A stretch of 64,000 nucleotides of DNA, taken from contig WGNE01000034.1 in assembly GCA_016124645.1 (NCBI GenBank), positions 19,852 to 83,851 of the forward strand, written 5' to 3'. Positions 1-64,000 of this stretch are shown piece by piece. How positions within the stretch are numbered: position 1 is the first letter of the stretch; every line of letters begins with the position of its first letter. The position numbers and the translations under genes are program-made. Under the pieces are notes generated by a model, which worked only from the letters and a program-made list of their open reading frames with translations, was not told the origin of the DNA and did not search any database. This DNA is from Alphaproteobacteria bacterium. GTDB lineage: Bacteria; Pseudomonadota; Alphaproteobacteria; Micavibrionales; UBA2020.

Positions 1-71
1 TCATTCTCGCCCCCTCGCAAAACTGCCTGAGATACACGCAGACCGGGCTGACGACGAGCGGCATCCATGCC

Positions 72-452
72 GTGAGCACCGGCGACATCACCCGCGTGCA
101 CGTCGATCGGAACGACGAGGGGGCGAGCGTGATAGAAACCCCCGGCGTCATGAAAGACGGCCACAGCTGGATCAGCACCTACCCCGTCGCCATGCCGCTG
201 ACAACCCTGCTGGACGTGCTCAACGCCGCGCAGAAGCACGACCTGACCTTCGACCTGTCCACGCCGGAAAAGCAGCGCGAAACACGCAAGCTGTTCGAAA
301 GCGGCACCTTCCAGCCGCCGCGCGACGAAGCGCTCATGGCGGTCTTCAACAAGATGGCGCGGGAGCTGGCCGACATCCGCGCCGCCATCGAGCCGAAGGA
401 AATCGAAAAGCCGCGCCTGCAGGGCGCGCCGCCGCCGCCGGGAAAACCTTGA
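72..452 (+). CDS. hypothetical protein (possibly 5'-truncated by the window edge)
   Basis: 126-aa ORF. The same frame has no stop back to nt 3, so the real start may lie upstream of the window. No recognisable motif. Confidence 0.4.
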   Translation: MSTGDITRVHVDRNDEGASVIETPGVMKDGHSWISTYPVAMPLTTLLDVLNAAQKHDLTFDLSTPEKQRETRKLFESGTFQPPRDEALMAVFNKMARELADIRAAIEPKEIEKPRLQGAPPPPGKP

Positions 453-638
453 TGCACCGCAGCGCGCCCTCGCGCCTGACATAATCACGCGATTTTTCGG
501 CTTTTCGTCAAAAAAACGCGCCCCGCAATATTGCGCTTCGCGGCAAAACCTTCTAAACAATCAGGAAAACGACGATAGATAGAGGGAACCGTCACCGTTA
601 AACAAGACAGGTTCCGGCCTCGGCCGGCGGAGAGCATC

Positions 639-1583
639 ATGCCCGCGACCACCGCAGAAACGCAACAGGCAGAAAAGACCGAAAGACTTCCCGGTTTCTT
701 CGGCTATACCCGCAAGTTCGCCTCGGGCCTCCTGAAAGACAGCAAGTTCTGGTCGCGCTTCAACGCCATCCCCAACGGCGGGCTTTTCATCGCGCAGGGC
801 GTCGTGGGCGGTTTTTTCCTGCTCGCCTCATCCGCGCCCGTCGGCGTCGTCGCGGCGGGGCTCGTCGGCTGCGCCATGCTGACCACCGTCGGGCTTTACG
901 GCATCGGCTACGGGCTGCCCCGCGCGTGGCAGAGCATGGAATCCCTTTGCAAGAGAACCTTCCCCAAGTTCAACCCGCTGCGGGCCATCCGCAAGTCCCT
1001 GCTCAGCTTCCAGCGCAAGGCGGGCCGAACGAAACTGGGAAAGAAAATCGCCAACAGCCCTGTCATGCGCCACTGGCCGCACCTGAAGCACGAGCACCAG
1101 CAGGACATCTTCCTCGCCGCGCTGACGCTGGAAGGCGCCACGGTCGCCGGCACCGCGTGGGCCTTCGTGGTCGCGCCGCACGTCATGGCCCTGCCCGCCG
1201 TCACCGTCGGCGGCGCGGCGCTGATGGGCTGGGGAGCGTGGACAATCAGCGCCTGCCTGTTCGACATCTATAACGCGGGAAAGACGCTCGTCCAGTCCGC
1301 GAACAAATGGTGGAAGGACAGGAAACTGGCCAAATCCGGCCAGAAGCCGCAAGCAGCCCCCGCCCCGAAAACGGGACCGCAGCAGGCGGCGAAACCGGAG
1401 AAGCCGGCCAAGCCCGAAAAACAAGCGAAACCCGTGGAGCCGGCGAAAAAATCAGCCCGCCTGCCCGCGGATGCGAGCGGAAAATTCAACAAGAAATCCG
1501 CAAAAACCACTGAAAAGACCGCGGTGCCCGCCGCCGCGCAAAAGAAGAAGCCCGCGCCCAAGCCGCCGAAGCCCGGCGCCTAA
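639..1583 (+). CDS. hypothetical membrane protein with Lys/Pro/Ala-rich C-terminal tail
   Basis: 314-aa ORF with hydrophobic helices (GLFIAQGVVGGFFLLASSAPVGVVAAGLVGCAMLTTVGLYGIGYGL; later GATVAGTAWAFVVAPHVMALPAVTVGGAALMGWGAWTI). Low-complexity KPEKPAKPEKQAKP tail. The overlapping minus-strand ORFs look like GC-rich shadow ORFs. Confidence 0.55.
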   Translation: MPATTAETQQAEKTERLPGFFGYTRKFASGLLKDSKFWSRFNAIPNGGLFIAQGVVGGFFLLASSAPVGVVAAGLVGCAMLTTVGLYGIGYGLPRAWQSMESLCKRTFPKFNPLRAIRKSLLSFQRKAGRTKLGKKIANSPVMRHWPHLKHEHQQDIFLAALTLEGATVAGTAWAFVVAPHVMALPAVTVGGAALMGWGAWTISACLFDIYNAGKTLVQSANKWWKDRKLAKSGQKPQAAPAPKTGPQQAAKPEKPAKPEKQAKPVEPAKKSARLPADASGKFNKKSAKTTEKTAVPAAAQKKKPAPKPPKPGA

Positions 1584-1604
1584 AGCTTAAGCATCAAGAA
1601 GTTT

Positions 1605-3485
1605 TCAGGAAGCGACGAGACCCTTTTCGATCGCCATGTTCATACGGCGCACGAATTCGGAAGGATTGGCCAGCGGCTCTCCCTCCACGATGCGCGCCTG
1701 ATCGAGCAGCAAGAGCGCGGTTTCGCGCAGCAGCGTCGATTTCGGGTCGTTCGCCGCCAGCGTCTTCAGCCGCGCGATGACGGGGTGCTTGTCGTTGATC
1801 TCCAGCACATGCTGGTGCTTGCCCTCGTAGCCCTGCGATTTCTTCAGCATGCGCTGCATGTGGATATCGACGTCGTTTTCCGGCGCGACGAGGCAGACCG
1901 GGCTATCGACGAGGCGTTCGGAAACGGCGACGTCCTTCACCTCATCTTTCAAAATATCCTTCAGCGCGGCGATCAGCTTTTCGGTCGCGTCCTGCGCGGC
2001 CTGCTTTTCCTCGGGCGTTTTCTTTTCCTCTTCCGTCGTCTCGTCCTTGCCGGACTTCACCTTGGAAAGCTCGGCCGAGCCGCGGGTGATGGATTTCAGC
2101 TTCTTCTGCTTGTAGCTGTCCTGCATGGGCAGCCAGAATTCGTCGATGGTGTCGGTCATGAACAGGACCTCGACCCCCTTGGCGCGGAAGGCCTCGAGCT
2201 GCGGGCTGTTGCGCGCGGCTTCGACGGTGGGAGCGGAGAGGTAATAGATATGCTCCTGCCCGTCCTTCATGCGCTCCACGTATTCGTCGAGCGAGACCAG
2301 CCCCTCGCCCTGCGATGAATAGAAACGCGCGACGCGGCACAGCTGCTCGCGGTAGGCATGGGCGTCGTAAAGACCTTCCTTGATGACGGGGCCGAACAGC
2401 GCCCAGAAATTCTCGAATTCCTTCAGGTCGTTTTTCGCCTTGTCTTCCAGCTCCGACAAGATCTTGCGGGTGATGGCGCCGCTCATTTTCGCAATCACGG
2501 GATTGGCCTGCAGCATCTCGCGGCTGATGTTGAGCGGCAAATCCTCGCTGTCCACCACGCCCTTCATGAAGCGCAGGAAGGGCGGGATGAGCCCTTCCAC
2601 CCCGTCGGTGATGAAGACGCGGCGCACGTAAAGCTTCACCCCGTGCTGGCGGCGCGGGTCGTAAAGGTCGAAGGGCTTCATGGAGGGGATGAAGAGCAGG
2701 TTGTTGTACTCGATCGCCCCTTCCGCGCGCCAGTGCAGCGTCATCCACGGCTCGTCCATCTGCAGCCCGCCGGAAACGCTGCGGTAGAATTCCTTGTATT
2801 GCTCTTCCGTCACCTCGTTCTTCGGCCGCATCCACAGGGCGGAGGCCGCGTTGACCACCACGCCGCTCATCTCGATGGGGAAGGAGATATGGTCGGAATA
2901 TTTCTTGATGACGTGCTTCAACCGCTCCTCCAGCAGGAATTCGGAGGCGTCGTCCTTCACGTGCAGGGTGATTTGCGTGCCGGGCTCGTCTTTCAGCGCC
3001 TCGTCCACCGTGTAGCTGCCGCGCCCGTCGGAGGACCAGACATGCGCGACCTTCTCGCCCGCGCGGCGGCTGAGCACATCGACCTTGTCCGCGATCATGA
3101 AGGCGGAATAAAAGCCGACGCCGAACTGGCCGATGAGGTTGCTGTTCTTCTTGTCGTCGCCGTTGAGCTGCTTCACCAGCTCGCGCGTGCCGGAATGGGC
3201 GATGGTGCCGAGGTTCTGGATCAGCTCGTCCTTCGTCATGCCGATGCCGTTGTCGGACACGGTGACGGTGCGCGCGTCCGCGTCGAAGGCGACGGTGATC
3301 CTGAAATCGCTGTTGCCCTCGGCCAGCTCCGGTTTCGCGATGGCTTCGTAGCGCAGCCTGTCGCAGGCGTCGGAGGCGTTGGAGATCAGCTCGCGCAGGA
3401 AAATCTCGCGCTCGGTGTAGAGCGCGTTGGCGACGATGTCGAGCAGGCGGCTGACTTCCGCCTGGAATTCGCGTTGCTCGGTCAT
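1605..3485 (-). CDS. htpG: molecular chaperone HtpG (Hsp90 family)
   Basis: N-terminus MTEQREFQAEVSRLLDIVANALYTEREIFLRELISNASDACDRLRYE and the DNGIGM motif are Hsp90 GHKL signatures. Start placed at ATG 3485 (GGGAGA Shine-Dalgarno about 6 nt upstream), not the ORF-track start 3509. Confidence 0.95.
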   Translation of the reverse strand: MTEQREFQAEVSRLLDIVANALYTEREIFLRELISNASDACDRLRYEAIAKPELAEGNSDFRITVAFDADARTVTVSDNGIGMTKDELIQNLGTIAHSGTRELVKQLNGDDKKNSNLIGQFGVGFYSAFMIADKVDVLSRRAGEKVAHVWSSDGRGSYTVDEALKDEPGTQITLHVKDDASEFLLEERLKHVIKKYSDHISFPIEMSGVVVNAASALWMRPKNEVTEEQYKEFYRSVSGGLQMDEPWMTLHWRAEGAIEYNNLLFIPSMKPFDLYDPRRQHGVKLYVRRVFITDGVEGLIPPFLRFMKGVVDSEDLPLNISREMLQANPVIAKMSGAITRKILSELEDKAKNDLKEFENFWALFGPVIKEGLYDAHAYREQLCRVARFYSSQGEGLVSLDEYVERMKDGQEHIYYLSAPTVEAARNSPQLEAFRAKGVEVLFMTDTIDEFWLPMQDSYKQKKLKSITRGSAELSKVKSGKDETTEEEKKTPEEKQAAQDATEKLIAALKDILKDEVKDVAVSERLVDSPVCLVAPENDVDIHMQRMLKKSQGYEGKHQHVLEINDKHPVIARLKTLAANDPKSTLLRETALLLLDQARIVEGEPLANPSEFVRRMNMAIEKGLVAS

Positions 3486-3531
3486 GTTCTTTCTCCCTGT
3501 GGTGTCCAAGTTCGTGGCATCGGAATTGCCT

Positions 3532-3559
3532 GAAAATATTGCCCTAAAATATGGTCAAG
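3532..3559 (-). promoter_or_regulatory. candidate heat-shock (sigma-32-like) promoter of htpG
   Basis: The minus strand reads CTTG-N17-TATTTTC about 45 nt upstream of the htpG ATG, resembling the alphaproteobacterial RpoH consensus CTTG-N17-CYTATNT. Motif-level only. Confidence 0.25.
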
Positions 3560-4145
3560 GATTGAGCCGCGTCAAGTCCCAGCCCTCCGCCGTGCGGGTG
3601 AAGACGAAGCGGTCGTGCAGCCGCCCTTCCCCCTGCTGCCAGAATTCGATGGCCGAAGGCGTGACGGCATAGCCGCCCCAATGCGGCGGGCGCGGCACGT
3701 CCTGCCCCTTGTATTTTTCCGCGATCTCGCGCACCCGCGTCTCCAGCGCCGCGCGGCTTTCCAGCGGCTGCGACTGGCGGCTGGCCCATGCGCCCAGCTT
3801 GCTCAAGGGGTGGCGGGTGTGGAAATAGGCGTCCGCCTCCCACGCCGGCACGGGGGCGGCCCTGCCTTCCACCCGCACCTGCCGCCCGCAGGTCTTCCAG
3901 TGGATGCAGAGCGCGACGTTGCCGTTATGTGAAATTTCTTCGCCCTTGCGGCTTTTCATATTGGTATAGAAATAAAATCCCGACTCGTCCGCCTGTTTCA
4001 AAAGCACCATGCGCACGGAAGGACGCCCGTCCGCCCCCACGGTGGCAAGGGCCATGGCCTCGGGGTCGTTCGGCTCGGATTTGCGCGCTTCGTCCAGCCA
4101 TTCTTCAAATAATTCAACAGGATTTTTTTCGCGCAGGATTTCCAT
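3555..4145 (-). CDS. pdxH: pyridoxamine 5'-phosphate oxidase
   Basis: 196 aa. Contains RMVLLKQADESGFYFYTNMKSRKG and the C-terminal IEFWQQGEGRLHDRFVF motif typical of PdxH. Confidence 0.9.
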   Translation of the reverse strand: MEILREKNPVELFEEWLDEARKSEPNDPEAMALATVGADGRPSVRMVLLKQADESGFYFYTNMKSRKGEEISHNGNVALCIHWKTCGRQVRVEGRAAPVPAWEADAYFHTRHPLSKLGAWASRQSQPLESRAALETRVREIAEKYKGQDVPRPPHWGGYAVTPSAIEFWQQGEGRLHDRFVFTRTAEGWDLTRLNP

Positions 4146-4294
4146 TTTTCACCCGTGTAAATAACCGGAATGTTGAAAAACAAAGATAATCTTTGTCTTG
4201 CAGCAACCAAAACTTATGCTAGAACGTTATATATAGTGGAATTGTCTTACTGGCAATTCTACTGGCAGAAATTCCAAGAAAGGCGGAACACAAG

Positions 4295-4789
4295 ATGAAA
4301 GCACAAGTTATCGGATTGATCATGATTGCGTCGCTCGGCCTCGCCGGTTGCGCGCAAAATGGTCAGGAAAACGCATGGGGCATGGGCAACAAGCAGACGA
4401 TGGGCGCGCTTGGCGGCGCCGTCATCGGCGGCACCCTCGGCTCGCATGTCGGCAAAGGCAGCGGCAAGGCATGGATGACCGGCGTCGGCACCCTGCTGGG
4501 CGCGCTGGCAGGCAGCTCGATCGGCCAGTCGCTCGACCAGGCTGACCGCATGTACGCGAACCAGGCCATGAACCGGGCCTATGACGCGCCGCTCAACAGC
4601 ACGGTCAAATGGGACAACCCGCAATCGGGCCACAGCGGTTCCTACACCCCGATCCGCGAAGGCGTGAACTCGGCCACCGGCTACCGTTGCCGCGAATACA
4701 AGCAGTCGATCTTCGTCGATGGCCAGGCGCAGACCGCGACCGGCCAGGCTTGCCAGCAAAGCGACGGCTCCTGGAAAGTCATCAACTAA
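4295..4789 (+). CDS. glycine-zipper outer-membrane lipoprotein (17-kDa surface antigen / SlyB-Pcp-like)
   Basis: Signal peptide with lipobox LAG|C. Glycine zipper GALGGAVIGGTLGSHVGKGSG...GVGTLLGALAGSSIG. C-terminal Cys-containing domain. Confidence 0.75.
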   Translation: MKAQVIGLIMIASLGLAGCAQNGQENAWGMGNKQTMGALGGAVIGGTLGSHVGKGSGKAWMTGVGTLLGALAGSSIGQSLDQADRMYANQAMNRAYDAPLNSTVKWDNPQSGHSGSYTPIREGVNSATGYRCREYKQSIFVDGQAQTATGQACQQSDGSWKVIN

Positions 4790-4807
4790 AGACGGCTGAT
4801 ACCGTTA

Positions 4808-4842
4808 AAAAAGGCCATTCCTTCGGGAATGGCCTTTTTTCT
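4808..4842. terminator. bidirectional Rho-independent terminator
   Basis: Stem GGCCATTCC / GGAATGGCC with TTCG loop, A-run before and T-run after. Lies between convergent genes. Confidence 0.8.
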
Positions 4843-4861
4843 TGTCCGGTAAGTGAAAATT

Positions 4862-5413
4862 TTAAAAGTCGCAGGCCTTGCTGATGGCGTCATAGGCATC
4901 CGCGCTGCCGTGCAGGCTGTAGGTGTCGGTGATGACGTTGCCCCGGCCCGAGGTGCCGCGCACCGTCACGGCGCTGCCGCGGCGCAGGGCGTCGGTCAGG
5001 CGCTCGTCCCCGGCGCCGTCGGTCATCCATGCCATGTCGGCATCCGCGTTCTTGCGCACGTTCGCGCCGGTCTCCATCGTGAAATCCGTGCCATCGACGG
5101 TGATCGAGACCTTGCTGCCCTTGCGGTAGGGGAAACCGGCCGAAACAGTGACGGCGGTCTTCTCGCGGTCCTGCGGCCAGTGGGTGATGAAGAGGAAGGA
5201 CGCATCGCGGTTCTTCAGGTGCATGCTGCTGCGCGTGGATTTGGGTGCGCTGGCCATGTAGCAGACCTTGCGACCGCCGTCCATGAAATAGGCCGCGCTC
5301 CAGTCGCCGTACTGGCCGATGGGGGTGGCGTCGCCGCCGGCCGCCTGCGCCGCCGCGCTTGCCAGAAGGACCGCCAGACCGGTCGAAGTCGCCAGAAGAT
5401 GGAATGCTTTCAT
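4862..5413 (-). CDS. invasion-associated locus B (IalB)-like exported protein
   Basis: Start set at MKAFHLLATSTGLAVLLASAAAQAAG (signal peptide; GAAGGAGG Shine-Dalgarno upstream). WSAAYFMDGGRKVCYMAS and the C-terminal Cys pattern resemble the IalB family. Confidence 0.7.
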   Translation of the reverse strand: MKAFHLLATSTGLAVLLASAAAQAAGGDATPIGQYGDWSAAYFMDGGRKVCYMASAPKSTRSSMHLKNRDASFLFITHWPQDREKTAVTVSAGFPYRKGSKVSITVDGTDFTMETGANVRKNADADMAWMTDGAGDERLTDALRRGSAVTVRGTSGRGNVITDTYSLHGSADAYDAISKACDF

Positions 5414-5462
5414 GGGAACCTCCTTCAAAAAAACCAAAGTTATGAGCACGTTACCCCCTGAA

Positions 5463-5491
5463 TGATCCAAATCCAAGCAAAAACCGTAAAA
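5463..5491 (+). promoter_or_regulatory. candidate ECF (RpoE/ChrR-type) autoregulated promoter
   Basis: TGATCC-N17-GTAAAA upstream of the ECF sigma gene. TGATCC is the -35 element described for RpoE-ChrR regulons. Confidence 0.35.
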
Positions 5492-5535
5492 AACGCAGAA
5501 TTAACGCCGCAACGAAAGCCGCAAGAAAGCCGCCT

Positions 5536-6243
5536 ATGCGCCCTGAAAACGCCGCCATCGACCGCCAAGCCGCGCCCCCGCCGGAAGTGCTTGCTTTCCG
5601 GGGGCGACCGCGCCTACAAAAGAGCATGGCGTCCGGCAAATCCCATAAGCCCCCGCAAGCGCTGCCCGAAAAAGCGGCCAACGCAGGCGCGGCGGAAAAA
5701 GTTCGCTACGAGGACCTACTGGTCCGCGTCGGCGCGGCGAAGGACCGCGCGTCTTTCGTCAGGCTCTTCGAATATTTCGCCCCGCGCGTGAAATCCTACC
5801 TGCTGAAACACGGCGCGTCTGAAACCGCGGCGGAGGAAATCGTGCAGAACACCTTCGTCACCGTCTGGGAAAAGGCGGCGAAGTACAACCCGAAGAAGGC
5901 CGCCGCCAGCACCTGGATCTTCACCATCGCGCGGAACAAGCGCATCGACGCGCTGCGCCGCGAAAAATTCGTGGACGTGAATTCAGACGCCCCCGCCATG
6001 GAGAACGCCAGCTATACCGCCGAGGAAGACTACGCCACGGCCGAGGACGTGAACAAGCTCAACACCGCCATCGACACGCTGCCGCCCGAACAGGCCGCGC
6101 TGCTGCGCATGGCGTTTTTCGAGGAAAAATCGCACAGCGCGATATCGAGGGAAACGCACCTGCCGCTGGGCACGGTGAAGTCGCGCCTGCGCCTCGCGCT
6201 CGACAAGCTGCGCGGCATCATGGGAACGGGAGACGCGCGATGA
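5536..6243 (+). CDS. rpoE: ECF-type RNA polymerase sigma factor (RpoE-like)
   Basis: Region 2 (IVQNTFVTVWEKAAKYNPKKAAASTWIFTIARNKRIDALRRE) and region 4 (LPPEQAALLRMAFFEEKSHSAISRETHLPLGTVKSRLRLALDKLR). An alternative start at ATG 5626 (MASGK) gives a more typical length of about 205 aa. Confidence 0.85.
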   Translation: MRPENAAIDRQAAPPPEVLAFRGRPRLQKSMASGKSHKPPQALPEKAANAGAAEKVRYEDLLVRVGAAKDRASFVRLFEYFAPRVKSYLLKHGASETAAEEIVQNTFVTVWEKAAKYNPKKAAASTWIFTIARNKRIDALRREKFVDVNSDAPAMENASYTAEEDYATAEDVNKLNTAIDTLPPEQAALLRMAFFEEKSHSAISRETHLPLGTVKSRLRLALDKLRGIMGTGDAR

Positions 6244-6938
6244 CGGTGACGCCGACAGGAACCCGCGCCTACAGCGCGCACGATATCCTTTTAATGCACT
6301 ACGCCGCCGGAAGGCTGTGCCCGCATGAATCCATCATCGTCGCCGCGCATGTGCTGCTGAACGAGCAGGCCCGCCAGCGCGTGGCCGAGTTCGAGGCGCT
6401 GGGCGGGCAGCTGATGTGCAGCGGGAAGCCCGCCGCCGTGACCGACGAATGCCTCGCGCGCGTCCTGCGCCGCATCGAGCAGGCGCCCCAAGACCTTCCC
6501 GCCCCCACGCCCTGCGACGAGAAGAAAGCGCAGGACCTGCACATCCCCGTCGCGGTCTATGCGCTCATCACCTCTTTCTGCGCGCAGGGGCCTTACGGCT
6601 GGTCGCAGCTGGCGCATGGCGTCGCGCGCATCGACCTGATGCCCGAATGCGCGAAGAAGGCGGCGGACAAGAAGCTGCAGCTCATGAAGCTGGAACCCGG
6701 AGAGGCCGCGCCGCCCCACGCGCATGAAGGGCGCGAGCTCACCCTCGTGCTGGAAGGCGGCTTCACCGACGCCACCGGCAGCTACGGGCCGGGCGACATC
6801 CTCATCATCGACAACCCCGCCGTGGTCCACCAGCCCACCGCCACGCAGGAGGGCTGCGTCTGCCTCACCCTGACCGAGGCGCCGCTCGGCTTCATTCATC
6901 CGCTTTACCGCCTGCTTCACGCTTTTTTCGGCTCCTGA
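6240..6938 (+). CDS. chrR: ChrR-like anti-sigma factor with C-terminal cupin domain
   Basis: ATGA start/stop overlap with the sigma gene. N-terminal HDILLMHYAAGRL...AAHVLL anti-sigma domain. Cupin motif PPHAHEGRELTLVLEGGFTD..GSYGPGD. Confidence 0.8.
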   Translation: MTVTPTGTRAYSAHDILLMHYAAGRLCPHESIIVAAHVLLNEQARQRVAEFEALGGQLMCSGKPAAVTDECLARVLRRIEQAPQDLPAPTPCDEKKAQDLHIPVAVYALITSFCAQGPYGWSQLAHGVARIDLMPECAKKAADKKLQLMKLEPGEAAPPHAHEGRELTLVLEGGFTDATGSYGPGDILIIDNPAVVHQPTATQEGCVCLTLTEAPLGFIHPLYRLLHAFFGS

Positions 6939-7049
6939 CCCCCGTTTTTTCGCCATACAGGACCGGTTTGCGGGCTGTTTTACGCCCGCCGGAAGGCCTA
7001 TATTAGAAAAAAGAGATATGATTCACGCCAAACCCCAAGGAGACGGCAC

Positions 7050-7322
7050 ATGCAACACGATCTCGCACATGAATTCCCCGAGATGAAAGACGCGATCCAC
7101 GCGCTGAAAACCACGGACACGCATTTCAAGAAGCTGTTCGAGGAATACGAAGACATCGCGAAGGAACTCGAGAACGCCGAAGAAGGCGCGGGCGGCATTT
7201 CCGACGCGCACGCGGAAGAGCTGAAGAAAAAACGCCTCGAGCTGAAGGACCAGCTTTACGGCATGCTGAAAAAGGAAGAGCCGAAGAAGGAAGGCTCCTG
7301 CGGCAACTGCGGCTGCAGCTAG
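7050..7322 (+). CDS. DUF465 (YdcH-like) protein with Cys-rich C-terminal extension
   Basis: FPEMKDAIHALKTTDTHFKKLFEEYEDI...EELKKKRLELKDQLY fits DUF465. Ends in KKEGSCGNCGCS. Confidence 0.7.
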   Translation: MQHDLAHEFPEMKDAIHALKTTDTHFKKLFEEYEDIAKELENAEEGAGGISDAHAEELKKKRLELKDQLYGMLKKEEPKKEGSCGNCGCS

Positions 7323-7340
7323 GATAAATTCCGAATGATA

Positions 7341-7377
7341 AAACGAAGCGGCGGGAAGAAATTCCCGCCGTTTTTTA
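7341..7377. terminator. Rho-independent terminator
   Basis: Stem CGGCGGGAA / TTCCCGCCG followed by TTTTTT. Lies between convergent genes. Confidence 0.75.
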
Positions 7378-7386
7378 TCGCGTCGC

Positions 7387-7989
7387 TTAGCCGGGGCCGG
7401 GCCGCCGGATGGTGATCTTCTTCATCGGCCTGATGTCCTGCTGCAGCACGGTGGCGCGCAGGATGCGGGCGCGGGTTTCAGGGGTGTCGAAATTCTTCAG
7501 CGTTTTCTCGATCATCTCGCGGGTGATCGTCTCGCCCTCGACCAGCGTCGCGCCCAGTTCGCCCTCGCGCGCCGAATAGGCTTCCGGCGTGGTCACGCGC
7601 TCGAAATTCTCGCGCCGGCCGATCCAGACCCTGATATTGAAATCCTTCGTCAGCGCGCCGCCCTTGCGGCTGGTCGCCACCAGCTCGTCCGTCATCTCCA
7701 GTACATTGTCGATAAGGGAATAGTCGATCGGCTGCTCGCCCGCGCTGCAGCCGCGCCAGATGCCCTCCATGGTCATGGCGCGGGCGGGGTCCCGCCGCAC
7801 GAACTGGCAGGTGGCCTCGACGAGACAGATGAGGTTGTCGGCCCCGATATCCGGCCCGGCCTGTTCCTGATTGTTTGGTTCCTGGTCCAGAGGAAGGCTC
7901 CCTTGTTCATCCGCGCCTGCTGGCGGCCCGGTTAAGATATTATGTATAATTATATCCCGCCTACCTGTCAAGGCACATACGGGGCGCAT
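7387..7989 (-). CDS. hypothetical protein (start uncertain)
   Basis: 200-aa ORF whose C-terminal two-thirds has normal protein-like composition. An internal Met (MTMEGIW) is an alternative start. No motif recognised. Confidence 0.45.
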   Translation of the reverse strand: MRPVCALTGRRDIIIHNILTGPPAGADEQGSLPLDQEPNNQEQAGPDIGADNLICLVEATCQFVRRDPARAMTMEGIWRGCSAGEQPIDYSLIDNVLEMTDELVATSRKGGALTKDFNIRVWIGRRENFERVTTPEAYSAREGELGATLVEGETITREMIEKTLKNFDTPETRARILRATVLQQDIRPMKKITIRRPGPG

Positions 7990-8088
7990 ATCGGCAACGG
8001 TTTGTAATATATCGTTTTTCCGCTGGAAACGGGACGCGCCGCACCGGGAAAGAAGAATACATAAATGCGCCCGCGTCGCAGTTTTTTA

Positions 8089-8116
8089 TTGACTTTGGGC
8101 CGTGAATGGCTATTTT
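8089..8116 (+). promoter_or_regulatory. candidate sigma-70 promoter of rpmG
   Basis: TTGACT-N16-TATTTT about 70 nt upstream of the rpmG ATG. Confidence 0.4.
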
Positions 8117-8184
8117 CACGGGTCTGAAAAGGAATTTTGCGTCGGCATCCCCGATTCCGGCGCCACAAGCAAGGATAGACGATC

Positions 8185-8355
8185 ATGGCTAAAAAAGGCC
8201 CCCGCGCGACTGTGAAAATGGTGAGCTCCGCCGACACCGGCTATTGCTATTACACCGAAAAGAACTCGCGCAACACGACCGACAAGCTGAAGCTGAAAAA
8301 ATACGATCCGGTCGTGAAAAAGCACGTCGAATTCACCGAAGGCAAGATGAAGTAA
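8185..8355 (+). CDS. rpmG: 50S ribosomal protein L33
   Basis: My own translation gives [56 protein letters not shown] (56 aa, below the ORF-track cutoff), a classic L33 sequence. A terminator follows directly. Confidence 0.9.
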
Positions 8356-8377
8356 TTCATCCCGCCTTTCCGGCATT

Positions 8378-8407
8378 AAAAAAGCGGGCGCGATGCCCGC
8401 TTTTTTT
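8378..8407. terminator. bidirectional Rho-independent terminator
   Basis: AAAAAAGCGGGC-GCGAT-GCCCGCTTTTTTT between the convergent rpmG and pleD. Confidence 0.8.
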
Positions 8408-8430
8408 ACGTCCGCATTCTTTTCATGAAA

Positions 8431-10074
8431 TCAGACAGTGCCCTTGGCGGCGGAAGCCTCGCCGCTTTCCGGCGTTTTATCCGGCGCGCTTTCCGTCTCG
8501 CCGGGCACGGGTTCCGGCGCGGCGGGCGGCGGAGGTGCAACGGCAGGCGCGCCCCCTTCAGATGCGCCCCCCTCGGGCGCGGCGGCTTTGGAAGCGGCGG
8601 CGGCGACGACTTCTTCCGCGACGGCTCCCGCATTGGCCTTCTTCTCTTCCGCGGCGGCGGCGGCCGCCGCCGCGACCTTCGCGGGGTCGAGCTTGCCGAT
8701 ATTGGCGAAATAGACGCAGTTGCGCCCGCCTTCCTTGGCGCGGTAAAGCTCGTCATCCGCGCGGCGCAGGGCTTCTTCCACCTGTATGTTTTCCGTGCCG
8801 CTCAGCATGACGGCGCCGGTGCTGACCGTGACCGGCACGTCGCCGTGCGGGCTGCTGGTCTTGAAGGGCTGGCCGGCGATGCTGAGGCGCAGGCGTTCCG
8901 CGACCTGCGTGGCCATGTCGATCCCGATATCGGGCAGGATGACCACGAATTCCTCCCCGCCGAGGCGCGCGACGAGGTCGAAGCTGCGCAGGCGCTGGCT
9001 GATGCGGTCGGAGAAGGTCTTCAAGACCTCGTCCCCCACCTGGTGGCCGTGGGTGTCGTTGATCTTCTTGAAGTGGTCGATGTCGAGCATCAGCACGCAA
9101 AGGTTCTTGCCGCTGTCCTTGTTCTTGTTCATCAGCTTTTCAAGGTGGACCATGAGGTAGCGGCGGTTGAACAGCCCGGTCAGGCTGTCGGTCAGCGCGA
9201 GCGAGAGGCTGGTCTCGTAGTTGCTGCGCAGCCGGTCCTGATAGCGCTTGCGGCGGATCTGGGTGCGCACGCGGGCCAGCAGCTCGTTGCGATCGACGGG
9301 ACGCAGGATGTAGTCATGCGCCCCGATCTCCAGCCCCTGCGCGATGCGCTTCATGTCCGCTTCCTCCCCCACCATGAGCAGCGGGACGGAGCGCGTGCGC
9401 TCGTTCGAGCGCAGGTGCGAGCACAGGCGCAGCCCGTCCTCATGCGTGAGGTTGAGGCTGACGGTGATGATGTCGAATTCGTTCTGCTGCGCCAGCGCGA
9501 TGGCCTGCTCGCCCGAGCGCACGGGCATGACGGTGTCCTCGTCGTGCTTTAGGGTCTCGACGAATTTCTCGCTTTCGAAGGCCTTGTCCTCGATCACCAG
9601 CACCTTGGCCTTTTCCGAGGGCTCGGCCAGAAAGGTGCCCTTGTTGCCGGCGAAGCCGAACTGGTTGGCGGTGTTCTCGCGGATGCGCCATTCGTCCACC
9701 GTCATCTTCAGCCGCACGAGCGAGCGCACGCGCGCCATGAGCGCGATGTCGTTGACAGGCTTGGAAAGGAAGTCGTCCGCCCCCGCTTCCAGCCCGCGCA
9801 CGCGGTCGGTCGCGTCGGTCAGCGCCGTCACCATGACGACGGGGATATGCGCGGTGGCGGGGTTGCTCTTGATGCGCTGGCAGGTCTCGAAGCCGTCCAT
9901 GCCGGGCATCATCACGTCGAGCAGGATGATGTCCGGGCTCATCGTCTCCGCCTTCTGGATGCCTTCCGCGCCCGAAGTCGCGGTGATGACGTCGAAATAC
10001 TCGCCGCTCAGCTTGGCTTCGAGCAGTTTGACGTTGGGCAGGATGTCATCTACGACTAGGACGCGTGCGGTCAT
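8431..10074 (-). CDS. pleD: PleD-family response regulator diguanylate cyclase (REC-REC-GGDEF) with Ala/Pro-rich tail
   Basis: MTARVLVVDDILPNVKLLEAKL...LLDVMMPGMDGFE (REC1), a second REC, then RSFD I-site plus the GGEEF active site. Start set at ATG 10074. Immediately downstream of divK, as in other alphaproteobacteria. Confidence 0.9.
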   Translation of the reverse strand: MTARVLVVDDILPNVKLLEAKLSGEYFDVITATSGAEGIQKAETMSPDIILLDVMMPGMDGFETCQRIKSNPATAHIPVVMVTALTDATDRVRGLEAGADDFLSKPVNDIALMARVRSLVRLKMTVDEWRIRENTANQFGFAGNKGTFLAEPSEKAKVLVIEDKAFESEKFVETLKHDEDTVMPVRSGEQAIALAQQNEFDIITVSLNLTHEDGLRLCSHLRSNERTRSVPLLMVGEEADMKRIAQGLEIGAHDYILRPVDRNELLARVRTQIRRKRYQDRLRSNYETSLSLALTDSLTGLFNRRYLMVHLEKLMNKNKDSGKNLCVLMLDIDHFKKINDTHGHQVGDEVLKTFSDRISQRLRSFDLVARLGGEEFVVILPDIGIDMATQVAERLRLSIAGQPFKTSSPHGDVPVTVSTGAVMLSGTENIQVEEALRRADDELYRAKEGGRNCVYFANIGKLDPAKVAAAAAAAAEEKKANAGAVAEEVVAAAASKAAAPEGGASEGGAPAVAPPPPAAPEPVPGETESAPDKTPESGEASAAKGTV

Positions 10075-10220
10075 TTTCTCTCTTCGTTTTTTATGTCCCA
10101 TGAACGCGGCTGACGCCGCGCGGGAAGCCCCCTTATATTAACCCTAAAGGGAAATGTTGAAAGAAGAATTAACCGTTAAGGCCTTATTCCCCAATGATAT
10201 TATGGTCGGCGCCCATAATG

Positions 10221-10589
10221 TCATTTCCCGAGGTGCTTCTGGACGACTTCCATGAAGTCGAGGATGGAGATGGGCTTGGAGATATAATCCTCGCAGCCAC
10301 CCTGGCGGATCTTCTCCTCGTCCCCCTTCATGGCGAAGGCGGTGACGGCGACGACGGGGATGTTTTTCAGCGCCTCGTCATTTTTCAGCCACTGCGTGAC
10401 CTCCAGCCCCGAAACCTCGGGCAGCTGGATGTCCATGATGATCAGGTCCGGCATGTGCTCGCGCGCGATGTCCAGCACCTGCGTGCCGTCGCGGGTCTTC
10501 ACGGTGTCATAGCCGTGCGCGCCCAAAAGGTCGTCGAACAGCTTCATGTTCAGCTCGTTGTCTTCGACGATAAGCACTTTTTTTGTCAT
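10221..10589 (-). CDS. divK: single-domain response regulator DivK
   Basis: [22 protein letters not shown]...[20 protein letters not shown]...YISKPI. Start at ATG 10589 with GGGAGA Shine-Dalgarno. Conserved divK-pleD order. Confidence 0.9.
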
Positions 10590-10669
10590 ATTTTCTCCCG
10601 GCGTCATAACGCCTGTTTACGCCGATTATCTTAACAAACCGTTAACGGCTGGCAAAGCTTTCCGCCGCC

Positions 10670-11533
10670 TCAGTTGCCGCATTTGCGGGGTTTCAGCTTT
10701 TCAAGGCCGACGAGCGTCTGGTCCACCTTGAACAGCCCGTAATCGACCAGCGCATGACTGACCACGCCGTTGTCGTGCAGGATCATGTTCATCTCGTAGG
10801 CCGGCTCCATCGCGTCCTTGTCCTTCAGCGGAAAGACCGCGACGCGCATGTGCCATGCGTTGGGGCTGAGCAGCGAGGCGTCGATGTTCTTGTTGCCCGC
10901 GGAAAGCGCCTTGATCTCCGCCGGAGTCAGCTTCTTGCCGATATAGGTGTTGATATCGACCGGCCCGTCCGCGTCCGTGCCGTCGAAGATGATGGCGTCG
11001 AAGAACCGGTCGCCCTTCTCCGCGTGGCGGATGGTCTCGTTCGTCTGCTGGGTGGGCAGCATATAGCCCTTGGGCAGCGCGTAGCTCAACCCCTCGGGCC
11101 GCGAGTAATCCGCCTTGGCCGCGCCGTCCTTGCCCTTGACGATGGCGCCGCGCAGCTGCTCGCTCAGCCGCCCGTTCTCGCGCCGTTCGGAATTGAAGTA
11201 AAAGGCGCTTTTGTCCTTCGCCTCGAAGGAGACGTAATGGCTTGTGTTATCGACCGGCGGGCGCTCGGGGTACTGGTATTCCATGGTGAAGCGGTGCTCG
11301 CTGGTCCAGGCGTCGCAATCGTCGTTCTGCTCGTAGTACATCTCGCCGTCGATGCCGGTGACGCCCGCGCCGGAATGGACCGAGACCATCTTGAACTTGT
11401 AAAGCGCCTTGTGCAGGGCCACCGTGGGGCCCGCGACCGCGCTTGCCGCCTTCGCCGCCTGCATGGGGACGGCAAAGGCCGTCAGCCCGGCCAATACCGC
11501 GCCGAAGACATATGTGGTTATTTTTTCGTTCAT
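10670..11533 (-). CDS. DUF1849 (EipB-like) periplasmic protein
   Basis: Signal peptide (VFGAVLAGLTAFAVPMQAAKA). LYKFKMVSV..GAGVTGIDGEMYYEQ...C.AW and a C-terminal Cys resemble the DUF1849 family. Assigned from memory of the family pattern. Confidence 0.6.
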   Translation of the reverse strand: MNEKITTYVFGAVLAGLTAFAVPMQAAKAASAVAGPTVALHKALYKFKMVSVHSGAGVTGIDGEMYYEQNDDCDAWTSEHRFTMEYQYPERPPVDNTSHYVSFEAKDKSAFYFNSERRENGRLSEQLRGAIVKGKDGAAKADYSRPEGLSYALPKGYMLPTQQTNETIRHAEKGDRFFDAIIFDGTDADGPVDINTYIGKKLTPAEIKALSAGNKNIDASLLSPNAWHMRVAVFPLKDKDAMEPAYEMNMILHDNGVVSHALVDYGLFKVDQTLVGLEKLKPRKCGN

Positions 11534-11792
11534 CGAGCCTGTCCTGAAATGCGTCACACCCTGTTATCCCTTCACTCTAAACCAAGCGGCGGCAAAAACA
11601 ACCTCGGCGGGGCCCCGGAGAAGGCAGGAGGCTGATATCCGTGGCGAATATGCCCCGCGCGTTATTTTATTTATGAAAATATATCCCCGCCCTGTTCACC
11701 TGCCGCGCTTTTTATGTTATGTAGGAACAAGATAGGTTTCAAAAGCCCTGTTCTCAATATTTTCAGGGATATTCTTTTTAAAAGAGCGACGC

Positions 11793-12476
11793 ATGGCCAC
11801 CAAACAACCCTTGCACTTGCGCCCCTCGCAGGCGCTGACCATCGAGAACCTGAAATCGACCGTCAACCCGGCGGACCCCAACTGGCGCACGCAAGGCACC
11901 ACGCTGGCGATGCTGAAACACGCCTACGACCAGATCGAGACGGCCGAGCGCATGATCGCGCAGCAGGAAAAGCGCATCCGCCAGCTCGAGGACCTCGCCA
12001 GCACGGACCCGATGACGGGGCTGATGAACCGGCGCGGGTTCGAGACGTTCTTCGCCCACGAGCAGGCGCGCATCCGCCGCCACAATTCGCCGGGCGCGCT
12101 GCTCGCGCTCATCGACCTCGACCGCTTCAAGCAGATCAACGACACCCACGGCCATCAGGCGGGCGACGCATGCCTGAAGCTGGTGGCGAAGCATCTGTTG
12201 TCCTCCATCCGCATCGTGGACGGCGCGGCGCGCTTCGGCGGCGACGAATTCGCCCTGCTGCTGACCCAGACCGACCCCGAAAAGGCGATGGTGCGCATCT
12301 ATCAGGTGAAGGACACGCTCAATTCCATGCGCCTCGACTGGCAGGGAACCGGGCTGGAATTCGGCGCCTCCATCGGCGTCGAGCCCGTCCGCGCCGAAAC
12401 CGAATGGCTCACCGCCTACGAAGCCGCCGACAAAGCCCTCTACGCCGACAAAACCGCGCGCCGGGCGGGGCGGTAG
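11793..12476 (+). CDS. GGDEF-domain diguanylate cyclase
   Basis: DPMTGLMNRRGFE...IDLDRFKQINDTHGHQAGD...RIVD(I-site)GAARFGGDEFALLL. Confidence 0.85.
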   Translation: MATKQPLHLRPSQALTIENLKSTVNPADPNWRTQGTTLAMLKHAYDQIETAERMIAQQEKRIRQLEDLASTDPMTGLMNRRGFETFFAHEQARIRRHNSPGALLALIDLDRFKQINDTHGHQAGDACLKLVAKHLLSSIRIVDGAARFGGDEFALLLTQTDPEKAMVRIYQVKDTLNSMRLDWQGTGLEFGASIGVEPVRAETEWLTAYEAADKALYADKTARRAGR

Positions 12477-12509
12477 TTTTGCCCGCCGCGTCAGACAGGG
12501 CAGGATGAA

Positions 12510-12896
12510 TTGAAAATCAAGATAAACAGGGCGGCCATTTGGGGAAACCTTCTGGGCTGCGTCGTGATCGGCGCAATATTTTCAGCTTTCGCCGCAGTCG
12601 TCAGCATTCCTGAAAACCTCTTCTATTTATATTGGGGCATGTTCATCGCGATGTGCATCAGCCTGTTCGCGCAGGAAAACATGGAACCCCGAAAATGTAT
12701 GAAGGGCATTCTGTCCTCAATACTTCTTGGCGCATTCTTTTTCTTGGTAGATTTATATTTTGCGCTCACGGCACATGCATCCCTTTTTTCGGTGATAACC
12801 TTAGCGGTGGGCCCATTGTCCACAATTATCTTTACTGCTGCACTCGCGAGAAGCCTCCTGACCAAGAAACTCTCGCCGCCAAAACAGCCGGAATAA
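12510..12896 (+). CDS. small hypothetical membrane protein (lower-GC gene, non-ATG start)
   Basis: 128-aa ORF with about 4 hydrophobic helices. Visibly lower GC than its neighbours. TTG start in the ORF track. Confidence 0.45.
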   Translation: MKIKINRAAIWGNLLGCVVIGAIFSAFAAVVSIPENLFYLYWGMFIAMCISLFAQENMEPRKCMKGILSSILLGAFFFLVDLYFALTAHASLFSVITLAVGPLSTIIFTAALARSLLTKKLSPPKQPE

Positions 12897-12906
12897 ATCC
12901 GGCAGG

Positions 12907-12993
12907 GCGTATTTTCCCCACGAATGGACACCGAAGAACGCGGATGAGGCGTAAAAACCATCCGTGTATATCCGTGTCCATCCGTGGGCGATA
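12907..12993. repeat. REP/MITE-like 87-bp hairpin element, copy 1
   Basis: GCGTATTTTCCCCACGAATGGACACCGAAGAACGCGGATG...CATCCGTGTATATCCGTGTCCATCCGTGGGCGATA. Imperfect inverted arms of about 29 nt. Direct repeat of 13159-13246. Confidence 0.8.
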
Positions 12994-13121
12994 GTCAACT
13001 CCCGTCCCGCATACACAAACGCCACCCCCGCGAAGGCGGGGGTCCGGGCCTGAATTGGTCAACACTCTTTCAGCCGCGTGCCGGATGCCCGCCTGCGCGG
13101 GCATGGCGAGGTGGTGAAGGT

Positions 13122-13161
13122 GAAAAATCAGGGCTTCGGCTTGGAGGTGAATTTCCTGGCG
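13122..13161. repeat. duplicated copy of the 3' end of the 13264-14352 gene
   Basis: GAAAAATCAGGGCTTCGGCTTGGAGGTGAATTTCCTGGCG is close to 13259-13297 (GAAAATCAGGGCTTCGGTTTGGGCGTGAATTTCTTGGCG), which contains the real stop codon. Confidence 0.7.
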
Positions 13162-13246
13162 TATTTCCCCCACGGATGGACACCGATGAACGCGGATAAG
13201 ACGTAAAAAGCTATCCGTGTATATCCGTGTTCATCCGTGGGCGATA
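13159..13246. repeat. REP/MITE-like 87-bp hairpin element, copy 2
   Basis: Roughly 88% identical by eye to 12907-12993, with the same hairpin architecture. Confidence 0.8.
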
Positions 13247-13263
13247 AAATACACCCCCGAAAA

Positions 13264-14352
13264 TCAGGGCTTCGGTTTGGGCGTGAATTTCTTGGCGGGT
13301 TTCACCTCGGGCACGATGCCCTTGGCGGCGAGGTCGGCGACGGCGGTTTGCACGCGGGAAAGCGTATCGGCGAAATCGCCGCTGTGCAGGATGCCGGTGC
13401 CGCCGGCCGCGGTCCACTTATCGACATTCTCCTGACGGTCGTCGATGAGGATGCTGCCTTCGCGCGCCAGCATTTCCTTGTCTTTCGAGCGCACGACGAC
13501 GACGTCGAGCAGCGCGAACTTGCCGCTTTCGGGGCGGAAGTCCATGGCCCAGTTGGCGGGGCCCTCGAAGTCCGCGGCCAGCGGCACCGCGCCGGTCAAA
13601 AAGCGCGTGGGGCCCAGCTTGCGCACGGCGTCGTAGAATTTCTTCGCGCCTTCGAAGGCGGGCAGGGTTTTCCACCATGATTTGTCCAGCTTCGCCCAGT
13701 CGGTCTTGCCGTCGGGCGCGATCTTGCCCGTCGCCTTGCCGTGGACGTCGAAATCCGCCAGCACCCCGTTGGGGCCGATGAAGATTTTCAAAACGGGTTT
13801 TTCCGCCTGAACGGGCGCGGCTTTCTTGCCGTTGCGGAAATCTTCCATCGCCTGATCCACGCGTTTGAGCGTATCGGCGTAATCGCCGGTATGCAGGATG
13901 CCGATGCCGCTCGCCGCGACCCATTGGTCGATGTTTTTCTGGCGGTCATCGACGAGGATGCAGTTGGGCCGCGCCAGCAGGTTCTTGTCTTCCGCCCGCG
14001 CGATCATCAGGTCCAGCAGGCCGAAGCGCGTGCCGCGGAACTTCGTCACCCATTCGGCCTTGCCGCGAAAGCAGTCGGCGTTCAAAATCGGCGCGGTCAG
14101 CATGCGGGTGCGGCCGCGCGCGCGCAGTTGTTGGTAAAACTCCTTCGCGCCGTCATAGGCGGGCATGGTCTTCCACCATTTCAGGTCCAGCTCTTCCCAT
14201 TTGGGCTGGCCCTTTTCGTTGTATTTACCGTTGGCGGTGGCGTGACCGTCGAAATCCGTCAACACCCCGTCCAAGTCGGAGAATATCTGGAACTCGGGCT
14301 CCGCTTTTTTCGCGGCTTTCCTGCTGAAATCTTTTTTCGGGGTTTTGGCCAT
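13264..14352 (-). CDS. tandem two-domain HAD-superfamily 5'(3')-deoxyribonucleotidase (NT5C)-like protein
   Basis: Domain 1 has FSDLDGVLTDF...ILVDDRQKNIDQW...GILHTGDYADTL. Domain 2 has FIGPNGVLADF...ILIDDRQENVDKW...GILHSGDFADTL. The duplication is visible at both protein and DNA level. Confidence 0.7.
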   Translation of the reverse strand: MAKTPKKDFSRKAAKKAEPEFQIFSDLDGVLTDFDGHATANGKYNEKGQPKWEELDLKWWKTMPAYDGAKEFYQQLRARGRTRMLTAPILNADCFRGKAEWVTKFRGTRFGLLDLMIARAEDKNLLARPNCILVDDRQKNIDQWVAASGIGILHTGDYADTLKRVDQAMEDFRNGKKAAPVQAEKPVLKIFIGPNGVLADFDVHGKATGKIAPDGKTDWAKLDKSWWKTLPAFEGAKKFYDAVRKLGPTRFLTGAVPLAADFEGPANWAMDFRPESGKFALLDVVVVRSKDKEMLAREGSILIDDRQENVDKWTAAGGTGILHSGDFADTLSRVQTAVADLAAKGIVPEVKPAKKFTPKPKP

Positions 14353-14393
14353 TGTCTTGCATCCTCGTTCAAATTTTATATCGCCATCCGGCC

Positions 14394-14417
14394 CCCTCTC
14401 CCGCTTGCGGGAGAGGG
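14394..14417. repeat. REP-like GC hairpin (CTCTCCCGC/GCGGGAGAG family), copy 1
   Basis: CCCTCTCCCGCTTGCGGGAGAGGG palindrome in the intergenic region. Confidence 0.7.
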
Positions 14418-14492
14418 CGGGGGGTGAGGGAATGCAAACGCCCTAAAGCGTCGCTCCGGTGCTGCGGACCTTCGGCCCGCCCCTCTCCCTGC

Positions 14493-14516
14493 CCCTCTCC
14501 CGTCCGCGGGAGAGGG
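14493..14516. repeat. REP-like GC hairpin (same family), copy 2; probable terminator of the ankyrin gene
   Basis: CCCTCTCCCGTCCGCGGGAGAGGG, 9 nt beyond the stop of 14525-15463. Confidence 0.65.
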
Positions 14517-14524
14517 AATGTTTG

Positions 14525-15463
14525 TCATCCCTTGGCGGCGGGCTGCGGTTGCGGCTGCGGCGTTTTGCGTGCCGCGTGTTTTTCCCGCGCCTGCGCGAGG
14601 CTCTTGTCCCGCTCCATCTCGGCGAAGGTCTTGACGATGGTGATGTCGCGGCCGGTTTCATAGTTGTGCGTGATGACGGCGTAGCGCTCGGTTTCGAAAT
14701 TGAAGACCTCGGTCAGGCGGTAGCCCGCGTCGCGCAGGATGCTGACATGGGTGACGGTATCCGCGTCCGGCGCCTGCCATTCCGGCACCTGCGCGTCGAG
14801 GAAGGATTGCACCAGCCTGTAAGCCTCGCGCCGGTCGTAGGCGCGGGCGATATCCAGCAGGCCGCGGCCTTCGTTGTCCGCAAGGTCGGTGCGCGCGCCT
14901 TTGTCCAGCAGCTTTTGCGTCATCGCAAGGTCGCCGTTGCGCACGGCGTAGAACAGCGGGCTCCAGTTTTTGCTGTTGCGCGTATCAAACTTCGCGCCGC
15001 GTTCCATCAGCTCCGCCGACAGCGCCGTGTTGCGCGTGGCGACCGCGAGGGCGAAGACGCTGTCGCCGCGGCGGTCCCGCGCCTCGATATCCGCCTTGAC
15101 GGGCGCGTCCAGCATGGCGATGGCCGCCTGCGTGTCGCCAGCGCGCACGGCATCGAGGAAGGGGGTGGAGGCGCCGTAGTCGCTTTGCCGGTTCGGGTCC
15201 GCGCCGCTTTCCAGCAGCAGGGCGAAAATTTCCGTCTGCTTCGCCTCGCGCGCGACGTCCAGCGGTTGCTTGGCGCGGTAGCCGTCGATATCGAGCTTCG
15301 CGCCCTCTTCCATCAGCTTTTTGACTTTTTCGATCTTGCCCGCGCGGATGGCCTCGATAAAGGACGCCTCGAGCTGCTGGGGGTTGCGCAGGAAGCGGCG
15401 CACCGCCTTCGCGAAGCGCAGGGCCGCTTCACCCGCTTTTTTCATTTTCGATTTGAAATCCAT
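14525..15463 (-). CDS. ankyrin-repeat protein
   Basis: Repeats such as LLLESGADPNRQSDYGASTPFLDAVRAGDTQAA, RDRRGDSVFALAVATRNTALSAELMERGAKFD and NWSPLFYAVRNGDLAMTQKLLDKGARTD. Confidence 0.85.
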   Translation of the reverse strand: MDFKSKMKKAGEAALRFAKAVRRFLRNPQQLEASFIEAIRAGKIEKVKKLMEEGAKLDIDGYRAKQPLDVAREAKQTEIFALLLESGADPNRQSDYGASTPFLDAVRAGDTQAAIAMLDAPVKADIEARDRRGDSVFALAVATRNTALSAELMERGAKFDTRNSKNWSPLFYAVRNGDLAMTQKLLDKGARTDLADNEGRGLLDIARAYDRREAYRLVQSFLDAQVPEWQAPDADTVTHVSILRDAGYRLTEVFNFETERYAVITHNYETGRDITIVKTFAEMERDKSLAQAREKHAARKTPQPQPQPAAKG

Positions 15464-15587
15464 TGAGAATCCTCGTCAGGGACGCTTATTTACGAAATAT
15501 GCGCCACCCTAAAGGATACGGTCTATTATGTCAATTGTTTTTTCACCCCGTTGCGGGCAAGATATCCATTTAATATCAACCGGATAA

Positions 15588-16946
15588 TCAGACGAGGAAC
15601 AGGTCCCGCGCCCGCCACCACCAATAGACCATCTGCGCCACGTAGCGGCCGGACTTGCCGCCGGCAAAGCCGATGCCGAAGGGCTCGAAGGCGCGCCATG
15701 TCTCGTCGCCCTCGGCAATCGCCGATGCGACGACCTCCCCGCAGGCAGTGGTGGGGGCGAGGCCGTGGCCGCCGAAGCCGGTGTTGTACCAATAGCCGGG
15801 CTCGATCTGGCCCAGCTGCGGCATCTTGTGCGGGGCGTAGCAGAGCAGCCCGGACCAGTAATAATCCGGCGCCGCATGGCCCTTGAGCTGCGGATAGACC
15901 TTGAGCAGGTCGCCCAGCATCATGCCCGCGATATTGTCCGGCCGCGACCAAAGCGCGACGCGCCCGCCCCACAGAATGCGGTTGCCGTCCACGCGGCGGT
16001 AATAATCGCTGCAAAAACGCATGTCGTAGATGGCGTGCAGGGTGTTGAGCGATTGTTCCAGCAGCGCGTCGTCGATCGGCTTGGTCACCATGATGTAGGT
16101 CTGCACCGGGAAGGCGGCGTTGGCGAGGCGCTTGTCCAGCCCGTCGATGTAGATGGAACAGCACAGCACCACCTCCCGCGCCTTCACGCAGCCTTCTTTG
16201 GTTTCGACCTTCCAGCCCTTGCCGTCGCGGGATATCTTCACCGCCGGGCTGTTCTCGAAGATGCGCCCGCCCTGTTCCGTGATGACCTTGGCGATGCCGT
16301 GCAGGTAGCGCAGCGGGTTGAACTGGTAATCCTGCGGGGAATAGACGCCGTCGAAATAGCGCTGCGTCTTGCAGTGTTCGCGCACCTTTTCGCGGTCCCA
16401 GAACTCGAAGCCGGTGTGGAAGACGTCGTTCGCCTTGTCGATGTAGTCGCGCATTTCCCGCGCGTTGTCCTTCCACGAAACCGTCAGCACCCCGGGGGTG
16501 AGCGGGCCGCAGTCGATGTTGAATTTCTCGATGCGCGAATGGATGAGCTTGCGCGCGTTCTGCGTCAGGGTGACGAGCTGTTGCGCGTGCGGCTTTTCAA
16601 GGCGGGCGAGCAAAGACATCTCGCTCGCCGAATAGCCCTTGGCGACGAAGCCCGCGTTGCGGCCGGATGCGCCCCAGCCGATGCGTTTGGCTTCCACCAC
16701 CACCGCGTCCTGCCCGCGCTCGAGCAGCCCCAGCGCCGTGTTCAACCCCGCAAGGCCGCCGCCGACCACGCAGACGTCCGTCTCCACCGTTTCGCCCAGC
16801 ACGGGGTGGCGCGGCGCGGTTTGCAGCGTGTCCACGTAATAATTGTGGTCGATATAGCCTTCGGCGTCAGCAATGGCCGTCACGTATCCTCCGGTGCTTT
16901 GGGGTGGCGTTGGAATGGTGACGGTAATATGGCGCAAACACGCCAA
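15588..16946 (-). CDS. FAD-dependent oxidoreductase (PuuB/OrdL-like)
   Basis: Dinucleotide-binding motif VCVVGGGLAGLNTALGL. Overall similar to the 40169-41458 product. The start may be internal (GTG near VTAIAD). Confidence 0.8.
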   Translation of the reverse strand: MACLRHITVTIPTPPQSTGGYVTAIADAEGYIDHNYYVDTLQTAPRHPVLGETVETDVCVVGGGLAGLNTALGLLERGQDAVVVEAKRIGWGASGRNAGFVAKGYSASEMSLLARLEKPHAQQLVTLTQNARKLIHSRIEKFNIDCGPLTPGVLTVSWKDNAREMRDYIDKANDVFHTGFEFWDREKVREHCKTQRYFDGVYSPQDYQFNPLRYLHGIAKVITEQGGRIFENSPAVKISRDGKGWKVETKEGCVKAREVVLCCSIYIDGLDKRLANAAFPVQTYIMVTKPIDDALLEQSLNTLHAIYDMRFCSDYYRRVDGNRILWGGRVALWSRPDNIAGMMLGDLLKVYPQLKGHAAPDYYWSGLLCYAPHKMPQLGQIEPGYWYNTGFGGHGLAPTTACGEVVASAIAEGDETWRAFEPFGIGFAGGKSGRYVAQMVYWWWRARDLFLV

Positions 16947-16967
16947 AAGGTCAATGATTGTAGGCGT

Positions 16968-17660
16968 TTATCGCTTCGGGCCTTCGCTGCGGTGCCGCAT
17001 TTTCGGCGCGGGCGCGTTCGCGGGATGCGGCAGCTTCCTGATTTTCTCCGCCATGGCCACGGGGTCGATCTCGGCGATGAAGCCTTTTTCCTTGTAGGGG
17101 GTGATCTTGTTGAATTCGCGCAGCACGTCCTCGCGAAATTCGTCGCTGCGCATGAAGTCCTGCGGCGGCACGCCGTAATTGTTGGGGGCGGAGAACATCT
17201 TGGTAACTTCCGGCCAATGCTTTTCCAGCGTCATGATGAAGCGGCGCGAAGCGTGCAGGCGGCCGACGCCGATGACGCTGTGGACATCGTCCTTCCAGCC
17301 GTTTTTTTTCAGCAGGGCCAGCGTATGGATGACGTTTTCGCCGGTATTGGTCGCATCGTCTTCGACGAGGATGTTTTCCACCGGCACGCCGCGCGCGACC
17401 AGAACGTCGCGCATGCGGTCCGCTTCCAGCCGGCCGTCGTCCGTCGCCACGCCGCCGGTCACGACCATGCGGGTGAAATAGCCCTGTTCATAGAGGTCCG
17501 CCGCGTGGTTGGCGATGAGGTCCGCCTTGCTGTTGCCGAAGAGGATGCAAAGATCCGCCTTGGCGAGCGGCGTCTCGATTAGCATGTAGTCGCCCGCCGC
17601 CTTCAGGAAGGCTTCGGAAAGATCGCCCTTTTGCGGCTTATTTCCTTGCGGCTCCTTCAT
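16968..17660 (-). CDS. YdcF/DUF218-family protein
   Basis: CILFGNS...MVVTGG...EADRMRDVLVARGVPVENILVEDDATNTGENV matches the DUF218 pattern. Confidence 0.7.
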   Translation of the reverse strand: MKEPQGNKPQKGDLSEAFLKAAGDYMLIETPLAKADLCILFGNSKADLIANHAADLYEQGYFTRMVVTGGVATDDGRLEADRMRDVLVARGVPVENILVEDDATNTGENVIHTLALLKKNGWKDDVHSVIGVGRLHASRRFIMTLEKHWPEVTKMFSAPNNYGVPPQDFMRSDEFREDVLREFNKITPYKEKGFIAEIDPVAMAEKIRKLPHPANAPAPKMRHRSEGPKR

Positions 17661-17670
17661 GCGCTGCGCC

Positions 17671-19488
17671 TCAGCCCGTCGCCTTCACCTGAGGTTTGGG
17701 CAGGTCGAGCTTGATGTGCACATCTTTCAGCTGCTGCTGGTCGGCGGTCGTGGGCGCGCCCATCAGCAGGTCTTCGGCCTGCTGGTTCATGGGGAAGGCG
17801 ATGACCTCGCGCACGTTCGGCTCATCCGCCAGGAACATGACCATGCGGTCGATGCCGAAGGCGCAGCCCCCGTGCGGCGGCGCGCCGAACTTGAAGGCGT
17901 TGTACATGCCGCCGAATTTCTCGGCGATGGTTTCCTTCGGAATGCCCGCGATGCCGAAGGCCTTTTCCATGATCTCCGGCACGTGGTTGCGGATGCCGCC
18001 CGAGGCGAGCTCGATGCCGTTGCAAACGCTGTCGTACTGGAAGGCCTTGATGGTCAGCGGGTCCTGCTCTTCCAGCGCCTTCAGCCCGCCCTGCGGCATG
18101 GAGAAGGGGTTGTGGGAGAAGTCGATGCGCTGGGTCTTCTCGTTGAACTCGTACATCGGGAAATCGACGATCCAGCAAAAGCGGAAGGCGTCTTTCTCGA
18201 TAATGTCGAGGTCTTCGGCGATCTTGTTGCGCGCCTTGCCCGCGAAGGGCGCGGCTTTCGCTTCCATGTCGCAGACGAAGAACACGGCGTCGCCGTCTTC
18301 CGCGCCGGTCAGCTTCTTCAGCACCTCCTGCGCGGCGGCGGGGATGAACTTGGCGATGGGGCCCTTGCCCTCAGTGCCCTCGAACGTCACGTAGCCGAGG
18401 CCGAACGCCCCCTCGCCCTTCGCCCAGTCGTTGAGCTTGTCGAAGAAGCTGCGCGGACGGTCGGAGACCTTGGGCGCGCGGATGGCGCGCACGACGCCGC
18501 CCTTCTCGATGACGCCCTTGAAGGCCTTGAATTCCACGTCCTCGCGCGAGAAGACCTCGGTCACGTCGCTAATCAGCAGCGGGTTGCGAAGGTCCGGCTT
18601 GTCGGTGCCGTATTTCAGCATGGCCTCGTCGAAAGGGATGCGCACGAAGGGCGGCTTGGAAACCTCGAACTTGCGGCCGGTGAAGTCGGAGAATTCCTCC
18701 ATCACGCCGTGAATGACGGGCTCCATGACGTTGAAAATGTCGTCCTGCGTGACGAAGGACATTTCCATGTCGAGCTGGTAGAACTCGCCCGCCGTGCGGT
18801 CGGCGCGCGCGTCCTCGTCGCGGAAGCAGGCGGCGATCTGGAAGTAGCGGTCGAAGCCCGACATCATCAGAAGCTGCTTGAACTGCTGCGGCGCCTGCGG
18901 CAGGGCGTAGAACTTGCCGGGGTGCAGGCGGGAGGGCACGAGGAAGTCGCGCGCGCCCTCGGGCGAAGAGGCCGTCAGGATCGGCGTCTGGAATTCGCGG
19001 AAGCCCTGCTCCGTCATCCGGCGGCGCAGGGAGGACACCATGTCCGAGCGCAGCACGATGTTGCGGTGGAGCACGTCGCGGCGCAGGTCGAGGAAGCGGT
19101 ACTTCAGCCGCACTTCCTCGCCGTAAGGCTCGTCGGAGTTGACCTGCAGGGGCAGCATGTCGGTCACGGGGGCGGAAAGCAGCTCGACCGTCTTCACCTT
19201 CAGCTCCACCTCGCCGGTGGGCAGGTGCTTGTTGACGGTTTCGGGCGTGCGCAGCACGACCTCGCCCGTGATGCAGACCACGTTTTCAAGCCGCAGCCCG
19301 TCGATGGTCTCGAAGACCGGGTTATCGGAATTCACCACGCATTGGGTCAGCCCGTAATGGTCGCGCAGATCGACGAAAAGCAACCCGCCGTGGTCGCGCT
19401 TGCGGTGGATCCAGCCGGAAATCTTGACGGTCTGGCCCTTGTCGGCGGCGCGAAGCTGGCCGCAGGTATGGGAACGGTATGCGTGCAT
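17671..19488 (-). CDS. aspS: aspartate--tRNA ligase
   Basis: [46 protein letters not shown], plus class II motifs [10 protein letters not shown] and GGIRNH. Confidence 0.95.
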
Positions 19489-19580
19489 GGGGTGTTTTCC
19501 TCTATTCCTCAGCGTATGAAGGCTCTGTTTTAACAGAAAGATATAAGGAAAACAAATACCTTGATGCTGCGGTGTCCCTA

Positions 19581-19655
19581 AATTATTTCATGGCTAAAAC
19601 CATGGAAATACCGAATTATTTCATGGCTAAAACCATGAAATTGAATTATTTTATG
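19581..19655. promoter_or_regulatory. tandem 33-bp palindrome-containing repeats in the aspS/rnd divergent region
   Basis: AATTATTTCATGGCTAAAACCATG(G)AAAT occurs twice (19581-19608 and 19614-19642), plus a partial third copy. Each contains ATTTCATGG-N6-CCATGAAAT. Confidence 0.5.
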
Positions 19656-19660
19656 TCGTT

Positions 19661-20818
19661 ATGACACTCATCACGACGACAAAAGAGCTGAAATCCCTCT
19701 GCACGCGCCTGAAAAAGGCGGATTTCATTACGGTGGATACCGAATTCATCCGGGAGAAAACCTATTACCCGCGCCTCTGCCTCATCCAGGTGGCGGGCAA
19801 GGACGACGAGCCCTATGCCATCGACCCGCTGGCCGAGGGCATGGACATCTCCCCCTTCTTCGACATCCTGCTGAACAAGGAGGTGCTGAAGGTCATGCAC
19901 GCCTGCCGGCAGGACATGGAGATTTTCTACAACCTGATGGGCAAGCTGCCCGTGCCGATCTTCGACACGCAGGTCGCCGCGATGGTCTGCGGCTACGGCG
20001 AGCAGGTGAGCTACGAGGTGCTGGTCAGCTCGATGCTCAAAAAACGCCTCGACAAGTCCAGCCGCTTCACCGACTGGGCGATGCGCCCGCTGACCTCCAA
20101 ACAGCTCAAATACGCGCTGGCGGACGTGACGCACCTTCGCAAGATTTTCATCAAGCTGGCCGACCGGCTGGAAAAGCTGGGCCGCGAAAGCTGGATCAAG
20201 GACGAGATGAAAAAGCTCTCGCGCAAGGAAATCTACGTCACCAAGCCCGAGGACGCGTGGGAGCGCATAAAAGTTCCCAACTACAAGCCGCGCACCCTGT
20301 GCCTGCTCAAGGAAGTCGCCGCATGGCGCGAGAAGCTGGCGCAGGAAGTGGACGTGCCGCGCGGCCGGATCATGAAGGACGAAGCCATCGCCGAGATCGT
20401 CACCCATCCGCCCGCGACGCGCGAGGCGCTGTCCAAGATGCGCAACATCTCCAAGGGCTTCGCCGAAAGCGACCGCGGTCAGGACGTGCTGGACGCCGTA
20501 CAGCGCGGGCTCGATATGGATGAAAAAGACGGGCCGGTGCGCAAGCCCCGCCCGCAGTTCCCGCCCGGCATGGGCCCGACCATCGACCTCTTGCGCGTGC
20601 TGCTGAAGCTGAAATGCGAGGAAGGCGATGTCGCCCCCAAGCTGCTCTGCACCGCCGCCGAGCTGGAACAGATCGCCGCCTTCGGCAAGGAAGCCAAGGT
20701 GCCCGCCATGTCCGGCTGGAGGTTCAAGATCTTCGGCAAGGAAGCCCTCGAAGTCCGCGACGGCAAACTCGCCCTCGCCGTCGAGAACGGGAAGATCAAG
20801 CTGGTGGCGGCGGGGTAA
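19661..20818 (+). CDS. rnd: ribonuclease D
   Basis: DEDD exonuclease motifs FITVDTEFIREKTYYPRLCLIQV and HACRQDMEI, plus an HRDC-like C-terminus. Confidence 0.9.
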   Translation: MTLITTTKELKSLCTRLKKADFITVDTEFIREKTYYPRLCLIQVAGKDDEPYAIDPLAEGMDISPFFDILLNKEVLKVMHACRQDMEIFYNLMGKLPVPIFDTQVAAMVCGYGEQVSYEVLVSSMLKKRLDKSSRFTDWAMRPLTSKQLKYALADVTHLRKIFIKLADRLEKLGRESWIKDEMKKLSRKEIYVTKPEDAWERIKVPNYKPRTLCLLKEVAAWREKLAQEVDVPRGRIMKDEAIAEIVTHPPATREALSKMRNISKGFAESDRGQDVLDAVQRGLDMDEKDGPVRKPRPQFPPGMGPTIDLLRVLLKLKCEEGDVAPKLLCTAAELEQIAAFGKEAKVPAMSGWRFKIFGKEALEVRDGKLALAVENGKIKLVAAG

Positions 20819-20920
20819 TTCACTCCAACGAAAAAACAATCGCCACCCCGGCGGAGGCCGGGGTCCAAGAAGCGCGTCCGCGCGTCATATGGACTCATAA
20901 GACGGCCTGTCGGCCTTGCT

Positions 20921-20945
20921 GGATCCCGGCCTTCGCCGGGATGAC
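20921..20945. repeat. REP-like hairpin (GATCCCGGC-CTTC-GCCGGGAT family)
   Basis: GATCCCGGCCTTCGCCGGGATGACG, related to 27821-27845. Confidence 0.6.
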
Positions 20946-21044
20946 GCGATTATTTTTATATGGCAGCTCTTGAGCCTGATTTGACCCCCGCCGCAAGCAG
21001 GCATAAGCTGGGGCAAGCAAACCGCGCAAAAAGGCAGGCGACGT

Positions 21045-21629
21045 ATGAGATGGAAGGGCGTGCATCACGTCGAGTTTTCGGTGCTGGACTATGAGGACTC
21101 GATAAGGTTTTTCGACAAGATGTTCGGCTGGCTGGGCTACAAAAGCTTCTGGACGCTGGATATCGAATACCGCTCGACCTATTACATGGCGCGGTTTCCG
21201 TTTTTTCACAGCTACATCGGCATCCAGCCCGCGGCCTCGGGCGGCAGGCTGGACCACGAAGCGCAGCCGACCGGCATCAACCACGTCGCGCTCTGGGCGC
21301 GCAGCCGCAGGGAGATCGACGACTTCCACGAAAACTTCCTGCTGAAAAACGGCGTGGAGGTCACCGACGCGCCCGCCGAATACCCGGCCTATTCACCCGG
21401 CTATTACGCGGTGTTCTTCAACGACCCCGTCACCGGCATCCATTTCGAGCTGACGCATACGCCGCTCATCCCCTCCCCCGCCGCATTCCTGCGTTGGATA
21501 AAAACGCTCAAGAAAATCTGGGCGCATCATCCCGAATGGAAGCGGCCGCCCTGGAAGGAAGCCATGCGCAACCTGCCGGGACGTGCGGAACAGCGAGAGG
21601 ATGGCGCAAACCGTCAAACGCCGGCATGA
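21045..21629 (+). CDS. VOC (glyoxalase/bleomycin-resistance/dioxygenase) family protein
   Basis: GVHHVEFSVLDYEDSIRFFDKMFGWLGY...INHVALWA...YYAVFFNDPVTGIHFELTH. Confidence 0.7.
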   Translation: MRWKGVHHVEFSVLDYEDSIRFFDKMFGWLGYKSFWTLDIEYRSTYYMARFPFFHSYIGIQPAASGGRLDHEAQPTGINHVALWARSRREIDDFHENFLLKNGVEVTDAPAEYPAYSPGYYAVFFNDPVTGIHFELTHTPLIPSPAAFLRWIKTLKKIWAHHPEWKRPPWKEAMRNLPGRAEQREDGANRQTPA

Positions 21630-21656
21630 CCGGAAGCGAAGGCCGGGCGGCCCGCG

Positions 21657-21941
21657 TTAATAAAGTTTCGGCGGCGGCACAGGCAGCTTCGATATGTCGG
21701 GCGGGCCCTCGCGCGGCGGGTTGGGGTTCTGCCCGTCACGCAGATTGAAAATCAGGGCAAGCTGACTGTGTGGCAGGTCGTAGCATACGCCCGGCAGTTC
21801 CGAGCGCTCCTCGAGGAACCGCATGGCGGCCTTCAGCCAGTGCCGCTCACCGAAACCTTTGCCCTTGAACGAACAATCCCCGACAATTTCCAGCGCGCTA
21901 TCGACCGTCAGGGGTTCACGCTTCTTGAAAAAAAACGACAT
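21657..21941 (-). CDS. hypothetical protein
   Basis: 94-aa ORF with AT-rich flanks. No motif recognised. Confidence 0.4.
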   Translation of the reverse strand: MSFFFKKREPLTVDSALEIVGDCSFKGKGFGERHWLKAAMRFLEERSELPGVCYDLPHSQLALIFNLRDGQNPNPPREGPPDISKLPVPPPKLY

Positions 21942-22084
21942 CCGGCACCTCCTTAGCGAAATATTTCAGGGAATATCGATTCCCTGAATTGATATTACAT
22001 AAGATGCTACTCGTTTATAATATTATGTCAATAAAAAATCCGCCTTCTGGAATACGGCAGGATGAGCCCGCGCGGGCGGCCAGA

Positions 22085-22504
22085 TCAGCGGCTGAGAACG
22101 CTGCGGGGCGGGGCGGCGAATTTCTGCTCGGCGTGGAATTCCTTTTTATCGACCACCAGCGCGATTTTTTCGCCGTTGACCATGCCCCCGCGCTCGGTCA
22201 ACCCGTCGAGCAGCGGCATGATGCGGCCCTCGAACTGCCCGCGGAAGCGCGCGCCCTCGCGCATGGCGCGGATGTTGATTTTCAAGCGGCGCTGGCCCTC
22301 GGTCTTTTTGGTGCCGGGCATTTCCTCGCAGTAATCGCGGATCAGCGCGTTCAGCGCGCGATCGGAAATCTGCAGGAACCTGGGCGGGGTGAAGCCGGGG
22401 GGAATCGCGTTGATTTCCTTCACGACCATTTCCACGCTGTCGGCCAACGCGCCGCTCATGGCTTTTTCGATTTTTTCGTGAAAAACGTCCCTGAACTTGC
22501 CCAT
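22085..22504 (-). CDS. hypothetical protein
   Basis: 139-aa ORF with normal amino-acid composition. No motif recognised. Confidence 0.45.
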   Translation of the reverse strand: MGKFRDVFHEKIEKAMSGALADSVEMVVKEINAIPPGFTPPRFLQISDRALNALIRDYCEEMPGTKKTEGQRRLKINIRAMREGARFRGQFEGRIMPLLDGLTERGGMVNGEKIALVVDKKEFHAEQKFAAPPRSVLSR

Positions 22505-22690
22505 TTTTGCCCCGTCGATGTTTTGACCGCAGCCCCATTATATCGGTATATGGTTAATGGTGGGATAATGAACGCTTGTATTTTTCTATAAAACAGGACA
22601 AAGAATATATATTTTATTCAATTGCTTATAGATTCATGCCGACCTTTAACTCACATAAATCTCCATAATGCCTTGTATGGCTGAATTTTT

Positions 22691-23095
22691 TCAGGGCAGC
22701 GGCTTGTCCGGCGCGGGTACGCGCACGCCCTTGCCGTTTTTGTCCCAAAGCATCACGTAACCCTCGCCCGGCTTCTTGTCTTCGCCGTAAACGAAGACTT
22801 GCGCCTTTATCTTGCCCTGCGCGTCGAAAAGCTGCACTTCCGGCTGGCTGCCGACCATGCCGATTTTCAGCCGGTCCCGTCCCTGCGCGTCCTTGATGCG
22901 GATGCCCTCCGCATCCCACCAGCCCGCGATATGCCCCTGCCGGTCGTTGATCGCGATCCAGCGCACGGAGGCGGTCTTCGAAAAAAGAAAGACATTCGCG
23001 GCGAAGAGCAAAAGGAAGATGGCGGATATCTTCACCAGCGCGCGCTTCAGCCGCGCCACCTCGTCTTCGAGCTTTTGCAACCTTGCGTCCGCCAT
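22691..23095 (-). CDS. hypothetical membrane-anchored protein
   Basis: Start set at MADARLQKLEDEVARLKRALVKISAIFLLLFAANVFLF (1 nt after the ppx stop). One TM helix, then a beta-rich region. Confidence 0.5.
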   Translation of the reverse strand: MADARLQKLEDEVARLKRALVKISAIFLLLFAANVFLFSKTASVRWIAINDRQGHIAGWWDAEGIRIKDAQGRDRLKIGMVGSQPEVQLFDAQGKIKAQVFVYGEDKKPGEGYVMLWDKNGKGVRVPAPDKPLP

Positions 23096-23096
23096 G

Positions 23097-24647
23097 TCAT
23101 CCCTCCATCGAAATTTTCGCCGCGCGGCCCATGCCTTCCGCCAGCGCCGCCAGCGCCTTGTCCACGTTTTCCGCCCGCAGCGCGCGCGCCTGCCCGGCAA
23201 GATGCAGCGTCAAGGTTTTCGGCGTCGCCTTCAGCGAGGCCTTGGACAGCAACAGCAAGTCGCCCCCCGTGAGCAGATGGGCGAGATGCAGCGCCCGCCC
23301 AGCCGTCACCGCAGGTGTGTCCAGCCCGTCGAGCACGCCGTGCAGCGCGGTCAGGGATGCCGCCTTCGCATCTTCGCCGTAGCGCAGCGCGAGGGCGATG
23401 CCCAGAAAGGCGCGGCCGCTGTGGCTGACACCGTAAAGCGGCGCGGTCAGGGCGCGGGAGAGCGCGTAAGACGCCTGCACGTCCTCATGCTCGAACCAGC
23501 AGATGTCGGACAATCTGCAGGCCGCGGCGGCGAGCCTTTGCACGTCGCGTCCCTCTTTCGAGAACAGCGGGACGATGAATTTTTCCAGCGCGGCATAGGG
23601 TTTCAAATCGCTGAAACGCCCGGCGTGCAGGGCGATCTTGCCGCTGCCCTCCAAAAGCGCGTCCTGCTTTTTGCGCGCGGGGGAAAGGCGGTCGTACATC
23701 AGCCCCTCGCGCAGCCCCGTGCCGGAAAAGACCAGCCGCGCGGGCTTGAGCACGCGGAACACGCGGTACATGGCGAGCGCGGCGACGCCCATGTCGTGCA
23801 GGCGTTTTTCCACCATGCCGAACTTTTTCTTCAGCTGCGCCATGCTTTGCTTCGAGATCATTTCGGCGAAGGCGGCGGCCTGTCCGCCCTCGACCGCGTA
23901 ATGGTCCAGCACCGGCAGCGGGTGTTTCGTCACGCCCAGATGCGCCTTGCCGATGGAACGCCACGCGCCGCCCATGGCGTAGAAATCCATGCCCGTGCTT
24001 TGCTTTAAAAACGGCGCGGTTTTCAGCATGGCGTCCACGGCCCTGATGCGCGCGGGGGTGCCCTCGATCACCTGCAGCCGGTGCGCGCCCATGGGGAAGC
24101 TGACCTTGTGGCGCACGCTACCTTTTTCGACGACGATGAGCTCCAGCGAGCCGCCGCCGTAATCGCCGATGATGCCGCTGTGCCCGCTGGCCTCCACGCC
24201 GAGGCCGTTCATCAGGACGCCGTGGGCGGAAAGCCGCGCCTCTTCCTCACCGCCGATGACGCGGATGGAAAGCCCGAAGGCCGCCTTCACGCTCTTGATG
24301 AAATCTTGCCCGTCGATGGCGTCGCGCATCGCGGCGGTGGCGACGGCGTGGACATGGCGGATGTTCATGGCCGCAATCAGCCCCGCGAAACGCCCCAGCG
24401 CCTCGAAGGCCAGCGCCACGCCGTCGGGGTTGAGGTAGCCCGTTTTGGCCATGTTCTTGCCGAGGTGGCACTGCACGCGCTCATTATGTATTTTCACCGG
24501 CGCACGGTCCAGCGCGTCGTAAATCACGAAACGCACGGCGTTCGAGCCCAGATCGATGATCGCGACGGGGTTTTTCAGGGCACCGGCGGGGCCTTTGGCA
24601 ACGGGCATGACAAGCTCCTTTCGCTCGGCTATAGTCTTTCCATGCAT
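23097..24647 (-). CDS. ppx: exopolyphosphatase / Ppx-GppA family phosphatase
   Basis: AIIDLGSNAVRFVIYD...AVATAAMRDA...IIGDYGGGSLEL are ASKHA-fold Ppx/GppA motifs. An alternative start MPVAKG lies at 24608. Confidence 0.9.
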   Translation of the reverse strand: MHGKTIAERKELVMPVAKGPAGALKNPVAIIDLGSNAVRFVIYDALDRAPVKIHNERVQCHLGKNMAKTGYLNPDGVALAFEALGRFAGLIAAMNIRHVHAVATAAMRDAIDGQDFIKSVKAAFGLSIRVIGGEEEARLSAHGVLMNGLGVEASGHSGIIGDYGGGSLELIVVEKGSVRHKVSFPMGAHRLQVIEGTPARIRAVDAMLKTAPFLKQSTGMDFYAMGGAWRSIGKAHLGVTKHPLPVLDHYAVEGGQAAAFAEMISKQSMAQLKKKFGMVEKRLHDMGVAALAMYRVFRVLKPARLVFSGTGLREGLMYDRLSPARKKQDALLEGSGKIALHAGRFSDLKPYAALEKFIVPLFSKEGRDVQRLAAAACRLSDICWFEHEDVQASYALSRALTAPLYGVSHSGRAFLGIALALRYGEDAKAASLTALHGVLDGLDTPAVTAGRALHLAHLLTGGDLLLLSKASLKATPKTLTLHLAGQARALRAENVDKALAALAEGMGRAAKISMEG

Positions 24648-24667
24648 TTAACAGGCAAGTCTTTAAA

Positions 24668-25162
24668 ATGAAAACAGTTTATTTGTTCAGGCACGCCCAT
24701 GCGGAACACCCGGGCCCGGCGATGGACGACCACGACCGCCCCCTTTCCGCCCGCGGCGAGGCCGAGGCGGAAAACGCCGGCGCGTTCTTCAAGGAACAGG
24801 GCATCGCGCCCGACCTCGTGCTTTGCTCCTCCTCGCTGCGCACGGTGCAGACGCTGAAGCTGGCCTTGGCCGCCCTCGACGCGCAGAGCGAGGTGCAGAG
24901 CCGTTTCGAACGAAAATTCTACCTCGCCGCGCGCGAGACGCTGCTGGACGAAATACAGGAAGCGGACGACGCTTTTTCCCGCCTCATGATCGTCGGCCAC
25001 AACCCCGGCATGGGCGAGCTTGCCGAAAAACTCTGTGCCGCCACCGGCGAGGAAATCATGGGCTTCCCCCCCGCCGCCTTCGCCGCCTTCACCTGCGATG
25101 TGGAAAGCTGGGAAGACTTCAAGCCCAAGCACGCGAAGCTGGCGCTGGTTTATATGCCTTGA
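24668..25162 (+). CDS. histidine phosphatase family protein (SixA-like)
   Basis: VYLFRHAHAE...RPLSARGEAEA...LCSSSLRTVQT...IVGHNP. Confidence 0.75.
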   Translation: MKTVYLFRHAHAEHPGPAMDDHDRPLSARGEAEAENAGAFFKEQGIAPDLVLCSSSLRTVQTLKLALAALDAQSEVQSRFERKFYLAARETLLDEIQEADDAFSRLMIVGHNPGMGELAEKLCAATGEEIMGFPPAAFAAFTCDVESWEDFKPKHAKLALVYMP

Positions 25163-25264
25163 GTTTTGGTGGTTGGGAGTTATTCTTTGTACTCTCCCCT
25201 ACTCTTTCCATGCGCGCAAGAAGAACACAGTTGAAAAAGGTTATCTAAAAAGAAATATTTTCAT

Positions 25265-26869
25265 TTAACGGCCCGATCTTGTCGCTGTAAGCAATTTTAC
25301 AATTTCATTTCGACCGTGGCTTCTCGCCATAGATAAAACAGATTGCCCTGTGTACGATTTTGCGTTTACATCAGCCCCGCGGCTAATCAGATACGCCACG
25401 ACATCCGCATTCCCTTGCACGACGGCATACATCAAAGGAGTTAGCCCTTTATCGTCTTTCGCCTCTATTTCGGCACCATGATCTAATAGTCCTTTTGCGA
25501 CACTTAATTGACCTGTCCGAGACGCTTCCATCAAGGGGGTCGTACCGTCCTTGTTCTTTGCGTGCGTATTTGCACCGTGCGCCATCAGCAACATGGCTCC
25601 CTTTGGCATATCTTTTCGTATAGCCAGAAACAGAGCATTACCTCCATCACCCAGCACCTCGTTAACCTTCGCGCCACTATCCAGCAAGAACAGCTCCATT
25701 TGCAAATTCCGACTGGCTACTGCTTGTGCAAGGGCTGTCTTGCCCTCAAATGACTTGGCATTAACGTCCGCACCATGCTCAGTTAGAAGTTTAGCTATCT
25801 CGACCTCTCCATTTTTTACGGCTTTTTGCAGCAACGTCTCACCGTCAGAAAGCCTTGCATTTACATCAACGCCAGTTTTCAACCAGCCTCGGACAACATC
25901 AACCTTGCCGTTCAAAATCGCCTGCAAGATCGCCCCCTCATATTTTTTATATGAAAAGCTTCGTTTATCCCCAAACAAGCTATCGTAATCCCTTTCTACC
26001 GATGCTTGGCCGCCGTTAGGAGCTATAGGGTGACGTTCAAATCCATACGTCATATTGAAACCGTAACCTGAAATCGGCCCCAACATAAGCGGCCAATCCA
26101 GTGGCGTGGCTCTGGCATAAGTTTTCCTGTATATCAGTAGAAAGCTCCCGTCTGACTGTCTTTTCAATATCTCCAGCCTCCTCGCGTAGACTGTATGGAG
26201 ATCAAGGCTCCACGGTCTCGTGTAATTGTTTTCTGATACATCATAGGCCGGAAGTCCGTTAACCCCTGTATCCGAGATGATGTAGTCCGCATCTGCCAAA
26301 GGTTCTTTTTTATCTTTTTTATCTTCGAGCTTTCTTGCTCCCACATGAATGACCGGCAGTTTTTTTACCTTAAAATTCTCGGCACTCATATCTTCCGGCC
26401 TTGCCTGGATCAGGGCTATCACCTTTGGGTAGGCTGAGAGCCTGTCCCGCAATTCCACACTCGAAAATACATCTCCGCCTTTCTCGTAAGGCACAGAATA
26501 TTTGATATATCCGATAGTGCCGGAAAGGGCTATTGGTCCTGCTACCCCCCTATCGTCCGCCATCAAGCGATCAACCAGCCTATAGGTCGGGATATTAAGA
26601 ACAAAACTCGCGTAAACAAGCACCAGAGCAAAAATAATAACAGTTTTAAAATAAATTTTTCTGACCCCTGAACGATGACGGTTGATAACAGCAAGCGGCA
26701 CCATGACTTGATAGATAAAAAACAGCCTTGCAGGGGACAGAAAAGGGTTCAGCGCAATCGAAGGAAAGATCAACAACAAGAATACGACGAAAGAGGTAAA
26801 ACCATTCGTCAATAAATGCCCCAAAATCAGCAAAAAAATAAGGACAAAAAGAAAATACGTTCGCCTCAT
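25265..26869 (-). CDS. membrane-anchored ankyrin-repeat protein (low-GC gene)
   Basis: N-terminal TM helices (YFLFVLIFLLILGHLLTNGFTSFVVFLLLIF...). The C-terminal half has 6 or more ankyrin repeats (e.g. DGETLLQKAVKNGEVEIAKLLTEHGADVNAK, GTTPLMEASRTGQLSVAKGLLDHGAEIEAK). GC is clearly below its surroundings. Confidence 0.85.
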   Translation of the reverse strand: MRRTYFLFVLIFLLILGHLLTNGFTSFVVFLLLIFPSIALNPFLSPARLFFIYQVMVPLAVINRHRSGVRKIYFKTVIIFALVLVYASFVLNIPTYRLVDRLMADDRGVAGPIALSGTIGYIKYSVPYEKGGDVFSSVELRDRLSAYPKVIALIQARPEDMSAENFKVKKLPVIHVGARKLEDKKDKKEPLADADYIISDTGVNGLPAYDVSENNYTRPWSLDLHTVYARRLEILKRQSDGSFLLIYRKTYARATPLDWPLMLGPISGYGFNMTYGFERHPIAPNGGQASVERDYDSLFGDKRSFSYKKYEGAILQAILNGKVDVVRGWLKTGVDVNARLSDGETLLQKAVKNGEVEIAKLLTEHGADVNAKSFEGKTALAQAVASRNLQMELFLLDSGAKVNEVLGDGGNALFLAIRKDMPKGAMLLMAHGANTHAKNKDGTTPLMEASRTGQLSVAKGLLDHGAEIEAKDDKGLTPLMYAVVQGNADVVAYLISRGADVNAKSYTGQSVLSMARSHGRNEIVKLLTATRSGR

Positions 26870-26943
26870 AAATATTCCTCGTCACGCGCTACTAGCTTAG
26901 CAAAGCGATCATGACATACTGATGCATCAGCTTATTTTATAAA

Positions 26944-27666
26944 CTACCGGTCCTTCCGCGCCATCACGGGGGCGACGGAGACGCGGCGTTCTTCGCGGGT
27001 TTCGCCGCTGGCGTCGTAGTCGAAGCGGCCGGGGAAATGGCCGTCCTTTATCTTGAACAGCGCGATGGGTTTTTCGCCGGCGGCGAGGCGCGCCTGTTCC
27101 TGCTTGCGCGCGCCCGCGAAGACGGTGTCCATGCGGCCCATGTGGTCGGCATCGGTCAGCGCGCCCCACATGTCCTCGCCCTTGGTCATGGATTGCAGGA
27201 AGTCGGCGACGAATTTCTGGTCGTTCTTGCCGTAGGCCGTGGAGACGCCCTCGCCGATATCGACGTAGCGCTCGGCTTCCTCCTTCTCGAAGCCCGTGGG
27301 ATCGAGGGAGGTGAAGAAGCTGTCCACGTGCCATTGCTTGTCGTCCCCGCGCTGCAGGGTCACGTTGGCATAGGCGTTGTAGGTGCCGTCCGCCTTCGGC
27401 TCGCGCCCGACGACGGCGAAGGTCACGCGGTTCTCGGTCGCGTCATAAAGGATGCGGGTGTCTTTTTGCGCGGAAAGCTTTTCCTCGCCCAGGCTGTCCT
27501 TTTCCATCGGGCGGTGCTCGTGCAGCGCGCCCACCAGCTGGCCGATGGTATTGCCGCGCAGCTCCTTGTCCTGCAAAAGCTTGTAGATAGGGTTGCCCTC
27601 GTCCTCCGGCAGGGGCGCGTGCCCCTTCAGACTTTCGACCAGACCATCGACGAATTTCACGTTCAT
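26944..27666 (-). CDS. hypothetical protein
   Basis: 240-aa ORF with normal composition. No motif recognised. Confidence 0.5.
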   Translation of the reverse strand: MNVKFVDGLVESLKGHAPLPEDEGNPIYKLLQDKELRGNTIGQLVGALHEHRPMEKDSLGEEKLSAQKDTRILYDATENRVTFAVVGREPKADGTYNAYANVTLQRGDDKQWHVDSFFTSLDPTGFEKEEAERYVDIGEGVSTAYGKNDQKFVADFLQSMTKGEDMWGALTDADHMGRMDTVFAGARKQEQARLAAGEKPIALFKIKDGHFPGRFDYDASGETREERRVSVAPVMARKDR

Positions 27667-27764
27667 TCCGCACCTGCCTTTTCGGAAATTATATACTTTA
27701 TATGTAAAGAAAATATTACGACGGGTGTTCGCGAAAAATATCGTTTTAAATCAATTAATTATAT

Positions 27765-27845
27765 CGTCATTCCCGCGAAAGCGGGAATCTATGGTCCAGC
27801 GGGGGCCAAAAGGCTGTGTGGATTCCCGCTTTCGCGGGAATGACG
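27765..27845. repeat. pair of inverted REP-like hairpins (CATTCCCGCGAAAGCGGGAATC family)
   Basis: CGTCATTCCCGCGAAAGCGGGAATC (27765-27789) and its inverted copy GATTCCCGCTTTCGCGGGAATGACG (27821-27845). Confidence 0.75.
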
Positions 27846-27867
27846 AGGCGGCAGTACGGCGGGTTGC

Positions 27868-30102
27868 CTAGAAGAAGCTCTGCGGGTCGATGTCGATTTT
27901 CAACTGAAGCGCGGAAGGCACCTTCACCATCCCCAGCCATTCGGCGAGGTATTTTTGCAAGGGCAGGTTCCGCCCCGCCTTCACAAGGAAGCGGCGGCGG
28001 TGCTTGCCGCGCAAAAAGGCCATGGGCGCGGGAGCGGGGCCGAGGACCGTGATGTCGTCATAGCGCGGCGCGGATTGCGCGAGGCTGCGGCAGAAAACGT
28101 CGAGCTTCACATCGTCCGGGCCCGAAAGGATCAGCGCGGCCAGCCTGCCGAAGGGCGGCATGCCCGCCCGCTCCCGCTCCGCGCTTTCGGCGGCGAGGAA
28201 GGCGTCGCGGTCGCTGGCGGCCAGCGCGCGGATGACCGATTGCTCGGGCATATAGGTCTGCAAAAAGACGCGCCCCGGTTTTTGCGCCCGCCCCGCGCGC
28301 CCCGCGACCTGGTGGAGAAGCTGGAAGGTGCGCTCGCCCGCGCGCAAGTCCCCGCCCGCAAGTCCGAGGTCCGCATCCACCACCCCCACGCAGGTGAGCG
28401 AGGGGAAGTGGTGCCCCTTGGCGATGATCTGGGTGCCGATGATGACGTCGTATTTCCCCTCCTCGATATCGCGCACGGCGGTGCGGATGGCGGTGGGGCT
28501 GCCCGCGACGTCGCTGGCGAGGATAAAGGTGCGCGCGTCGGGCAGCAGGGCGTGGACTTCTTCCTGTATCCGCTCCACGCCGGGGCCGCAGGCGGCGAGG
28601 CTGTCGGCGTCGTTGCATTCGGGGCAGGCCGTCGGCACCTTCTGGGCGTAGCCGCAATGGTGGCACTGCAGGCGGTTGTGCCGCCGGTGCTCGACCAGCC
28701 ACGCGCTGCACGACGGGCACTGGAAGCGGTGCCCGCAGGTGCGGCAGAGCGTGAGCGGCGCATAGCCGCGGCGGTTGAGGAACAGCAGGGATTGCTCGGC
28801 TGCGTGAAAGGTTTCGCGCAGCGCCTTTTCCAGCGGGGGGGAGATGAAGCGGTTGCGCCCCGGCGGGAACTGCTTGAGGTTGACGACGTTCATCTCCGGC
28901 AATTGCGCCCCCGCGTGGCGGGAGGGCAGGCGCAGATAGCTGTATTTGCCCTGCTCCACGTTCACCATCGTCTCCAATGACGGCGTGGCGGAAACCAGCA
29001 CGACGGGAAAATTGCCGAGGTTCGCGCGCACAACCGCCATGTCGCGCGCGTTGTACATCACGCCTTCTTCCTGCTTGTAGGAAGCGTCATGCTCCTCGTC
29101 CACCACGATGAGGCCGAGGTCGGCGAAGGGCAGGAACAGGGCCGAGCGCGCGCCGATGACGACTTTCGTATCGCCCGCCGCCACGCCCGTCCACGTCACG
29201 CGCCGCTGCGCCGCCGGCACTTCGGAATGCCAGAGCGCGGGGGCGGAGCCGAAGCGTTTCTCGAACCGCTCCAGAAACGGCGCGGAAAGGGAAATTTCCG
29301 GCAGCAGGACCAAGGCCTGCTTGCCCTGCCGCAACGTCTCGGCCACGGCCTCGAAATAAACCTCGGTCTTGCCGGCCCCGGTCACGCCGTCCAGCAGCAC
29401 GCCCGCATACTCTTGCTTTTCCGCGAAGCCGCGCAGCGCGTTGGCCGCCACCTGCTGCTCGCCCGAAAAACTGACAACACCGTGCGAGAGATCGACCACG
29501 CGGCAGGGCGCGGGGGCGCTGACGGCAATGGCCTTCAATTGCCCCGCCGTCGCCATGGAGCGCACCAGCCCCGCGCCGCAGCCCGCCTCGCGCGCGATAT
29601 CGGCGGCGCGGCGCGGCACGCCGTCTTTCAGAAAATCGATGACCCGCTGGCGCGCGGCGGTCAGCTTGAAGGGCGCGGCGGCGCCGTGGATTTCCGGCGG
29701 CACGGTATAGGCGGTGGCCTCCTTCGGCGGACTGAGCGCGTCCGGCACGCTCAGGCTCATCTTCAGGACGGAGCCGAGGTCGGCCATGGTGTAGCGCGCC
29801 ACCCATTCGAGAAATTCGCGCTGCGCCTGCGGCATCGGCGGGAAGTCGTAGCGTTGCAGCACAGGCTTGATTTTCTTGGGGTCGATCTTTTCGCCTTCCG
29901 CCTCCCCCGCGGCCCAGACCACCCCCGGCGTTTCGCGCCGCCCGAGGGGGATTCTTACATAATCACCCGGTCCCGCGGCCATGCCTTCGGGCAGGAAATA
30001 ATCGTAAGCCCTTGATAAGGGATAGGGGGCCAGAACCTGCACCCTTTCCGCCCCTTCGGGCGCCTGATCGACTGTGAAAAAACTAGCCTGAGACATATCC
30101 AT
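27868..30102 (-). CDS. priA: primosomal protein N' (replication restart helicase PriA)
   Basis: Walker [16 protein letters not shown] box VVDEEHD, and the Cys-rich zinc module [33 protein letters not shown]...CPEC. Start trimmed to MDMSQ (30102), because the longer ORF would overlap tal. Confidence 0.9.
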
Positions 30103-30142
30103 TGGGTACACTAAAGCCGCAAAAAAAGGAAGGTACGCCCCC

Positions 30143-30811
30143 ATGAAATTCTTCGTCGATACCGCCGACATCGCGGAAATCAAAGACTTAGCCTCGACCG
30201 GCCTGCTGGACGGGGTGACCACCAACCCCTCCCTCGTCGCCAAATCGGGCGCGAAAAACTTCATCTCCCTCATCGAGAGCATCTGCGAGATCGTGGACGG
30301 CCCGGTGAGCGCCGAAGTCGCCGCGACCGATTACGCCACGATGCTGAAGGAAGGCCAGCGCCTCGCAAAAATCGCGAACAACGTCGCGGTCAAGGTGCCG
30401 CTGACCGAAGACGGGCTGAAGGTCTGCAAGGCGCTGTCGGACGACGGCACCATGGTCAACGTCACCCTGTGCTTCTCGCCCGCGCAGGCCATTCTGGCCG
30501 CCAAGGCCGGGGCCACGTTCATTTCCCCCTTCGTCGGCCGTCTGGACGACATCAGCATGGACGGCATGCAGCTCATCAGCGACATCGTGCAGATCTACGA
30601 GCAATATCCCGCGATCACGACGGAGGTGCTCGTCGCCTCCATCCGCCACCCCATCCACCTCGTCGAATCCGCCAAGATGGGCGCGCATGTGGCGACCATT
30701 CCGCCCAAGGTCATCCGCCAGCTCTACCAGCACCCGCTGACCGACAAGGGGCTCGCCGCCTTCGTCGAGGACTGGGCGAAGACCGGCCAGTCCATTCTCG
30801 ACGCGGCATGA
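30143..30811 (+). CDS. tal: transaldolase (short, Fsa/TalC-type)
   Basis: [31 protein letters not shown]...[10 protein letters not shown]. Confidence 0.9.
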
Positions 30812-31521
30812 GCGCCATGACCGGAACGGCAAAGGCCATGGAAAAGGACCTCAGCGAAGAAGACGTCATCGCGTTCCTGAGGGAGCGCAAGGACTTCTTC
30901 CTCGCCCATCCCGACCTGCTGGAGGAAATGGACGCCCCCGGCGAAAAGCTGGGCAAGGGCGTGGTCAGCTTCCAGCAGGCGCTGGTCGATCGGCTGAAGG
31001 CGGACAAGAGCAACGCCAGCCGCATCCAGAAGGAGCTCATCGACACCTTCCGCGCCAACATGAGCAACCAGAACCGCATCCAGACCGCGGTGCTGGTGCT
31101 GCTGGAGGCCGAAAGCTTCGAGGAGTTCATCACCTCCATCACGCAGGATTTCCCCATCTTGCTGGACGTGGATACGGTCAACATCATCATCGAATCGACC
31201 TCGAAGGAAATCCCCTTCATCAACCAGTCGGGCATCCGCTTCGCGCGGCAGGGCTTCGTTTCGCAATGGCTGGGCACGGGCGACGCGCTCTTGCAGCCCA
31301 ACATCAACGGGCATGAGGATATCTTCGGTCCCGGCGCCGGCCTCGTCAAAAGCCACGCGCTGCTGCGCATGGAGATCAGCCAGAACACGCCGGCGGGCAT
31401 CATCGCCTTCGGCTCTCGCGATCCCGAAGCCTTTCACCCCGAACAGGCCATCGACCAGATCGGCTTTCTGGCGCAGGTGGTGGAAAGATGCTTTCGCATA
31501 TGGCTGGACGTGCAATCATAA
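30808..31521 (+). CDS. DUF484-family protein
   Basis: ATGA overlap with the tal stop. [20 protein letters not shown] plus a GAF-like C-terminus. Sits upstream of xerC, the usual DUF484 position. Confidence 0.7.
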
Positions 31522-31545
31522 GCCCCTTGGAAAGACGGGGACGGC

Positions 31546-32496
31546 ATGGATAAAGACGCCCTGCCCGTTTCCGTCGCCGCCGACCTGCTGGAAAGATACC
31601 GCCAATGGGTGGATTACCTGACGGTCGAAAAACGGTTCTCCAGACACACGCTGCGCGCCTACCTGTCCGACATGGACTATTTCTTCGCCTTCCTCACCCG
31701 TCACCTCGGCAAGCCGCCGGGGCTCAACGACCTGGGAGATACATCCGTGCGCGACTTTCGCGCATTCCTCGCCAAGAAAACGGCGGAGGGCGCGGGGGCG
31801 GCGACACGGGCGCGCGCGCTGGCCAGCCTGCGGAATTTTTTGAAATGGCTGGACAAGAACGGGCATTTGCACAACGCCGCCATCGGCTCCATCCGCACGC
31901 CCAAGCAGCCCCGGCGCATTCCGCGCGCCCTGCCGCCCAAGCAGGCGAAGGAAGTCATCGAACATGCGGACGAATTGCCGGAGATCCCGTGGATCGGGCT
32001 TCGCGACCGCGCGCTTTTCACCCTGCTCTACGGCTGCGGCCTTCGCATCGACGAGGCGCTGAAGCTCAATTACGGCCAGCGCCCGCAAAACGGCGAGGTT
32101 CGCGTGATGGGCAAGGGCAGCAAGGAGCGCATGGTGCCCGTGCTGCCGCTGGTGCAGAAGATGCTGGACGAATATATCGCCGCCTGCCCCTATGGCTTCG
32201 AGAAAGAAACGCCGTTGTTCATGGGCGTGCGCGGCGGCAGGCTCAATCAGGGCGTCGCGCAGCGGCAATTGCGCAACCTGCGCCGCAGCTTCGGCCTGCC
32301 CGAAAGCCTGACCCCCCACGCGCTGCGCCACAGCTTCGCCACGCACATCCTCGTCAACGGCGGCGATCTGCGCTCGATTCAGGAGCTGCTCGGCCATGCC
32401 TCCGTCACCACCACGCAGCGCTATACCGACTACGACAACGCACAATTGCTGGAAATCTACATGAAGGCGCATCCGCGCGCGAAGGCCGATCCCTAG
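31546..32496 (+). CDS. xerC: tyrosine recombinase XerC
   Basis: RDRALFTLLYGCGLRIDEAL...HALRHSFATHILVNGGDLRSIQELLGHASVTTTQRYT (R-H-R-Y catalytic residues). Confidence 0.9.
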   Translation: MDKDALPVSVAADLLERYRQWVDYLTVEKRFSRHTLRAYLSDMDYFFAFLTRHLGKPPGLNDLGDTSVRDFRAFLAKKTAEGAGAATRARALASLRNFLKWLDKNGHLHNAAIGSIRTPKQPRRIPRALPPKQAKEVIEHADELPEIPWIGLRDRALFTLLYGCGLRIDEALKLNYGQRPQNGEVRVMGKGSKERMVPVLPLVQKMLDEYIAACPYGFEKETPLFMGVRGGRLNQGVAQRQLRNLRRSFGLPESLTPHALRHSFATHILVNGGDLRSIQELLGHASVTTTQRYTDYDNAQLLEIYMKAHPRAKADP

Positions 32497-32499
32497 GCG

Positions 32500-33078
32500 C
32501 TATTTTTCCAGACGCGCCTGCAAATCCTTTTTCACGCCGCGGTAATCCCACCACGACATGTCCTGATAGCGGCGCAGGTGCAGCGGATGCTTGACCTGCG
32601 CCCAGACGGCGGCGGTGCTCGTGCCCTTCGCCTTTTCATGTTCCGCGACTTTCGCCACCAGCTCTTTCAGCTGCGCCTGCTGGGCCGGGGTGATCTTGGC
32701 ATGGGCGAGCGCCCAGCCCGCGCCGGAAAGCGTGAGCAGCAGGCAAAGCCCCAGCGTGACTGCCATGATATGCAGCGCGCGCGAGGGCCGGGCGGCGGAG
32801 CTTGCGGCGTCCAATACGGATTTCAGCTCCATGCGCACGGAGGTCGGATCTTCCATGTCCACCTCCCGCCGGCCTGAATAATGACGCAGGAAGGACAGCA
32901 TCAGCTCGTCCGTCACCTCGTCCTCGTAATGGAAGTAGCGGGCCATGAGGGCGGCCGCGCGCTGGCGTTGCAGGGGCTCCAGCTGCCGGCCCTCCTCCTT
33001 CAGCCAGATGTCGAGGCAGCGGCCCGCGCGTTCCAGCGGGCCGTATATGTCCATCTGCCTTTCCCAGTCGCCGTTCAT
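32500..33078 (-). CDS. hypothetical single-pass membrane protein
   Basis: 192-aa ORF with one TM helix (ALHIMAVTLGLCLLLTLSGAGWALA). Confidence 0.45.
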   Translation of the reverse strand: MNGDWERQMDIYGPLERAGRCLDIWLKEEGRQLEPLQRQRAAALMARYFHYEDEVTDELMLSFLRHYSGRREVDMEDPTSVRMELKSVLDAASSAARPSRALHIMAVTLGLCLLLTLSGAGWALAHAKITPAQQAQLKELVAKVAEHEKAKGTSTAAVWAQVKHPLHLRRYQDMSWWDYRGVKKDLQARLEK

Positions 33079-33213
33079 GCGTCTTCCTTATGTGGGGCGC
33101 CTTTCTTCATTTTAATTCAAAACGGCGTTTTCTCCATGCACAATTTATAGATGAAATTAACCATTTATACAATTTATAATTGTATGCTAGGGTATGCAGG
33201 AAAGGACAAGCCC

Positions 33214-33696
33214 ATGAAGCACGCCGCACTTGAAACGACACGCCCCGCCGCACGCACCATCGCGCTGCTGTTTGCCGTTGTCCTGCTTTGCCTTCCCGCG
33301 CAAGGACAGGCGCGCGAAACCCTGCCCGGCCCGCTGCGCGGCGAGGTGCTGGAGGTGCTGGACGGCGACACCATCGCCGTGCGCCTGCACGTCTGGATCG
33401 GCCAGAGCGTGGAGACCCATGTGCGAATCGCCGGCATCGACGCGCCCGAGATTCACGGCAAATGCAAAAGCGAGCGCGCCCGCGCGCAGGCGGCGAAGAA
33501 GGCGCTGGCGGCATTGCTGACGGACGGAAAGGTGACGCTTTACAATGTGCGTCTCGCCAAATACGCGGGGCGCGTGCTGGCCGAGGCGCGCAGCGAAAAC
33601 GGGCAACACGTCGCCACTTACATGATCGGAAAAGGCCTCGCCCGCCCCTATCACGGGCAAAAGCGCGGCGGCTGGTGCGCGGCGGGCGCAAGATAA
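33214..33696 (+). CDS. thermonuclease (SNase-like) family protein
   Basis: Signal-like N-terminus, then VLDGDTIAVRL...VRIAGIDAPE...AKYAGRVLAE. Start set at MKHAAL; the ORF track begins at 33151. Confidence 0.7.
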   Translation: MKHAALETTRPAARTIALLFAVVLLCLPAQGQARETLPGPLRGEVLEVLDGDTIAVRLHVWIGQSVETHVRIAGIDAPEIHGKCKSERARAQAAKKALAALLTDGKVTLYNVRLAKYAGRVLAEARSENGQHVATYMIGKGLARPYHGQKRGGWCAAGAR

Positions 33697-33703
33697 GGAA
33701 AGC

Positions 33704-34711
33704 TTATTTGCCGCGCGGTTTTAAACTGAAACGCCCGGCCTTTTCGCGCAGGCGCCGCTGGTGCCGCTCGGCCGTCATGCCGGCGAGGGTTTCGGGCGAC
33801 ATGCCGCTTTTTTCCTGCACTCTGGGCGGCAGCTTGTCCCATGCCGCCTGCATCTCGGGGAATTTTTCGCGCCAGAGGTCGAGATCGAAGATTTTCTGCA
33901 GCTGACCGCGCTCCGCCGCCAGCGTGGCGAAGCTGCGGCCCTCGCGGTCCTTCATGCCGTGCAGGTCGTCGAAGCAAAAGCCGTCGCCCGTGGCCTTCAT
34001 CTTTTCGACCACGGCGGAAAGGCAGTTCATTTTCACCGCGCGGATGAAGCCGGGCTCGCCCGTTTCAAGATAGGGCGCGCGCAAAAACCCGCGCGTGCTG
34101 GACAAGCCGTCCAGCTCCTGCAGGAAGAGGCTGCGCTGCGCGTTCATTTCCTCGGACAGGCGCTCGATGACGCCGATATGGTCGTCCGTGCGCGCCAGTT
34201 CCAGAGCGGAGCCGAACATGGCGAAGGGGTCCGCGTGATGCGCCATCAGGATGCCGACGACGAAGGTATGCCCGCCGAAGGCCGCGCGGCGCAGCGCCTG
34301 GTCGTCGGAAAAATGCGGGTCGGCGCCCGCGTCCAGCAGCGCGCGCACCATCGTGGGATCGCCGCGCGTGGCGGCCTTGATGAGGGGCTCGCCCTCCATC
34401 GCGTTCGGGTCCGCGCCGCCGTCGAGCAGCGTGATGACGGTGGTCGTCTGGCCGTTGCTGGCCGCGAAGCGCAGCGCCTCGTCCGACATGGCGTGGATAT
34501 CCGCGCCGCGTTCCAGCAGGAATTCGACGGCCGCGTCATGGCCGTTGCTGGCGGCGCGGCGCAGGGCGCGGCTGCGGTCGAAATCCGCCTTCGCCCCCGC
34601 CTTGATCGCGGCCTTCATGGCTTCGATATCGCCGTCGCTGGCGGCATCCACCAGCGCGTCGCCGTGGCGCAGCTCTTCTTCCCAGCCGCCGTTTTCGGGG
34701 TGATAGGCCAT
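33704..34711 (-). CDS. ankyrin-repeat protein
   Basis: Start MAYHPENGG overlaps the xthA stop (TGATG). Repeats include ALRRAASNGHDAAVEFLLERGADIHA, EALRFAASNGQTTTVITLLDGGADPNA and PLIKAATRGDPTMVRALLDAGADPHF. Confidence 0.8.
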   Translation of the reverse strand: MAYHPENGGWEEELRHGDALVDAASDGDIEAMKAAIKAGAKADFDRSRALRRAASNGHDAAVEFLLERGADIHAMSDEALRFAASNGQTTTVITLLDGGADPNAMEGEPLIKAATRGDPTMVRALLDAGADPHFSDDQALRRAAFGGHTFVVGILMAHHADPFAMFGSALELARTDDHIGVIERLSEEMNAQRSLFLQELDGLSSTRGFLRAPYLETGEPGFIRAVKMNCLSAVVEKMKATGDGFCFDDLHGMKDREGRSFATLAAERGQLQKIFDLDLWREKFPEMQAAWDKLPPRVQEKSGMSPETLAGMTAERHQRRLREKAGRFSLKPRGK

Positions 34712-35517
34712 CAGGCGGCCTCCTTGATGTCGAGGATGACGGGCGCGTGGTCGCTGGGGCGTTCCCAGCCGCGCACCTCGCGCAAAATCTGCTGCTTTTG
34801 CAGGGCGGGCTTCAGCTTTTTCGTGACCCATATATGGTCGAGCCTGCGGCCCTTGTCCGCCGCGTCCCAGTCCTTCGCGCGGTAGCTCCACCATGAATAG
34901 AGCTTTTTCTCCTCCGGCACGAAGTGGCGCACGGCGTCCACCCAATCGACGGATTCGTAAAAGCGCGTGAACTTCTCGACCTCGACCGGGGTGTGGGACA
35001 CGACCTTCAAAAGCTTCTTGTGGTCCCAGACGTCGTTTTCCAGCGGGGCGATGTTGAGGTCGCCAACCGCGATCATCGGCTTTTTCGCGCCGCGCTCCTT
35101 CGCGAACCATGCCGTCAGCTCATCGACGAAGTCCAGCTTGTGGCGGAACTTGTCGTTCGCCTCGGGGTCCGGCTCGTCCCCGCCCGCGGGAATGTAGATA
35201 TTGTGCAGCTCGAAGGGGTTGCCCTTCAGCTTCACCTTGGCGGAGATGTGGCGGCAATCGTCCTTGCCGCAGCGGCGGTGGATTGCCTTGTCCGCAAGCG
35301 GCAGGCGCGAGAGGATCGCGACGCCGTTATAGCCCTTCATGCCGGTGAAATGCTGGTGCACAAAGCCCTTGTCCGCGAAGGCGTCGGCGGGGAAGAATGC
35401 GTCGGGCGTCTTGGTTTCCTGCAGGCACAGCACGTCCGGCTTCGCCTTGGCGACGAGCTTCATGACGGTGTCGATCCGCAGGCGGACGGAATTGATGTTC
35501 CATGTCACAAGACGCAT
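34711..35517 (-). CDS. xthA: exodeoxyribonuclease III
   Basis: MRLVTWNINSVRLRIDTVMKLVAKAKPDVLCLQETK...SDHAPV. Confidence 0.95.
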   Translation of the reverse strand: MRLVTWNINSVRLRIDTVMKLVAKAKPDVLCLQETKTPDAFFPADAFADKGFVHQHFTGMKGYNGVAILSRLPLADKAIHRRCGKDDCRHISAKVKLKGNPFELHNIYIPAGGDEPDPEANDKFRHKLDFVDELTAWFAKERGAKKPMIAVGDLNIAPLENDVWDHKKLLKVVSHTPVEVEKFTRFYESVDWVDAVRHFVPEEKKLYSWWSYRAKDWDAADKGRRLDHIWVTKKLKPALQKQQILREVRGWERPSDHAPVILDIKEAA

Positions 35518-35565
35518 GGGCGCTTCTTCTCCTTTGCCGTTATCCGGGCGATGACCGCCGCGCGT

Positions 35566-36186
35566 TTACCGGTGGGGGTTGAACGGCGGCTTAAAAGGCT
35601 TTTTTGACGTGGCCGCCGCCGCGCGGTCGAGCGCTTCCAGCGCCTCGTGGGATTTTTTCGCGGCGTCCTCGAACACGGCGTCGAGCCTGGGGTCCTGCCC
35701 CTTGATGGTGGCGAAGGTGCGCTCGAGGTCGTTGAGGATTTTCCAGCGGGTTTCGTGGAACTTGTCGATTTTGGCGCGGCCGATCATCTGGTCGGTCATG
35801 GTCGAAACGCCCTCGGCGATGTAGATGCGGTTGGTGTCGCGCAGCATGGCGTCGTCCTTCGCCTTGGCAGGGTCGGCCATGGTGTGCATGAGATCGACCG
35901 TGCGGTCGCCGAAGATGTTGCGCGCCACTTTCTCGACCTGCTCGTTGGCGATGATCTCGGCCTTGGCCGGGCCCAGCAAGAGCAGGGTCACGGATTCTTC
36001 CGACCAGTCCTCGCAGGTGTCCATCACGCGCTTGGCGGCGGCGACGGGCTGGTTGTGCATGAAGTTGGCGATACGCTCGGGCCCGAACATCGACATGTTG
36101 TCGTCCAGCCACTTGTTGCAGATGGCGGTGGCCGTCTTCCAGCGGTTGTTCGCCGGCAGGCCGGAATTCTCGTATTCGAAAGGCAT
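35566..36186 (-). CDS. hypothetical protein
   Basis: 206-aa ORF with normal composition. No motif recognised. Confidence 0.5.
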   Translation of the reverse strand: MPFEYENSGLPANNRWKTATAICNKWLDDNMSMFGPERIANFMHNQPVAAAKRVMDTCEDWSEESVTLLLLGPAKAEIIANEQVEKVARNIFGDRTVDLMHTMADPAKAKDDAMLRDTNRIYIAEGVSTMTDQMIGRAKIDKFHETRWKILNDLERTFATIKGQDPRLDAVFEDAAKKSHEALEALDRAAAATSKKPFKPPFNPHR

Positions 36187-36220
36187 GTTTCTCTCCTCGG
36201 GTGAAAATCTTTATTGAATT

Positions 36221-36544
36221 TTAAAAAGGCAGTTCCATGTTGGGGGGCAGGCCCATTTCGGCCATCAGCTTCTGGGTTTCGCCGGTCATGATCCGCTCGG
36301 CCTGCGCGCGCGCGTCGTTGACGGCGGCGACGATGAGGTCTTCCAGCACGTCGGTCTCCTCGGGTTTCACGAGCGAGGGGTCGATCTTGATCGATTTCAG
36401 TTCGTAGCTGCCGGTGACGACGCAGCTCACCAGCCCGCCGCCCGCCGCGCCGGGAATGTCCATTTCCTTCACGCGGTCCTGCATTTCCTGCATCTTCTGC
36501 TTGAATTTCTGGGCCTTTTGCATCATCTGGGCGATATTGGTCAC
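36221..36544 (-). CDS. ybaB: YbaB/EbfC nucleoid-associated protein
   Basis: MTNIAQMMQKAQKFKQKMQEMQDRVKEM...GGGLVSCVVTGSYELKSIKIDPSLV...LEDLIVAAVNDA. Confidence 0.9.
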   Translation of the reverse strand: MTNIAQMMQKAQKFKQKMQEMQDRVKEMDIPGAAGGGLVSCVVTGSYELKSIKIDPSLVKPEETDVLEDLIVAAVNDARAQAERIMTGETQKLMAEMGLPPNMELPF

Positions 36545-36761
36545 GGGGGCGCCTGCCTTTTCTGTCTTTATATATAGGAATATGGTTGGTTGTTATGAAA
36601 CCTATAGAGGCCGCGCCCCGAAGTCAACACGCCGCCGCCCCCGCCGAAAATATGACTTAACTCACTGAAAATATATAGAGATTAGGCCTGACTTCGGTTT
36701 GCATTGCCCTATTTTGCAGTATTATGATAAATTAGAACAGTTTCAACAAGACGGACGTCCG

Positions 36762-37856
36762 ATGTTCGGCAAACCGCGCACCATATTCGAAAACGCCGCC
36801 CGCCCGCCGGGGCCCCTCGCGCCGCCGCCGGTGGACGCATGGAAAGCCGTCAGCAGCGACGACCTGAAGGCGCTGAAAAAGCTGCTGGGCGACAACCCCG
36901 CGCTGCTGCGCGAAATCAGGCGCGTGCCCATCGCGCACCGCCAGCTCGTCGAGATGAACCTCCTTCATTACGCCGCCCTCGTCGGCAGCAAGGAAGCGGT
37001 GGAGATGCTGGACGCATGCGGCGCCAATATCCACGCGCCGACGGCGCCGGACGGCTATACCCCCGCCATCCTCGCCGCGCGGGCGGGCAAGCTGGCCACG
37101 CTGGAATTCCTGAAGCTGAATGGCGCGAACCTCGACGCGCAGGCCCGCAGCCGCGCCACCGCGCTGAACGAGGCCTGCACGCGCGGCCACGCCGCCTGTG
37201 CGCATTTCCTGCTGGAAAACAAGGCGAAGATAAAAGATTCCGCCGGGCGCTTCCGCCTGCCCGACATCGTCGCCGCCGCCGAACAGGGACACAGGGAGAT
37301 CGTCGAGGATTTGCTGGCGCATGGCGCGAAAATCGACACGCGCGATTCAGCCGGGCGCAGCGCGCTGTGGTGGGCGCTCTACCGCGGGCATCACGACCTC
37401 GCGCAAGAGCTGATGGACCGCGGCGCGGATACCTCCCTTTCCGACGACGACGGCATGACCATGCTGATGGCCGCCATCATGGGCGGCGGCACGGACAGCG
37501 CGCGCCGCTTGCTGGACGAGGGCGTCCCGGTCAACGAAGGCGCGAAAAGCGGCGATACCGCCCTGCACTACACCGCCTATTCGAACCGGAAAGCCGCGGC
37601 GCGCGACATCGCCGTCCTGCTGCTGGAACGCGGCGCGTGGACGGACATCAAGAACAACCAAGGTGAAACGCCCGCCGACAGCTCGCGGCGGATGCGCGAC
37701 GGCGACTTGACCCGCACCATCGAAATCGCGGAGAAGGATGCGGGCCGCCCCTCCGCGCAGAACATGATACCCAAAAGATTCATGGACGGCACCTGCCGCA
37801 CCGTCAAGCCCATGAAGCCGCTGCAGCTAAAGCCGCGCGGCAAAACGAATTCCTGA
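36762..37856 (+). CDS. ankyrin-repeat protein
   Basis: Repeats include NLLHYAALVGSKEAVEMLDACGANIHA, YTPAILAARAGKLATLEFLKLNGANLDA and TALHYTAYSNRKAAARDIAVLLLERGAWTD. ATG 36762 preferred over the TTG at 36699. Confidence 0.8.
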   Translation: MFGKPRTIFENAARPPGPLAPPPVDAWKAVSSDDLKALKKLLGDNPALLREIRRVPIAHRQLVEMNLLHYAALVGSKEAVEMLDACGANIHAPTAPDGYTPAILAARAGKLATLEFLKLNGANLDAQARSRATALNEACTRGHAACAHFLLENKAKIKDSAGRFRLPDIVAAAEQGHREIVEDLLAHGAKIDTRDSAGRSALWWALYRGHHDLAQELMDRGADTSLSDDDGMTMLMAAIMGGGTDSARRLLDEGVPVNEGAKSGDTALHYTAYSNRKAAARDIAVLLLERGAWTDIKNNQGETPADSSRRMRDGDLTRTIEIAEKDAGRPSAQNMIPKRFMDGTCRTVKPMKPLQLKPRGKTNS

Positions 37857-37877
37857 CAGTAAAATGAAACGGCCGGT

Positions 37878-39671
37878 TTAAGCGTCGTCTTCCGCCTCGG
37901 CAGACGGCAGGCGGATGTCGATGACCTTCGCGCCGGGGAAGACGCGCAGCACCTCGGCCACCATCGGGCTGGCCGTCACCTCGTCCATCACCGCCTGCGC
38001 CGCGCCCTTTTTCTGCTCGGCGATCGTCGGTTCCCCTTGTTCGCGCGAGATGCTGACGACCCAGCGCTGGCCCGTCCAGCGGCCCAGCCGGTCGGAAACC
38101 AGCCCGGCGAGGTTGTTGGGCGCGGTCTCGCGCGGACGCAGGGAAATATGGCCCTGCTCGAATTTCACCAGATGCACGTCGTTCACGAGATGCGACTGCA
38201 AGAGCATTTCACGCTGTTGCGCGAAAAGCGCGACGACGTCGGCGAAGCCGGCCAGCGCCACGGCCGCGCCGGGTGCCGCCTGCGGCTGGACGTCCTGCCT
38301 TGCGACGGCGGATACGCTTGCGCCGCCGCGGCTCATCACCGTCGCGCCGCGTCCGTTACCCGAATTGCCGCCGTTGCCGGAAGGGGCGGATGACGCCGCC
38401 GCGCCGTCTTTTATCTGCTTCATCAGGTCGCCCGGCGTCGGCTGGTCGGAAACGTAGAGCAGACGGATGAGCACCATCTCCAGCGCGTGCTGCGGACTGG
38501 CGGCGTATTGCACCTCCGACACGCCCTTCAAAAGCATCTGCCACGTGCGGGTGAGCGCGGGAATGGACAGCCGCTGCGCCATCTCCGCCCCGCGCACGCG
38601 CTCGGCCTCGGGCAGGGCCTGGTCCTTCGCCGCCTCGGGGCTGACCTTGACCTTGGTGAGGTAATGGGTGAGCTCCAGCAAGTCCTGCAAGACCTGCACG
38701 GGGTCCGCGCCGCCCTTGTACAGGCTATCGACGAGGGCGAAGACGGTTTCGTTCTCGCCCTTCATCAACGCCTCGAACAAATCGAAAGAGACGGAGCGGT
38801 CGATGAGGCCCAGCATCTCGCGCACCTGCGCCTCGGTGATCTTCTCCGGCTCGCGGGAAATAGCCTGGTCCATCAGCGACAACCCGTCGCGGGCCGAGCC
38901 GTCCGCCGCGCGGGCGATGAGGGAGACGGCGGCGGGTTCCGCCTGCACGTTTTCCTTTTTCAATATCTCGTTGAAATATTCATCCCGCACCCCGGCATCG
39001 ATGCGGCGCAGGTCGAACCGCTGGCAGCGCGAGAGCACGGTGACGGGCACCTTGCGGATCTCCGTCGTCGCGAAGACGAATTTCACGTGCTCCGGCGGCT
39101 CTTCCAGCGTTTTCAGCAGCGCGTTGAACGCGGCCTTGGAAAGCATGTGGACCTCGTCGATGACGAAGACCTTGTAGCGGCCGCTGACCGGCGCGTATTT
39201 CACCGTGTCGATGAGGTCGCGCATGTTGTCCACCCCGGTGTGGGAGGCCGCGTCGATCTCCAGCACATCGACGTGGCGGTCTTCGGCGATGGCGCGGCAC
39301 TGCTCGCACACGCCGCAGGGGTTCACGGTCGGCCCCTTTTCGCAGTTGAGCGCGCGGGCGATGATGCGCGCGGTCGTGGTCTTGCCCACGCCGCGCACGC
39401 CCGTCAGCATGAAGGCATGGGCGATGCGCCCCGTCTCGATGGCGTTGGTGAGGGTGCGCACCAGCGCGTCCTGCCCCTTCAGCTCTGAGAAATTCTGCGG
39501 ACGGTACTTGCGCGCCAGCACGCGGTATTCGCCGGGCTTTTTACCCGTCTCTTGCGTCGCACTCGTGTCGTCGGAAGCTTTTTTGGCCACGGTTTTCCCC
39601 TGTTTGTCTTGCCGTCTGTCTGGCGCTGTCGTGAGCCCCTGCAGGATATAAGATTCACGCCGCCTTTTCAA
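37878..39671 (-). CDS. dnaX: DNA polymerase III subunit gamma/tau
   Basis: YRVLARKYRPQNFSELKGQDALV..., Walker A GVRGVGKTTTARI, zinc module CGVCEQCRAI, and DEVHML. The start may be internal. Confidence 0.92.
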   Translation of the reverse strand: MKRRRESYILQGLTTAPDRRQDKQGKTVAKKASDDTSATQETGKKPGEYRVLARKYRPQNFSELKGQDALVRTLTNAIETGRIAHAFMLTGVRGVGKTTTARIIARALNCEKGPTVNPCGVCEQCRAIAEDRHVDVLEIDAASHTGVDNMRDLIDTVKYAPVSGRYKVFVIDEVHMLSKAAFNALLKTLEEPPEHVKFVFATTEIRKVPVTVLSRCQRFDLRRIDAGVRDEYFNEILKKENVQAEPAAVSLIARAADGSARDGLSLMDQAISREPEKITEAQVREMLGLIDRSVSFDLFEALMKGENETVFALVDSLYKGGADPVQVLQDLLELTHYLTKVKVSPEAAKDQALPEAERVRGAEMAQRLSIPALTRTWQMLLKGVSEVQYAASPQHALEMVLIRLLYVSDQPTPGDLMKQIKDGAAASSAPSGNGGNSGNGRGATVMSRGGASVSAVARQDVQPQAAPGAAVALAGFADVVALFAQQREMLLQSHLVNDVHLVKFEQGHISLRPRETAPNNLAGLVSDRLGRWTGQRWVVSISREQGEPTIAEQKKGAAQAVMDEVTASPMVAEVLRVFPGAKVIDIRLPSAEAEDDA

Positions 39672-39764
39672 ACATTATGGCGATTACAGAAAATGGCGGG
39701 GCTTGCGCCGGAGAGCCCGTGCATACTATGATAAGCACAGGGGAAATTCATCAGGGAATTCAAT

Positions 39765-40163
39765 GTGGCACTGACGCTAGACGAGCTGGACGGCACCTAC
39801 GAGGTCCGCACCGAAATCAGCGGTGCCGAACAAGACCCCTACGACATCGACGGCAACGGCACCACGCGCATCCACAACGGCCAGACCTTCCGCAAAGACC
39901 AGCAGGGCATGATCTGGGAGAGCGAATTCACCATCATCGGCGAGGACAAGGTGCAGATGAAATCCACGCTCGACCCCAGCCACGCGCGCGGCGGCGGGCA
40001 GTTCATCAAGGATGAAAAGGGCAACCTGACCAAGGCCATGGTTTCCTACACCACCGAGCTGACCGCGAGCCGCGACGGCGAAGGCCGCGTCGTCTTGAAC
40101 GGCGCCATCGAGCACGGCGGCGTGACCACTTTGCTCACCCTGACCAAAATCGCCGACGAATAA
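39765..40163 (+). CDS. hypothetical protein
   Basis: 132-aa ORF with a GTG start. No motif recognised. Confidence 0.45.
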   Translation: MALTLDELDGTYEVRTEISGAEQDPYDIDGNGTTRIHNGQTFRKDQQGMIWESEFTIIGEDKVQMKSTLDPSHARGGGQFIKDEKGNLTKAMVSYTTELTASRDGEGRVVLNGAIEHGGVTTLLTLTKIADE

Positions 40164-40168
40164 ACCCC

Positions 40169-41458
40169 TTATATCCCCAGCTTCTCGCGCATGCCGTAGT
40201 ACCACGCGCCCATGGCGGTGAGCGGCACGCGGAACATGCGGCCGCCCGGGAAGGGGTAGTTCTTCATTTTCGCGAAAACGTCCCAGCGCGATTGCTGGTT
40301 GTCGATGGCCTCGGCCGTCAGGCGGCCCAGCAGGTGGCAGGGGGTGACGCCGTGGCCGCTGTCGCCCTGAATGAACCAGACATTATCCGCCAGCCGCCCG
40401 ATATGCGGCATGCGCGTGAGCGTCAGGGCGAAATTGCCGCTCCAGGCGAAATCTATTTTCTTTCCCTTCAGGTGCGGGAAGGTGCGGTGGATATGCGGCA
40501 CCAGCCGGTTTTCGATGTCCGTGGGGGTGGAGCCGCTATAGACCACGCCGCCGCCGAACAGCAAGCGTTTGTCGCCGGTGATGCGGTAGTAATCCAGCAG
40601 GAAGTTGCAGTCCTCGAGGCAGTTGTCGCCCGGCATCATCTTGTCGGTCAGTTCCGCGCCCAGCACCTCGGTCGTCACGATCTGGCTGCTGACGGACATG
40701 AAGCGGGCCGAAAGCTCGGGCACCGTCTCGCCGAGGTAAGCGTTGCCGCAGATGACGAGGTGGTTGCAGGTGACCTTGCCCTGCGCCGTCACCGCCGCGG
40801 GCTTCGCGCCGTGCTCGATGCGGGCGACGCGCGAATGTTCGTATATTTTTCCGCCGAGGCTTTCGAGCGCGGCCGCCTGCCCCAGCACGAGGTTCATGGG
40901 GTGGATGTGCCCGCCCTTGTTGTCGAGCATGCCGCCGGTGTAAAGGTCCGTATCCACGACTTTCGGGATGCCGGATTTGTCCAGCATCTCGACGTCCTTG
41001 TGCCCGGCCATCGCCCAGACCTCGCGCCGGCGTTCGAGGTCTTTCATCTGCCTGTCGTTGAAGGCGGCGAAGAAGCTGCCTTTTTTAAGGTCGCATTCGA
41101 TGCCGTATTTCTCGATGCGCGCGCGGATGATGTCCCCGCCCTCGAAGCTCATGTCTAGCAGGGCGCGGGCGGTGTCCTCACCGTAGCGGGACTTGATCGT
41201 GTCGTAGTCGCGGCTGTAGCCGTTGATGATTTGGCCCCCGTTGCGGCCCGAGGCGCCGAAGGCGACCTTCACCGCTTCGAGCACGATGACCTTGTGCCCC
41301 TTTTCCGCGAGATGCAGCGCGGCGGAAATGCCGGAGAAACCCGCGCCGATGACGCAGATGTCGCAGACCGCGTCGCCCTTCAGCGCCGGGCGTTCCGGCG
41401 CGGGGTTGGCGGTGGCGGCGTAGTAAGAGCCCGTGTGCTGCGTTTCTTCGCCCGCCAT
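40169..41458 (-). CDS. FAD-dependent oxidoreductase (gamma-glutamylputrescine oxidase PuuB/OrdL-like)
   Basis: CDICVIGAGFSGISAALHLAEKGHKVIVLEA. Tightly coupled to the upstream glutamine-synthetase-like gene. Confidence 0.8.
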   Translation of the reverse strand: MAGEETQHTGSYYAATANPAPERPALKGDAVCDICVIGAGFSGISAALHLAEKGHKVIVLEAVKVAFGASGRNGGQIINGYSRDYDTIKSRYGEDTARALLDMSFEGGDIIRARIEKYGIECDLKKGSFFAAFNDRQMKDLERRREVWAMAGHKDVEMLDKSGIPKVVDTDLYTGGMLDNKGGHIHPMNLVLGQAAALESLGGKIYEHSRVARIEHGAKPAAVTAQGKVTCNHLVICGNAYLGETVPELSARFMSVSSQIVTTEVLGAELTDKMMPGDNCLEDCNFLLDYYRITGDKRLLFGGGVVYSGSTPTDIENRLVPHIHRTFPHLKGKKIDFAWSGNFALTLTRMPHIGRLADNVWFIQGDSGHGVTPCHLLGRLTAEAIDNQQSRWDVFAKMKNYPFPGGRMFRVPLTAMGAWYYGMREKLGI

Positions 41459-41459
41459 G

Positions 41460-42857
41460 TCAGATATCCCTTAAATAAGCGTCGTATTCGATGCTGGTGA
41501 CCTGCTGGAGCATCCGGTCGCGCTCCTGCCGCTTGCAGGCGAGATAGACCTTGGCGTATTCCCTGCCGAAATATTTCTGGATGAAGCGCGAGTTTTCGAA
41601 GGCTTCCAGCGCGCGCTCCCACGTAAAGGGCAGGCGCTCCGCATCCGTCTCATAGACGCTGCCGCCGGAGGGCGCGGGCGGCTCGATCTTTTTCTCCATG
41701 CCGTAAAGCGCGCCCGCGAGGATGGCGGCCATGGCGAGATAGGGGTTGGTATCCGCCCCCGAAACGCGGTGCTCGATGCGCGTCGCGTCGCGCAGGCTTT
41801 CCGGCACGCGCACGGCGGCGGTGCGGTTGTCGTAGCCCCATGAAACCCGCGTCGGCGCGTGCGAGCCCGGGGTGAAGCGGCGGTAGGAATTGAGGTTGGG
41901 CGCGAAAACGGCCGTGCTGTCCGGCATCGTCGCCAAAACGCCCCCGATGGCGTGGCGCAGCGCGGGCGAGCCCTTGCGCGTCCTGCCGACGAAAATGTTT
42001 TCGCCCTTCTTGTCCAGCACGCTGAAATGCAGGTGCATGCCGTTGCCGTCCTTGTCGCCATATGTCTTGGCCATGAAGGCGACGTCCATGCCGTGGTTGC
42101 GCACCACGCCGCGCACCAGCCGTTTCATCAGCACCGCGTGGTCGGCGGCCTGCAGCGCGTCGGGCGAATGGCGCAGGTTGATCTCGTACTGCCCCGGCCC
42201 GTTTTCGGAAACGGCGGTATCCGCCGGGATGCCCTGCACCTTGCAGGCGCGGGCGATGTCGTTCATCACCGCGCCGAATTCGTCGAGCTCGCTCAGGCTG
42301 AACATCTGCGCGGTGACGGAGCGCCGCCCCGTACGCGGGGAGCGCGGGGGCTGCGGCCTTCCCTGCGCGTCGGGCTTGCCGTCCAGCAGGTGGAATTCCA
42401 GCTCCGCCGCCATGACGGGGGTGAGGCCTTTCTTTTTATAGAGCACGAGGATGTCCTTGAGTATCTGGCGCGGGTCGGCGAAAAAATCGCTCCCGTCCGC
42501 CTCGGTCATCGAAAGCATGACCTGCGCCGTCGGCGCGTCTTCCAGCCAGGGCACGCGGCACAGGCTGCCCGGAACGGCATGGCAGATGCCGTCGTTGTCG
42601 CCGCCCTGCGTGGCGATGCCGGCCGAGAGCACGTCGCGCCCCCAGATATCGACCGCGAAGGAGGAACGCGGAATGCGCAGCCCCGTCTTGAAGAACTCGG
42701 CCGCATGGGCGGCGGGCAGCTTCTTGCCGCGCGGAATGCCGTTGACGTCGATGAGGAAGACGTCGAGCATCTCGATATCCGGGTTCTCCTTGAAAAAGGC
42801 TCCGCTTTCGGATTTCACCGCTGGTCTGGACGCCGATTTCGGCCCCGATTTAGGCAT
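41460..42857 (-). CDS. glutamine synthetase family protein (gamma-glutamyl-polyamine synthetase PuuA-like)
   Basis: GS catalytic-domain motifs (AAELEFHLLD, NGPGQYEINL, NGMHLHFS, SYRRF, R.PES). Start set at MPKSG (42857). Confidence 0.8.
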   Translation of the reverse strand: MPKSGPKSASRPAVKSESGAFFKENPDIEMLDVFLIDVNGIPRGKKLPAAHAAEFFKTGLRIPRSSFAVDIWGRDVLSAGIATQGGDNDGICHAVPGSLCRVPWLEDAPTAQVMLSMTEADGSDFFADPRQILKDILVLYKKKGLTPVMAAELEFHLLDGKPDAQGRPQPPRSPRTGRRSVTAQMFSLSELDEFGAVMNDIARACKVQGIPADTAVSENGPGQYEINLRHSPDALQAADHAVLMKRLVRGVVRNHGMDVAFMAKTYGDKDGNGMHLHFSVLDKKGENIFVGRTRKGSPALRHAIGGVLATMPDSTAVFAPNLNSYRRFTPGSHAPTRVSWGYDNRTAAVRVPESLRDATRIEHRVSGADTNPYLAMAAILAGALYGMEKKIEPPAPSGGSVYETDAERLPFTWERALEAFENSRFIQKYFGREYAKVYLACKRQERDRMLQQVTSIEYDAYLRDI

Positions 42858-43063
42858 GATCACCCCCGCCTTCATTGAAACTTGCGCCCTCAAGGGTGGC
42901 ACGCCGAGCCCCTCAAAGGCAACCCCCTGCCCGGAACAGACTGATTTCAAATGATTTTCGCAAGCTTTGCGCGGGTTTTCCGAAGCCCCGGCGCGAAGGC
43001 ATTCCGTGCTTGAAAACCGCCCCGATTTCCCTTATTCTCACGCCCGTACCGCATCCCGGTTCC

Positions 43064-43138
43064 GCCGTTGTAGCTCAGTGGTAGAGCATTCGCTTCGTAA
43101 GCGAGTGGTCGGAGGTTCGAATCCTCTCAACGGCACCA
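43064..43138 (+). tRNA. tRNA-Thr (anticodon CGU), CCA encoded
   Basis: Hand-folded cloverleaf: acceptor GCCGTTG/CAACGGC, D arm GCTC-AGTGGTA-GAGC, anticodon arm TTCGC-TTCGTAA-GCGAG (CGT), T arm GGAGG-TTCGAAT-CCTCT, then A-CCA. Confidence 0.9.
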
Positions 43139-43169
43139 TTTTTCTTTTCATTGCAAGTCTGGACTGGCT

Positions 43170-43283
43170 GGCCGCACCCGTGACGGTCAGGATATTCCCC
43201 GCGAGGTCGTAGGTATAAGCGGTGGTCAGCGCATTGCCGCCGCGCGTGTCCGTCTCCTGCGTCACGCGCCCGAGGGCGTCGCA
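43170..43283 (-). pseudogene. orphan rhs YD-core fragment
   Basis: Encodes DALGRVTQETDTRGGNALTTAYTYDLAGNILTVTG, about 85% identical at DNA level (by eye) to rhs 45755-45858. It has no start codon and runs towards the tRNA. Confidence 0.75.
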
Positions 43284-43293
43284 GGGAGCGAAA

Positions 43294-43519
43294 TTTCAAT
43301 ATTTCAATTTACTCCGACCCCCTTGATTTAGCGTCGCGTTCAGGGAAGTGTCGGAGGGTGCGGAGTTTCAATATTTCAATTTACTCCGACCCCATTGATT
43401 AGGTGCCCCTTGTAGGCGGCCCCGCAGCCGGTGGAGGAATCGTAGGTCAGCGTCGCGTTCAGGGAAGTGTCGGAGGGTGTGGGGTTTCAATATTTCAATT
43501 TACTCCGACCCGGTTGATT
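43294..43519. repeat. three 35-bp direct repeats interleaved with rhs-core-derived inserts
   Basis: TTTCAATATTTCAATTTACTCCGACCC-NN-TTGATT at 43294-43328, 43366-43400 and 43485-43519. The inserts (37 nt and 84 nt) match rhs 45948-45976 and 45899-45976. Confidence 0.85.
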
Positions 43520-43553
43520 AACCCCATTGATTATTGATTGGAATAGAATCTAT

Positions 43554-44276
43554 TTATTTTGCATCTTTTGATTTACGTGCTGCACGGGCATTCCGAATCT
43601 CGTGCACAAACTCATCTATAATGGACTGCATTCTCTCTATATCGCTTTTAGAATATGAGGGATCTTCTATTTGCAGAGCCATCCCCAACGCTGATAAATC
43701 AAAATTCTTTAAAATTATTTGTTCAATAGCTTCGGTTCTAACGCCGCGATACATGGCCAATATATGCTCTATACCATGAACTGCACTCCGCCTAGCCAAA
43801 GCACAACCATGTTGCAACATATTCGCTATTGTTGAGGCGACCACAGATAAGACTTCCGTTTCACGGCTAAGACTGTTTTTTTTGAATGCACAATAAGTAA
43901 AAACAGAATCCCACCACATATAACCAGCTACATTAAGATTCGCGTTTTTGCAAAGAAGATCATCGAATAGCGATCCAATCGCCTCTATGCACTCTTTTTT
44001 CTGCTGAAACTGCACTGCATCACTCACCACAAATCGTAAAAATCCATTCGGCCCCGGTATGAACCAAAGCCCTTGGTCTATTTGGCCTATTGTATATTTT
44101 TCAGTCAGTCCCGCCGAGCTTTTAAACATGCGCGTCATATACGACACAGCCATCACCTCGGGACACGTATAGCCCCATGCTTCATCATTGTGCCAAGCGA
44201 AAAGAATATCAGTTACAGGATGGTCGAATACAAAGTCCAGCCACTCCTCATAAGAAATATTAGACAGGTCATGCAT
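43554..44276 (-). CDS. putative Rhs-toxin immunity protein (unknown family)
   Basis: 240-aa AT-rich ORF starting 11 nt downstream of the rhs stop, on the same strand. No signal peptide or TM helix. Called by position only. Confidence 0.6.
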   Translation of the reverse strand: MHDLSNISYEEWLDFVFDHPVTDILFAWHNDEAWGYTCPEVMAVSYMTRMFKSSAGLTEKYTIGQIDQGLWFIPGPNGFLRFVVSDAVQFQQKKECIEAIGSLFDDLLCKNANLNVAGYMWWDSVFTYCAFKKNSLSRETEVLSVVASTIANMLQHGCALARRSAVHGIEHILAMYRGVRTEAIEQIILKNFDLSALGMALQIEDPSYSKSDIERMQSIIDEFVHEIRNARAARKSKDAK

Positions 44277-44287
44277 ATGATGAACAC

Positions 44288-47200
44288 CTACATTGCCAAT
44301 GCCGCAATTATTAAAACCGTACCTAAAGACATGGAAGCAGCGGCCGCAGCGGTGTTCGGGTCTGGCACACTTGGTACCGAGGTCGGGCCACTATTCTTTG
44401 TCTTGGTATAGCCTCCCCACTTCCAACGCGGGATCATCGGTGACGAAAAACTACGCGTAGGGGGGGCTCCGTGACATACACCTGTATCGATCTGTTGCTC
44501 GTATATATCATAGCATTTTCCAAGCATCGTACACTGCTGGTGAATTTGTTGTGCATGCCCCCACCAGTCTTCAAAAGGCTGGCCACTCAATGAGTATGGA
44601 ACCATCTGCAAGGTTCTCACTGCTATAGATATTTTAAGCAGTGAAATCTTCTTTTCCAATTCCTCACAAGTGTCCTCTGTCGTACAGCTTTTAAGTTCAT
44701 GAGTAGTGTAATAGTTTAACCCCAAAAGATCGATTACATTGACTGGGTCCTGTCCAACGTAACCGAAGGTATTCATCCCGCCCGCAAGCCCAATAGGATC
44801 AGAGCTGATATAGCGTCCAATAGCCGGATTATAATACCTGTTCCAGTTGGCGAAAAGCCCGGATTCTGAGTCATAATACTGCCCCGGCATCCGAAGGTTG
44901 ACCGTCACGCTGCCGCTGGGCGTGCTGGTGCCGAAGGCATCGTTATTCCACGACCAGACCTGCGTACCGCCGGTATTGGTGGCGAATCTCGGTGTTCCCA
45001 AATGGTCCGTATGCAGATACGTGAGAACCTCGGGGCTGCCCGCGTCGATCTGGGCCAAGGGTGCGCCATTCAGATAGACGTACTCGCGGATGAAGTTGCC
45101 GGAGGTGTCGTATTCGCCGAAGAGCTGCCCATTGGGGCCATAGACGTAATAGGTCGTGCTGCTCGCCGTCACCTTCTTGGAGCGGCGGTGCAGCCAGTCG
45201 TAGGTATAGACGCCCGCCGTGGTGTTGACGGTGGCGAGGTTGCCCGCCGCGCTCCATGTGTAGGCGTTGGTGCCGTCGTTGGTGATGTTGCCGGCGGCGT
45301 CGTAGGTGTAGCTGTTCGCGCCGACCGCGCTGATCTTGTTGCTGGTGCTGGGCACGGTGGTCGTCGTGGTCGTGCCGTCGTCCTTGGTCAGGCGGTTGGA
45401 GGTGGCGTCGTAGGTGTAGCTGGTGGCGGTGCCGGGGTTTTCGGCATTGACGCGCAGCAGGGCGTCGTAGCCGTAGGTGGTGGCCCCCGCCTGCGTGACG
45501 TTGCCGTCGTCGTCCGTCGTATAGGTCCAGTTCGCGATGCCGCCGGAGACGGTGATGTTGGTCGGGTTGTAGTCCTGGTTGTACGTCGCGCTGTACGTCA
45601 GACTGTTGCCGTAGGTGAAGCCGCTCATCGGGCCGAAGGGCAGGTAGGCGGCGGAGCTCGCCAGCGTCGTGCCGGTGGAGTTCACCACGGCGGAGACGCC
45701 GCTCGCCTGCCCGTTCGCGTTGCGGGTATAGGTTACGACGCGGCCCGAGGGCAGCGTAATAGTCGCGATGTTCCCCGCGAGGTCATACGTGTACGCCGTC
45801 GTCAGCGCATTGCCGCCGCGCGTGTCGGTTTCCTGCGTCACGCGGCCGAGGTCGTCGTACTGGAACGCCGTCGTCCCCGCCGCGTCGGAGACGCTGCACA
45901 GGTGGCCCTTGTAGGGCGTGCCGCAGCCGGTGCTCGCGTCATAGGTCAGCGTCGCGTTCAGGGAAGTGTCGGAGGGATAGGCCACCGACGTCAACCGGTT
46001 GAGCGCGTCATAGGTGTAGTTGGTGACGACGCTGCGCGCATCCGTGCGCTGGGTCACGTTGCCCGCCTTGTCCACCGTGTAGGACAGCGTGCCCCGGTCC
46101 GGGCTCGTCTCCCCCGTCACGTCGCCGAAGGCGTTGTAGGTATAGGTGGTGGAGTTGCTGCGCTGGTCCTCGACCGAGGTCAGGTTATCCAGCGCGTCAT
46201 ACCCGTTGGTGGCGACGCCGGAGAGCGCGTCGGTCTGGGTCAGCAGCCTTTGCAGCCCGTCATAGGCGTAGGCGGTGGCGTTGTTGTTCGGGTCCGTGTA
46301 GCTGGTGAGCTGGCTGTTGCCGTCATAGGCGTAGTTTGCCGTCTGGCTCGACGCGCCGATGCTCTGGATGATGCGGGAGAGCGCGTCGAAGACTTTCTGG
46401 TGCGTGTATTTGAGGGCCGCGGAACTGTCCTTCACGTCCTCCTGCGTGATGTTGCCCGCATCGTCCAGCGTGTAGGTGATGGTGTTGCCCAGCGCGTCTT
46501 CCACGCCCGTCAGCCGCTGCGCGGAATCGTAGCTGTATTGCAGGTAGGCGCTGTTGGGCAGCGTGACCTTGGTGAGGTTGCCGTTGTCGTCGTAGTCGAA
46601 GGTGGTTTCCGCCTCGAGCGCCGTGCCGACCGCGCGGGTGGAGGTTTGCAGGCGGCCGTTGGTGTCATAGGTGTAATCCGTCTCCGTCCCGTTGGGGTCC
46701 GTGACCTCCGTCGGGCGGCCCGCCGAATCGCGCGAGACGATGGTGGTCACCTGCCCCAGCGCGTTGGTGATGGTTTTAAGGTCGAGGTTCGAATCATAGG
46801 TGTAATCCGTCGTGTCCGTCACATCCGTGCGCGGCCCGTCCACCTGCTCCAGCCGGCCGAGGATGGTATTGCCGCTGCCGTCGGTGGAGTTGGCGTAATA
46901 GGTATAGGTCGTGATGCGGGTGTCGGAGGTATTGGTGTCCGTCACCGTCTTCGACGTCACGCGGCCGTAGGTGTCGTAGTCGTAATCCGTCGTCCGGCCC
47001 GTTTCCGTGATCAGGTCGGGGAGGTTGTAGGTCGGGTCGTAGGTGATGGTCGTGATTTGCTGGTCGTCGGTATCCGCGTCGCGGGTGATTTGCGTGATGT
47101 TGCCGCGGTCGTCGTATTGGTAGCGGGTGGTGTTGTTCTCCCAGTCCGTTTTGCCGATGACGCGGCCCTTGTCGTCGTAGTTGTAATAGCGGCTCGCCGC

Positions 47201-49363
47201 CGAGGTATGGGCGGTGGCCGCGCGGTTTTCCTGCGTGATCCTGCGCACGTCCAGAATATTGGTGTAGTAAAAATCGCTGTCCTGGCTCAAGGCGTTGGTG
47301 GTGGTGGAGGTCTGGCCCGCGTTGTAGTTCACATCGGTATTGCTGGCGCCCCCCGCCAGCTGCGACTGGACGGCCTTGCCGTTCGTGTCATAGGTATAGG
47401 TGGCGTAGCGCGTGCCGCTTTCATCGGTGATGCCCGTCAGCGCGTTGACGTAAGTTGCGTTCTCGTAGTGGTAGCCGATGGTCTTGGTATCCGGCTTGGT
47501 CACGGTCTCGAGGTTGCCGTTCCCGTCATAGGCATAGCTGAAGGCGCCGTCTGGCGTGACCATCGTCGCGATGCGCCCGCTGGAATAGGTGAAACTGAGC
47601 GACCGCCCGTTCTCGTTGGTGACGGAGGTCAGCTGGCCCGAGCCGTTATAGGCAAGGTTCAGCGCCCCGCCGCCCAGATACTCGATGCGCGTGAGCTGGT
47701 AGGAGCTGTTGTATTTCTCGACCGTGTCGTTCGGCAGGGTGTAGATATATCCCCCGCTGCCGTCGTCCGCCAGCGTCGCCGTGGTGTCGGCATCGTCCGC
47801 CACCCAGTCCGATCCGCTCTTCGTATAGCCCGTGACCGCGCCCGTGCCGTCGGTGATCGAGGCCGTCGTGCCGCCGGTGACGGTCAGCGTGCGCGCGTAA
47901 TTCGTGCGCCAGAGCTGCCCGATCGTGTTGTCCGTCCACGTGCTGTCCGAGCGGTAGATGCGCGAGAAGGTCAATCCGCCCGCGTTGTAATCCGTCGCCG
48001 ATTCTGTCAGGTAGCCGACATCGAAGTTGATGGGGTCGCCGGCAAGGCTGCTTCGCCCCTCGTTGCATGTCACGCAATACCTGCCTGCCTTTGTTGCGTC
48101 AGATGCGGCAACCGTCGTCGGCGTCGTTGTCTGGCTCACCGTGTAAGGACCGGTGTTGTAGTTATAATAGCCCTTAAGGGTGATGGTATATTGACCGGTT
48201 TGAGGTAAAGTCGAGGATAAAGAATTGTAAGCCCACCCCCAGTAAGTACCGTCAGGCTTGATGAAAGTCATAGCCCTCGTAAACGAACCCGTGGTCGTGA
48301 TGGAAACATGATTGCCCGATGTGCCCGTAAAGAAATAGCTGTCAATACCGTTCTTTGGCAGGTTCCCGGAGCGGGTATCTCCGCTGATAAGACTACCGCC
48401 CGAAACGTTTTCTCCGCCAAACTGAGTATAAAGAATGTAAGGGCCGGTGTCATAACGATAATAGCCATACAAAACGACTGTATAGGTACCGCTAACAGGC
48501 AGCGTTACGGCTAAACGGGTGTTTCCCACGGTCCAGTAGCTGCCATCAGGCTTATACAGGTTGATGTGCGCAGTGTAAGAAGCGTTGTCAAAAAGCTGGA
48601 CGTACTGCCCTGCAGTACCTTCCAACTGAAAGCTTTCAATGCCGTTCGTAGGCAGTATGCCGTTATAGGGTTGAGCGCTTACCAACTTACCGTTTGAAAC
48701 CCCACCGCCGCCGAGCTGGTAATACATTGTGAAAGGGCCATACATCGGGTTTGTGCCGGAAGTATATGACGTCATGGCCACAGTGTAGGTTCCGCTGGAA
48801 GGAAGCTGAACACTCAGCAGATCATGGGAAGATCCCCAGTAGCTGCCATCTGATTTATATATATAGATATTGGTTGTATAGTTGGGAGAATGGGTCGTAA
48901 TGAGAACATTCTGCCCGGAATTTCCAGTTAAATGGAAACTCGCAACGCTGTTCCTGTTAGCCAGTGAGCCGTTATAAGGTTGTCCGCTCGTCAGGTCACC
49001 GTTTGCAACGTCTCCTTCCCCGAGTAAATAATCGAAGCTAAAATCGCCAGTGCCTGAAGAGAACTCAGGGGATACGGCTAAATCATAAGTTCCGGTATCG
49101 GGAAGCGTGACGACAAGACGATTGTTCGCAGAGGTCCAGCTACTGCCGTCAGGCTTTTTTATAACCATATGTATGCCATAGGTAGAGTAAGCGCCGAGGA
49201 TAATCCCCTGTCCGGCTGTCCCTGTAAAGCTGTAGTGCAGAGTCGCGCCGACAGCAAGAAACCCGTTTGTCGTCGTGCCGCTGGTGATTGTCGTCGCATG
49301 CGCCGGAGCAGCATGGAAAAAGAGGAACGCGGAAACTAAAATACCAAATAAAAACTTCTTCAT
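44288..49363 (-). CDS. Rhs/YD-repeat polymorphic toxin with Sec signal peptide and N-terminal beta-sandwich repeats
   Basis: Signal peptide MKKFLFGILVSAFLFFHAAPAHA. Four units of about 100 aa (..GTYTV..DGSYW..). Rhs plug GDPINFDVGYLTESATDY. Dozens of YD repeats. Core end NRYYNPAIGRYISSDPIGLAGG...DPVNVIDLLGL. A 142-aa C-terminal module follows. Confidence 0.92.
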   Translation of the reverse strand: MKKFLFGILVSAFLFFHAAPAHATTITSGTTTNGFLAVGATLHYSFTGTAGQGIILGAYSTYGIHMVIKKPDGSSWTSANNRLVVTLPDTGTYDLAVSPEFSSGTGDFSFDYLLGEGDVANGDLTSGQPYNGSLANRNSVASFHLTGNSGQNVLITTHSPNYTTNIYIYKSDGSYWGSSHDLLSVQLPSSGTYTVAMTSYTSGTNPMYGPFTMYYQLGGGGVSNGKLVSAQPYNGILPTNGIESFQLEGTAGQYVQLFDNASYTAHINLYKPDGSYWTVGNTRLAVTLPVSGTYTVVLYGYYRYDTGPYILYTQFGGENVSGGSLISGDTRSGNLPKNGIDSYFFTGTSGNHVSITTTGSFTRAMTFIKPDGTYWGWAYNSLSSTLPQTGQYTITLKGYYNYNTGPYTVSQTTTPTTVAASDATKAGRYCVTCNEGRSSLAGDPINFDVGYLTESATDYNAGGLTFSRIYRSDSTWTDNTIGQLWRTNYARTLTVTGGTTASITDGTGAVTGYTKSGSDWVADDADTTATLADDGSGGYIYTLPNDTVEKYNSSYQLTRIEYLGGGALNLAYNGSGQLTSVTNENGRSLSFTYSSGRIATMVTPDGAFSYAYDGNGNLETVTKPDTKTIGYHYENATYVNALTGITDESGTRYATYTYDTNGKAVQSQLAGGASNTDVNYNAGQTSTTTNALSQDSDFYYTNILDVRRITQENRAATAHTSAASRYYNYDDKGRVIGKTDWENNTTRYQYDDRGNITQITRDADTDDQQITTITYDPTYNLPDLITETGRTTDYDYDTYGRVTSKTVTDTNTSDTRITTYTYYANSTDGSGNTILGRLEQVDGPRTDVTDTTDYTYDSNLDLKTITNALGQVTTIVSRDSAGRPTEVTDPNGTETDYTYDTNGRLQTSTRAVGTALEAETTFDYDDNGNLTKVTLPNSAYLQYSYDSAQRLTGVEDALGNTITYTLDDAGNITQEDVKDSSAALKYTHQKVFDALSRIIQSIGASSQTANYAYDGNSQLTSYTDPNNNATAYAYDGLQRLLTQTDALSGVATNGYDALDNLTSVEDQRSNSTTYTYNAFGDVTGETSPDRGTLSYTVDKAGNVTQRTDARSVVTNYTYDALNRLTSVAYPSDTSLNATLTYDASTGCGTPYKGHLCSVSDAAGTTAFQYDDLGRVTQETDTRGGNALTTAYTYDLAGNIATITLPSGRVVTYTRNANGQASGVSAVVNSTGTTLASSAAYLPFGPMSGFTYGNSLTYSATYNQDYNPTNITVSGGIANWTYTTDDDGNVTQAGATTYGYDALLRVNAENPGTATSYTYDATSNRLTKDDGTTTTTTVPSTSNKISAVGANSYTYDAAGNITNDGTNAYTWSAAGNLATVNTTAGVYTYDWLHRRSKKVTASSTTYYVYGPNGQLFGEYDTSGNFIREYVYLNGAPLAQIDAGSPEVLTYLHTDHLGTPRFATNTGGTQVWSWNNDAFGTSTPSGSVTVNLRMPGQYYDSESGLFANWNRYYNPAIGRYISSDPIGLAGGMNTFGYVGQDPVNVIDLLGLNYYTTHELKSCTTEDTCEELEKKISLLKISIAVRTLQMVPYSLSGQPFEDWWGHAQQIHQQCTMLGKCYDIYEQQIDTGVCHGAPPTRSFSSPMIPRWKWGGYTKTKNSGPTSVPSVPDPNTAAAAASMSLGTVLIIAALAM

Positions 49364-49411
49364 ATCGGCCCTCTTCCCGCAAAAAACGTCTAAAAGCGCT
49401 GCAGTTAAAAT

Positions 49412-50047
49412 TTAATTTTTCCGGCGGAAGTCGATTTCCACGGCCTTGTATTCCTGCCCCGCGCTGCCGGTGAGATAAATCGTCACCTTGTATGTATCGC
49501 TGCTGGTGAATGCGATCTCCGAACGGTATGGCCGTTCCTTGTCTAGCAAGGGGAACATCAGCTTTCCCTTTTGCTCGAGTGCATTATTCTTTTTATCGTA
49601 TTGTCCGGTTCCGGTTGTCATGCTGGTATGGTTGTCATCCAGCCATACGGAGGTGAAGGCTTTTTTAATCCTGTCGTAGCCGAGATAACCTATAGCGTTA
49701 TAGGGGATGTTCTGGCCGCCGATATTCAGGGGAACACTCGTCTCGAGCGACAGGAAGCGGTTGTTGAAAATCATCTTGTTGGTCGTATAGCCCGTGGACA
49801 TTTGGGCGGGCGCGCCTTTTTTGCTCCAAAAATTGAGGTCGTAATCCCAGTCCCCGACGAGGGCGGCCAGAATCTGGTTCTGCTCAGAAGCTTCCCCCTG
49901 CTTTTCCAGTTTCTGCATGGCCTCCTTGCCCAGCAATTCGGCGCGTGGCGCGGGCGTTGCCTTGGCCTTCTGCGCCGCAAACGCGGGCGCGCCGGTTCCG
50001 GCCATCAAAAAAACTGCAATGAATAATGCGATGAAAGACCTGCTCAT
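49412..50047 (-). CDS. DUF1579-like exported protein
   Basis: Signal peptide (FIALFIAVFLMAGTGAPAFA). LVGDWDY...GYLGYDRIKKAFTSVWLDDNHTSMTTGTGQYDKK...YKAVEIDFRRKN fits the DUF1579 pattern as I recall it. Confidence 0.55.
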   Translation of the reverse strand: MSRSFIALFIAVFLMAGTGAPAFAAQKAKATPAPRAELLGKEAMQKLEKQGEASEQNQILAALVGDWDYDLNFWSKKGAPAQMSTGYTTNKMIFNNRFLSLETSVPLNIGGQNIPYNAIGYLGYDRIKKAFTSVWLDDNHTSMTTGTGQYDKKNNALEQKGKLMFPLLDKERPYRSEIAFTSSDTYKVTIYLTGSAGQEYKAVEIDFRRKN

Positions 50048-50312
50048 CTATTCCCCTCTTGTGAACAGCGCCGGAAAGCCTGGCTGCGAAGCTGAAACGA
50101 TGTGACCCACAACCGCCCGGTCTTCCCGCCCGGCGCGGATGACGCCAGACGAAAAGAAGAATCCGTCACGGACTGGTTTTTATCTTTTCCATGATACGAC
50201 CGCAAGGTTAATAAATAGAGAATTTTTCAACCTGAGCACGTATGTGTGCGGCGAGGGTGACGGCAACGGAAAAGCTGCCGGGCCGTATAAACGAAACCGA
50301 AAATAAAAAAAA

Positions 50313-50903
50313 TCAGGAAGGTTTTCTTTGCGCCTTTTGTCCCTGCGCTGCGGGGCGCGCGGGCGGGCTTGAGGTTATCTCCCATGTCGCATCGAAGGCT
50401 TTCTTGTCGATGCCGGTGACGTGGCCCTTGTCGTCCACCTTCAGCGTCGCGCCGGTGAAGAGGAACTGGTGCTGCCCGGCGCCCCAGGCGTCCTTGATGC
50501 AGGAGGGCTCGCGCACCGCTTCCTGCAGCAGGCTGGCGGTCTTCGTGCTTTTCACGCGCACGCCGCCGTGTTCGTAATCGTCGGCGGTGATCTCGTAGCC
50601 CTTGCTTTCCAGCGCGCTGAACTGCCAGCGCGTGCCGTCGGTATTGCCGGGCACATAGACGTCGTCCGGGTTGTGCAGGTTGGTGAAGATGGCGTCGCCT
50701 TTTCGCGCGGTATAGACAGATTCGATCTTGCCCTTGGTGTTCTTGGTCTCGATGCGCTCGCCGCCCTGCGCGCAACGCACCAGCGTTTCCGTCGCCTTGC
50801 GTCCCTGCGCCGCGCCGCTGAAATCGACCGCCGCCACGTCCAGCACCTTGCAACGCGTGCCGTCGGGGCTGTCGATGTATTCTTCCTTGTAGGGCAGGCC
50901 CAT
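50313..50903 (-). CDS. hypothetical protein
   Basis: 196-aa ORF, chosen over the overlapping Arg/Gly-rich ORF 50227-50964. No motif recognised. Confidence 0.45.
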   Translation of the reverse strand: MGLPYKEEYIDSPDGTRCKVLDVAAVDFSGAAQGRKATETLVRCAQGGERIETKNTKGKIESVYTARKGDAIFTNLHNPDDVYVPGNTDGTRWQFSALESKGYEITADDYEHGGVRVKSTKTASLLQEAVREPSCIKDAWGAGQHQFLFTGATLKVDDKGHVTGIDKKAFDATWEITSSPPARPAAQGQKAQRKPS

Positions 50904-50986
50904 TTTCGCATCCTCTTCCTCTAAGATGATACAGGAGGAAGGTTAAAAAGGGCTGAGCGCGCAAACAATTGAAAATAAAACGATAT

Positions 50987-51892
50987 TTAAAGCGATTTCG
51001 CCAACGCGAGACCGAGCAGGATGGTGAGCAGCGGGCCGAGGGTCTGCTGCAGGGCGGTCAGCGCGTCATCCGTCTGCTTGTTGTAATATTCGGCGACATG
51101 GGCGAGCGTCTGGGAAAGATTGCCTGAATTCTCCCCCGCCTTCAGCATCACGACGGACATGCGGTCGGCGTAGCGGCACTTGACGAAGGCCTCCGCCAGC
51201 GACGCGCCCGCCTGCACGCGCGGAATGGCGGCCGCGAGGTCGTCGCGCAGCACGAGGTTGGGCACCACCCCCACCGCGATCTCCAGCCCGCGCCGCAGCG
51301 GGATGCCCGCCATATAGGCCATGCCCAGCGCGTCGGCGAAGCGCGCATAGGAATACTGCCGGATGAAGCGCGCGCCGGGACCGCTCATCAGGAACAAATG
51401 GTCGGTCAGACGCCGCACCCCCGGCACATAGCGGCGGCCCCAGGTGACGGCGAAGACGGCGGCGAGGACGCCGACCGCCAGCTTCGGAAAAAGGCTGTGC
51501 CGCTTGACGAGCGCCATGCCCGCGATGACCACGGCGGCGATCTTCGGCTGCAGCGTCGCGCGGCGCATCTGGCGGCTGTGGTTTTCGACCTGTTCGTAAT
51601 AATCCTTGCAGCGTTCCAGCACGCGGGCGAGCTTGCCCGATTCCTCCCCCGCCGCCACCAGCCCGCGCACCGCGTCGTCGAACAAATGCGGGTAAAGCCC
51701 CATCGCCTCGTACAGCTTGCCGCCGCCGCGCAGGAACGCGGACATGTTGCGCCATTTTTTCGCCAGCCCCGGAATCTCTTCGTCCTGCGCCGCCGCGTCG
51801 AGCGACTGCATCAGCGGCAGTCCCGCCTTCTCCATCTGCGAGAGATGGAGGAAAAAGCTGGTGAGGGCGCGGGCGGTTTTTTTCGAGGCCAT
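50987..51892 (-). CDS. type II secretion system F / PilC-like inner-membrane platform protein (orphan)
   Basis: Two T2SS-F-type domains (FFLHLSQMEKAGLPLMQSLD...VAAGEESGKLARVLE and ALGMAYMAGIPLRRGLE...LKAGENSGNLSQTLAHVAEYY) separated by TM helices. Confidence 0.7.
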   Translation of the reverse strand: MASKKTARALTSFFLHLSQMEKAGLPLMQSLDAAAQDEEIPGLAKKWRNMSAFLRGGGKLYEAMGLYPHLFDDAVRGLVAAGEESGKLARVLERCKDYYEQVENHSRQMRRATLQPKIAAVVIAGMALVKRHSLFPKLAVGVLAAVFAVTWGRRYVPGVRRLTDHLFLMSGPGARFIRQYSYARFADALGMAYMAGIPLRRGLEIAVGVVPNLVLRDDLAAAIPRVQAGASLAEAFVKCRYADRMSVVMLKAGENSGNLSQTLAHVAEYYNKQTDDALTALQQTLGPLLTILLGLALAKSL

Positions 51893-51897
51893 GCGGT

Positions 51898-52767
51898 TTA
51901 AGGTTTCTTCGGCCCGCCGTCGGGCGCATCCGCCGGCTCGACGGTCAGGCCCATCGGCAGCAGGATGTCCTTGCCACCCGCCCGGTACTGGACGAAGTAT
52001 TTCAAAAATCCCGCGCGCTTCGGGTGCAGAATGAAGATGACCGGGGTGAAGCCGCGGTCGTCCGGCGATTTCGGCGCGAAGCCGACGGTGTACATGTGCT
52101 GCACCGTCGAAAAATCGTCATAGAAACCGACGATATAGGCGAAGCCGTCCATCACCGGTTGCAACCCGGCGAAGGGCATGCTGTTCTTTTCGTCGATATA
52201 AAGCTTTCCGATGGCATCCTTGCCCGCCTTCACCGTCTTGCCGTCCCAGATCACGTAGATGCTGCTGCCCTCGAGCTTCACGCGCTGGGCGAAGATCTTG
52301 TTGACGCAAAAGCTCTTGCAGGGCTCCTTGCCCGGCAGCAACGCCGGAATGTCCTGCGCGGGCTTGCCCTTCGGCTTGATCTCGACGAAAACCTTGTAGT
52401 CGTGCGGCTGCTGCGGCGTGAAGGAAAAGATGTAGTTGCCGGGCATGCCGTCGGGTCGCGGGAAGATGTGCTGGAAATCCTGCAGGCTCTGGTCCACCAC
52501 CAGCAGGTTGATCTTGTCGTCGCCGACGGGGTCGAGCTTGCGTAGCGTCACCGGGTCGCCGTCCCCGTCCGTCAGGCGCAGGCTGAGATGCGCTTCCTGC
52601 CCCTTGACCAGCGGCACGACGGATTCGACATGCGCGTGATAGGTAGGCGCACCGTAGGGGATGTTTTGCGGCGTGTCCTGCGTCGCGCGCGCGCCGCCCG
52701 CGCCGCAAATAACGAAAGCGCCGCACATGAAAAACGCAAAGACGCGTGAAAAAGAAATCGCTGACAT
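51898..52767 (-). CDS. exported hypothetical protein (possible Ig-like/YtkA-FixH-like fold)
   Basis: Signal peptide. KINLLVVDQSLQDFQHIFPRPDGMPGNYIFSFTPQQPHDYKVFVEIKP resembles YtkA/FixH-type periplasmic domains. Weak, motif-level evidence only. Confidence 0.5.
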   Translation of the reverse strand: MSAISFSRVFAFFMCGAFVICGAGGARATQDTPQNIPYGAPTYHAHVESVVPLVKGQEAHLSLRLTDGDGDPVTLRKLDPVGDDKINLLVVDQSLQDFQHIFPRPDGMPGNYIFSFTPQQPHDYKVFVEIKPKGKPAQDIPALLPGKEPCKSFCVNKIFAQRVKLEGSSIYVIWDGKTVKAGKDAIGKLYIDEKNSMPFAGLQPVMDGFAYIVGFYDDFSTVQHMYTVGFAPKSPDDRGFTPVIFILHPKRAGFLKYFVQYRAGGKDILLPMGLTVEPADAPDGGPKKP

Positions 52768-53175
52768 GAAAAAAAACCCGCTTTCGCCGTTTACCGCCGC
52801 GCGCCTTGCACCCCCGCGCTTCCATGATAAATTATGCCACAGATTGCCCGCGCAAAGGAACAGCGCAGGGCATGATTCCGCGGGTTTTCATAGGCGGAGA
52901 TGCGTGCGAAAACGCCGCGCGGCGCGCATGCGAATCGTCCGTCATTGCGGGAATCTTCTGTGAAAAGCGTCATTTTCCATGTGCGAATGCACAAAAATTT
53001 GCGCGCGATTGAACGCAATTTCAAAAAAAATTTTCGTTTTGTTTTCAACGCGTTTTTTTGCGCTGCGGGAAAACCGGAAAATATTTGTCTGGACAAAACG
53101 CGCCAATCTTCTCTAAGACCGAAATGGGGCAGCTAGAAGGTCCCATCGCATTAACACCTAACAAGGAGAGATGCC

Positions 53176-53307
53176 ATGAGCAACGAAGAAAACAAAACCG
53201 AAGAGCAAGCAGCTCCCGCACAAGCGGAAGAGAAAAAGGAAGAGGGCGCCTGCACCGAAGGTGCAAAAGAAGAAGGTGCCTGCACCGCCGACAAAGGCGC
53301 TGCATAA
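53176..53307 (+). CDS. small acidic Cys-containing peptide (43 aa)
   Basis: My own translation gives MSNEENKTEEQAAPAQAEEKKEEGACTEGAKEEGACTADKGAA. AAGGAGAG Shine-Dalgarno 6 nt upstream and a strong terminator downstream. Below the ORF-track cutoff. Confidence 0.5.
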   Translation: MSNEENKTEEQAAPAQAEEKKEEGACTEGAKEEGACTADKGAA

Positions 53308-53327
53308 GCTCTTCCCTCTCTTTGAGG

Positions 53328-53370
53328 AAAAAAGAAGCCGGGTTGTCGAAAACCCGGCTTCTTGCTGTTT
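53328..53370 (+). terminator. Rho-independent terminator
   Basis: AGAAGCCGGGTT-GTCGAA-AACCCGGCTTCT followed by a T-rich tract. Confidence 0.75.
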
Positions 53371-53483
53371 ACGCGGCGGCGCAGCATGCATTTTATCTTT
53401 GTTTTACAGTGACTTTTTCCTGCGCGCTTGCCAGAACCGGCATGTTTGTCTAAGATAACAGGCAAGCAAAAAAGAGGAAAAGC

Positions 53484-54038
53484 ATGACGACACCTGCACT
53501 GCAGATCGTGAAGGCGCTGAATTTCGCGGCGCAGAAACACACCGACCAGCGCCGCAAGGGCGAACGCGCGGAGCCCTACGTCAACCACCTCACCGAAGTC
53601 GCCGAGCTTCTGGCCACGCATACCGGCGGCACGAACACCGACGTCATCCTCGCCGGCATCCTGCACGACACGGTGGAGGACACGAAAACCACGCGCGACG
53701 AACTGGTGCGCGAATTCGGCGAGAACATCGCGGACATCGTGATGGAATGCACCGACGACAAGAGCCTGCCGAAGGCCGAGCGCAAGCGCCTGCAGGTCGA
53801 AAACGCGCCGCATAAATCCGACGACGCGAAGATGGTGAAGATGGCGGATAAAATCTCCAACCTGCGCGCCATCCTGCTCAGCCCGCCGCCCGACTGGGAA
53901 CTGTCGCGCAAACAGGAATACTTCGACTGGGCCAAGAAAGTCGTCGATGGTTGCCGCGGCGTGAACGCGGGTCTGGAGAAGGAATTCGACAAGACTTATG
54001 CCCGCGGCGTGAAGACCTTCGGCATGAAGGCGGCGTAA
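53484..54038 (+). CDS. HD-domain (p)ppGpp hydrolase-like protein (small alarmone hydrolase, Mesh1/SpoT-hydrolase type)
   Basis: ALNFAAQKHTDQRRKGERAEPYVNHLTEVA...AGILHDTVEDT...ADIVMECTDD...KMADKISNLR. Confidence 0.75.
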   Translation: MTTPALQIVKALNFAAQKHTDQRRKGERAEPYVNHLTEVAELLATHTGGTNTDVILAGILHDTVEDTKTTRDELVREFGENIADIVMECTDDKSLPKAERKRLQVENAPHKSDDAKMVKMADKISNLRAILLSPPPDWELSRKQEYFDWAKKVVDGCRGVNAGLEKEFDKTYARGVKTFGMKAA

Positions 54039-54101
54039 GAAAACAGCCCGCCTTTCGAAAAGACGGGCCGTTTTGCAAATCCGTTCAAGACAAGAAACAG
54101 G

Positions 54102-55946
<1,845 letters not shown>

Positions 55947-56016
55947 GTCTGTATCCGCCTCTTTATATATAATGTGTTGTTTTGGGCGGGCTTTTTGCCG
56001 CCTTTTCCCGCACCCT

Positions 56017-56040
56017 ATTGAAAAATAATCATTTTTCAAT
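56017..56040. promoter_or_regulatory. perfect 10-4-10 palindrome in the typA divergent intergenic region
   Basis: ATTGAAAAAT-AATC-ATTTTTCAAT. Confidence 0.45.
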
Positions 56041-56095
56041 GACTTTTTGAACGCGGCCACATAATACACGATTTTTTAGTTATGTATAGTATAAT

Positions 56096-57259
56096 ATGCG
56101 GGAAGGCGTGTTTCTCTCTATCCGGGGCGGTATGGAAGATTTCCGGCATAAAAAAGGCCTGCGCGGCCAGAAAAGCCTGACGGCGGTCTGGCGGCGGCTG
56201 CGGCTGACCACGGCGCTGACCGTGAGCATGACGGCGCTGGGCGCCTTGGCGGGCGCGCCGCAGGTTTCGGCCCAGACGCCCGCGAGGACGGAGCAGGCGC
56301 AGAACGAGATACAGATCCCGGTGCAGGTTCTCACCCCCGCGCCGGACACCGTGCTCACCCCCGAGCAGCGCGAGGACGCCATCCGCAAAATACTGCTGGC
56401 GGACGCGCGTACGCATTACGCGCAGTACGCGCCGCTGGCGAAAACCGAGTATTCCAAAGAGCTTGCGCAGCTGCAAACCCGCATGAGCGCCTATATGGCC
56501 CGCCACAACGCCAACGCCCTGAAACGCGCGGCGCCGCTGGACCCCGCGCAGTTCGACGTCGGCCTCGCCTTCGGCATGACGACCGGCCAGACGATCTCGG
56601 CCATGCTGAAAGCCCAGCACGTGACGCCCGGCAAGAACACGGTCGAGGAAGCCGTGGACGGCATGTTCAACATGACCGCGCTGCCCTACAGCAACGCCGC
56701 CGACTACACGCAGGAACCGCACGCCCTCATCGACCCCGACGAGCCGGACATGACCGCCTGCGCCATCGTGCCCTCCTCCGACTACCTGCTGCCCTACCAT
56801 ATCGACGGCCTCACGACCGACACGACCGTCACCTTCGTCAACCGGCACGAGTTCTGGCACTGCATGGACGACCGCTACGTGATGTCCAAGGGCATGGCCG
56901 AGAGGCAAAAGAGCATTAGCATGAAAACGCCGGCGGATTTCCGCAAGCTGCTGGCAAGGCCTGACCTGCTCTCCGACATGGCCGTGATCGGGCGCAAGGA
57001 GGCGCTGGCCGACGCGGGCGCGCTGGGCGACCTCATCCGCGAGGGAGCGGACCCCGCCATCATCGACAAGGTCATCGCCTGGCGGTCTTCCCAGCCCGGG
57101 GATGCCACGCACTATTCCCCGCCCGTATTGCGCGCGCTCAAAGCGAAGATCGCCGACATGGGGCTGGCCAAGTTCCGCAAGCTGGACGACGGCGCGGCCA
57201 AGAACCTTTATTACAAGCTGACCGACGCCCACGGGCTTTCGATGCGGGCGAGAGGCTGA
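56096..57259 (+). CDS. exported hypothetical protein with HExxH motif (possible zinc metallopeptidase)
   Basis: Signal-like LRLTTALTVSMTALGALAGAPQVSAQ. HEFWH at 56846-56860. Alternative start at 56132. Confidence 0.55.
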   Translation: MREGVFLSIRGGMEDFRHKKGLRGQKSLTAVWRRLRLTTALTVSMTALGALAGAPQVSAQTPARTEQAQNEIQIPVQVLTPAPDTVLTPEQREDAIRKILLADARTHYAQYAPLAKTEYSKELAQLQTRMSAYMARHNANALKRAAPLDPAQFDVGLAFGMTTGQTISAMLKAQHVTPGKNTVEEAVDGMFNMTALPYSNAADYTQEPHALIDPDEPDMTACAIVPSSDYLLPYHIDGLTTDTTVTFVNRHEFWHCMDDRYVMSKGMAERQKSISMKTPADFRKLLARPDLLSDMAVIGRKEALADAGALGDLIREGADPAIIDKVIAWRSSQPGDATHYSPPVLRALKAKIADMGLAKFRKLDDGAAKNLYYKLTDAHGLSMRARG

Positions 57260-57267
57260 GAATCGTC

Positions 57268-57768
57268 ATGCGGGGCCAGACCGACGAAGACGCCGGCCGC
57301 GCCATCGAGCTGACCGCCTACATGCAGCGCACCGCGCAGAAGTTGACAGCCAAGGCCAAGGCGGAAGCGGCGGCGGGCGTCATCATCCGGCCGCTGAGCC
57401 CGGAGGAAAAGCATATTGTGACCGAGCTGGGCAAGTTCAACGCCGTGCAGGCGCTGGTGCAGCAAGCCTTCCTTCAGGGCGGCAAGGTGACGCCCGAAAC
57501 CCTGACCAGGGCCTATGGCGACCTGCAGGACGTTTTGCTGAAAGACCGGCGCGCCCACCCGGAGAACGACGCCCTCGACTGCGCGCGCATGACCAAGCTG
57601 CAGGAAAGCTATATCGTGGCCGTGCAAAAGCTCGACTACGAAGCCATGAACGCCAAGTTCGGCGTGGACATCGTGAAGAAGGAGCCCGCGCTCAAATCCT
57701 TCGCCGCGCCGGACCGCCCCGCGATGTCGGGCGCCGGAAATCCCCTCCAGACGCCCGGTCCGGGCTGA
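57268..57768 (+). CDS. hypothetical protein
   Basis: 166-aa ORF starting 9 nt after the previous gene. No motif recognised. Confidence 0.5.
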   Translation: MRGQTDEDAGRAIELTAYMQRTAQKLTAKAKAEAAAGVIIRPLSPEEKHIVTELGKFNAVQALVQQAFLQGGKVTPETLTRAYGDLQDVLLKDRRAHPENDALDCARMTKLQESYIVAVQKLDYEAMNAKFGVDIVKKEPALKSFAAPDRPAMSGAGNPLQTPGPG

Positions 57769-57947
57769 AAAACCCTCACGCTGCACCGCACAACGAACGC
57801 CGCGCAAAGCCGCGCCGCCAAAGGGTTTTTCAGGGAAGCCCTTTACAAAAATTCAAATCGACTTATAACCTAGAATTAGAGGCGCCGACGAATTTCGATT
57901 CGGGGGGTGCGCCTTGAGCAAGAACAAGCGTATGGGGATATCATGAG

Positions 57948-59144
57948 ATGGATGATTATGACGGCCCTGACGAGGTGGTGCGACAACTCCGCCCCGACAT
58001 ACCTGTAACCTGTTTCCGCCCCGCGGCGCTGGAAAGCGCGGCACGCTGGTTTTTGACGAATTTCCCCGGAAAAGTGCTCTACGCCGTCAAGGCGAACCCG
58101 GCGCCCTACGTGCTGTCCGGGCTGCATGCCGCGGGCATCACCCATTTCGACGCCGCCTCCGTGCCGGAAATCCAGCTGGTCCACAGCCTGTGCCCCGGCG
58201 CGCATATCGCCTTCATGCACCCGGTCAAAAGCCGCCACGCCATCGAGCAGGCCTATTTCGACTTCGGCATCCGCGACTTTTCCTTCGACAGCATGGAAGA
58301 GCTGGAGAAGATCGTCGCCTGCACGGGCAAGAGCAAGGACCTCGGCCTCATGCTGCGCCTCGCCGTGCCGAACACGGCGTCCGAACTGCCGCTTTCGGGC
58401 AAGTTCGGCTGCCCGCCGGAAAAGGCCGTCGCCATCCTGAAGGCGGCGCGCAAGCTGGCGGCGCGCATCGGCATCTGCTTTCACGTCGGCTCGCAGACCA
58501 TGGACCCGCAGGCCTATGTCGCCGCGCTGGCCATCGTCGGCACCATCCTGCGCGCCATGCCGCGCACGAAGGTGGACGTCATCGACATCGGAGGAGGCTT
58601 TCCCTCGGTCTATCCCGACATGGCGCCGCCCGCGCTTGCAGATTATAAAACCGCCATCGACGCAGGGCTGGACGCCCTGCCCCACCCCGAGCGCTATGAT
58701 TTCTGGTGCGAGCCCGGCCGCGCGCTGGTCGCCGAAAGCGCCTCGGTCGTCGTGCAGGTGGAGCTTCGCAAGGACGACGTCCTTTACATCAACGATGGAA
58801 CCTATGGCAGCCTGTTCGACGCGGGCCACATGGGTTTCCGTTACCCGGTTCGTCTCATCCGTCCGACGCCGGGGGGCACAGATGCCGCGCTGAAGGGTTT
58901 CCGTTTCTACGGCCCCACCTGCGACAGCATCGACTACATGCCCGGACCCTTCTTCCTGCCGGAAGACGTCAGGGAGGGGGACTACATCGAGATCGGCCAG
59001 CTGGGCGCATACGGCAACACGATGCGCACGGACTTCAACGGCTTTTCCGCCCATGAGGTGGTGAGCGTGAAGACCCCGCCGCTGGTGACGCTCTACGATG
59101 ACGCTTTGGAAACGACGGATCCAAAAGAGCTCTGCGTGGCCTGA
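57948..59144 (+). CDS. type III PLP-dependent ornithine/lysine/arginine decarboxylase (ODC-like)
   Basis: YAVKANP (PLP lysine), HVGSQ, GGGFP, EPGR, CDS.D motifs of the Orn/DAP/Arg decarboxylase family. Confidence 0.85.
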   Translation: MDDYDGPDEVVRQLRPDIPVTCFRPAALESAARWFLTNFPGKVLYAVKANPAPYVLSGLHAAGITHFDAASVPEIQLVHSLCPGAHIAFMHPVKSRHAIEQAYFDFGIRDFSFDSMEELEKIVACTGKSKDLGLMLRLAVPNTASELPLSGKFGCPPEKAVAILKAARKLAARIGICFHVGSQTMDPQAYVAALAIVGTILRAMPRTKVDVIDIGGGFPSVYPDMAPPALADYKTAIDAGLDALPHPERYDFWCEPGRALVAESASVVVQVELRKDDVLYINDGTYGSLFDAGHMGFRYPVRLIRPTPGGTDAALKGFRFYGPTCDSIDYMPGPFFLPEDVREGDYIEIGQLGAYGNTMRTDFNGFSAHEVVSVKTPPLVTLYDDALETTDPKELCVA

Positions 59145-59194
59145 CCCCAAGGAAGGGCAGCCACAGGGCTATTTTAAACCGAAGAGGCACTATC

Positions 59195-60259
59195 ATGAAA
59201 AACCTGAAAGCGGTCAAAGCCAAGCCGCACGCCAAAAGCAACCGCAAAGCCGACCTGCTCGCCAATACGGTCGAGCATATCGACATCACCTCCTTCGACG
59301 CGCGCCCGATCATCAAGTCGATGGGCAAGATGTCCTTCACCTCGCGCGACCTTTCCCGCGCGGCTGAAATCTTCAACACCATGCTGAAGGACAAGTCGGC
59401 CACCAGCATCCTGACCCTCGCGGGCTCGACCTCGGCCGGCGGCTGCATGGACCTTTACACCGACCTCATCAAGCACAACATGGTCGATGTCGTCGTCGCC
59501 ACCGGCGCTTCCATCGTCGATATGGACTTCTTCGAGGCGCTGGGCTTCAAGCACTACCAGGCCGACAGCCAGGTGGACGACCGCGAGCTGCGCGACCTTT
59601 ACATCGACCGCATCTACGACACCTATATCGACGAAGAAGACCTGCAGGCCGTGGACCACACGATCTTCAAGATCGCCGAAACGCTGGAGCCGCGCCCCTA
59701 TTCCTCGCGCGAGTTCATCCACGAGATGGGCAAGTACCTGACCAAGCACGCGAAGAAGAAAAACTCGCTGGTCCAGACCGCCTATGAGCATGGCGTGCCG
59801 ATCTTCTGCCCGGCCTTCACCGACAGCTCGGCCGGTTTCGGCCTCGTGCTGCACCAGGTGAAGAACCCCAAGAAGCACATGAGCATCGACAGCGTCGCCG
59901 ACTTCCGCGAACTGACCGACATCAAGATTGCGGCTGGCACCACGGGCCTTTTGATGGTCGGCGGCGGCGTGCCCAAGAACTTCACGCAGGACACCGTCGT
60001 CTGCGCCGAAATTCTGGGCCACAAGGACGTCGAGATGCACAAATACGCCATCCAGATCACCGTCGCCGACGTGCGCGACGGCGCCTGCTCCTCCTCCACG
60101 CTGAAGGAAGCCTGCAGCTGGGGCAAGGTGGACGTGGCCATGGAACAGATGGTCTTCGCCGAGGCGGGCAGCGTCATTCCCCTGCTGGCCTCCGACGCCT
60201 ACCACCGCGGCCACTGGAAAAAGCGCAGCCGCAAGAACTGGGCGAAACTCTTCAAGTAA
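59195..60259 (+). CDS. deoxyhypusine synthase-like protein (candidate homospermidine synthase)
   Basis: LTLAGSTSAGGCMDLYTDLIKHNMVDVVVATGASIVDMD...VGGGVPKNF... are DHS-family NAD-binding motifs. Confidence 0.8.
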   Translation: MKNLKAVKAKPHAKSNRKADLLANTVEHIDITSFDARPIIKSMGKMSFTSRDLSRAAEIFNTMLKDKSATSILTLAGSTSAGGCMDLYTDLIKHNMVDVVVATGASIVDMDFFEALGFKHYQADSQVDDRELRDLYIDRIYDTYIDEEDLQAVDHTIFKIAETLEPRPYSSREFIHEMGKYLTKHAKKKNSLVQTAYEHGVPIFCPAFTDSSAGFGLVLHQVKNPKKHMSIDSVADFRELTDIKIAAGTTGLLMVGGGVPKNFTQDTVVCAEILGHKDVEMHKYAIQITVADVRDGACSSSTLKEACSWGKVDVAMEQMVFAEAGSVIPLLASDAYHRGHWKKRSRKNWAKLFK

Positions 60260-60867
60260 TGGGAAAGCAGGATACGGAGGTGGCCGAAAACTACGAGGCC
60301 ATCGCCGACTGGTTCGACCGAAACCGCGACAAGACATTGTTCGAGAGGGAATACCTCTCGAACATTCTTGCGCGGATGCCGAAGGACGAGGGCACGTTGT
60401 TCGACCTCGGCTGCGGCACGGGCGAGCCCATCGCGCGCTTCTTCATCGAAAACGGCGTGAAGGTGACGGGCGTGGACGCCGCGCCGCGCATGGTCGAATA
60501 TTGCCGCGCCCGCTTTCCCGCCCATGAATGGCGGGTCGGCGACATGCGCGGGCTGGAGCTCGGACGGAAATTCGGCGCCGTGCTGGCATGGGACAGCTTC
60601 TTCCATTTAACGCAGGAAGCGCAGCGCGGGATGTTCGCCGTCTTCGCGCGCCACGCCGCGCCGGGCGCCCCCCTCGCCTTCAATACCGGCACCGAGGCTG
60701 GCGAGGTCTATGGCACGATGGACGGCCGGGATTTCCACCACGCCAGCCTTGCGACGGATGAATACCGTGAATTGCTAAACGCGCACGGCTTCGACGTCGT
60801 CACGCACAAGGCCGACGATGCCGATTGCGGCGGACGCACCGTCTGGCTGGCGCAAAAAAGAGGATAA
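60259..60867 (+). CDS. class I SAM-dependent methyltransferase
   Basis: Motif I LFDLGCGTGEP, motif II VDAAPRMV, post-II LAWDSFFHL. TAATG overlap with the DHS-like gene. Confidence 0.8.
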   Translation: MGKQDTEVAENYEAIADWFDRNRDKTLFEREYLSNILARMPKDEGTLFDLGCGTGEPIARFFIENGVKVTGVDAAPRMVEYCRARFPAHEWRVGDMRGLELGRKFGAVLAWDSFFHLTQEAQRGMFAVFARHAAPGAPLAFNTGTEAGEVYGTMDGRDFHHASLATDEYRELLNAHGFDVVTHKADDADCGGRTVWLAQKRG

Positions 60868-60876
60868 TGCCGGCTA

Positions 60877-61536
60877 TTACCAGTTCTTGCCGAAGTTATG
60901 CGCCGATGACGCGGCGGATTTGAGCGGCGGCGTTTTCAGCTGCGGATTTTTCGCGATGCTGCCCTTGTCGAAATCGCCGGGGGAGCGGATCTCGACGTCG
61001 TCAGAGGTGCAGTTGGTGCCGCAGGAATACACATAGTCCGCAGCGTATTTGAACTGGTCGGCGGGGGAAACATCGCCGTCCTTGTATTGGTCTGCCAGTT
61101 CGGAAACGACTTCGCTGCCGTAATCCTTGGTATTGGTATGCAGGAATCTGCCCTTGTTGAAATTGTCGAACAGGGACAGCACGGGGTGCTGCGGGTCGGC
61201 GTTGTAGAGCACGCCCAGAATCTGGTCGTCGAAAAAGCCGCTTTTCTGGGAGGCGAGGCGGCTGTCGAGGCAGATTGTGACATGTTTCGCGTTCAGCTCA
61301 TCAAGCTTTTTCGTGCGCACGTCCATCAACACCTGCGTGAGGCGGCTTCTGTAGGCGGACTGGGTATCGGAGGATGAAAGCTGGCAGACGGCAAGGGAGT
61401 TCTCGACCATCTCGCCGACGACCGTGGGCTTGCGCTGCACATCCGCGGAATTCTCGCAGCCCGTCATGGCGACGGCGGCGAAGGCGAGCATGAGGCCCGC
61501 AACCCCGGTTTTGACTTTTTTGTTTGTAAACATCAT
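60877..61536 (-). CDS. hypothetical lipoprotein
   Basis: Signal peptide with lipobox AMTG|C. No further motif. Confidence 0.55.
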   Translation of the reverse strand: MMFTNKKVKTGVAGLMLAFAAVAMTGCENSADVQRKPTVVGEMVENSLAVCQLSSSDTQSAYRSRLTQVLMDVRTKKLDELNAKHVTICLDSRLASQKSGFFDDQILGVLYNADPQHPVLSLFDNFNKGRFLHTNTKDYGSEVVSELADQYKDGDVSPADQFKYAADYVYSCGTNCTSDDVEIRSPGDFDKGSIAKNPQLKTPPLKSAASSAHNFGKNW

Positions 61537-61687
61537 CTTGACACCCTGTATTTTTATATTATGTATAATGCGAATACTATATACGCCGGGCGTAAAACCG
61601 TCAAACGAACGATAAAAAAGATATATTATTCATAGCATTAGTGCCCTATACTGCGCCCCGTAGCAAAGACGATTCAGGAGATTCACC

Positions 61688-62608
61688 ATGCAGTTCATGC
61701 CCGCTTCCAAAGGCTTCCTCGGCCTCTCGAAAAAGGACGCCGTCGCGCCGAAAGACGCGCAGGCCGTCATCATCCCCTTCGGGCTGGAGGCCTCGGTCTC
61801 CTACGGCGGCGGCACGGCCGCAGGGCCGCAGGCGATGATCGACGCCTCGCACCAAGTTGAGCTGTTCGACGACGAATTCTGGTGCGAGCCCTTCCGCGAA
61901 TACGGCGTGGCCACCGCCAAGCAGGTGAAGATCGCCAAATCCGTTCCCAAAGCGCTCGACCAGCTCGAGGCGCAGGTGGAAGAAGCGCTGAAGATGGGCA
62001 AGTTCCCCATGGTCTTCGGCGGGGAGCATTCCATCACCGCCGGCGCCATCCGCCCCTATGCGCGCCGCTACAAGGACCTCACCATCCTGCATTTCGACGC
62101 GCATGCCGATTTGCGCGACGGCTACGACGGGGAGCATTACTCCCACGCCGCCGCGTTGCGCCGCGTGCTGGACTTCAAGAACATCAAGCTTTATTCCTTC
62201 GGCATCCGCAACATCTCGCAGGAGGAAATCCCCTTCCTCGAGGCCAACGCGAAGCGCGTGAAAATCTACTGGGCGCGCGAAAAGGCGAAGTGGAACCTGA
62301 AGGAAATCGCGGGCCACTTCCGCGGCAAGCCCGTCTATCTCACCTTCGATATCGACGGGCTGGACGCGAGCCTGATGCCCGCGACCGGCACGCCCGAACC
62401 CGGCGGCTTGTTCTGGGACGACGCCATGGCGATCATCCGCGAGGTTTCGAAGGTCGGCCATATCGTCGGCGCGGACGTGAACGAGCTGGCGCCCAAGCCC
62501 AACCTGCATTCCTGCGACTTCCTCGCGGCGAAGCTGGCGTACAAGATCATGAACTTCGCCTTCCTCGTCAGCCACCGCAACAAGATCCGCGCCGCGAAGG
62601 CGGCCTGA
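61688..62608 (+). CDS. speB: agmatinase (ureohydrolase family)
   Basis: GGEHSIT, HFDAHADLRD, DIDGLD and TPEPGG are Mn-binding ureohydrolase motifs. Confidence 0.85.
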   Translation: MQFMPASKGFLGLSKKDAVAPKDAQAVIIPFGLEASVSYGGGTAAGPQAMIDASHQVELFDDEFWCEPFREYGVATAKQVKIAKSVPKALDQLEAQVEEALKMGKFPMVFGGEHSITAGAIRPYARRYKDLTILHFDAHADLRDGYDGEHYSHAAALRRVLDFKNIKLYSFGIRNISQEEIPFLEANAKRVKIYWAREKAKWNLKEIAGHFRGKPVYLTFDIDGLDASLMPATGTPEPGGLFWDDAMAIIREVSKVGHIVGADVNELAPKPNLHSCDFLAAKLAYKIMNFAFLVSHRNKIRAAKAA

Positions 62609-62637
62609 TTTCAAAAGCCGCGAAACGGCCTGAAGCC

Positions 62638-63984
62638 CTAGGACGGCACGAGGCTGCGGTTGACGACGTAGGATATCAGCCCCACGGCCATGTTGGTCGC
62701 GACCAGCGCGGCCAGAATGCCGGTGAAACCCATGTACGCCTGCCCGATGAAGGCCAGCGGCAAATAGATGACCACTGCCTTGAGCAGGATCAGCGTCGTC
62801 GCGGGCAGCGGGCGGCCCATGGCGTTGAGGGCCGCGTTGCAGATCACCATCGTGCCCATCGCGCCGTAGCTGACCGGCACCCAGTAAAGATATTGCGCGG
62901 TATAGGCCGCCACCAGCGGGTTCTTGTCGAAGACCAGCGGAATGCGCTCGGCGAAGGCCCAAAGGACGACGGCCACGAACAGGCCCCAGAGAATGGCGTA
63001 ACGCGCCCCCGTCTCCATCGCCTCGCGGATGCGGCCGTAGTTGCCCGCGCCGAAATTCTGCCCGGTGAAGATGGAGACGGAAGCCCCCGTCGCGTAGAAG
63101 GCCATGACCGAAAGCACCTCCACCCTGCTGGCCACGCCCAGCGCCGCCACCGCTTCCTTGCCGAAGCCGGCGGCCAGCCAGGTGATGATGACGGCGGAAA
63201 TCGGCGCGATCTGGTTGCTCAGCACAGAAGGGCCCGCGATATGCAGGATGCGTTTCCATGAATCGAATATGCCGCGGTGAAAAATTTTCGGCGCGAGGAT
63301 GCCGCGACGGAAAATCAGCTCGTAAAGCAGGATCATGGAGGTGATGTAATTCGCCACCACATGCGTGACCGCCGCCCCCGCCATCTTCAGCTCCGGGAAA
63401 GGCCCCCAGCCGAAGATGAAGAAAGGGTCGAGCACGATGTTGATGAGCGCCAGCAGGCTCATCATGCGCGAGACGAAAGCCGTGTCCCCCGTCGCGCGGA
63501 TGCAGGCGTTGCCCACGATCATCATGCCCAGAAACGGCAGGCCGACGTACCAGATGGACATGTACTTGTGGATCAGCGGCATCAGGTCCGGCGTCGCCCC
63601 CATCTGGCGGAAGATCCAGCTGTGGCCCAGAAATCCCGCGACGCAGGAAACGCCGATCGCCAGCACCGCCAGCGAAAGCGCGTCGGTCGCCGTGCGGCGC
63701 ATCTTCTCCATCTCCCCCTCTCCGTAGATGCGCGAGAGGACGGAGGAAGTGCCGACCGACAGGCCGAAGATGATGCCCATGAAAAGCATGATGACCGGAA
63801 TGCAAAAGCCGATGGCTGCCAGATAGCGCGTGCCGAGCCGCGAGATGAAATAGGTATCCGCCAGCCGGAACAGCGTCATCGCCATCAGCCCCCATGTCAG
63901 GGGCAGGGCCATGCGCCGCAGATGCGCGCCGACGTCGCCTTCCAGCAGGGAGATATGCGGGGCTTTCGCGCCCGGACCGGCCAT
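62638..63984 (-). CDS. MATE family efflux transporter
   Basis: 448 aa with about 12 TM helices. LRRMALPLTWGLMAMTLFRLADTYFISRLG is a typical MATE N-terminus. Confidence 0.85.
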   Translation of the reverse strand: MAGPGAKAPHISLLEGDVGAHLRRMALPLTWGLMAMTLFRLADTYFISRLGTRYLAAIGFCIPVIMLFMGIIFGLSVGTSSVLSRIYGEGEMEKMRRTATDALSLAVLAIGVSCVAGFLGHSWIFRQMGATPDLMPLIHKYMSIWYVGLPFLGMMIVGNACIRATGDTAFVSRMMSLLALINIVLDPFFIFGWGPFPELKMAGAAVTHVVANYITSMILLYELIFRRGILAPKIFHRGIFDSWKRILHIAGPSVLSNQIAPISAVIITWLAAGFGKEAVAALGVASRVEVLSVMAFYATGASVSIFTGQNFGAGNYGRIREAMETGARYAILWGLFVAVVLWAFAERIPLVFDKNPLVAAYTAQYLYWVPVSYGAMGTMVICNAALNAMGRPLPATTLILLKAVVIYLPLAFIGQAYMGFTGILAALVATNMAVGLISYVVNRSLVPS

Positions 63985-64000
63985 CAGGCGGCGATCTTTT

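Follow-up and report, generated by a model that had tools for sequence, protein, structure and literature searches.

A three-gene cassette of approximately 7.2 kb (43139-50312), in which a DUF1579 gene is followed by an rhs gene and a putative immunity gene, occupies a variable hot spot with tRNA-Thr(CGU) on one side and a conserved HD-domain gene on the other in an uncultured alphaproteobacterium (approximately 61-64% GC) that is distant kin of MAGs labelled Micavibrio. To judge from its sequence, the Rhs protein would belong to a little-studied class whose members are exported through the general secretion pathway and not by type VI secretion, a known class of toxin that is new here in its neighbour gene and in an N-terminal module of PPC-like domains. 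Taken as a whole, the locus is probably a Sec-exported Rhs cassette with a DUF1579 accessory, brought in by an integrase-borne island that has since decayed. The features of the locus, which lies in a stretch of 64,000 nt (the window), are collected in Table 1.

Table 1. Coordinates of the features at the tRNA-Thr locus (positions in the window).
Feature	Position	Strand	Remarks
tRNA-Thr(CGU)	43064..43138	+	ARAGORN; Rfam tRNA 74.5 bits
rhs-core scrap A, putative remnant of a displaced orphan module; encodes ...DALGRVTQETDTRGGNALTTAYTYDLAGNILTVT	43165..43292	-	43179-43281 84% identical to rhs 45755-45857
Repeat R1, 38 nt, AT-rich; minus-strand reading TAAATCAAGGGGGTCGGAGTAAATTGAAATATTGAAAT	43293..43330	-	
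rhs-core scrap B1, 34 nt; start same as B2 (rhs around aa 1127-1139)	43331..43364	-	
Repeat R2, 37 nt	43365..43401	-	
rhs-core scrap B2, 82 nt; encodes PSDTSLNATLTYDSSTGCGAAYKGH (rhs around aa 1127-1155)	43402..43483	-	43401-43477 86% identical to rhs 45900-45976
Repeat R3 (43484-43520) and 13-nt partial copy of the 5' part of the repeat (43521-43533)	43484..43533	-	
Putative immunity gene, 240 aa	43554..44276	-	42% GC; ORF start 11 nt past rhs stop codon
Rhs C-terminal toxin domain, aa 1550-1691, 142 aa	44291..44716	-	After DPIGL...LLGL motif
Rhs shell: DUF6531 plug (aa 442-511), YD/RHS repeats, Rhs-associated core (aa 1475-1549)	44717..48043	-	64% GC
Tandem array of four beta-sandwich domains, PPC/collagen-binding-like (Rhs aa ~24-420)	48044..49294	-	AF2, Foldseek, Pfam; 50% GC
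Predicted Sec-type signal peptide of Rhs, MKKFLFGILVSAFLFFHAAPAHA/TT (cleavage at the slash)	49295..49363	-	Sequence and hydropathy
DUF1579 gene, 211 aa, own signal peptide	49412..50047	-	PF07617; immediately upstream of rhs
Upstream intergenic region	50048..50312	-	51% GC; far edge of foreign-composition cassette, by composition only

Much of this layout had been recognised in the initial annotation, which described scraps of rhs core, a repeat array, an AT-rich immunity-like gene and a 5.1-kb rhs gene next to tRNA-Thr(CGU). Each of these is recovered here, the tRNA by ARAGORN and Rfam, the scraps by their identity to the rhs core, the array by three exact copies of a 27-mer, the immunity-like gene as an AT-rich ORF, and the rhs gene as an ORF of 1691 aa (44288-49363, minus strand) that matches RHS families. 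Three features had been missed, namely the signal peptide of Rhs, its four PPC-like domains and the DUF1579 gene, and the statement that no delivery machinery is visible is not supported, as Rhs carries a predicted Sec signal peptide and a PPC-like module and has a co-oriented DUF1579 gene beside it. The near edge of the variable interval is the 3' end of the tRNA, 1 nt past which the block begins, and a glutamine-synthetase-like gene adjoins the same tRNA-Thr in relatives L001-L006 and L023. Because the DUF1579 gene falls outside the interval originally delimited, the compositional block ends near 50312 and not at 49363, and the intergenic region at this end is a probable promoter region.

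By eye and by hydropathy, Rhs begins with MKK, 13 hydrophobic residues and AHA, an AxA site that is followed by TT; this segment (aa 3-23) and aa 1671-1691 are the only hydrophobic segments of the protein. A signal peptide with an AxA site is kept in five of six Rhs homologues (L081, L094, L098, L099 and P0001), the sixth having a truncated start. With a predicted cleavable N-terminal signal peptide and no other trafficking domain, Rhs has the make-up of a Sec-dependent ('T2SS class') toxin. In the AF2 model of the N-terminal region (pLDDT 91.3), four beta-sandwiches are predicted, for which Foldseek returned CUB domains of cubilin and the tandem collagen-binding domains of ColG (5iku), and the modelled likeness to ColG supports the label 'PPC-like'. 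PF04151 is the best Pfam match of each repeat, with near-whole coverage of the profile (E 0.003-0.03), and is carried by homologues; at 15-19 bits against a gathering cut-off of 25.9, the repeats themselves stay below the threshold for membership of the family. These domains are likely to form a binding or targeting module.

The remainder of Rhs has the architecture of a polymorphic toxin, with RHS_repeat (PF05593) matching in 11 stretches (E=5.2e-70), TIGR01643 matching at E=3e-58, and the Rhs-associated core recognised by TIGR03696 (E=1.4e-20) together with PF03527. The core contains the DPxGL motif of autoproteolysis, which marks off the toxin: DPIG stands at aa 1522, and ...DPVNVIDLLGL comes after it. 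The toxin tip forms a domain of its own with low GC content, in which a helical, Cys-rich part is joined by a linker rich in proline to a hydrophobic tail at the C-terminus (aa 1671-1691), and it has 15 relatives among 1.84 billion representative proteins. In the relatives inspected, the tip is preceded by an Rhs-type core end (IGxxGGxN...GL), and RHS repeats are present in six of the ten full-length relatives scanned; invariant residues are D15, C17, K23, S30, R34, G45, Q46, G53, H54, Q57, Q60, Q61 and C68. Ntox16 (PF15523), a helical toxin domain of unknown activity, weakly matches 9 of 14 members of this family (best E=0.006; E=0.12 for the tip in the window), every score being far below the cut-off of 25 bits. 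Both are short helical C-terminal toxin domains on RHS proteins, but the tip family differs from Ntox16 in its conserved cysteines, its PPCC...PLPxWKPEP linker and its hydrophobic tail. The product of the ORF behind rhs is soluble, with no hydrophobic or transmembrane segment, and matched no Pfam or NCBIfam family; its remote tblastn matches lie on only two rhizobial plasmids (approximately 25% identity), with no toxin adjacent. Its position suggests that it is a cytoplasmic immunity protein.

The DUF1579 protein matches PF07617 at E=2e-28 (99.7 bits against a cut-off of 25.2), over profile positions 3-155 of 155. Its AF2 model has 10 strands, with a pLDDT mostly of 75-94 per 10-residue block over aa 60-211, and the best Foldseek match is 7sfp (E=9e-9, target TM-score 0.86), followed by 2a13, 3wje, 2fr2 and 3ia8. 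As the matches include OssO, nitrobindin and Rv2717c (target TM-scores 0.64-0.86), the protein is predicted to fold into an antiparallel 10-strand barrel of the nitrobindin/calycin type. In all seven independent loci examined (the window, as L097, the P0001 contig, L081, L094, L096, L098 and L099), which were found from both sides by searches with the Rhs N-terminus and with DUF1579, and several of which are short or frameshifted metagenome contigs, the DUF1579 gene lies immediately upstream of rhs on the same strand, at a gap of 27-91 nt. Pairwise identities of the two proteins co-vary (r=0.94 over 15 pairs, which are non-independent), and the pairing persists down to approximately 37-45% identity. 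Toxin tips and immunity genes vary by locus, with DUF4329 in L096 and a DUF6869 neighbour in the P0001 locus, and a stand-alone PPC protein (L095) has no DUF1579 partner. DUF1579 tracks the N-terminal module of Rhs and not the toxin tip, and from conserved adjacency and co-divergence in sequence we infer that it is a dedicated accessory of Rhs. Ribosome-binding sites precede both genes, and no terminator was found between them.

The T6SS delivers most of the Gram-negative Rhs toxins that have been characterised, and the lack of VgrG, PAAR, Hcp, DUF1795 or Tc partners had been raised in the initial annotation as an open question about export. The lack itself is confirmed, as Pfam detected no PAAR, VgrG, Hcp, DUF1795, Tc or T6SS gene in 52 window ORFs (five ORFs of 101-230 aa lay outside the scan). 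A conventional T6SS effector with VgrG, PAAR or Eag partners encoded elsewhere would fit with this, the visible sequence being only 64 kb of the genome, but is very unlikely: the N-terminus of Rhs consists of a conserved Sec signal peptide and beta-sandwiches, with no PAAR, prePAAR or transmembrane domain and no adjacent VgrG or Eag gene in the ORFs scanned, the gene tables of the six other loci list no T6SS family either, and a cleaved signal peptide would preclude the cytoplasmic loading that T6SS cargo undergoes. The role of DUF1579 is less settled, since adjacency and co-divergence would also result from co-inheritance on one element, the family is broad, with distant homologues (approximately 30% identity) that have no Rhs neighbour, and a literature search on the term DUF1579 gave no link to a function. 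That it is an unrelated periplasmic protein carried on the cassette, or one serving another function of the cassette, with no part in export or delivery of Rhs, is nonetheless somewhat unlikely, given that the pair stays on the same strand at short distance even between its most diverged members, that all other flanking genes differ among the loci, as do the toxin and immunity modules, and that the signal peptides predicted on both proteins would make them meet in the periplasm. For Rhs as a Sec-exported toxin, a missing T6SS partner is expected and no puzzle, as such Sec-dependent ('T2SS class') RHS toxins were catalogued by Zhang, de Souza, Anantharaman, Iyer and Aravind (2012), with '-' as the entry for the signature neighbour (PMC3482391, Table 1).

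In the mechanism proposed here, the signal peptide would carry Rhs across the inner membrane and be cleaved, the PPC/collagen-binding-like domains would bind or target, and the DUF6531 plug and YD shell would encapsulate the toxin, to be freed at the DPxGL motif as a Cys-rich, weakly Ntox16-like tip of 142 aa with a hydrophobic tail. DUF1579, co-transcribed upstream, would be a periplasmic nitrobindin-like barrel that acts once Sec export is complete, whether as holdase, as adaptor or in surface retention. It is tentatively suggested, with the odds somewhat against so broad a claim, that the proteins of this DUF1579 subfamily are devoted, in the periplasm, to an Rhs route of diderms that depends on Sec and not on T6SS, where they would serve as chaperone, adaptor or surface-retention factor, and in which tandem PPC-like domains bind the target cell. 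With regard to the outer-membrane step, a GspF-like gene lies nearby; its GC content is host-like, and it lacks conservation at the other loci.

In RhsA of Pseudomonas protegens and the Rhs systems of Salmonella and Serratia, which exemplify T6SS effectors preceded by the gene of an Eag (DUF1795) chaperone, the layout of shell, DPxGL motif, toxin and immunity gene (putative here) is that of this locus, and a small upstream accessory likewise tracks the N-terminal part used for delivery rather than the toxin. By analogy, the position of DUF1579 would correspond to that of the Eag chaperones, but Rhs here starts with a predicted Sec signal peptide, PAAR, prePAAR and an N-terminal transmembrane helix are lacking, as is VgrG, and the accessory is a predicted secreted calycin-type barrel and not a cytoplasmic DUF1795 dimer. 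Another T6SS-independent system is WapA, the wall-associated Rhs toxin of Bacillus subtilis and also of Streptococcus suis (PMC12704120), in which a signal peptide is followed by surface or binding repeats at the N-terminus, a YD shell, a polymorphic toxin and an immunity gene; the order here is the same, with a putative immunity gene. The host in this case is a diderm alphaproteobacterium, in contrast to the Gram-positive hosts of WapA, so that export requires a further step at the outer membrane; the repeats at the N-terminus here are PPC-like and not cell-wall-binding, and a periplasmic partner protein is present. With the catalogued Sec-class RHS toxins, the protein shares a signal peptide as the only trafficking signature, an RHS shell, a variable toxin after the core and an adjacent immunity gene, which is putative here. 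It differs from that class, as listed in Table 1 of the catalogue, where no signature neighbour is entered, in having DUF1579 upstream at all of the loci examined, and in its tandem PPC-like module, which is absent from the pre-toxin domains listed, the terms 'PPC' and 'pre-peptidase' occurring 0 times in the available part of the article (PMC3482391).

Mechanistic work on Gram-negative Rhs proteins has been devoted almost entirely to T6SS delivery, leaving the signal-peptide Rhs proteins catalogued and unexplained, and the apparent puzzle of a missing T6SS partner dissolves once the Rhs N-terminus is read. For the passage of a shell of approximately 180 kDa across the diderm outer membrane, or its display there, a conserved, co-diverging partner offers a testable handle. 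If this reading is correct, the Rhs toxins of the Sec class would have in the DUF1579-Rhs pair their first 'signature neighbour gene', and DUF1579, a domain of unknown function, would gain a candidate role. The analysis also flags a family of toxin tips that is new and small, its members being Cys-rich and tail-anchored.

The earlier description of the locus as an island inserted at a tRNA finds support as regards the DUF1579-rhs-immunity cassette. In the comparison of the tRNA-Thr locus among relatives that had been proposed with it, only 0.5 kb separates tRNA-Thr from the HD gene in L002, and the same interval holds ars genes in L001 and an integrase-like ORF, a remnant, in L004; the DUF1579-rhs-immunity cassette is absent from this interval in the nearest available genomes, which share only approximately 65% amino-acid identity with the host, a distance at which absence does not date the insertion. 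The GC profile, also proposed there, places the immunity gene, the toxin tip, the PPC region and DUF1579 at 42-53%, 10-20 points below the flanks (63-64%), with the Rhs core equal to the host. Elsewhere, integrases lie near homologous cassettes at three of six loci (L094, L096, which is adjacent to tRNA-Gln, and L098). Integrase, att repeat and a sequence-defined far boundary are all missing: there is no integrase from 43 to 54 kb and no second copy of the tRNA-Thr 3' end with up to 3 mismatches in the window, in agreement with what had been noted before, and the tRNA-proximal junction shares no exact match longer than 10 nt with 49364-53700. A XerC-type gene (31546-32496), which has DUF484 as its pair, encodes the sole tyrosine recombinase of the window. 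Taken together, the evidence suggests a decayed island at this hot spot, with its far boundary set by composition only, and the cassette would most likely have arrived on an integrase-borne island that later lost its integrase and att repeats.

Between the tRNA and the immunity gene, an exact 27-mer occurs at 43294, 43366 and 43485 (expected 0 in 100 shuffles) within full units of 37-38 nt, and these units alternate with the rhs-core scraps, of which scrap A resembles the starts of B1 and B2 in its first ~12 nt.

For the locus as a whole, an ancestral native block that lies beside the tRNA by coincidence is improbable. It would account for the missing integrase and att repeat, for the 64% GC of the Rhs core and for the same arrangement in an independent assembly of the same strain, and the relatives are too distant for dating; against it stand the short interval in L002 and the other cargo or integrase remnant in L001 and L004, the lowered GC of the four cassette parts, and the recurrence of homologous cassettes in unrelated surroundings, where integrases accompany three and tRNA-Gln adjoins one. 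Still less credible, indeed extremely so, is a reading of the three 37-nt repeats as a miniature CRISPR-like array with spacers from rhs. Although the minus-strand end of the repeat, ATTGAAAC, is a typical 3' handle of type I/III repeats and one 'spacer' measures 34 nt, the two 'spacers' (34 and 82 nt) are copies of each other, no cas gene is present in the 52 window ORFs scanned, Rfam CRISPR-DR gave no match at E<=1, and the repeat has no exact match in metagenome or viral collections.

In rhs orphan-module arrays, as in E. coli and Salmonella, displaced rhs-CT/immunity fragments lie downstream of the main rhs gene, and the core fragments seen here, which lie on the same strand beyond the putative main immunity gene and share 84-86% identity with the main core, resemble them. 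They differ in being scraps of only 34-130 nt with no orphan toxin or immunity gene, and in coming from the middle of the core (aa ~1127-1203) and not from its 3' end, with the same 37-nt AT-rich repeat before each. We infer that displaced orphan modules left these scraps and repeats behind, and that each remnant would start at the same position of the rhs core and be preceded by an AT-rich cassette tail.

Read from its sequence, the rhs gene beside tRNA-Thr(CGU) would encode a new Sec-dependent subtype of Rhs protein, found at seven loci and defined by tandem PPC-like domains and a DUF1579 partner, which is a modest but concrete addition. All elements of the locus lie on the minus strand, with tRNA-Thr alone on the plus strand. 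The Rhs protein, for which no exact match was found in the assembly index, starts with MKKFLFGILVSAFLFFHAAPAHA and is predicted to be cleaved before TT at an AxA site, after a basic n-region and a hydrophobic core of 13 residues; this leader and the last 21 residues are its only hydrophobic segments. Residues 24-420 form four repeats of about 100 aa each, PF03527 was also matched in the protein, and DPIG is found at aa 1522, with ...DPVNVIDLLGL further on. In an AlphaFold model built with 23 homologues as input, the repeats are four beta-sandwiches (mean pLDDT 91.3) that were matched by Foldseek to the CUB domains of cubilin and neuropilin and to the tandem collagen-binding domains of ColG, and the modelled module has thereby been shown to resemble extracellular binding domains. 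The best Pfam match of each repeat taken singly is PF04151 (PPC), with almost the full profile covered; because the scores (E 0.003-0.03, 15-19 bits) are below the cut-off of 25.9 bits, the repeats are termed PPC-like and membership of PF04151 is not claimed. The module is common to only 33 proteins in a 5.8-billion-cluster database, and literature searches on Rhs with a PPC domain and on Micavibrio with Rhs returned nothing relevant.

Table. Features of the tRNA-Thr locus and of the corresponding loci in relatives (coordinates of relatives are those of their own loci).
Feature	Coordinates	Strand	GC	Description
tRNA-Thr(CGU)	43064-43138	+		ARAGORN, Rfam
Scrap/repeat region			54%	
Immunity-like ORF	43554-44276	-	42%	240 aa; starts 11 nt after rhs stop codon
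Rhs ORF	44288-49363	-		1691 aa; RHS_repeat E=5e-70 in 11 stretches
Rhs toxin tip	44291-44716	-	47%	142 aa after core (aa 1550-1691)
Rhs-associated core TIGR03696	Rhs aa 1475-1549			E=1e-20
Rhs core			64%	
DUF6531	Rhs aa 442-511			profile match
PPC region			50%	
DUF1579 gene	49412-50047	-	53%	211 aa; 48 nt upstream of rhs; PF07617 E=2e-28
Upstream spacer			51%	
GspF/PilC-like gene	50987-51892	-		301 aa
196-aa, GspF-like and 289-aa genes			61-66%	host-like
Flanks			63-64%	
Window, tRNA-Thr to HD-domain gene				10.3 kb
L002				HD-domain gene (window 53484-54038) 0.5 kb from tRNA
L004	4678-6042			2 kb intervening, including an ORF with P4-integrase-like N-terminus (arm domain) fused to unrelated sequence
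L001	6263-8254			3.5 kb of arsenic-resistance genes at tRNA-Thr site
L023				unrelated genes beyond tRNA-Thr

The DUF1579 gene has a ribosome-binding site and is separated from rhs by no detected terminator. Its product has its own predicted signal peptide. The product is modelled as a barrel of ten strands, highly confident over aa 60-211, which can be superposed on OssO/OlmO, plant nitrobindin, Rv2717c and the nitrobindin domain of THAP4, all of them nitrobindin-like (Foldseek E 1e-8 to 3e-4, target TM-score 0.64-0.86). A search against plasmids gave no match to DUF1579, and no paper that mentions it was found in a literature search.

The pairing of the two genes was recovered from both sides. 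Homologues of the Rhs N-terminus led to four loci with gene context to inspect (the P0001 contig, L081, L094 and L096), all four with DUF1579 directly upstream, and a PPC-Rhs gene lies directly downstream in all three loci looked up via DUF1579 homologues (L097, L098 and L099). L097 represents the window's own strain (99.92% nucleotide identity over 5171 nt, window 45947-51117); with these two taken as one locus, the pair is present in seven independent loci, in which the two genes are 27-91 nt apart and both proteins have kept their signal peptides. As negative controls, the stand-alone six-repeat PPC protein of locus L095 has no DUF1579 neighbour, and a Rhs neighbour was found for none of 12 distant DUF1579 genes (24-36% identity), the only loci recovered when metagenomes were scanned with an alignment of two DUF1579 sequences. 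Among the six loci with DNA available, the pairwise identities of DUF1579 (37-78%) and of the Rhs N-terminus (38-73%) co-vary over 15 pairs, with an r of 0.94 that is descriptive only because the pairs are not independent. Other flanking genes are unrelated from locus to locus, and the toxin and immunity ends vary, as with the DUF4329 tip in L096 and the DUF6869 neighbour in the P0001 locus; DUF1579 is thus tied to the delivery end of Rhs rather than to the toxin, which speaks against its being a toxin-specific immunity protein. Related cassettes adjoin AAA_15/AAA_21 ATPase, helicase and Eco57I-type enzyme genes in L094 (559-8200), integrase, HTH regulator and ParA-like genes in L098 (152-5981), and a HipA gene and, next to it, an HTH-domain gene in L099 (496-2047), which suggests that they travel in defence or mobile islands. 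The L097 sequence comes from the Logan assembly of SRR10063242, a metagenome from a 27.2 °C New Zealand thermal spring (PMC7692377).

The initial annotation saw no delivery machinery at this locus, a puzzle that disappears once the Rhs N-terminus and the upstream DUF1579 gene are read, both proteins having been shown to carry predicted Sec-type leaders. Its observation that no PAAR, VgrG, Hcp, EagR or Tc partner is visible was borne out, as PAAR, VgrG, Hcp, DUF1795, DUF4123, Tc and other T6SS families were absent among the 52 window ORFs covered by a Pfam scan (five ORFs of 101-230 aa lay outside it), and T6SS-related families were absent from the gene tables of related loci. Moreover, a protein whose Sec signal peptide is cleaved could not be loaded onto a T6SS spike in the cytoplasm. 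A 'T2SS/Sec-dependent' class of polymorphic toxins is listed with a signal peptide for trafficking, '-' for signature neighbour genes and repeats that include RHS (Zhang et al., 2012; PMC3482391, Table 1), and the window Rhs is a predicted member of this class as tabulated there. A GspF/PilC-like gene 1.6 kb away, with two T2SSF domains, was also considered as an export partner; host-like GC and absence from the other loci spoke against this, and the gene was excluded from the module. Its product falls short of the GspF and PilC reference profiles, which have ~400 positions, and no secretion ATPase or pseudopilin gene was found near it. The gene is flanked by those of a 289-aa secreted protein (51898-52767, weak filamin/Ig-like match) and of a 196-aa protein with no family match. 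In the Sec-dependent route, DUF1579 would be a holdase, adaptor or retention factor that handles Rhs in the periplasm, and the PPC-like repeats may bind the target surface.

The toxin tip has only 15 relatives (P0081-P0095, E<=1e-3) among 1.84 billion representative proteins. These follow a Rhs-type core end (IGxxGGxN...GL) wherever the upstream region is visible, and RHS repeats were found in six of the ten full-length matches scanned. Residues D15, C17, K23, S30, R34, G45, Q46, G53, H54, Q57, Q60, Q61 and C68 are invariant in the alignment, which has a GH..QI.QQ motif, a PPCC...PLPxWKPEP linker and, usually, a hydrophobic C-terminal tail; the tail and the cysteines invite the speculation that the toxin may be membrane-associated. 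Weak Ntox16 matches were obtained for nine of 14 family members (best E=0.006, window E=0.12), and the tip profile matched nothing below E=0.5 among PDB sequences. The tips apparently form a small, uncharacterised and undescribed family. The 240-aa ORF that follows rhs is, solely by position, a putative immunity gene, with no transmembrane segment, family match or toxin-linked homologues; two plasmid matches have about 25% identity, one of them with no toxin neighbour in its context and the other in an unannotated record.

How the cassette came to lie beside tRNA-Thr is best read from relatives and from base composition. The scan of the genome collection gave no close relative, and the best matches were MAGs labelled Micavibrio or Alphaproteobacteria, in which the neighbouring glutamine-synthetase-like protein is about 65% identical and other housekeeping proteins are 60-85% identical. 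Of the eight closest loci, seven (L001-L006 and L023, but not L007) have this tRNA next to the glutamine-synthetase-like gene, and the far flank of the tRNA differs among them (Table). The empty-site comparison proposed in the initial annotation gave an interval of just 0.5 kb in L002, a distant relative. By composition, the 10.3-kb interval splits into two blocks, and the GC profile agreed with the expected foreign block, as cassette parts have 42-54% GC vs 63-64% in the flanks, the Rhs core excepted. The GC of this core is usual for Rhs cores. Tyrosine integrases lie near the homologous cassettes in L094, L098 and L096, the last with the order tRNA-Gln, integrase, small ORFs, Rhs 3' end ... 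Rhs 5' end, DUF1579, so that cassette and tRNA are oriented to each other as they are in the window. As had been noted for the first 10 kb or so, neither an integrase in the tRNA-Thr/HD-gene interval nor, in the window as a whole, a second copy of the tRNA 3' end was found, and comparison of the tRNA junction with 49.4-53.7 kb for att-like repeats gave one 10-mer only, which chance can explain. The earlier island reading is reasonable given the variable interval, the foreign GC and the integrases beside homologous cassettes, and the locus is best understood as a decayed island within a recombination hot spot, with the tRNA as its near edge and a compositional far edge at ~50312.

The tRNA alone passed threshold in an Rfam scan of 42.5-54 kb, and STnc250 and Thr-leader matches within intergenic 52768-53483 were rejected as below threshold. 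An acidic ORF of ~43 aa (MSNEENKTEEQAAP...) in this low-GC (50%) intergenic region has a good ribosome-binding site, and a strong terminator with a 13-bp stem (53332-53363) comes after it. In L001 (3212-5467) and L004 (1439-3619), an RTX-like calcium-binding repeat protein (726-751 aa) adjoins the HD gene.

The elements first described at the locus (tRNA-Thr, rhs scraps, repeats, AT-rich immunity-like ORF and rhs gene) are all present. Scrap 43179-43281 corresponds to rhs 45755-45857 (84% identity) and scrap 43401-43477 to rhs 45900-45976 (86% identity). Interleaved with the scraps are three copies of an AT-rich 37-38-nt repeat (TAATCAAnnGGGTCGGAGTAAATTGAAATATTGAAAC, minus strand), whose 27-nt core has three exact copies vs none in 100 shuffles. 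On that strand, a rhs fragment follows each copy, and all three fragments start at one core position (~aa 1127, ...APSD...), with the first ~15 nt alike; one is 82 nt and one 34 nt long, the third has an apparent internal deletion and then runs on to ~aa 1203, and each truncation ends exactly at the 5' end of the next repeat. The low GC of the repeat is like that of the toxin/immunity end, which fits leftovers of orphan modules. An incoming cassette may have consisted of a core fragment with a fixed start, toxin, immunity gene and AT-rich tail, and would have integrated via recombination in the core, pushing its predecessor downstream, where later deletion would leave scraps and repeats. A CRISPR array was rejected, as the 'spacers' are paralogous and unequal, no cas gene was found among the 52 window ORFs scanned, no Rfam repeat family was matched, and the 37-nt repeat had no exact match in metagenome/viral collections or in the related loci retrieved. 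No similar arrays were found downstream of the L094 and L096 Rhs genes. The independent short-read assembly of the same strain (L097) stops at 45947, within the rhs stretch that recurs in the scraps, which leaves some chance that the scrap/repeat array is an assembly artefact.

Elsewhere in the 64 kb, four ankyrin-repeat proteins are encoded (14525-15463, 25265-26869 and 33704-35110 on the minus strand, 36699-37856 on the plus strand), and the second of these genes has a GC3 of 0.47 vs ~0.85 in its neighbours. So many ankyrin-repeat proteins in so short a stretch are typically seen in bacteria, host-associated or predatory, whose targets are eukaryotic or prey cells. A polyamine-type cluster (57948-62608, plus strand) comprises an Orn/DAP/Arg decarboxylase gene, a deoxyhypusine-synthase-like gene, a methyltransferase gene and an arginase-family gene, and its gene order is kept in L002.

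What the first reader, a model, noticed from the sequence alone, without database searches (positions are those of the whole stretch)
43170..43519. CRISPR-like mini-array whose inserts are fragments of the adjacent rhs core
Three direct copies of TTTCAATATTTCAATTTACTCCGACCC-NN-TTGATT lie at 43294-43328, 43366-43400 and 43485-43519, and the 27-nt core is identical in all three. They sit between the immunity-gene stop and the tRNA. The two intervening segments (37 and 84 nt) are not random. Both copy the rhs YD-core near 45899-45976; their last ~30 nt are identical to 45948-45976 and the rest is about 85% identical by eye. The short insert is a nested subset of the long one. A third diverged core fragment (43170-43283, matching 45755-45858) follows repeat 1. 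On the rhs coding strand the repeat reads AATCAA-NN-GGGTCGGAGTAAATTGAAATATTGAAA(C), ending like the ATTGAAAC 3' handle of many CRISPR repeats. No orphan toxin/immunity cassette accompanies the fragments, so this is not the usual orphan-module arrangement. Possible explanations are scars of serial recombination at a fixed junction in the core, a small mobile element targeting that site, or a transcribed regulatory or antisense RNA array against rhs.
Basis: seen in the sequence. Interest (0 to 1): 0.75.

Follow-up and report, generated by a model that had tools for sequence, protein, structure and literature searches.

The report
REP-type repeats trapping rhs gene scraps
The three 35-nt repeats are copies of a widespread short mobile repeat linked to a REP-associated (RAYT-type) transposase, re-copied together with scraps of an old rhs gene at the tail of a toxin locus; this is a known kind of repeat cluster, not a CRISPR-like array.

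Summary
Three exact 27-nt cores sit at 43294, 43366 and 43485. They are separated by 37- and 84-nt pieces that copy the rhs core, and a third core fragment lies next to tRNA-Thr. The CRISPR-like reading fails. The repeat ("T", consensus ATCAAAGGGGTCGGAGTAAATTGAAA) is not private to this locus: a metagenome scan found it in about 15 unrelated contigs with the same sharp edges. In three RAYT-type Y1 transposase loci a T copy lies just upstream of the gene. One of those genes is flanked by inverted T copies, and one comes from the same sample, and probably the same MAG, as this window. Inverted T doublets fold into long REPIN-like hairpins. All three window copies share an 8-nt duplication and the same about 16 nt downstream, so they arose by local re-copying of "T plus flanking DNA". 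Each copy starts at T's 5' edge and ends at a variable point. Tandem REP/REPIN clusters that include flanking sequence are already described. The flanking DNA is the head of a displaced rhs allele that was once functional (15 synonymous versus 4 non-synonymous changes). One mildly new point: T recurs at toxin–immunity cassette ends in several lineages. Interest is low to moderate.

The parts
43064..43138 (+). tRNA-Thr(CGT). This is the conserved chromosomal anchor, and the variable region starts at its 3' end.
   Evidence: ARAGORN and Rfam at 74.5 bits. The glnA-like/tRNA-Thr synteny is kept in seven related MAG loci, but the DNA beyond the tRNA differs in every one.
43139..43178 (-). About 40 nt of non-rhs sequence between the last core fragment and the tRNA.
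   Evidence: Homology to the rhs core ends near 43180. The sequence is not conserved in relatives.
43179..43283 (-). Unit 1 cargo: a diverged rhs core fragment 'd' (equivalent to 45755-45857, Rhs aa ~1169-1203), truncated at both ends.
   Evidence: 84% identical. 10 synonymous versus 1 non-synonymous codon change.
43277..43293 (-). Linker j1 plus the start of an 'a'-like block (rhs-strand TTTCGCTCCCTGCGAC). It is homologous to the 16 nt that follow T2 and T3, and is fused to 'd' at a shared CGAC.
   Evidence: Read directly from the sequence. The repeat finder family D7 aligns 43258-43329 to the 72-nt unit at 78%.
43294..43328 (-). T1: a REP-type repeat (rhs-strand AATCAAGGGGGTCGGAGTAAATTGAAATATTGAAA).
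   Evidence: 25/26 match to the family consensus.
43329..43365 (-). Unit 2 cargo: linker j2 (43359-43365, CTCCGCA) plus rhs core block 'a' (43330-43358, identical to 45948-45976).
   Evidence: j2 plus CCC matches the inverted T arm CTCCGACCCC at 8/10 and forms a weak hairpin with T2, -7.8 kcal/mol.
43366..43400 (-). T2: a REP-type repeat.
43401..43484 (-). Unit 3 cargo: linker j3 (43478-43484, CCCCACA), block 'a' (43449-43477) and diverged block 'b' (43401-43448, equivalent to 45900-45947).
   Evidence: 86% identical to 45900-45976. 5 synonymous versus 3 non-synonymous codon changes.
43485..43519 (-). T3: a REP-type repeat directly downstream of the immunity gene.
   Evidence: The junction is also present in Logan unitig L001.
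43521..43539 (-). Stutter: a partial copy of T's 5' end (AATCAATGGGGT, 43521-43532) preceded by one more AATCAAT.
   Evidence: Read directly. The same kind of partial 5'-half copy sits just upstream of T in L101, L103, L106 and L109.
43554..44276 (-). Immunity gene (240 aa, GC185_08800) for the Rhs C-terminal toxin.
   Evidence: There is no Pfam hit. Homologues at 30-40% identity always follow a homologous toxin CT in other rhs arrays.
44288..49363 (-). Main rhs gene (1691 aa, GC185_08805). It has a signal peptide, RHS repeats and a DPIGL motif, followed by a low-GC toxin tip. The segments copied in the array are a0 45948-45976, b0 45900-45947 and d0 45755-45857.

Best explanation
The 35-nt repeat ('T') belongs to a dispersed family of 26-nt repeats, consensus ATCAAAGGGGTCGGAGTAAATTGAAA. 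These repeats flank, and are presumably mobilised by, a RAYT-type (REP-associated, IS200-like Y1/HUH) transposase. They are therefore REP-type elements. At this locus one T copy lay just downstream of the immunity gene. It was joined to the head of a displaced, 5'-truncated copy of an older rhs allele. The join sits where the core happens to carry CTCCGAC, the complement of T's GTCGGAG. 'T plus what follows it' was then re-copied locally at least twice. Every copy begins exactly at T's 5' edge and runs for a different length (12, 72 and 119 nt) before the next copy starts. A further microhomology deletion (CGAC) fused 'a' to 'd' in the oldest unit. The result is a tandem REP cluster with co-duplicated flanking DNA, which is a described arrangement for REP/REPIN families. 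Shown here: the family identity of T, its sharp edges, its link to RAYT genes, the common local ancestry of the three copies, and the origin of the cargo in a once-functional rhs allele. Inferred: that the fixed start comes from RAYT nicking at T's edge followed by strand transfer to a nearby 3'-OH (or from slippage at that site), and the order of events. The array most likely does nothing for rhs. At most it stops translation in all three frames (TAA, TGA, TGA inside T) and offers short homology for later recombination.
For: (1) T is widespread. A scan with only 18 specified bases returned 20 metagenome loci, and 14 of them also carry the unsearched 5' extension ATCAAAG. Sequence is unrelated immediately beyond both edges. 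(2) RAYT link. In L114 a Y1_Tnp gene (Pfam 2.6e-17; NCBIfam 'REP-associated tyrosine transposase' 79.4 bits versus 26.9 for the IS200 model) is flanked by T and an inverted T. Orthologues at 69% (L117) and 63% (L118) identity each have a T or T-variant 40-84 nt upstream. (3) L117 comes from SRR10063242, the sample that also holds this window's rhs unitig. Its protein accession (MBI1214334.1) falls in the range expected for the window's MAG, given MBI1215900.1 = GC185_08800. (4) REPIN-like doublets exist. The L116 inverted pair folds at -25.9 kcal/mol, z = -10.6. L106 has another pair. L102, L106 and L113 carry several copies within a few kb. (5) The amplification was local. All three window copies share an 8-nt duplication (TATTGAAA) that is absent from the consensus and from the RAYT-proximal copy in the same sample, and they share the same ~16 nt downstream. 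(6) The restart pattern recurs. Partial 5'-half copies sit directly upstream of a full T in four other loci, and L102 has three direct copies after an rhs CT-immunity pair. (7) The T core is constrained. All differences between units fall in the NN and linker positions (P about 1e-4 and 1e-3). (8) The cargo is an old functional allele: 15 synonymous versus 4 non-synonymous changes. (9) Literature. RAYT genes are flanked by REP/REPINs (PMC5581495, PMC3337134). [quoted passage not shown] E. coli TnpA_REP cleaves beside REPs and can transfer the cleaved 5' end to other 3'-OH ends (PMC3479197).
Against: T alone is not a palindrome (-0.2 kcal/mol). It also lacks the GTAG/CGTC tag typical of classical REPs, so it is an atypical member. 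The RAYT model score is just under NCBI's cut-off (79.4 versus 80). Copy number looks low: there are only three copies in this 64-kb window, all at this locus. There are none in about 1.7 Mb of other fetched loci, including the nearest relatives, and none in plasmids. Whether the RAYT lies in the same MAG is inferred from accession numbering and a shared sample; it was not read from the genome. No RAYT is in the window. The linker and NN differences between units are large for a recent duplication, while 'a' is identical. This needs either conservation of 'a' (23 nt are also identical in L094's rhs) or gene conversion. No direct evidence shows that RAYT made these junctions. The CT dinucleotides at two junctions are suggestive at best.
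Confidence: 0.65

Rival explanations
1. Serial cassette turnover. Each T marks the tail of a former rhs-CT/immunity cassette, so three arrivals occurred. The bodies of the older cassettes were later removed by deletions that all stopped at the 5' edge of the next T (transposase-style 'adjacent deletions'), leaving only T plus a truncated core head.
For: In the related MAG locus L094, T sits exactly between each immunity gene and the next orphan rhs module. The distal-most module there is also a truncated head without CT or immunity. L096 ends its array with a stray 'd'-region core fragment. The substantial NN and linker divergence between units fits separate histories.
Against: All three copies share a derived 8-nt duplication and the same downstream ~16 nt. 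Independent cassettes would have to have carried both by coincidence. Two unrelated deletions would have to end at the same nucleotide. No trace of older CT or immunity sequence remains.
Confidence: 0.17
2. T is the recombination site of a cassette system. The Y1 transposase excises and integrates single-stranded circles of 'T plus cargo' at resident T sites, building head-to-tail arrays of toxin-immunity or orphan-rhs cassettes. The mini-array would then be three degenerate cassettes.
For: T copies are in direct orientation and bound orphan modules in L094. T lies at the end of toxin-immunity cassettes in 4 of about 15 independent metagenome loci: rhs in L098, L102 and L109, and barnase-barstar in L110. 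L099, L109 and L110 share the same downstream flank but carry different cassettes upstream of T. Y1 enzymes act on two ends lying on the same strand (PMC3479197).
Against: No cassette circle or empty site has been seen. T lacks the hairpin that Y1 enzymes recognise. Many T copies follow ordinary genes, such as a beta-lactamase and a CCA-adding enzyme. The first orphan in L094 has no T. The enrichment could simply reflect tolerance of insertions in accessory DNA.
Confidence: 0.1
3. Assembly artefact. The de Bruijn graph loops through the short exact repeats (27-nt T, 29-35-nt 'a'), or strain variants were strung together in tandem.
For: The source is a short-read metagenome MAG. The k=31 Logan unitig breaks exactly inside 'a' at both ends, which shows the graph branches there.
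Against: Each unit carries its own variants (NN, linker). The junctions b|T2, a|T1 and T1|d are unique sequences that must exist in reads. The array is only 230 nt, so read pairs span it. Similar multi-T arrangements occur in independent assemblies (L102, L094).
Confidence: 0.05
4. A CRISPR-like or antisense RNA array that targets or regulates rhs.
For: The repeat ends in ATTGAAA(C), like many CRISPR repeats. The inserts match the neighbouring gene, with 29-35 nt of perfect identity.
Against: Spacer lengths are irregular and nested. There is no Rfam CRISPR-DR or other family hit. No significant fold, promoter or terminator was found. No cas or recombinase gene turned up among the neighbouring ORFs tested. 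The same repeat is a dispersed single-copy element beside unrelated genes and flanks a transposase.
Confidence: 0.02

Closest known systems
REP/REPIN elements with their RAYT (TnpA_REP) transposase, including ordered tandem REP/REPIN clusters (P. fluorescens SBW25; E. coli BIMEs)
   Same: A short (26-nt) extragenic repeat lies just after ORFs. It is found as singlets, as inverted doublets that fold into hairpins, and as direct tandem clusters that carry flanking DNA along. A copy sits next to each of three orthologous RAYT-type genes, and one of those genes is bracketed by inverted copies (PMC3116915, PMC5581495).
   Different: The single repeat is not itself a palindrome and has no GTAG/CGTC tag. 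Copy density appears low. The family seems to be shared across contigs of quite different GC content, rather than being lineage-private. It is over-represented at toxin-immunity cassette ends.
Rhs orphan modules / C-terminal displacement arrays
   Same: A remnant of an older rhs allele, once under purifying selection, lies downstream of the current CT-immunity pair. Relatives (L094, L096) have genuine orphan modules in the same position.
   Different: The fragments come from about 350 codons upstream of the core end, rather than from the last ~50 codons. They carry no toxin tip or immunity gene. They are repeated and nested, which displacement alone does not produce.
IS200/IS605-derived non-autonomous elements, and one-ended events of HUH transposases (IS91/ISCR style)
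   Same: One end is fixed and the other is variable. The enzyme class leaves a covalent 5' end that can be joined to other 3'-OH ends (PMC3479197).
   Different: No subterminal hairpins, no defined second end, and no evidence of a target tetranucleotide.
CRISPR arrays, mini-arrays and solitary repeat units
   Same: Direct repeats of about 27-35 nt ending in ATTGAAA(C), with inserts that match a nearby gene.
   Different: There is no regular spacing, no cas context, no repeat-family match, and the inserts are nested duplicates. Elsewhere the repeat is a dispersed singleton that flanks a transposase gene.

Membership tests
REP/REPIN-RAYT system | A Y1/HUH (IS200-like) RAYT gene with the repeat in its immediate flanks, typically in inverted orientation | tested here: met
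   L114 has T(+) 4159-4184, the Y1_Tnp gene, and T(-) 4948-4973. L117 and L118 orthologues have a T or T-variant upstream only. NCBIfam REP_Tyr_transpos scores 79.4 bits, 0.6 below the cut-off.
REP/REPIN-RAYT system | The repeat is dispersed in many extragenic copies in the genome that encodes the RAYT | tested here: inconclusive
   Several copies per few kb occur in L102, L106 and L113, and contexts are unrelated across 15 contigs. This window has only the three clustered copies. The whole MAG could not be scanned. A RAYT with an adjacent T exists in the same sample.
REP/REPIN-RAYT system | Inverted doublets (REPINs) able to form a hairpin | tested here: met
   The L116 doublet folds at -25.9 kcal/mol, z = -10.6. 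A second inverted pair is at L106 10644/10706. The window units form only weak pseudo-hairpins with the rhs-derived CTCCGAC (-4.8 to -10.8 kcal/mol).
REP/REPIN-RAYT system | The individual REP is an imperfect palindrome with a conserved GTAG (or CGTC) tag | tested here: not met
   T alone folds at -0.2 kcal/mol, no better than shuffles. The 26-mer contains no GTAG or CGTC (read directly). It is therefore filed as 'REP-type / RAYT-associated repeat', not as a classical REP.
REP/REPIN-RAYT system | Ordered clusters are tandem repeats that include flanking sequence | tested here: met
   The 72-nt unit (T + linker + 'a') occurs three times at 78-94% identity, with spacings of 72 and 119 nt. The description is in PMC3116915.
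CRISPR array | Regularly spaced identical repeats with unique spacers of similar length | tested here: not met
   Spacers are 37 and 84 nt, and one is nested in the other. TRF finds no array.
CRISPR array | The repeat belongs to a known CRISPR repeat family and/or cas genes are nearby | tested here: not met
   No Rfam hit in the region at E<=1 or in the whole window at gathering score. The 13 ORFs scanned between 41.5 and 56 kb gave no cas domains. The rest of the window and genome was not scanned for cas.
Rhs orphan toxin module | A core 3' fragment running through the PxxxxDPxGL motif, followed by an alternative toxin tip and a cognate immunity gene | tested here: not met
   The fragments correspond to Rhs aa ~1130-1155 and ~1169-1203 only. 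No CT or immunity ORF is present. Genuine orphans in L082-L086, L094 and L096 start at or run through aa ~1500.

The most novel reading that the evidence does not exclude
T is more than a passenger. The RAYT-type transposase and its 26-nt repeat might form a cassette-handling system for polymorphic toxins. Under this reading, T marks the 3' boundary of toxin-immunity and orphan-rhs cassettes, and nicking or strand transfer at T drives their capture, stacking and loss. That would explain why T recurs at cassette ends in several lineages, and why the same flank carries different cassettes upstream of T.
Probability: 0.1. Interest if true: 0.65.

Novelty: new member of a known kind. Interest (0 to 1): 0.3.

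Why it matters
It removes a false lead: there is no new CRISPR-like or antisense system here. It also shows how a REP-type repeat can mimic one. The repeat has direct copies and an ATTGAAAC-like end, and its 'spacers' match a neighbouring gene only because flanking DNA is duplicated along with it. It adds an uncharacterised, non-palindromic RAYT-associated repeat family from uncultured Micavibrio-like alphaproteobacteria. It also raises a modest, testable idea that such repeats help shape the distal ends of rhs and other polymorphic-toxin arrays. No such link turned up in the literature search.

Tried and rejected
- **Exact 27-mer scans.** Scans of GTDB representative genomes and JGI metagenomes found nothing. 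The window's copies carry a private 8-nt duplication, and only the relaxed 18-base pattern worked.
- **DGR-type mutagenesis.** Rejected. The differences from the core are not adenine-specific and are mostly synonymous.
- **Structured RNA, terminator or promoter.** No significant fold, no Rfam family and no consensus sites.
- **tRNA-targeting integrase island.** About 10 kb (43139 to ~53400) is inserted relative to relatives, but no integrase was found. The 8-nt GGTCGGAG match between T and the tRNA is at chance level.
- **T as part of the toxin/immunity cassette itself.** Rejected. Distant homologues of the cassette (L082-L093) lack T.
- **Simple insertion of T into a contiguous orphan core.** Rejected. 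Removing the T copies does not restore a continuous core, because 'a' stays duplicated.
- **The 66-nt insert between T copies in L102.** It looks YD-like (TASILTDYEFPTASQTDWNGNR) but could not be shown to be rhs-derived.
- **Plasmid database search with the REPIN-like doublet.** No match.
- **Literature search for the sequence.** Only an irrelevant yeast paper.
- **RAYT orthologue contigs.** Two could not be fetched because the sample files were too large.

Full report
**1. The observation**

The finding is accurate. The 27-nt core TTTCAATATTTCAATTTACTCCGACCC occurs three times in the window (43294, 43366, 43485), and nowhere else even with three mismatches. None is expected by chance. Each copy continues NN-TTGATT.

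On the minus strand the order is as follows:
- rhs, 49363-44288: 1691 aa, with a signal peptide, RHS repeats, a DPIGL motif and a low-GC toxin tip
- a 240-aa gene, 44276-43554
- a 12-nt partial repeat
- T3
- 84 nt
- T2
- 37 nt
- T1
- a 105-nt core fragment
- about 40 nt
- tRNA-Thr, which lies on the plus strand

The 240-aa gene is a real immunity gene. Its homologues (30-40% identity) always follow a homologous toxin tip in other rhs arrays.

Both inserts contain a 29-nt block identical to rhs 45948-45976. The long insert continues into 45947-45900 at about 77% identity. The third fragment matches 45857-45755 at 84%. The 7 nt between each repeat and the core block are not rhs sequence in any of five alleles examined.

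A Logan unitig from SRR10063242 is identical to 45971-43450 and breaks inside the 29-nt block at both ends.

**2. The cargo is a dead piece of a different, once-functional rhs allele**

Against the present gene the fragments show 15 synonymous and only 4 non-synonymous codon changes, including an AGC>TCC serine switch. They did not decay from the current gene. They derive from an older or foreign allele that evolved under selection.

They come from Rhs residues ~1130-1203, about 350 codons before the core ends. That is unlike classical orphans, which begin near residue 1500.

Related MAG loci have true orphan modules in the same position. L094's rhs core is 75-81% identical and L096's is 58-74% identical. 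L096 also ends its array with a stray fragment of the same 'd' region.

**3. What the repeat is**

The exact 27-mer is absent from GTDB representative genomes and JGI metagenomes. The related locus L094 gave the first lead. It has two near-copies, each lying exactly between an immunity-gene stop and the next orphan module.

A relaxed scan (GGGNCGGAGTAAATTGAAA) then returned 20 metagenome contigs. Fourteen of them also carry the unsearched extension ATCAAAG, and sequence diverges immediately beyond both edges. This defines a 26-nt element, ATCAAAGGGGTCGGAGTAAATTGAAA.

Its features:
- It typically sits just after an ORF on the same strand.
- It sometimes supplies that ORF's stop codon (...SKGSE*).
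- It occurs in several copies per contig in L102, L106 and L113.
- It forms inverted doublets in L116 and L106.

The L116 doublet folds into a 25-bp hairpin (-25.9 kcal/mol, z = -10.6), whereas a single T does not fold.

In L114 an IS200-like Y1 transposase gene is bracketed by T and an inverted T. Its best curated match is NCBIfam 'REP-associated tyrosine transposase' (79.4 bits against a cut-off of 80; the IS200 model scores 26.9).

Two orthologues of this transposase also have a T or T-variant just upstream:
- L117 (69% identical) begins inside T, 40 nt before the start codon.
- L118 (63% identical) has a 22/26 variant 84 nt upstream.

L117 comes from SRR10063242, the sample that contains this window's rhs. 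Its NCBI accession (MBI1214334.1) lies within the range expected for the window's MAG. This is an inference from numbering.

This is the signature of a REP/REPIN-RAYT system (PMC5581495, PMC3337134). There are caveats. T is not itself palindromic, it lacks the GTAG/CGTC tag, and it appears to be low-copy.

**4. How the array formed**

All three window copies share an 8-nt duplication (ATTGAAAT ATTGAAA). It is absent from the family consensus and from the RAYT-proximal copy in the same sample. All three are also followed by the same ~16 nt (yTyCGCw CCCTsCGAC). They therefore descend from one local ancestor. They are not three independent insertions.

Each unit starts at the same nucleotide of T and runs 12, 72 or 119 nt before the next unit starts. 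The same 'restart' grammar appears in L101, L103, L106 and L109, where a partial 5' half sits directly upstream of a full T. It also appears as three direct copies after an rhs cassette in L102.

Differences between units fall only in two positions inside T (NN) and in the 7-nt linker (P about 1e-4 and 1e-3 under uniformity). The T core is therefore constrained. The 'a' block is a conserved stretch, with 23 nt also identical in L094's rhs.

The rhs block begins CCCTCCGAC, which contains the exact complement of T's GTCGGAG. The best-preserved linker plus CCC matches the inverted T arm at 8/10. The likely origin is a T doublet whose second arm recombined with the core at this microhomology. That would have created 'T plus a 5'-truncated core head'. 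The oldest unit additionally lost 'a-b-c' by a CGAC microhomology deletion.

Tandem clusters of REPINs 'including the flanking sequences' are the commonest higher-order arrangement in P. fluorescens SBW25 (PMC3116915). E. coli TnpA_REP cleaves beside REPs and can, in principle, transfer the covalently held 5' end to any 3'-OH (PMC3479197). This gives a plausible, though untested, source for the fixed start and variable end.

**5. Rivals**

- **Serial cassette displacement followed by deletions ending at T** remains possible. L094 shows T between real orphan modules. But this model needs the shared derived duplication to be a coincidence.
- **A RAYT/T cassette system for toxins** is the most novel reading. 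It is supported only by the recurrence of T at toxin-immunity cassette ends, in 4 of about 15 metagenome loci plus this window and L094. It is also supported by L099, L109 and L110, which share one flank but carry different cassettes.
- **An assembly artefact** is unlikely, because each unit carries its own variants.
- **A CRISPR-like or antisense function** has no support.

**6. Verdict**

This is a REP-type repeat cluster with co-duplicated rhs debris: a new member of a known kind. The side observation about toxin-cassette boundaries is worth a systematic test.

Noticed in passing
window 43139-53400: About 10 kb is inserted between tRNA-Thr and the HD-domain gene (53484-54038) relative to Micavibrio-like relatives, where these neighbours are 0.5-3.5 kb apart. 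The insert holds rhs, the immunity gene, a DUF1579 gene, a T2SS-F-like gene and others. No integrase was found, and the DNA right after the tRNA differs in every relative.
   Followed up: partly
window 49412-50047 (minus strand); L095 6245-6937; L096 3200-3820: A DUF1579 gene sits immediately upstream of this rhs family in three separate genomes. It may be a conserved accessory or chaperone partner.
   Followed up: no
window 48100-49363 (Rhs aa 1-420): The Rhs protein has a Sec-type signal peptide and four tandem ~95-aa N-terminal repeats (TSG..G.L..G....F.G.AGQ...PDGS.W...L...LP.TGTY). No PAAR, VgrG or T6SS marker was seen, so export may not depend on T6SS.
   Followed up: no
L094 4445-4560, 6233-6345, 2775-2860: The orphan rhs modules in the related MAG each begin with their own ATG and a conserved ~30-aa leader (..SLARKLASSTALTPANDNFRFRL..). 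This leader replaces the upstream core and joins it at DANGNVTQAG. That suggests the 'orphans' may be independently translated short Rhs proteins.
   Followed up: partly
L096 9520-9650; L094 2685-2730: A second, unrelated short repeat (GAATTCGGGGGACACAATACTTA, in tandem and partial copies) lies after immunity genes in two rhs arrays. It is another cassette-boundary repeat family.
   Followed up: no
L099, L109, L110 (downstream of T): Three metagenome contigs share a MobA/VirD2-type relaxase gene just beyond T. Upstream of T they carry different cassettes: an rhs CT-immunity pair, barnase-barstar, and an unknown ORF. This points to a variable toxin slot on a mobilisable element.
   Followed up: partly
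window 44288-44860 and 43554-44276; L082-L090: The ~165-aa toxin tip and its 240-aa immunity protein form a conserved pair with no Pfam family. Homologues occur in soil and rhizosphere metagenome rhs orphan arrays.
   Followed up: partly
window 19581-19655: A 33-nt tandem repeat (2.4 copies, 88% match; AATTATTTCATGGCTAAAACCATGGAAATACG) contains a palindromic core. It was not examined.
   Followed up: no

Follow-up and report, generated by a model that had tools for sequence, protein, structure and literature searches.

Organization of the rhs locus

The window (the whole analysed stretch of DNA, 64,000 nucleotides) contains a complete gene of an Rhs polymorphic toxin closely followed by a small immunity-type gene, both in an rhs island bordered by a threonine tRNA gene (Table 1). 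Scans of the Rhs protein against Pfam and NCBIfam found repeats (RHS_repeat, E = 5.2e-70, in 14 stretches; YD_repeat_2x, E = 3.1e-58), the domains DUF6531 and RHS, and the core model Rhs_assc_core (TIGR03696) at residues 1475-1549 (E = 1.4e-20). The core end reads DPIGLAGG...DLLGL/NYY, where the slash marks the start of the variable tip. The core ends in ...DPIGLAGGMNTFGYVGQDPVNVIDLLGL, and the tail of 142 residues that a preliminary description of this DNA had given directly after the core occupies exactly positions 44291-44716.

Table 1. Positions of the genes and other features of the rhs locus in the window
Feature	Position	Strand	Evidence
tRNA-Thr(CGT) bordering the rhs island	43064..43138	+	Rfam tRNA, 74.5 bits; ARAGORN
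Island end: second rhs core remnants, 84-86% identical to 45755-45976	43179..43533	-	
Cognate immunity-type gene, 240 aa, soluble product	43554..44276	-	sequence, synteny
Complete Rhs polymorphic-toxin gene, 1691 aa and stop codon	44288..49363	-	ORF list, translation
C-terminal hydrophobic helix, tip residues 123-142 (AAAAASMSLGTVLIIAALAM), up to the stop codon	44291..44350	-	
Variable linker, tip residues 104-122 (TKTKNSGPTSVPSVPDPNT)	44351..44407	-	pLDDT ~50
Toxin head, tip residues 1-103	44408..44716	-	family alignments A1, A2, A6; AlphaFold2
Conserved Rhs core end (PGQYYDSESGL...DPIGLAGG...DLLGL), GC already low	44717..44890	-	GC3 per 20-codon block, Rhs_assc_core
DUF6531 and YD-repeat shell, GC 0.637, GC3 0.90	44891..48046	-	domain scans, composition
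Four N-terminal repeats of ~100 aa, PPC (pre-peptidase C-terminal) type, low GC	48104..49294	-	
Sec-type signal peptide (MKKFLFGILVSAFLFFHAAPAHA)	49295..49363	-	read from translation

Judging from its residues, the signal peptide is probably cleaved after AHA. The PPC-type repeats that follow it match the Pfam model PPC (E = 1.2e-5) and at the DNA level form the repeat family D9 with a spacing of ~300 nt.

The locus shares several features with the known Rhs/YD polymorphic toxins (Zhang et al. 2012, PMC3482391): a shell of YD repeats, a core with the ending DPxGL...LGL, and after it a tip that is unrelated and low in GC. A small gene tightly coupled to the toxin gene and debris of a core follow downstream, and the island is situated beside a tRNA gene. 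However, the delivery part consists of a Sec signal peptide and four PPC-type repeats rather than PAAR or VgrG, and neither the tip family nor the partner family is represented in Pfam, NCBIfam or PADLOC.

At the end of the island, the remnants of the second rhs core are interrupted by three copies of a 37-nt AT-rich element. A CRISPR reading of these repeats was not confirmed: no Rfam CRISPR-DR model matches, the folding is weak, and both candidate spacers start with the same rhs-derived 35 nt.

Base composition and origin of the tip

The tip is richer in AT than the YD core, as had been noted by eye (GC 0.474 versus 0.637). The break, however, had been placed exactly at the DPxGL boundary, whereas the real one lies 58 codons (174 nt) upstream of LGL/N, near position 44890. 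There, between codons 1491 and 1492, GC3 per 20-codon block drops from 0.85-1.0 to 0.45-0.65 as the conserved PGQYYDSESGL block begins. GC3 is already down to 0.54 in codons 1490-1549, immediately before the tip, and the downstream gene is still within the low-GC tract (GC3 0.39). A single cassette of low GC and foreign composition extends from the core end through the tip and the partner gene. The first 420 codons of the Rhs gene, in its N-terminal part, have low GC3 as well (0.54). The tip and the following gene would have arrived jointly, by recombination inside the conserved rhs core end, with the likely junction near 44890, at the upstream edge of the latter.

The tip family

The 142-residue tip is a real, horizontally acquired toxin tip, and the family to which it belongs is very rare and undescribed. 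When 1.84 billion proteins were searched exhaustively with HMMER, 14 true relatives were retrieved, with E-values down to 4.5e-13; three further members were found in the loci L004, L009 and L014. Every relative is placed after an Rhs core end (DPxG...LGL). Pairs of tip and partner gene come from an alphaproteobacterial MAG, the cultured bacterium Desulfonema ishimotonii, and soil and rhizosphere metagenomes. In D. ishimotonii (NZ_BEXT01000001) the two genes lie at 3001-4599 and 4615-5229 of locus L018. In a word-indexed search of 5.8 billion proteins the tip itself had no match and the family profile retrieved only P0014. Two toxin peptide patterns gave no relative among 185,579 species-representative genomes, and none was found in IMG/VR or in PLSDB plasmids. 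One candidate relative, P0008 (1268 aa), proved to be a false match of low complexity, aligning with the linker region only, in 8 repeated stretches.

The mean column identity in the family alignments is ~31%, and all 19 invariant residues lie in the head of the tip. They include H6, C11, D15, C17, K23, S30, R34, G45-Q46, G53-H54, Q57, Q60-Q61, C68, P96 and W98. The window tip contains five cysteines (positions 11, 17, 62, 68, 81), not seven as counted previously.

It is hardly credible that the tip is non-functional, a decaying remnant or a chance ORF at the rhs end. Debris of rhs does lie downstream, at 43179-43533, but compared with the rest of the family the reading frame is of full length, the same 19 residues are invariant in Alphaproteobacteria, in Desulfonema and in soil metagenomes, and the partner gene is intact and tightly coupled.

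The partner gene

The partner gene starts 11 nt past the toxin stop codon, which is overlapped by a Shine-Dalgarno-like sequence AGGTG. Its product is identical to the NCBI entry 'MAG: hypothetical protein GC185_08800 [Alphaproteobacteria bacterium]' and has seven homologues; no relatives were found in IMG/VR. The suggestion that this gene encodes the specific partner of the tip was borne out by the family HMM: the same family comes next after the toxin in seven of the seven distinct loci with downstream sequence. The pairing in these loci is obligate, and the distance between the two genes in most of them ranges from a 4-nt overlap to 15 nt. From this context, the product is presumably the antidote to the tip.

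The partner is a soluble protein. In all eight members of its family the maximum 19-residue hydropathy is 0.83-1.34, and there is neither a transmembrane segment nor a signal peptide. Among polymorphic toxin systems, an immunity protein that is globular and cytoplasmic implies that the toxin is bound directly in that compartment, and immunity proteins against toxins acting at the membrane are themselves transmembrane (Zhang et al. 2012, PMC3482391).

Searches for known toxin classes

For the tip, no toxin family scored above threshold in Pfam, NCBIfam or PADLOC and no PDB sequence matched; it is an unclassified Rhs C-terminal module, as had been proposed. The earlier impression that it contains no nuclease, deaminase, ADP-ribosyltransferase (ART) or peptidase motif holds for all members of the family, none of which is matched by a model of these kinds in the same three collections. 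Nor was there a profile or fold match to known enzymatic folds (HNH, EndoU/BECR, deaminase, ART, peptidases, HEPN). Searches of PDB sequences with phmmer and with the profile gave nothing meaningful (best profile E = 0.12), and Foldseek produced no confident match (best E = 2.7 in PDB, 0.8 in BFVD), returning only generic helical hairpins from Mediator subunits, ferritins and tape-measure proteins. Several candidate motifs, by inspection only, are absent from the tip: those of HEPN (Rx4-6H), HNH-type GH, PLA2 (HD dyad), the zinc-binding anti-sigma factor domains (ZAS, Hx3Cx2C) and DksA-like proteins.

Sub-threshold similarity was observed to Ntox16 (PF15523), the top weak match for the family consensus and for 8 of 15 members. 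The scores are 13.1 bits for the window tip (E = 0.12) and 17.5 bits for the consensus, the best member having E = 0.0063; all are below the Pfam gathering cut-off of 25 bits. Tip residues 7-70 align with positions 25-84 of the 85-position model. Ntox16 is an alpha-helical predicted toxin with a conserved R and a [DNE]xxH motif (PMC3482391). Like Ntox16, the tip family is predicted to be all-alpha (by AlphaFold2), is associated with Rhs and has an invariant arginine, R34. However, [DNE]xxH is not evident, as an aromatic residue stands three positions ahead of H54 and the corresponding position ahead of H6 varies, with no conserved D, N or E at either. The described contexts of Ntox16 are Rhs, T6SS and PVC, no immunity family is listed for it, and its description does not contain a C-terminal helix.

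Structure of the tip

When supplied with the family alignment, AlphaFold2 confidently predicted the head as a helical hairpin (mean pLDDT 76, ~90 in the core, 79-96 over residues 11-100); prediction from the single tip sequence was unusable (pLDDT 43). The head consists of an N-terminal TH...C(x5)C segment, helices at residues 17-37, 39-44 and 48-78, and a conserved P..W segment. In an antiparallel hairpin C17 would face C68 and L20 would face L65, because i + j = 85 for both pairs. In the helical wheel projection the invariant polar residues of both helices would all lie off the hydrophobic seam in one direction, at angles of 80-160 degrees. Helical periodicity, as distinct from measured distances, suggests that one face of the hairpin carries the invariant polar residues K23, S30, R34, E37, H54, Q57, Q60 and Q61, and that the open end may be clamped by the invariant His6, Cys11, Cys17 and Cys68 together with the PPCC cysteines, as a metal site or by disulfides.

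The linker varies among the relatives from 13 to 71 aa and is often proline-rich (up to 47% Pro). It is followed by the hydrophobic tail ending in ...VPSVPDPNTAAAAASMSLGTVLIIAALAM, which is present as reported; its last 15 residues average 2.07 on the Kyte-Doolittle hydropathy scale. Comparable hydrophobic segments terminate 13 of the 18 family members in spite of the lack of sequence conservation in the tail; in the other five the tails are weakly hydrophobic or the hydrophobic segment is internal only. Beyond the helix there are 0-7 residues, whose net charge is 0 in most members including the window, and hence the tails have no Arg/Lys cluster. The charges around the helix give no clear orientation signal.

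The preliminary description compared this tail with PEP-CTERM. If the tail served the producer as a sorting or anchoring signal (PEP-CTERM/exosortase-like or stop-transfer) that holds the Sec-exported Rhs protein on the envelope of that cell, this would agree with the Sec signal peptides in both full-length members (the window and P0010) and with the VPDP preceding the hydrophobic helix in the window. However, neither VPDP nor PEP is conserved, no motif abuts the helix, and no member has a terminal basic cluster. The conserved PLPxWKPEPY block is 13-71 residues away from the helix, none of the NCBIfam models for sorting signals has a match in the last 34-47 residues even at E <= 10, and the tail is kept in orphan or truncated copies without a signal peptide (P0003, the L004 remnant). 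We consider a sorting or anchoring function very improbable.

Possible mode of action

Rhs tips are a reservoir of antibacterial activities, and newly solved families have tended to expose new cellular vulnerabilities. We give about an even chance to the possibility that the tip is a toxin tethered to the membrane, with toxicity residing in the head, which the partner neutralises. The tip would be freed by autoproteolysis at DLLGL/N and then delivered. The terminal helix would insert into the cytoplasmic membrane of the target cell, and the membrane-held head would bind or modify an essential target. In kin cells the soluble cytoplasmic partner of 240 aa would bind and block the head. The released tip would resemble tail-anchored membrane proteins, its soluble head being joined by a spacer to a helix that is followed by 0-7 residues; this analogy is topological only. 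Counted against tethering are the lack of a structural or sequence analogue pointing to a biochemical activity, the five members with weakly hydrophobic or internal tails and the unclear orientation signal around the helix, and the hydrophobic tail could equally serve translocation or pore formation.

A membrane-acting toxin had been suggested previously. A connection with the membrane is reasonable, because the family conserves the hydrophobicity of its tail as a physico-chemical property. However, a purely membrane-damaging toxin is less favoured, because the polar helical head is the most conserved part and the partner family has neither transmembrane segments nor signal peptides.

In a pore or ion-channel toxin, the terminal helices would oligomerise in the target inner membrane and dissipate the membrane potential, with the head driving oligomerisation or gating. 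In favour of a pore, the terminal hydrophobic helix is conserved, no catalytic motif is recognised in the tip, and the terminal helices are rich in small residues, with glycine-zipper-like patterns in several members. Tails with GxxxG or small-xxx-small patterns are GAVIGIVIGIVF in L014, VLVGGSVVGGSIIGIG in P0009, IGIGLGTVGTG in P0005 and AAAAASMSLG in the window. There is also a precedent, the Rhs-borne Tse5-CT of Pseudomonas aeruginosa, which inserts into membranes and depolarises cells (PMC9637101). Like the tip considered here, Tse5-CT is small, is borne by an Rhs protein, lacks an enzymatic motif and contains hydrophobic helices capable of membrane entry, and it demonstrates that a cargo which inserts into membranes can be carried in an Rhs shell (PMC9637101, PMC10684867). 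However, the helices of Tse5-CT, transmembrane and amphipathic, are several, and the immunity protein Tsi5 contains two transmembrane regions (PMC9637101), whereas the present pair combines a single terminal helix and a conserved polar head with a soluble partner; no sequence similarity between the two systems was detected. The delivery also differs, T6SS for Tse5 versus Sec for the Rhs protein of the window.

Tox-WTIP, the pore-forming domain listed for polymorphic toxins, has two membrane-spanning helices and the motifs RxxR and W-TIP (PMC3482391). It is likewise small, membrane-directed and associated with Rhs. However, the tip contains neither RxxR nor WxTIP, has one helix rather than two, and carries a large conserved soluble head. 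Compared with the pore-forming Rhs/CDI toxins in general (Tse5-CT, Tox-WTIP, CdiA-CT of the EC93 type), the tip has one hydrophobic segment, the rest being the polar hairpin and the linker. The tail sequence is not conserved, and all 19 invariant residues belong to the polar head. None of the eight partner-family members is an integral membrane protein, whereas Tsi5, Imm-CdiI and Imm17 are transmembrane proteins. We consider a pore unlikely.

The soluble partner is compatible also with a soluble cytoplasmic enzyme, for example, a small metal-dependent nuclease or an enzyme that modifies its target in some other way. The tail would then only aid the crossing of the inner membrane or the packing in the Rhs shell, and would be dispensable once inside. 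The invariant His, Ser, Lys, Arg, Glu and Gln residues that helical periodicity places on one face, the cytoplasmic location of the partner and the recurrent sub-threshold match to Ntox16 are consistent with this explanation. However, no catalytic family or fold was matched, and a helical hairpin of 100 aa is an unusual scaffold for an enzyme. Further, the entry domains of CDI and colicin toxins are known to lie N-terminal to the toxin part rather than C-terminal. We consider a soluble enzyme to be as unlikely as a pore.

Returning to the membrane-tethered toxin, none of the membrane-acting Rhs/CDI toxins compared here unites a conserved polar head, followed by a spacer and a membrane helix at the terminus, with a soluble partner. 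If tethering is true, it would be a new route by which delivered toxins reach membrane-proximal targets. A more specific proposal is doubtful, although slightly less so than the pore or the soluble enzyme. It is that the family represents a new mechanistic class of toxins delivered by contact or secretion, in which a Cys/His-clamped hairpin, tail-anchored in the inner membrane of the victim, would capture or modify an essential cytoplasmic or membrane-proximal target with neither a pore nor a known enzymatic activity, and would be capped by the soluble immunity family. If tethering is false, the result is still a defined new family pair of a toxin and its immunity protein, suited to database annotation. 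Both the tip and the partner are unannotated, and the pair spans phyla and is clean and testable.

Partner genes outside complete toxin loci

The partner family occurs also as an orphan, beside a toxin remnant truncated at its 5' end, where small genes make up an island, and orphan partner genes are present in gut Victivallis MAGs. A distant clade of the family (P0020-P0023) was considered as a marker of a cellular pathway and rejected. In this clade, P0020 lies upstream of a gene for a Y-family polymerase-like protein and of dnaE2, but this neighbourhood is regarded as a coincidence, as P0021 and P0022 have no such neighbours.

Rhs protein and the boundaries of the cassette

The identity of the Rhs protein is unambiguous, as it contains 14 RHS_repeat stretches (E = 5.2e-70) in addition to DUF6531, RHS and YD_repeat_2x domains. 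The protein shows no PAAR or VgrG element. The Rhs_assc_core (residues 1475-1549) ends in ...RYISSDPIGLAGGMNTFGYVGQDPVNVIDLLGL and is directly followed by a 142-aa C-terminal tip (44291-44716), exactly as quoted in the preliminary description. The tip is also AT-richer than the YD core, as stated there (GC 0.474 vs 0.637; the window mean is 0.61). However, the compositional break, which had been placed exactly at the DPxGL boundary, lies elsewhere: GC3 in 20-codon blocks is 0.85-1.0 before and 0.45-0.65 after a drop between codons 1491 and 1492 (about 44890). The drop, 58 codons upstream of the boundary between LGL and the following N, falls where the conserved PGQYYDSESGL block begins. Thus the cassette junction lies within the conserved core end. 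The low-GC tract extends across the partner gene, which is next to the Rhs gene and encodes the presumed antidote (GC3 0.39). The N-terminal 420 codons of the Rhs gene are likewise low (GC3 0.54), this quarter being as GC-poor as the tip, and therefore both ends of the gene appear foreign next to the high-GC YD core.

Features of the window and loci in which the toxin and partner families are paired
Feature	Positions	Strand	Remarks
tRNA-Thr(CGT)	43064-43138	+	last rhs fragment about 40 nt away
37-nt AT-rich element, three exact copies alternating with rhs-core fragments	43179-43533		minus-strand sequence TAATCAATGGGGTCGGAGTAAATTGAAATATTGAAAC
Partner gene, 240 aa	43554-44276	-	
Rhs ORF, 1691 aa	44288-49363	-	ORF list and translation
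Sec-type signal peptide and four ~100-aa PPC-type repeats	48104-49363	-	weak PPC match for the repeats
DUF1579 protein, directly upstream of rhs	49412-50047	-	E = 2e-28
Ankyrin-repeat protein, 385 aa	36699-37856	+	Ank_2, E = 1.5e-37
Pairing locus 1			the window
Pairing locus 2			L001-L004; 5'-truncated toxin remnant before the partner, in an island of small genes
Pairing locus 3			L009-L011; gap again 11 nt
Pairing locus 4			L014; hhalign probability 80%, E = 1.5e-5
Pairing locus 5			L017
Pairing locus 6			L018, cultured Desulfonema ishimotonii genome NZ_BEXT01000001
Pairing locus 7			L019

Tip family

The tip falls outside the classified families, as had been proposed: nothing scored above threshold in Pfam, NCBIfam or PADLOC, no PDB sequence matched, and a word-indexed search of 5.8 billion proteins returned nothing. 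Exhaustive phmmer comparison with 1.84 billion cluster representatives produced 15 matches at E <= 1e-3 (best 4.5e-13), one of which, protein P0008, was excluded as a low-complexity artefact. The tip region follows the Rhs core end (...DPxGxxGGxNxYxxxxxxPxxxxDxxGL) in all 14 remaining homologues. Three additional members come from the fetched loci L004, L009 and L014. In L009 (1-1596) the Rhs core end before the tip is joined with hardly any intervening sequence to fibronectin-type-III-like repeats, and the 530 visible residues contain no YD repeats, which suggests the same cassette on a different delivery scaffold.

Among the 15 N-terminally complete sequences, on which conservation was computed, mean column identity is about 31% and 19 positions are invariant: H6, C11, D15, C17, L20, K23, S30, R34, G45, Q46, G53, H54, Q57, I58, Q60, Q61, C68, P96 and W98. 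T5, M38, P78, P85 and P100 (tip numbering) are nearly invariant, and the consensus is AGxxTHGLxxCxPGDDCxxLxxK...S..ER..EMxPFSxxGQxWxxYxGHxIQIxQQxxMLxxC...PPCC...PLPxWKPxPY. It is hardly credible that the tip is a non-functional remnant. The window tip has five cysteines (positions 11, 17, 62, 68, 81) rather than the seven counted previously.

The only recurring weak Pfam match is Ntox16 (PF15523), seen in 8 of 15 members. None of the scores reaches the cut-off of 25 bits: the best member has E = 0.0063, the consensus of the family 17.5 bits (E = 0.0049) and the tip in the window 13.1 bits. Ntox16 is an alpha-helical domain that conserves an R and [DNE]xxH; it is associated with Rhs, T6SS and PVC systems and has no known immunity protein or function (Zhang et al. 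2012, PMC3482391). The tip family, too, is helical and contains an invariant Arg, but no [DNE]xxH is seen in it; the family may represent a distant Ntox16 branch.

Partner gene

The partner gene starts 11 nt past the toxin stop, and an AGGTG overlaps the stop codon. Its product, for which NCBI has an identical entry from an Alphaproteobacteria MAG, has seven homologues; it has no Pfam or NCBIfam family, no PDB relative, and neither a signal peptide nor a transmembrane segment. When HMMs of both families were run across every fetched locus, a partner match was found immediately downstream of the toxin match in all seven distinct loci with downstream sequence. This arrangement is the hallmark of toxin-immunity pairs, and judging from gene order the two families very probably form a genuine one. 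Both families are undescribed and extremely rare; as a system, the locus is an Rhs polymorphic toxin locus of the ordinary kind. The pair is a good, testable candidate, and an orthologous pair has a cultured source. Uncharacterised Rhs tips are common, and the activity of this family cannot yet be assigned.

In L004 (2107-4498) the orphan toxin remnant and its partner stand in a run of small same-strand genes, including one for an ankyrin-repeat protein, that resembles a polyimmunity island; L001 and L002 have an integrase and a resolvase nearby. Orphan partner genes (30% identity), with no toxin upstream, occur in two uncultured Victivallis MAGs (L015, 476-1000; L016, 6001-6561, after yidC and jag). 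A distant partner homologue, P0020 (31% identity), directly precedes a Y-family-polymerase-like gene and dnaE2 in L005 (3044-8429; also L006 and L007), a slot usually held by imuA. This is probably a coincidence, since two other members of the P0020 clade (L020, L021) are found without these neighbours.

Structure and possible mode of action

The structure prediction suggested in the preliminary description gave a helical hairpin when AlphaFold2 was supplied with the family alignment (mean pLDDT 76; about 79-96 across residues 11-100), whereas the single-sequence model was not usable. The modelled head (residues 1-103) consists of helices 17-37, 39-44 (short) and 48-78, with ordered segments on its N- and C-terminal sides. 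Only generic helical hairpins (E > 0.8) were found with Foldseek in PDB and BFVD. By helical periodicity, if the hairpin is antiparallel and turns at 38-47, residues with i + j of about 85 would face each other, pairing C17 with C68 and L20 with L65, and C11 and the PPCC cysteines would flank these pairs. Thus the open end looks clamped by a metal site or disulfides, together with H6. On helical wheels, invariant polar K23, S30, R34 and E37 (helix 1) and H54, Q57, Q61 and adjacent Q60 (helix 3) are offset by 80-160 degrees from each hydrophobic seam, all to the same side, and should form one continuous polar face. Such a head could belong to a soluble enzyme whose tail serves entry only, but we consider this unlikely.

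After the conserved P..W block, 13-71 residues of linker follow, as much as 47% of them proline. Next comes, in 13 of 18 members, a hydrophobic 15-mer (mean hydropathy >=1.87) that lies at the C-terminus or only a few residues from it. This tail is conserved in character only, not in sequence, and is small-residue-rich or contains GxxxG in several members. In the window tip it had been likened to a PEP-CTERM signal lacking the basic cluster. The cluster is indeed missing throughout the family. There is no conserved motif abutting the helix and no match to the NCBIfam sorting-signal models, and the tail is retained in copies without any signal peptide. The PEP-CTERM reading was therefore rejected, and a sorting or anchoring role is very improbable, although both full-length members have Sec signal peptides.

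The strongly constrained head, the physico-chemically conserved tail and the soluble partner point to a membrane-tethered toxin, tethering as such being somewhat short of an even chance. The tip would be freed by autoproteolysis and delivered, its terminal helix would enter the cytoplasmic membrane of the target cell, and the conserved polar face of the head would act on a target at the membrane; the partner would bind and neutralise the head in the cytoplasm. A soluble immunity protein is taken as a sign of direct binding in the cytoplasm (Zhang et al. 2012, PMC3482391). That the tip is instead a pore or channel toxin is doubtful. Known membrane-acting Rhs and polymorphic toxins differ from this family: Tse5-CT comprises several transmembrane and amphipathic helices, and its immunity protein has two transmembrane segments (PMC9637101); Tox-WTIP has two transmembrane helices, and Imm-CdiI and Imm17 are transmembrane proteins (PMC3482391). 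The membrane-directed Rhs tips compared here do not resemble this design of head, spacer and terminal helix paired with a soluble partner.

Genomic surroundings

Downstream of the partner gene are fragments that share 84-86% identity with the core of the main gene (45755-45976). The 37-nt element between them ends in CRISPR-like ATTGAAAC and occurs three times in the window vs 0 expected by chance; two of the pieces between its copies begin with an identical 35 nt. It has no Rfam CRISPR match and folds only weakly. Possible explanations for these repeats and fragments are scars left by recombination, a small mobile element and an artefact of assembly. Given the position of the tRNA-Thr gene, the low-GC region abuts a typical island insertion site, and the whole has the appearance of an rhs island next to a tRNA gene. 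The DUF1579 gene, with a signal peptide and lowered GC, may be part of the same island. The ankyrin-repeat gene is about 6 kb from the island.
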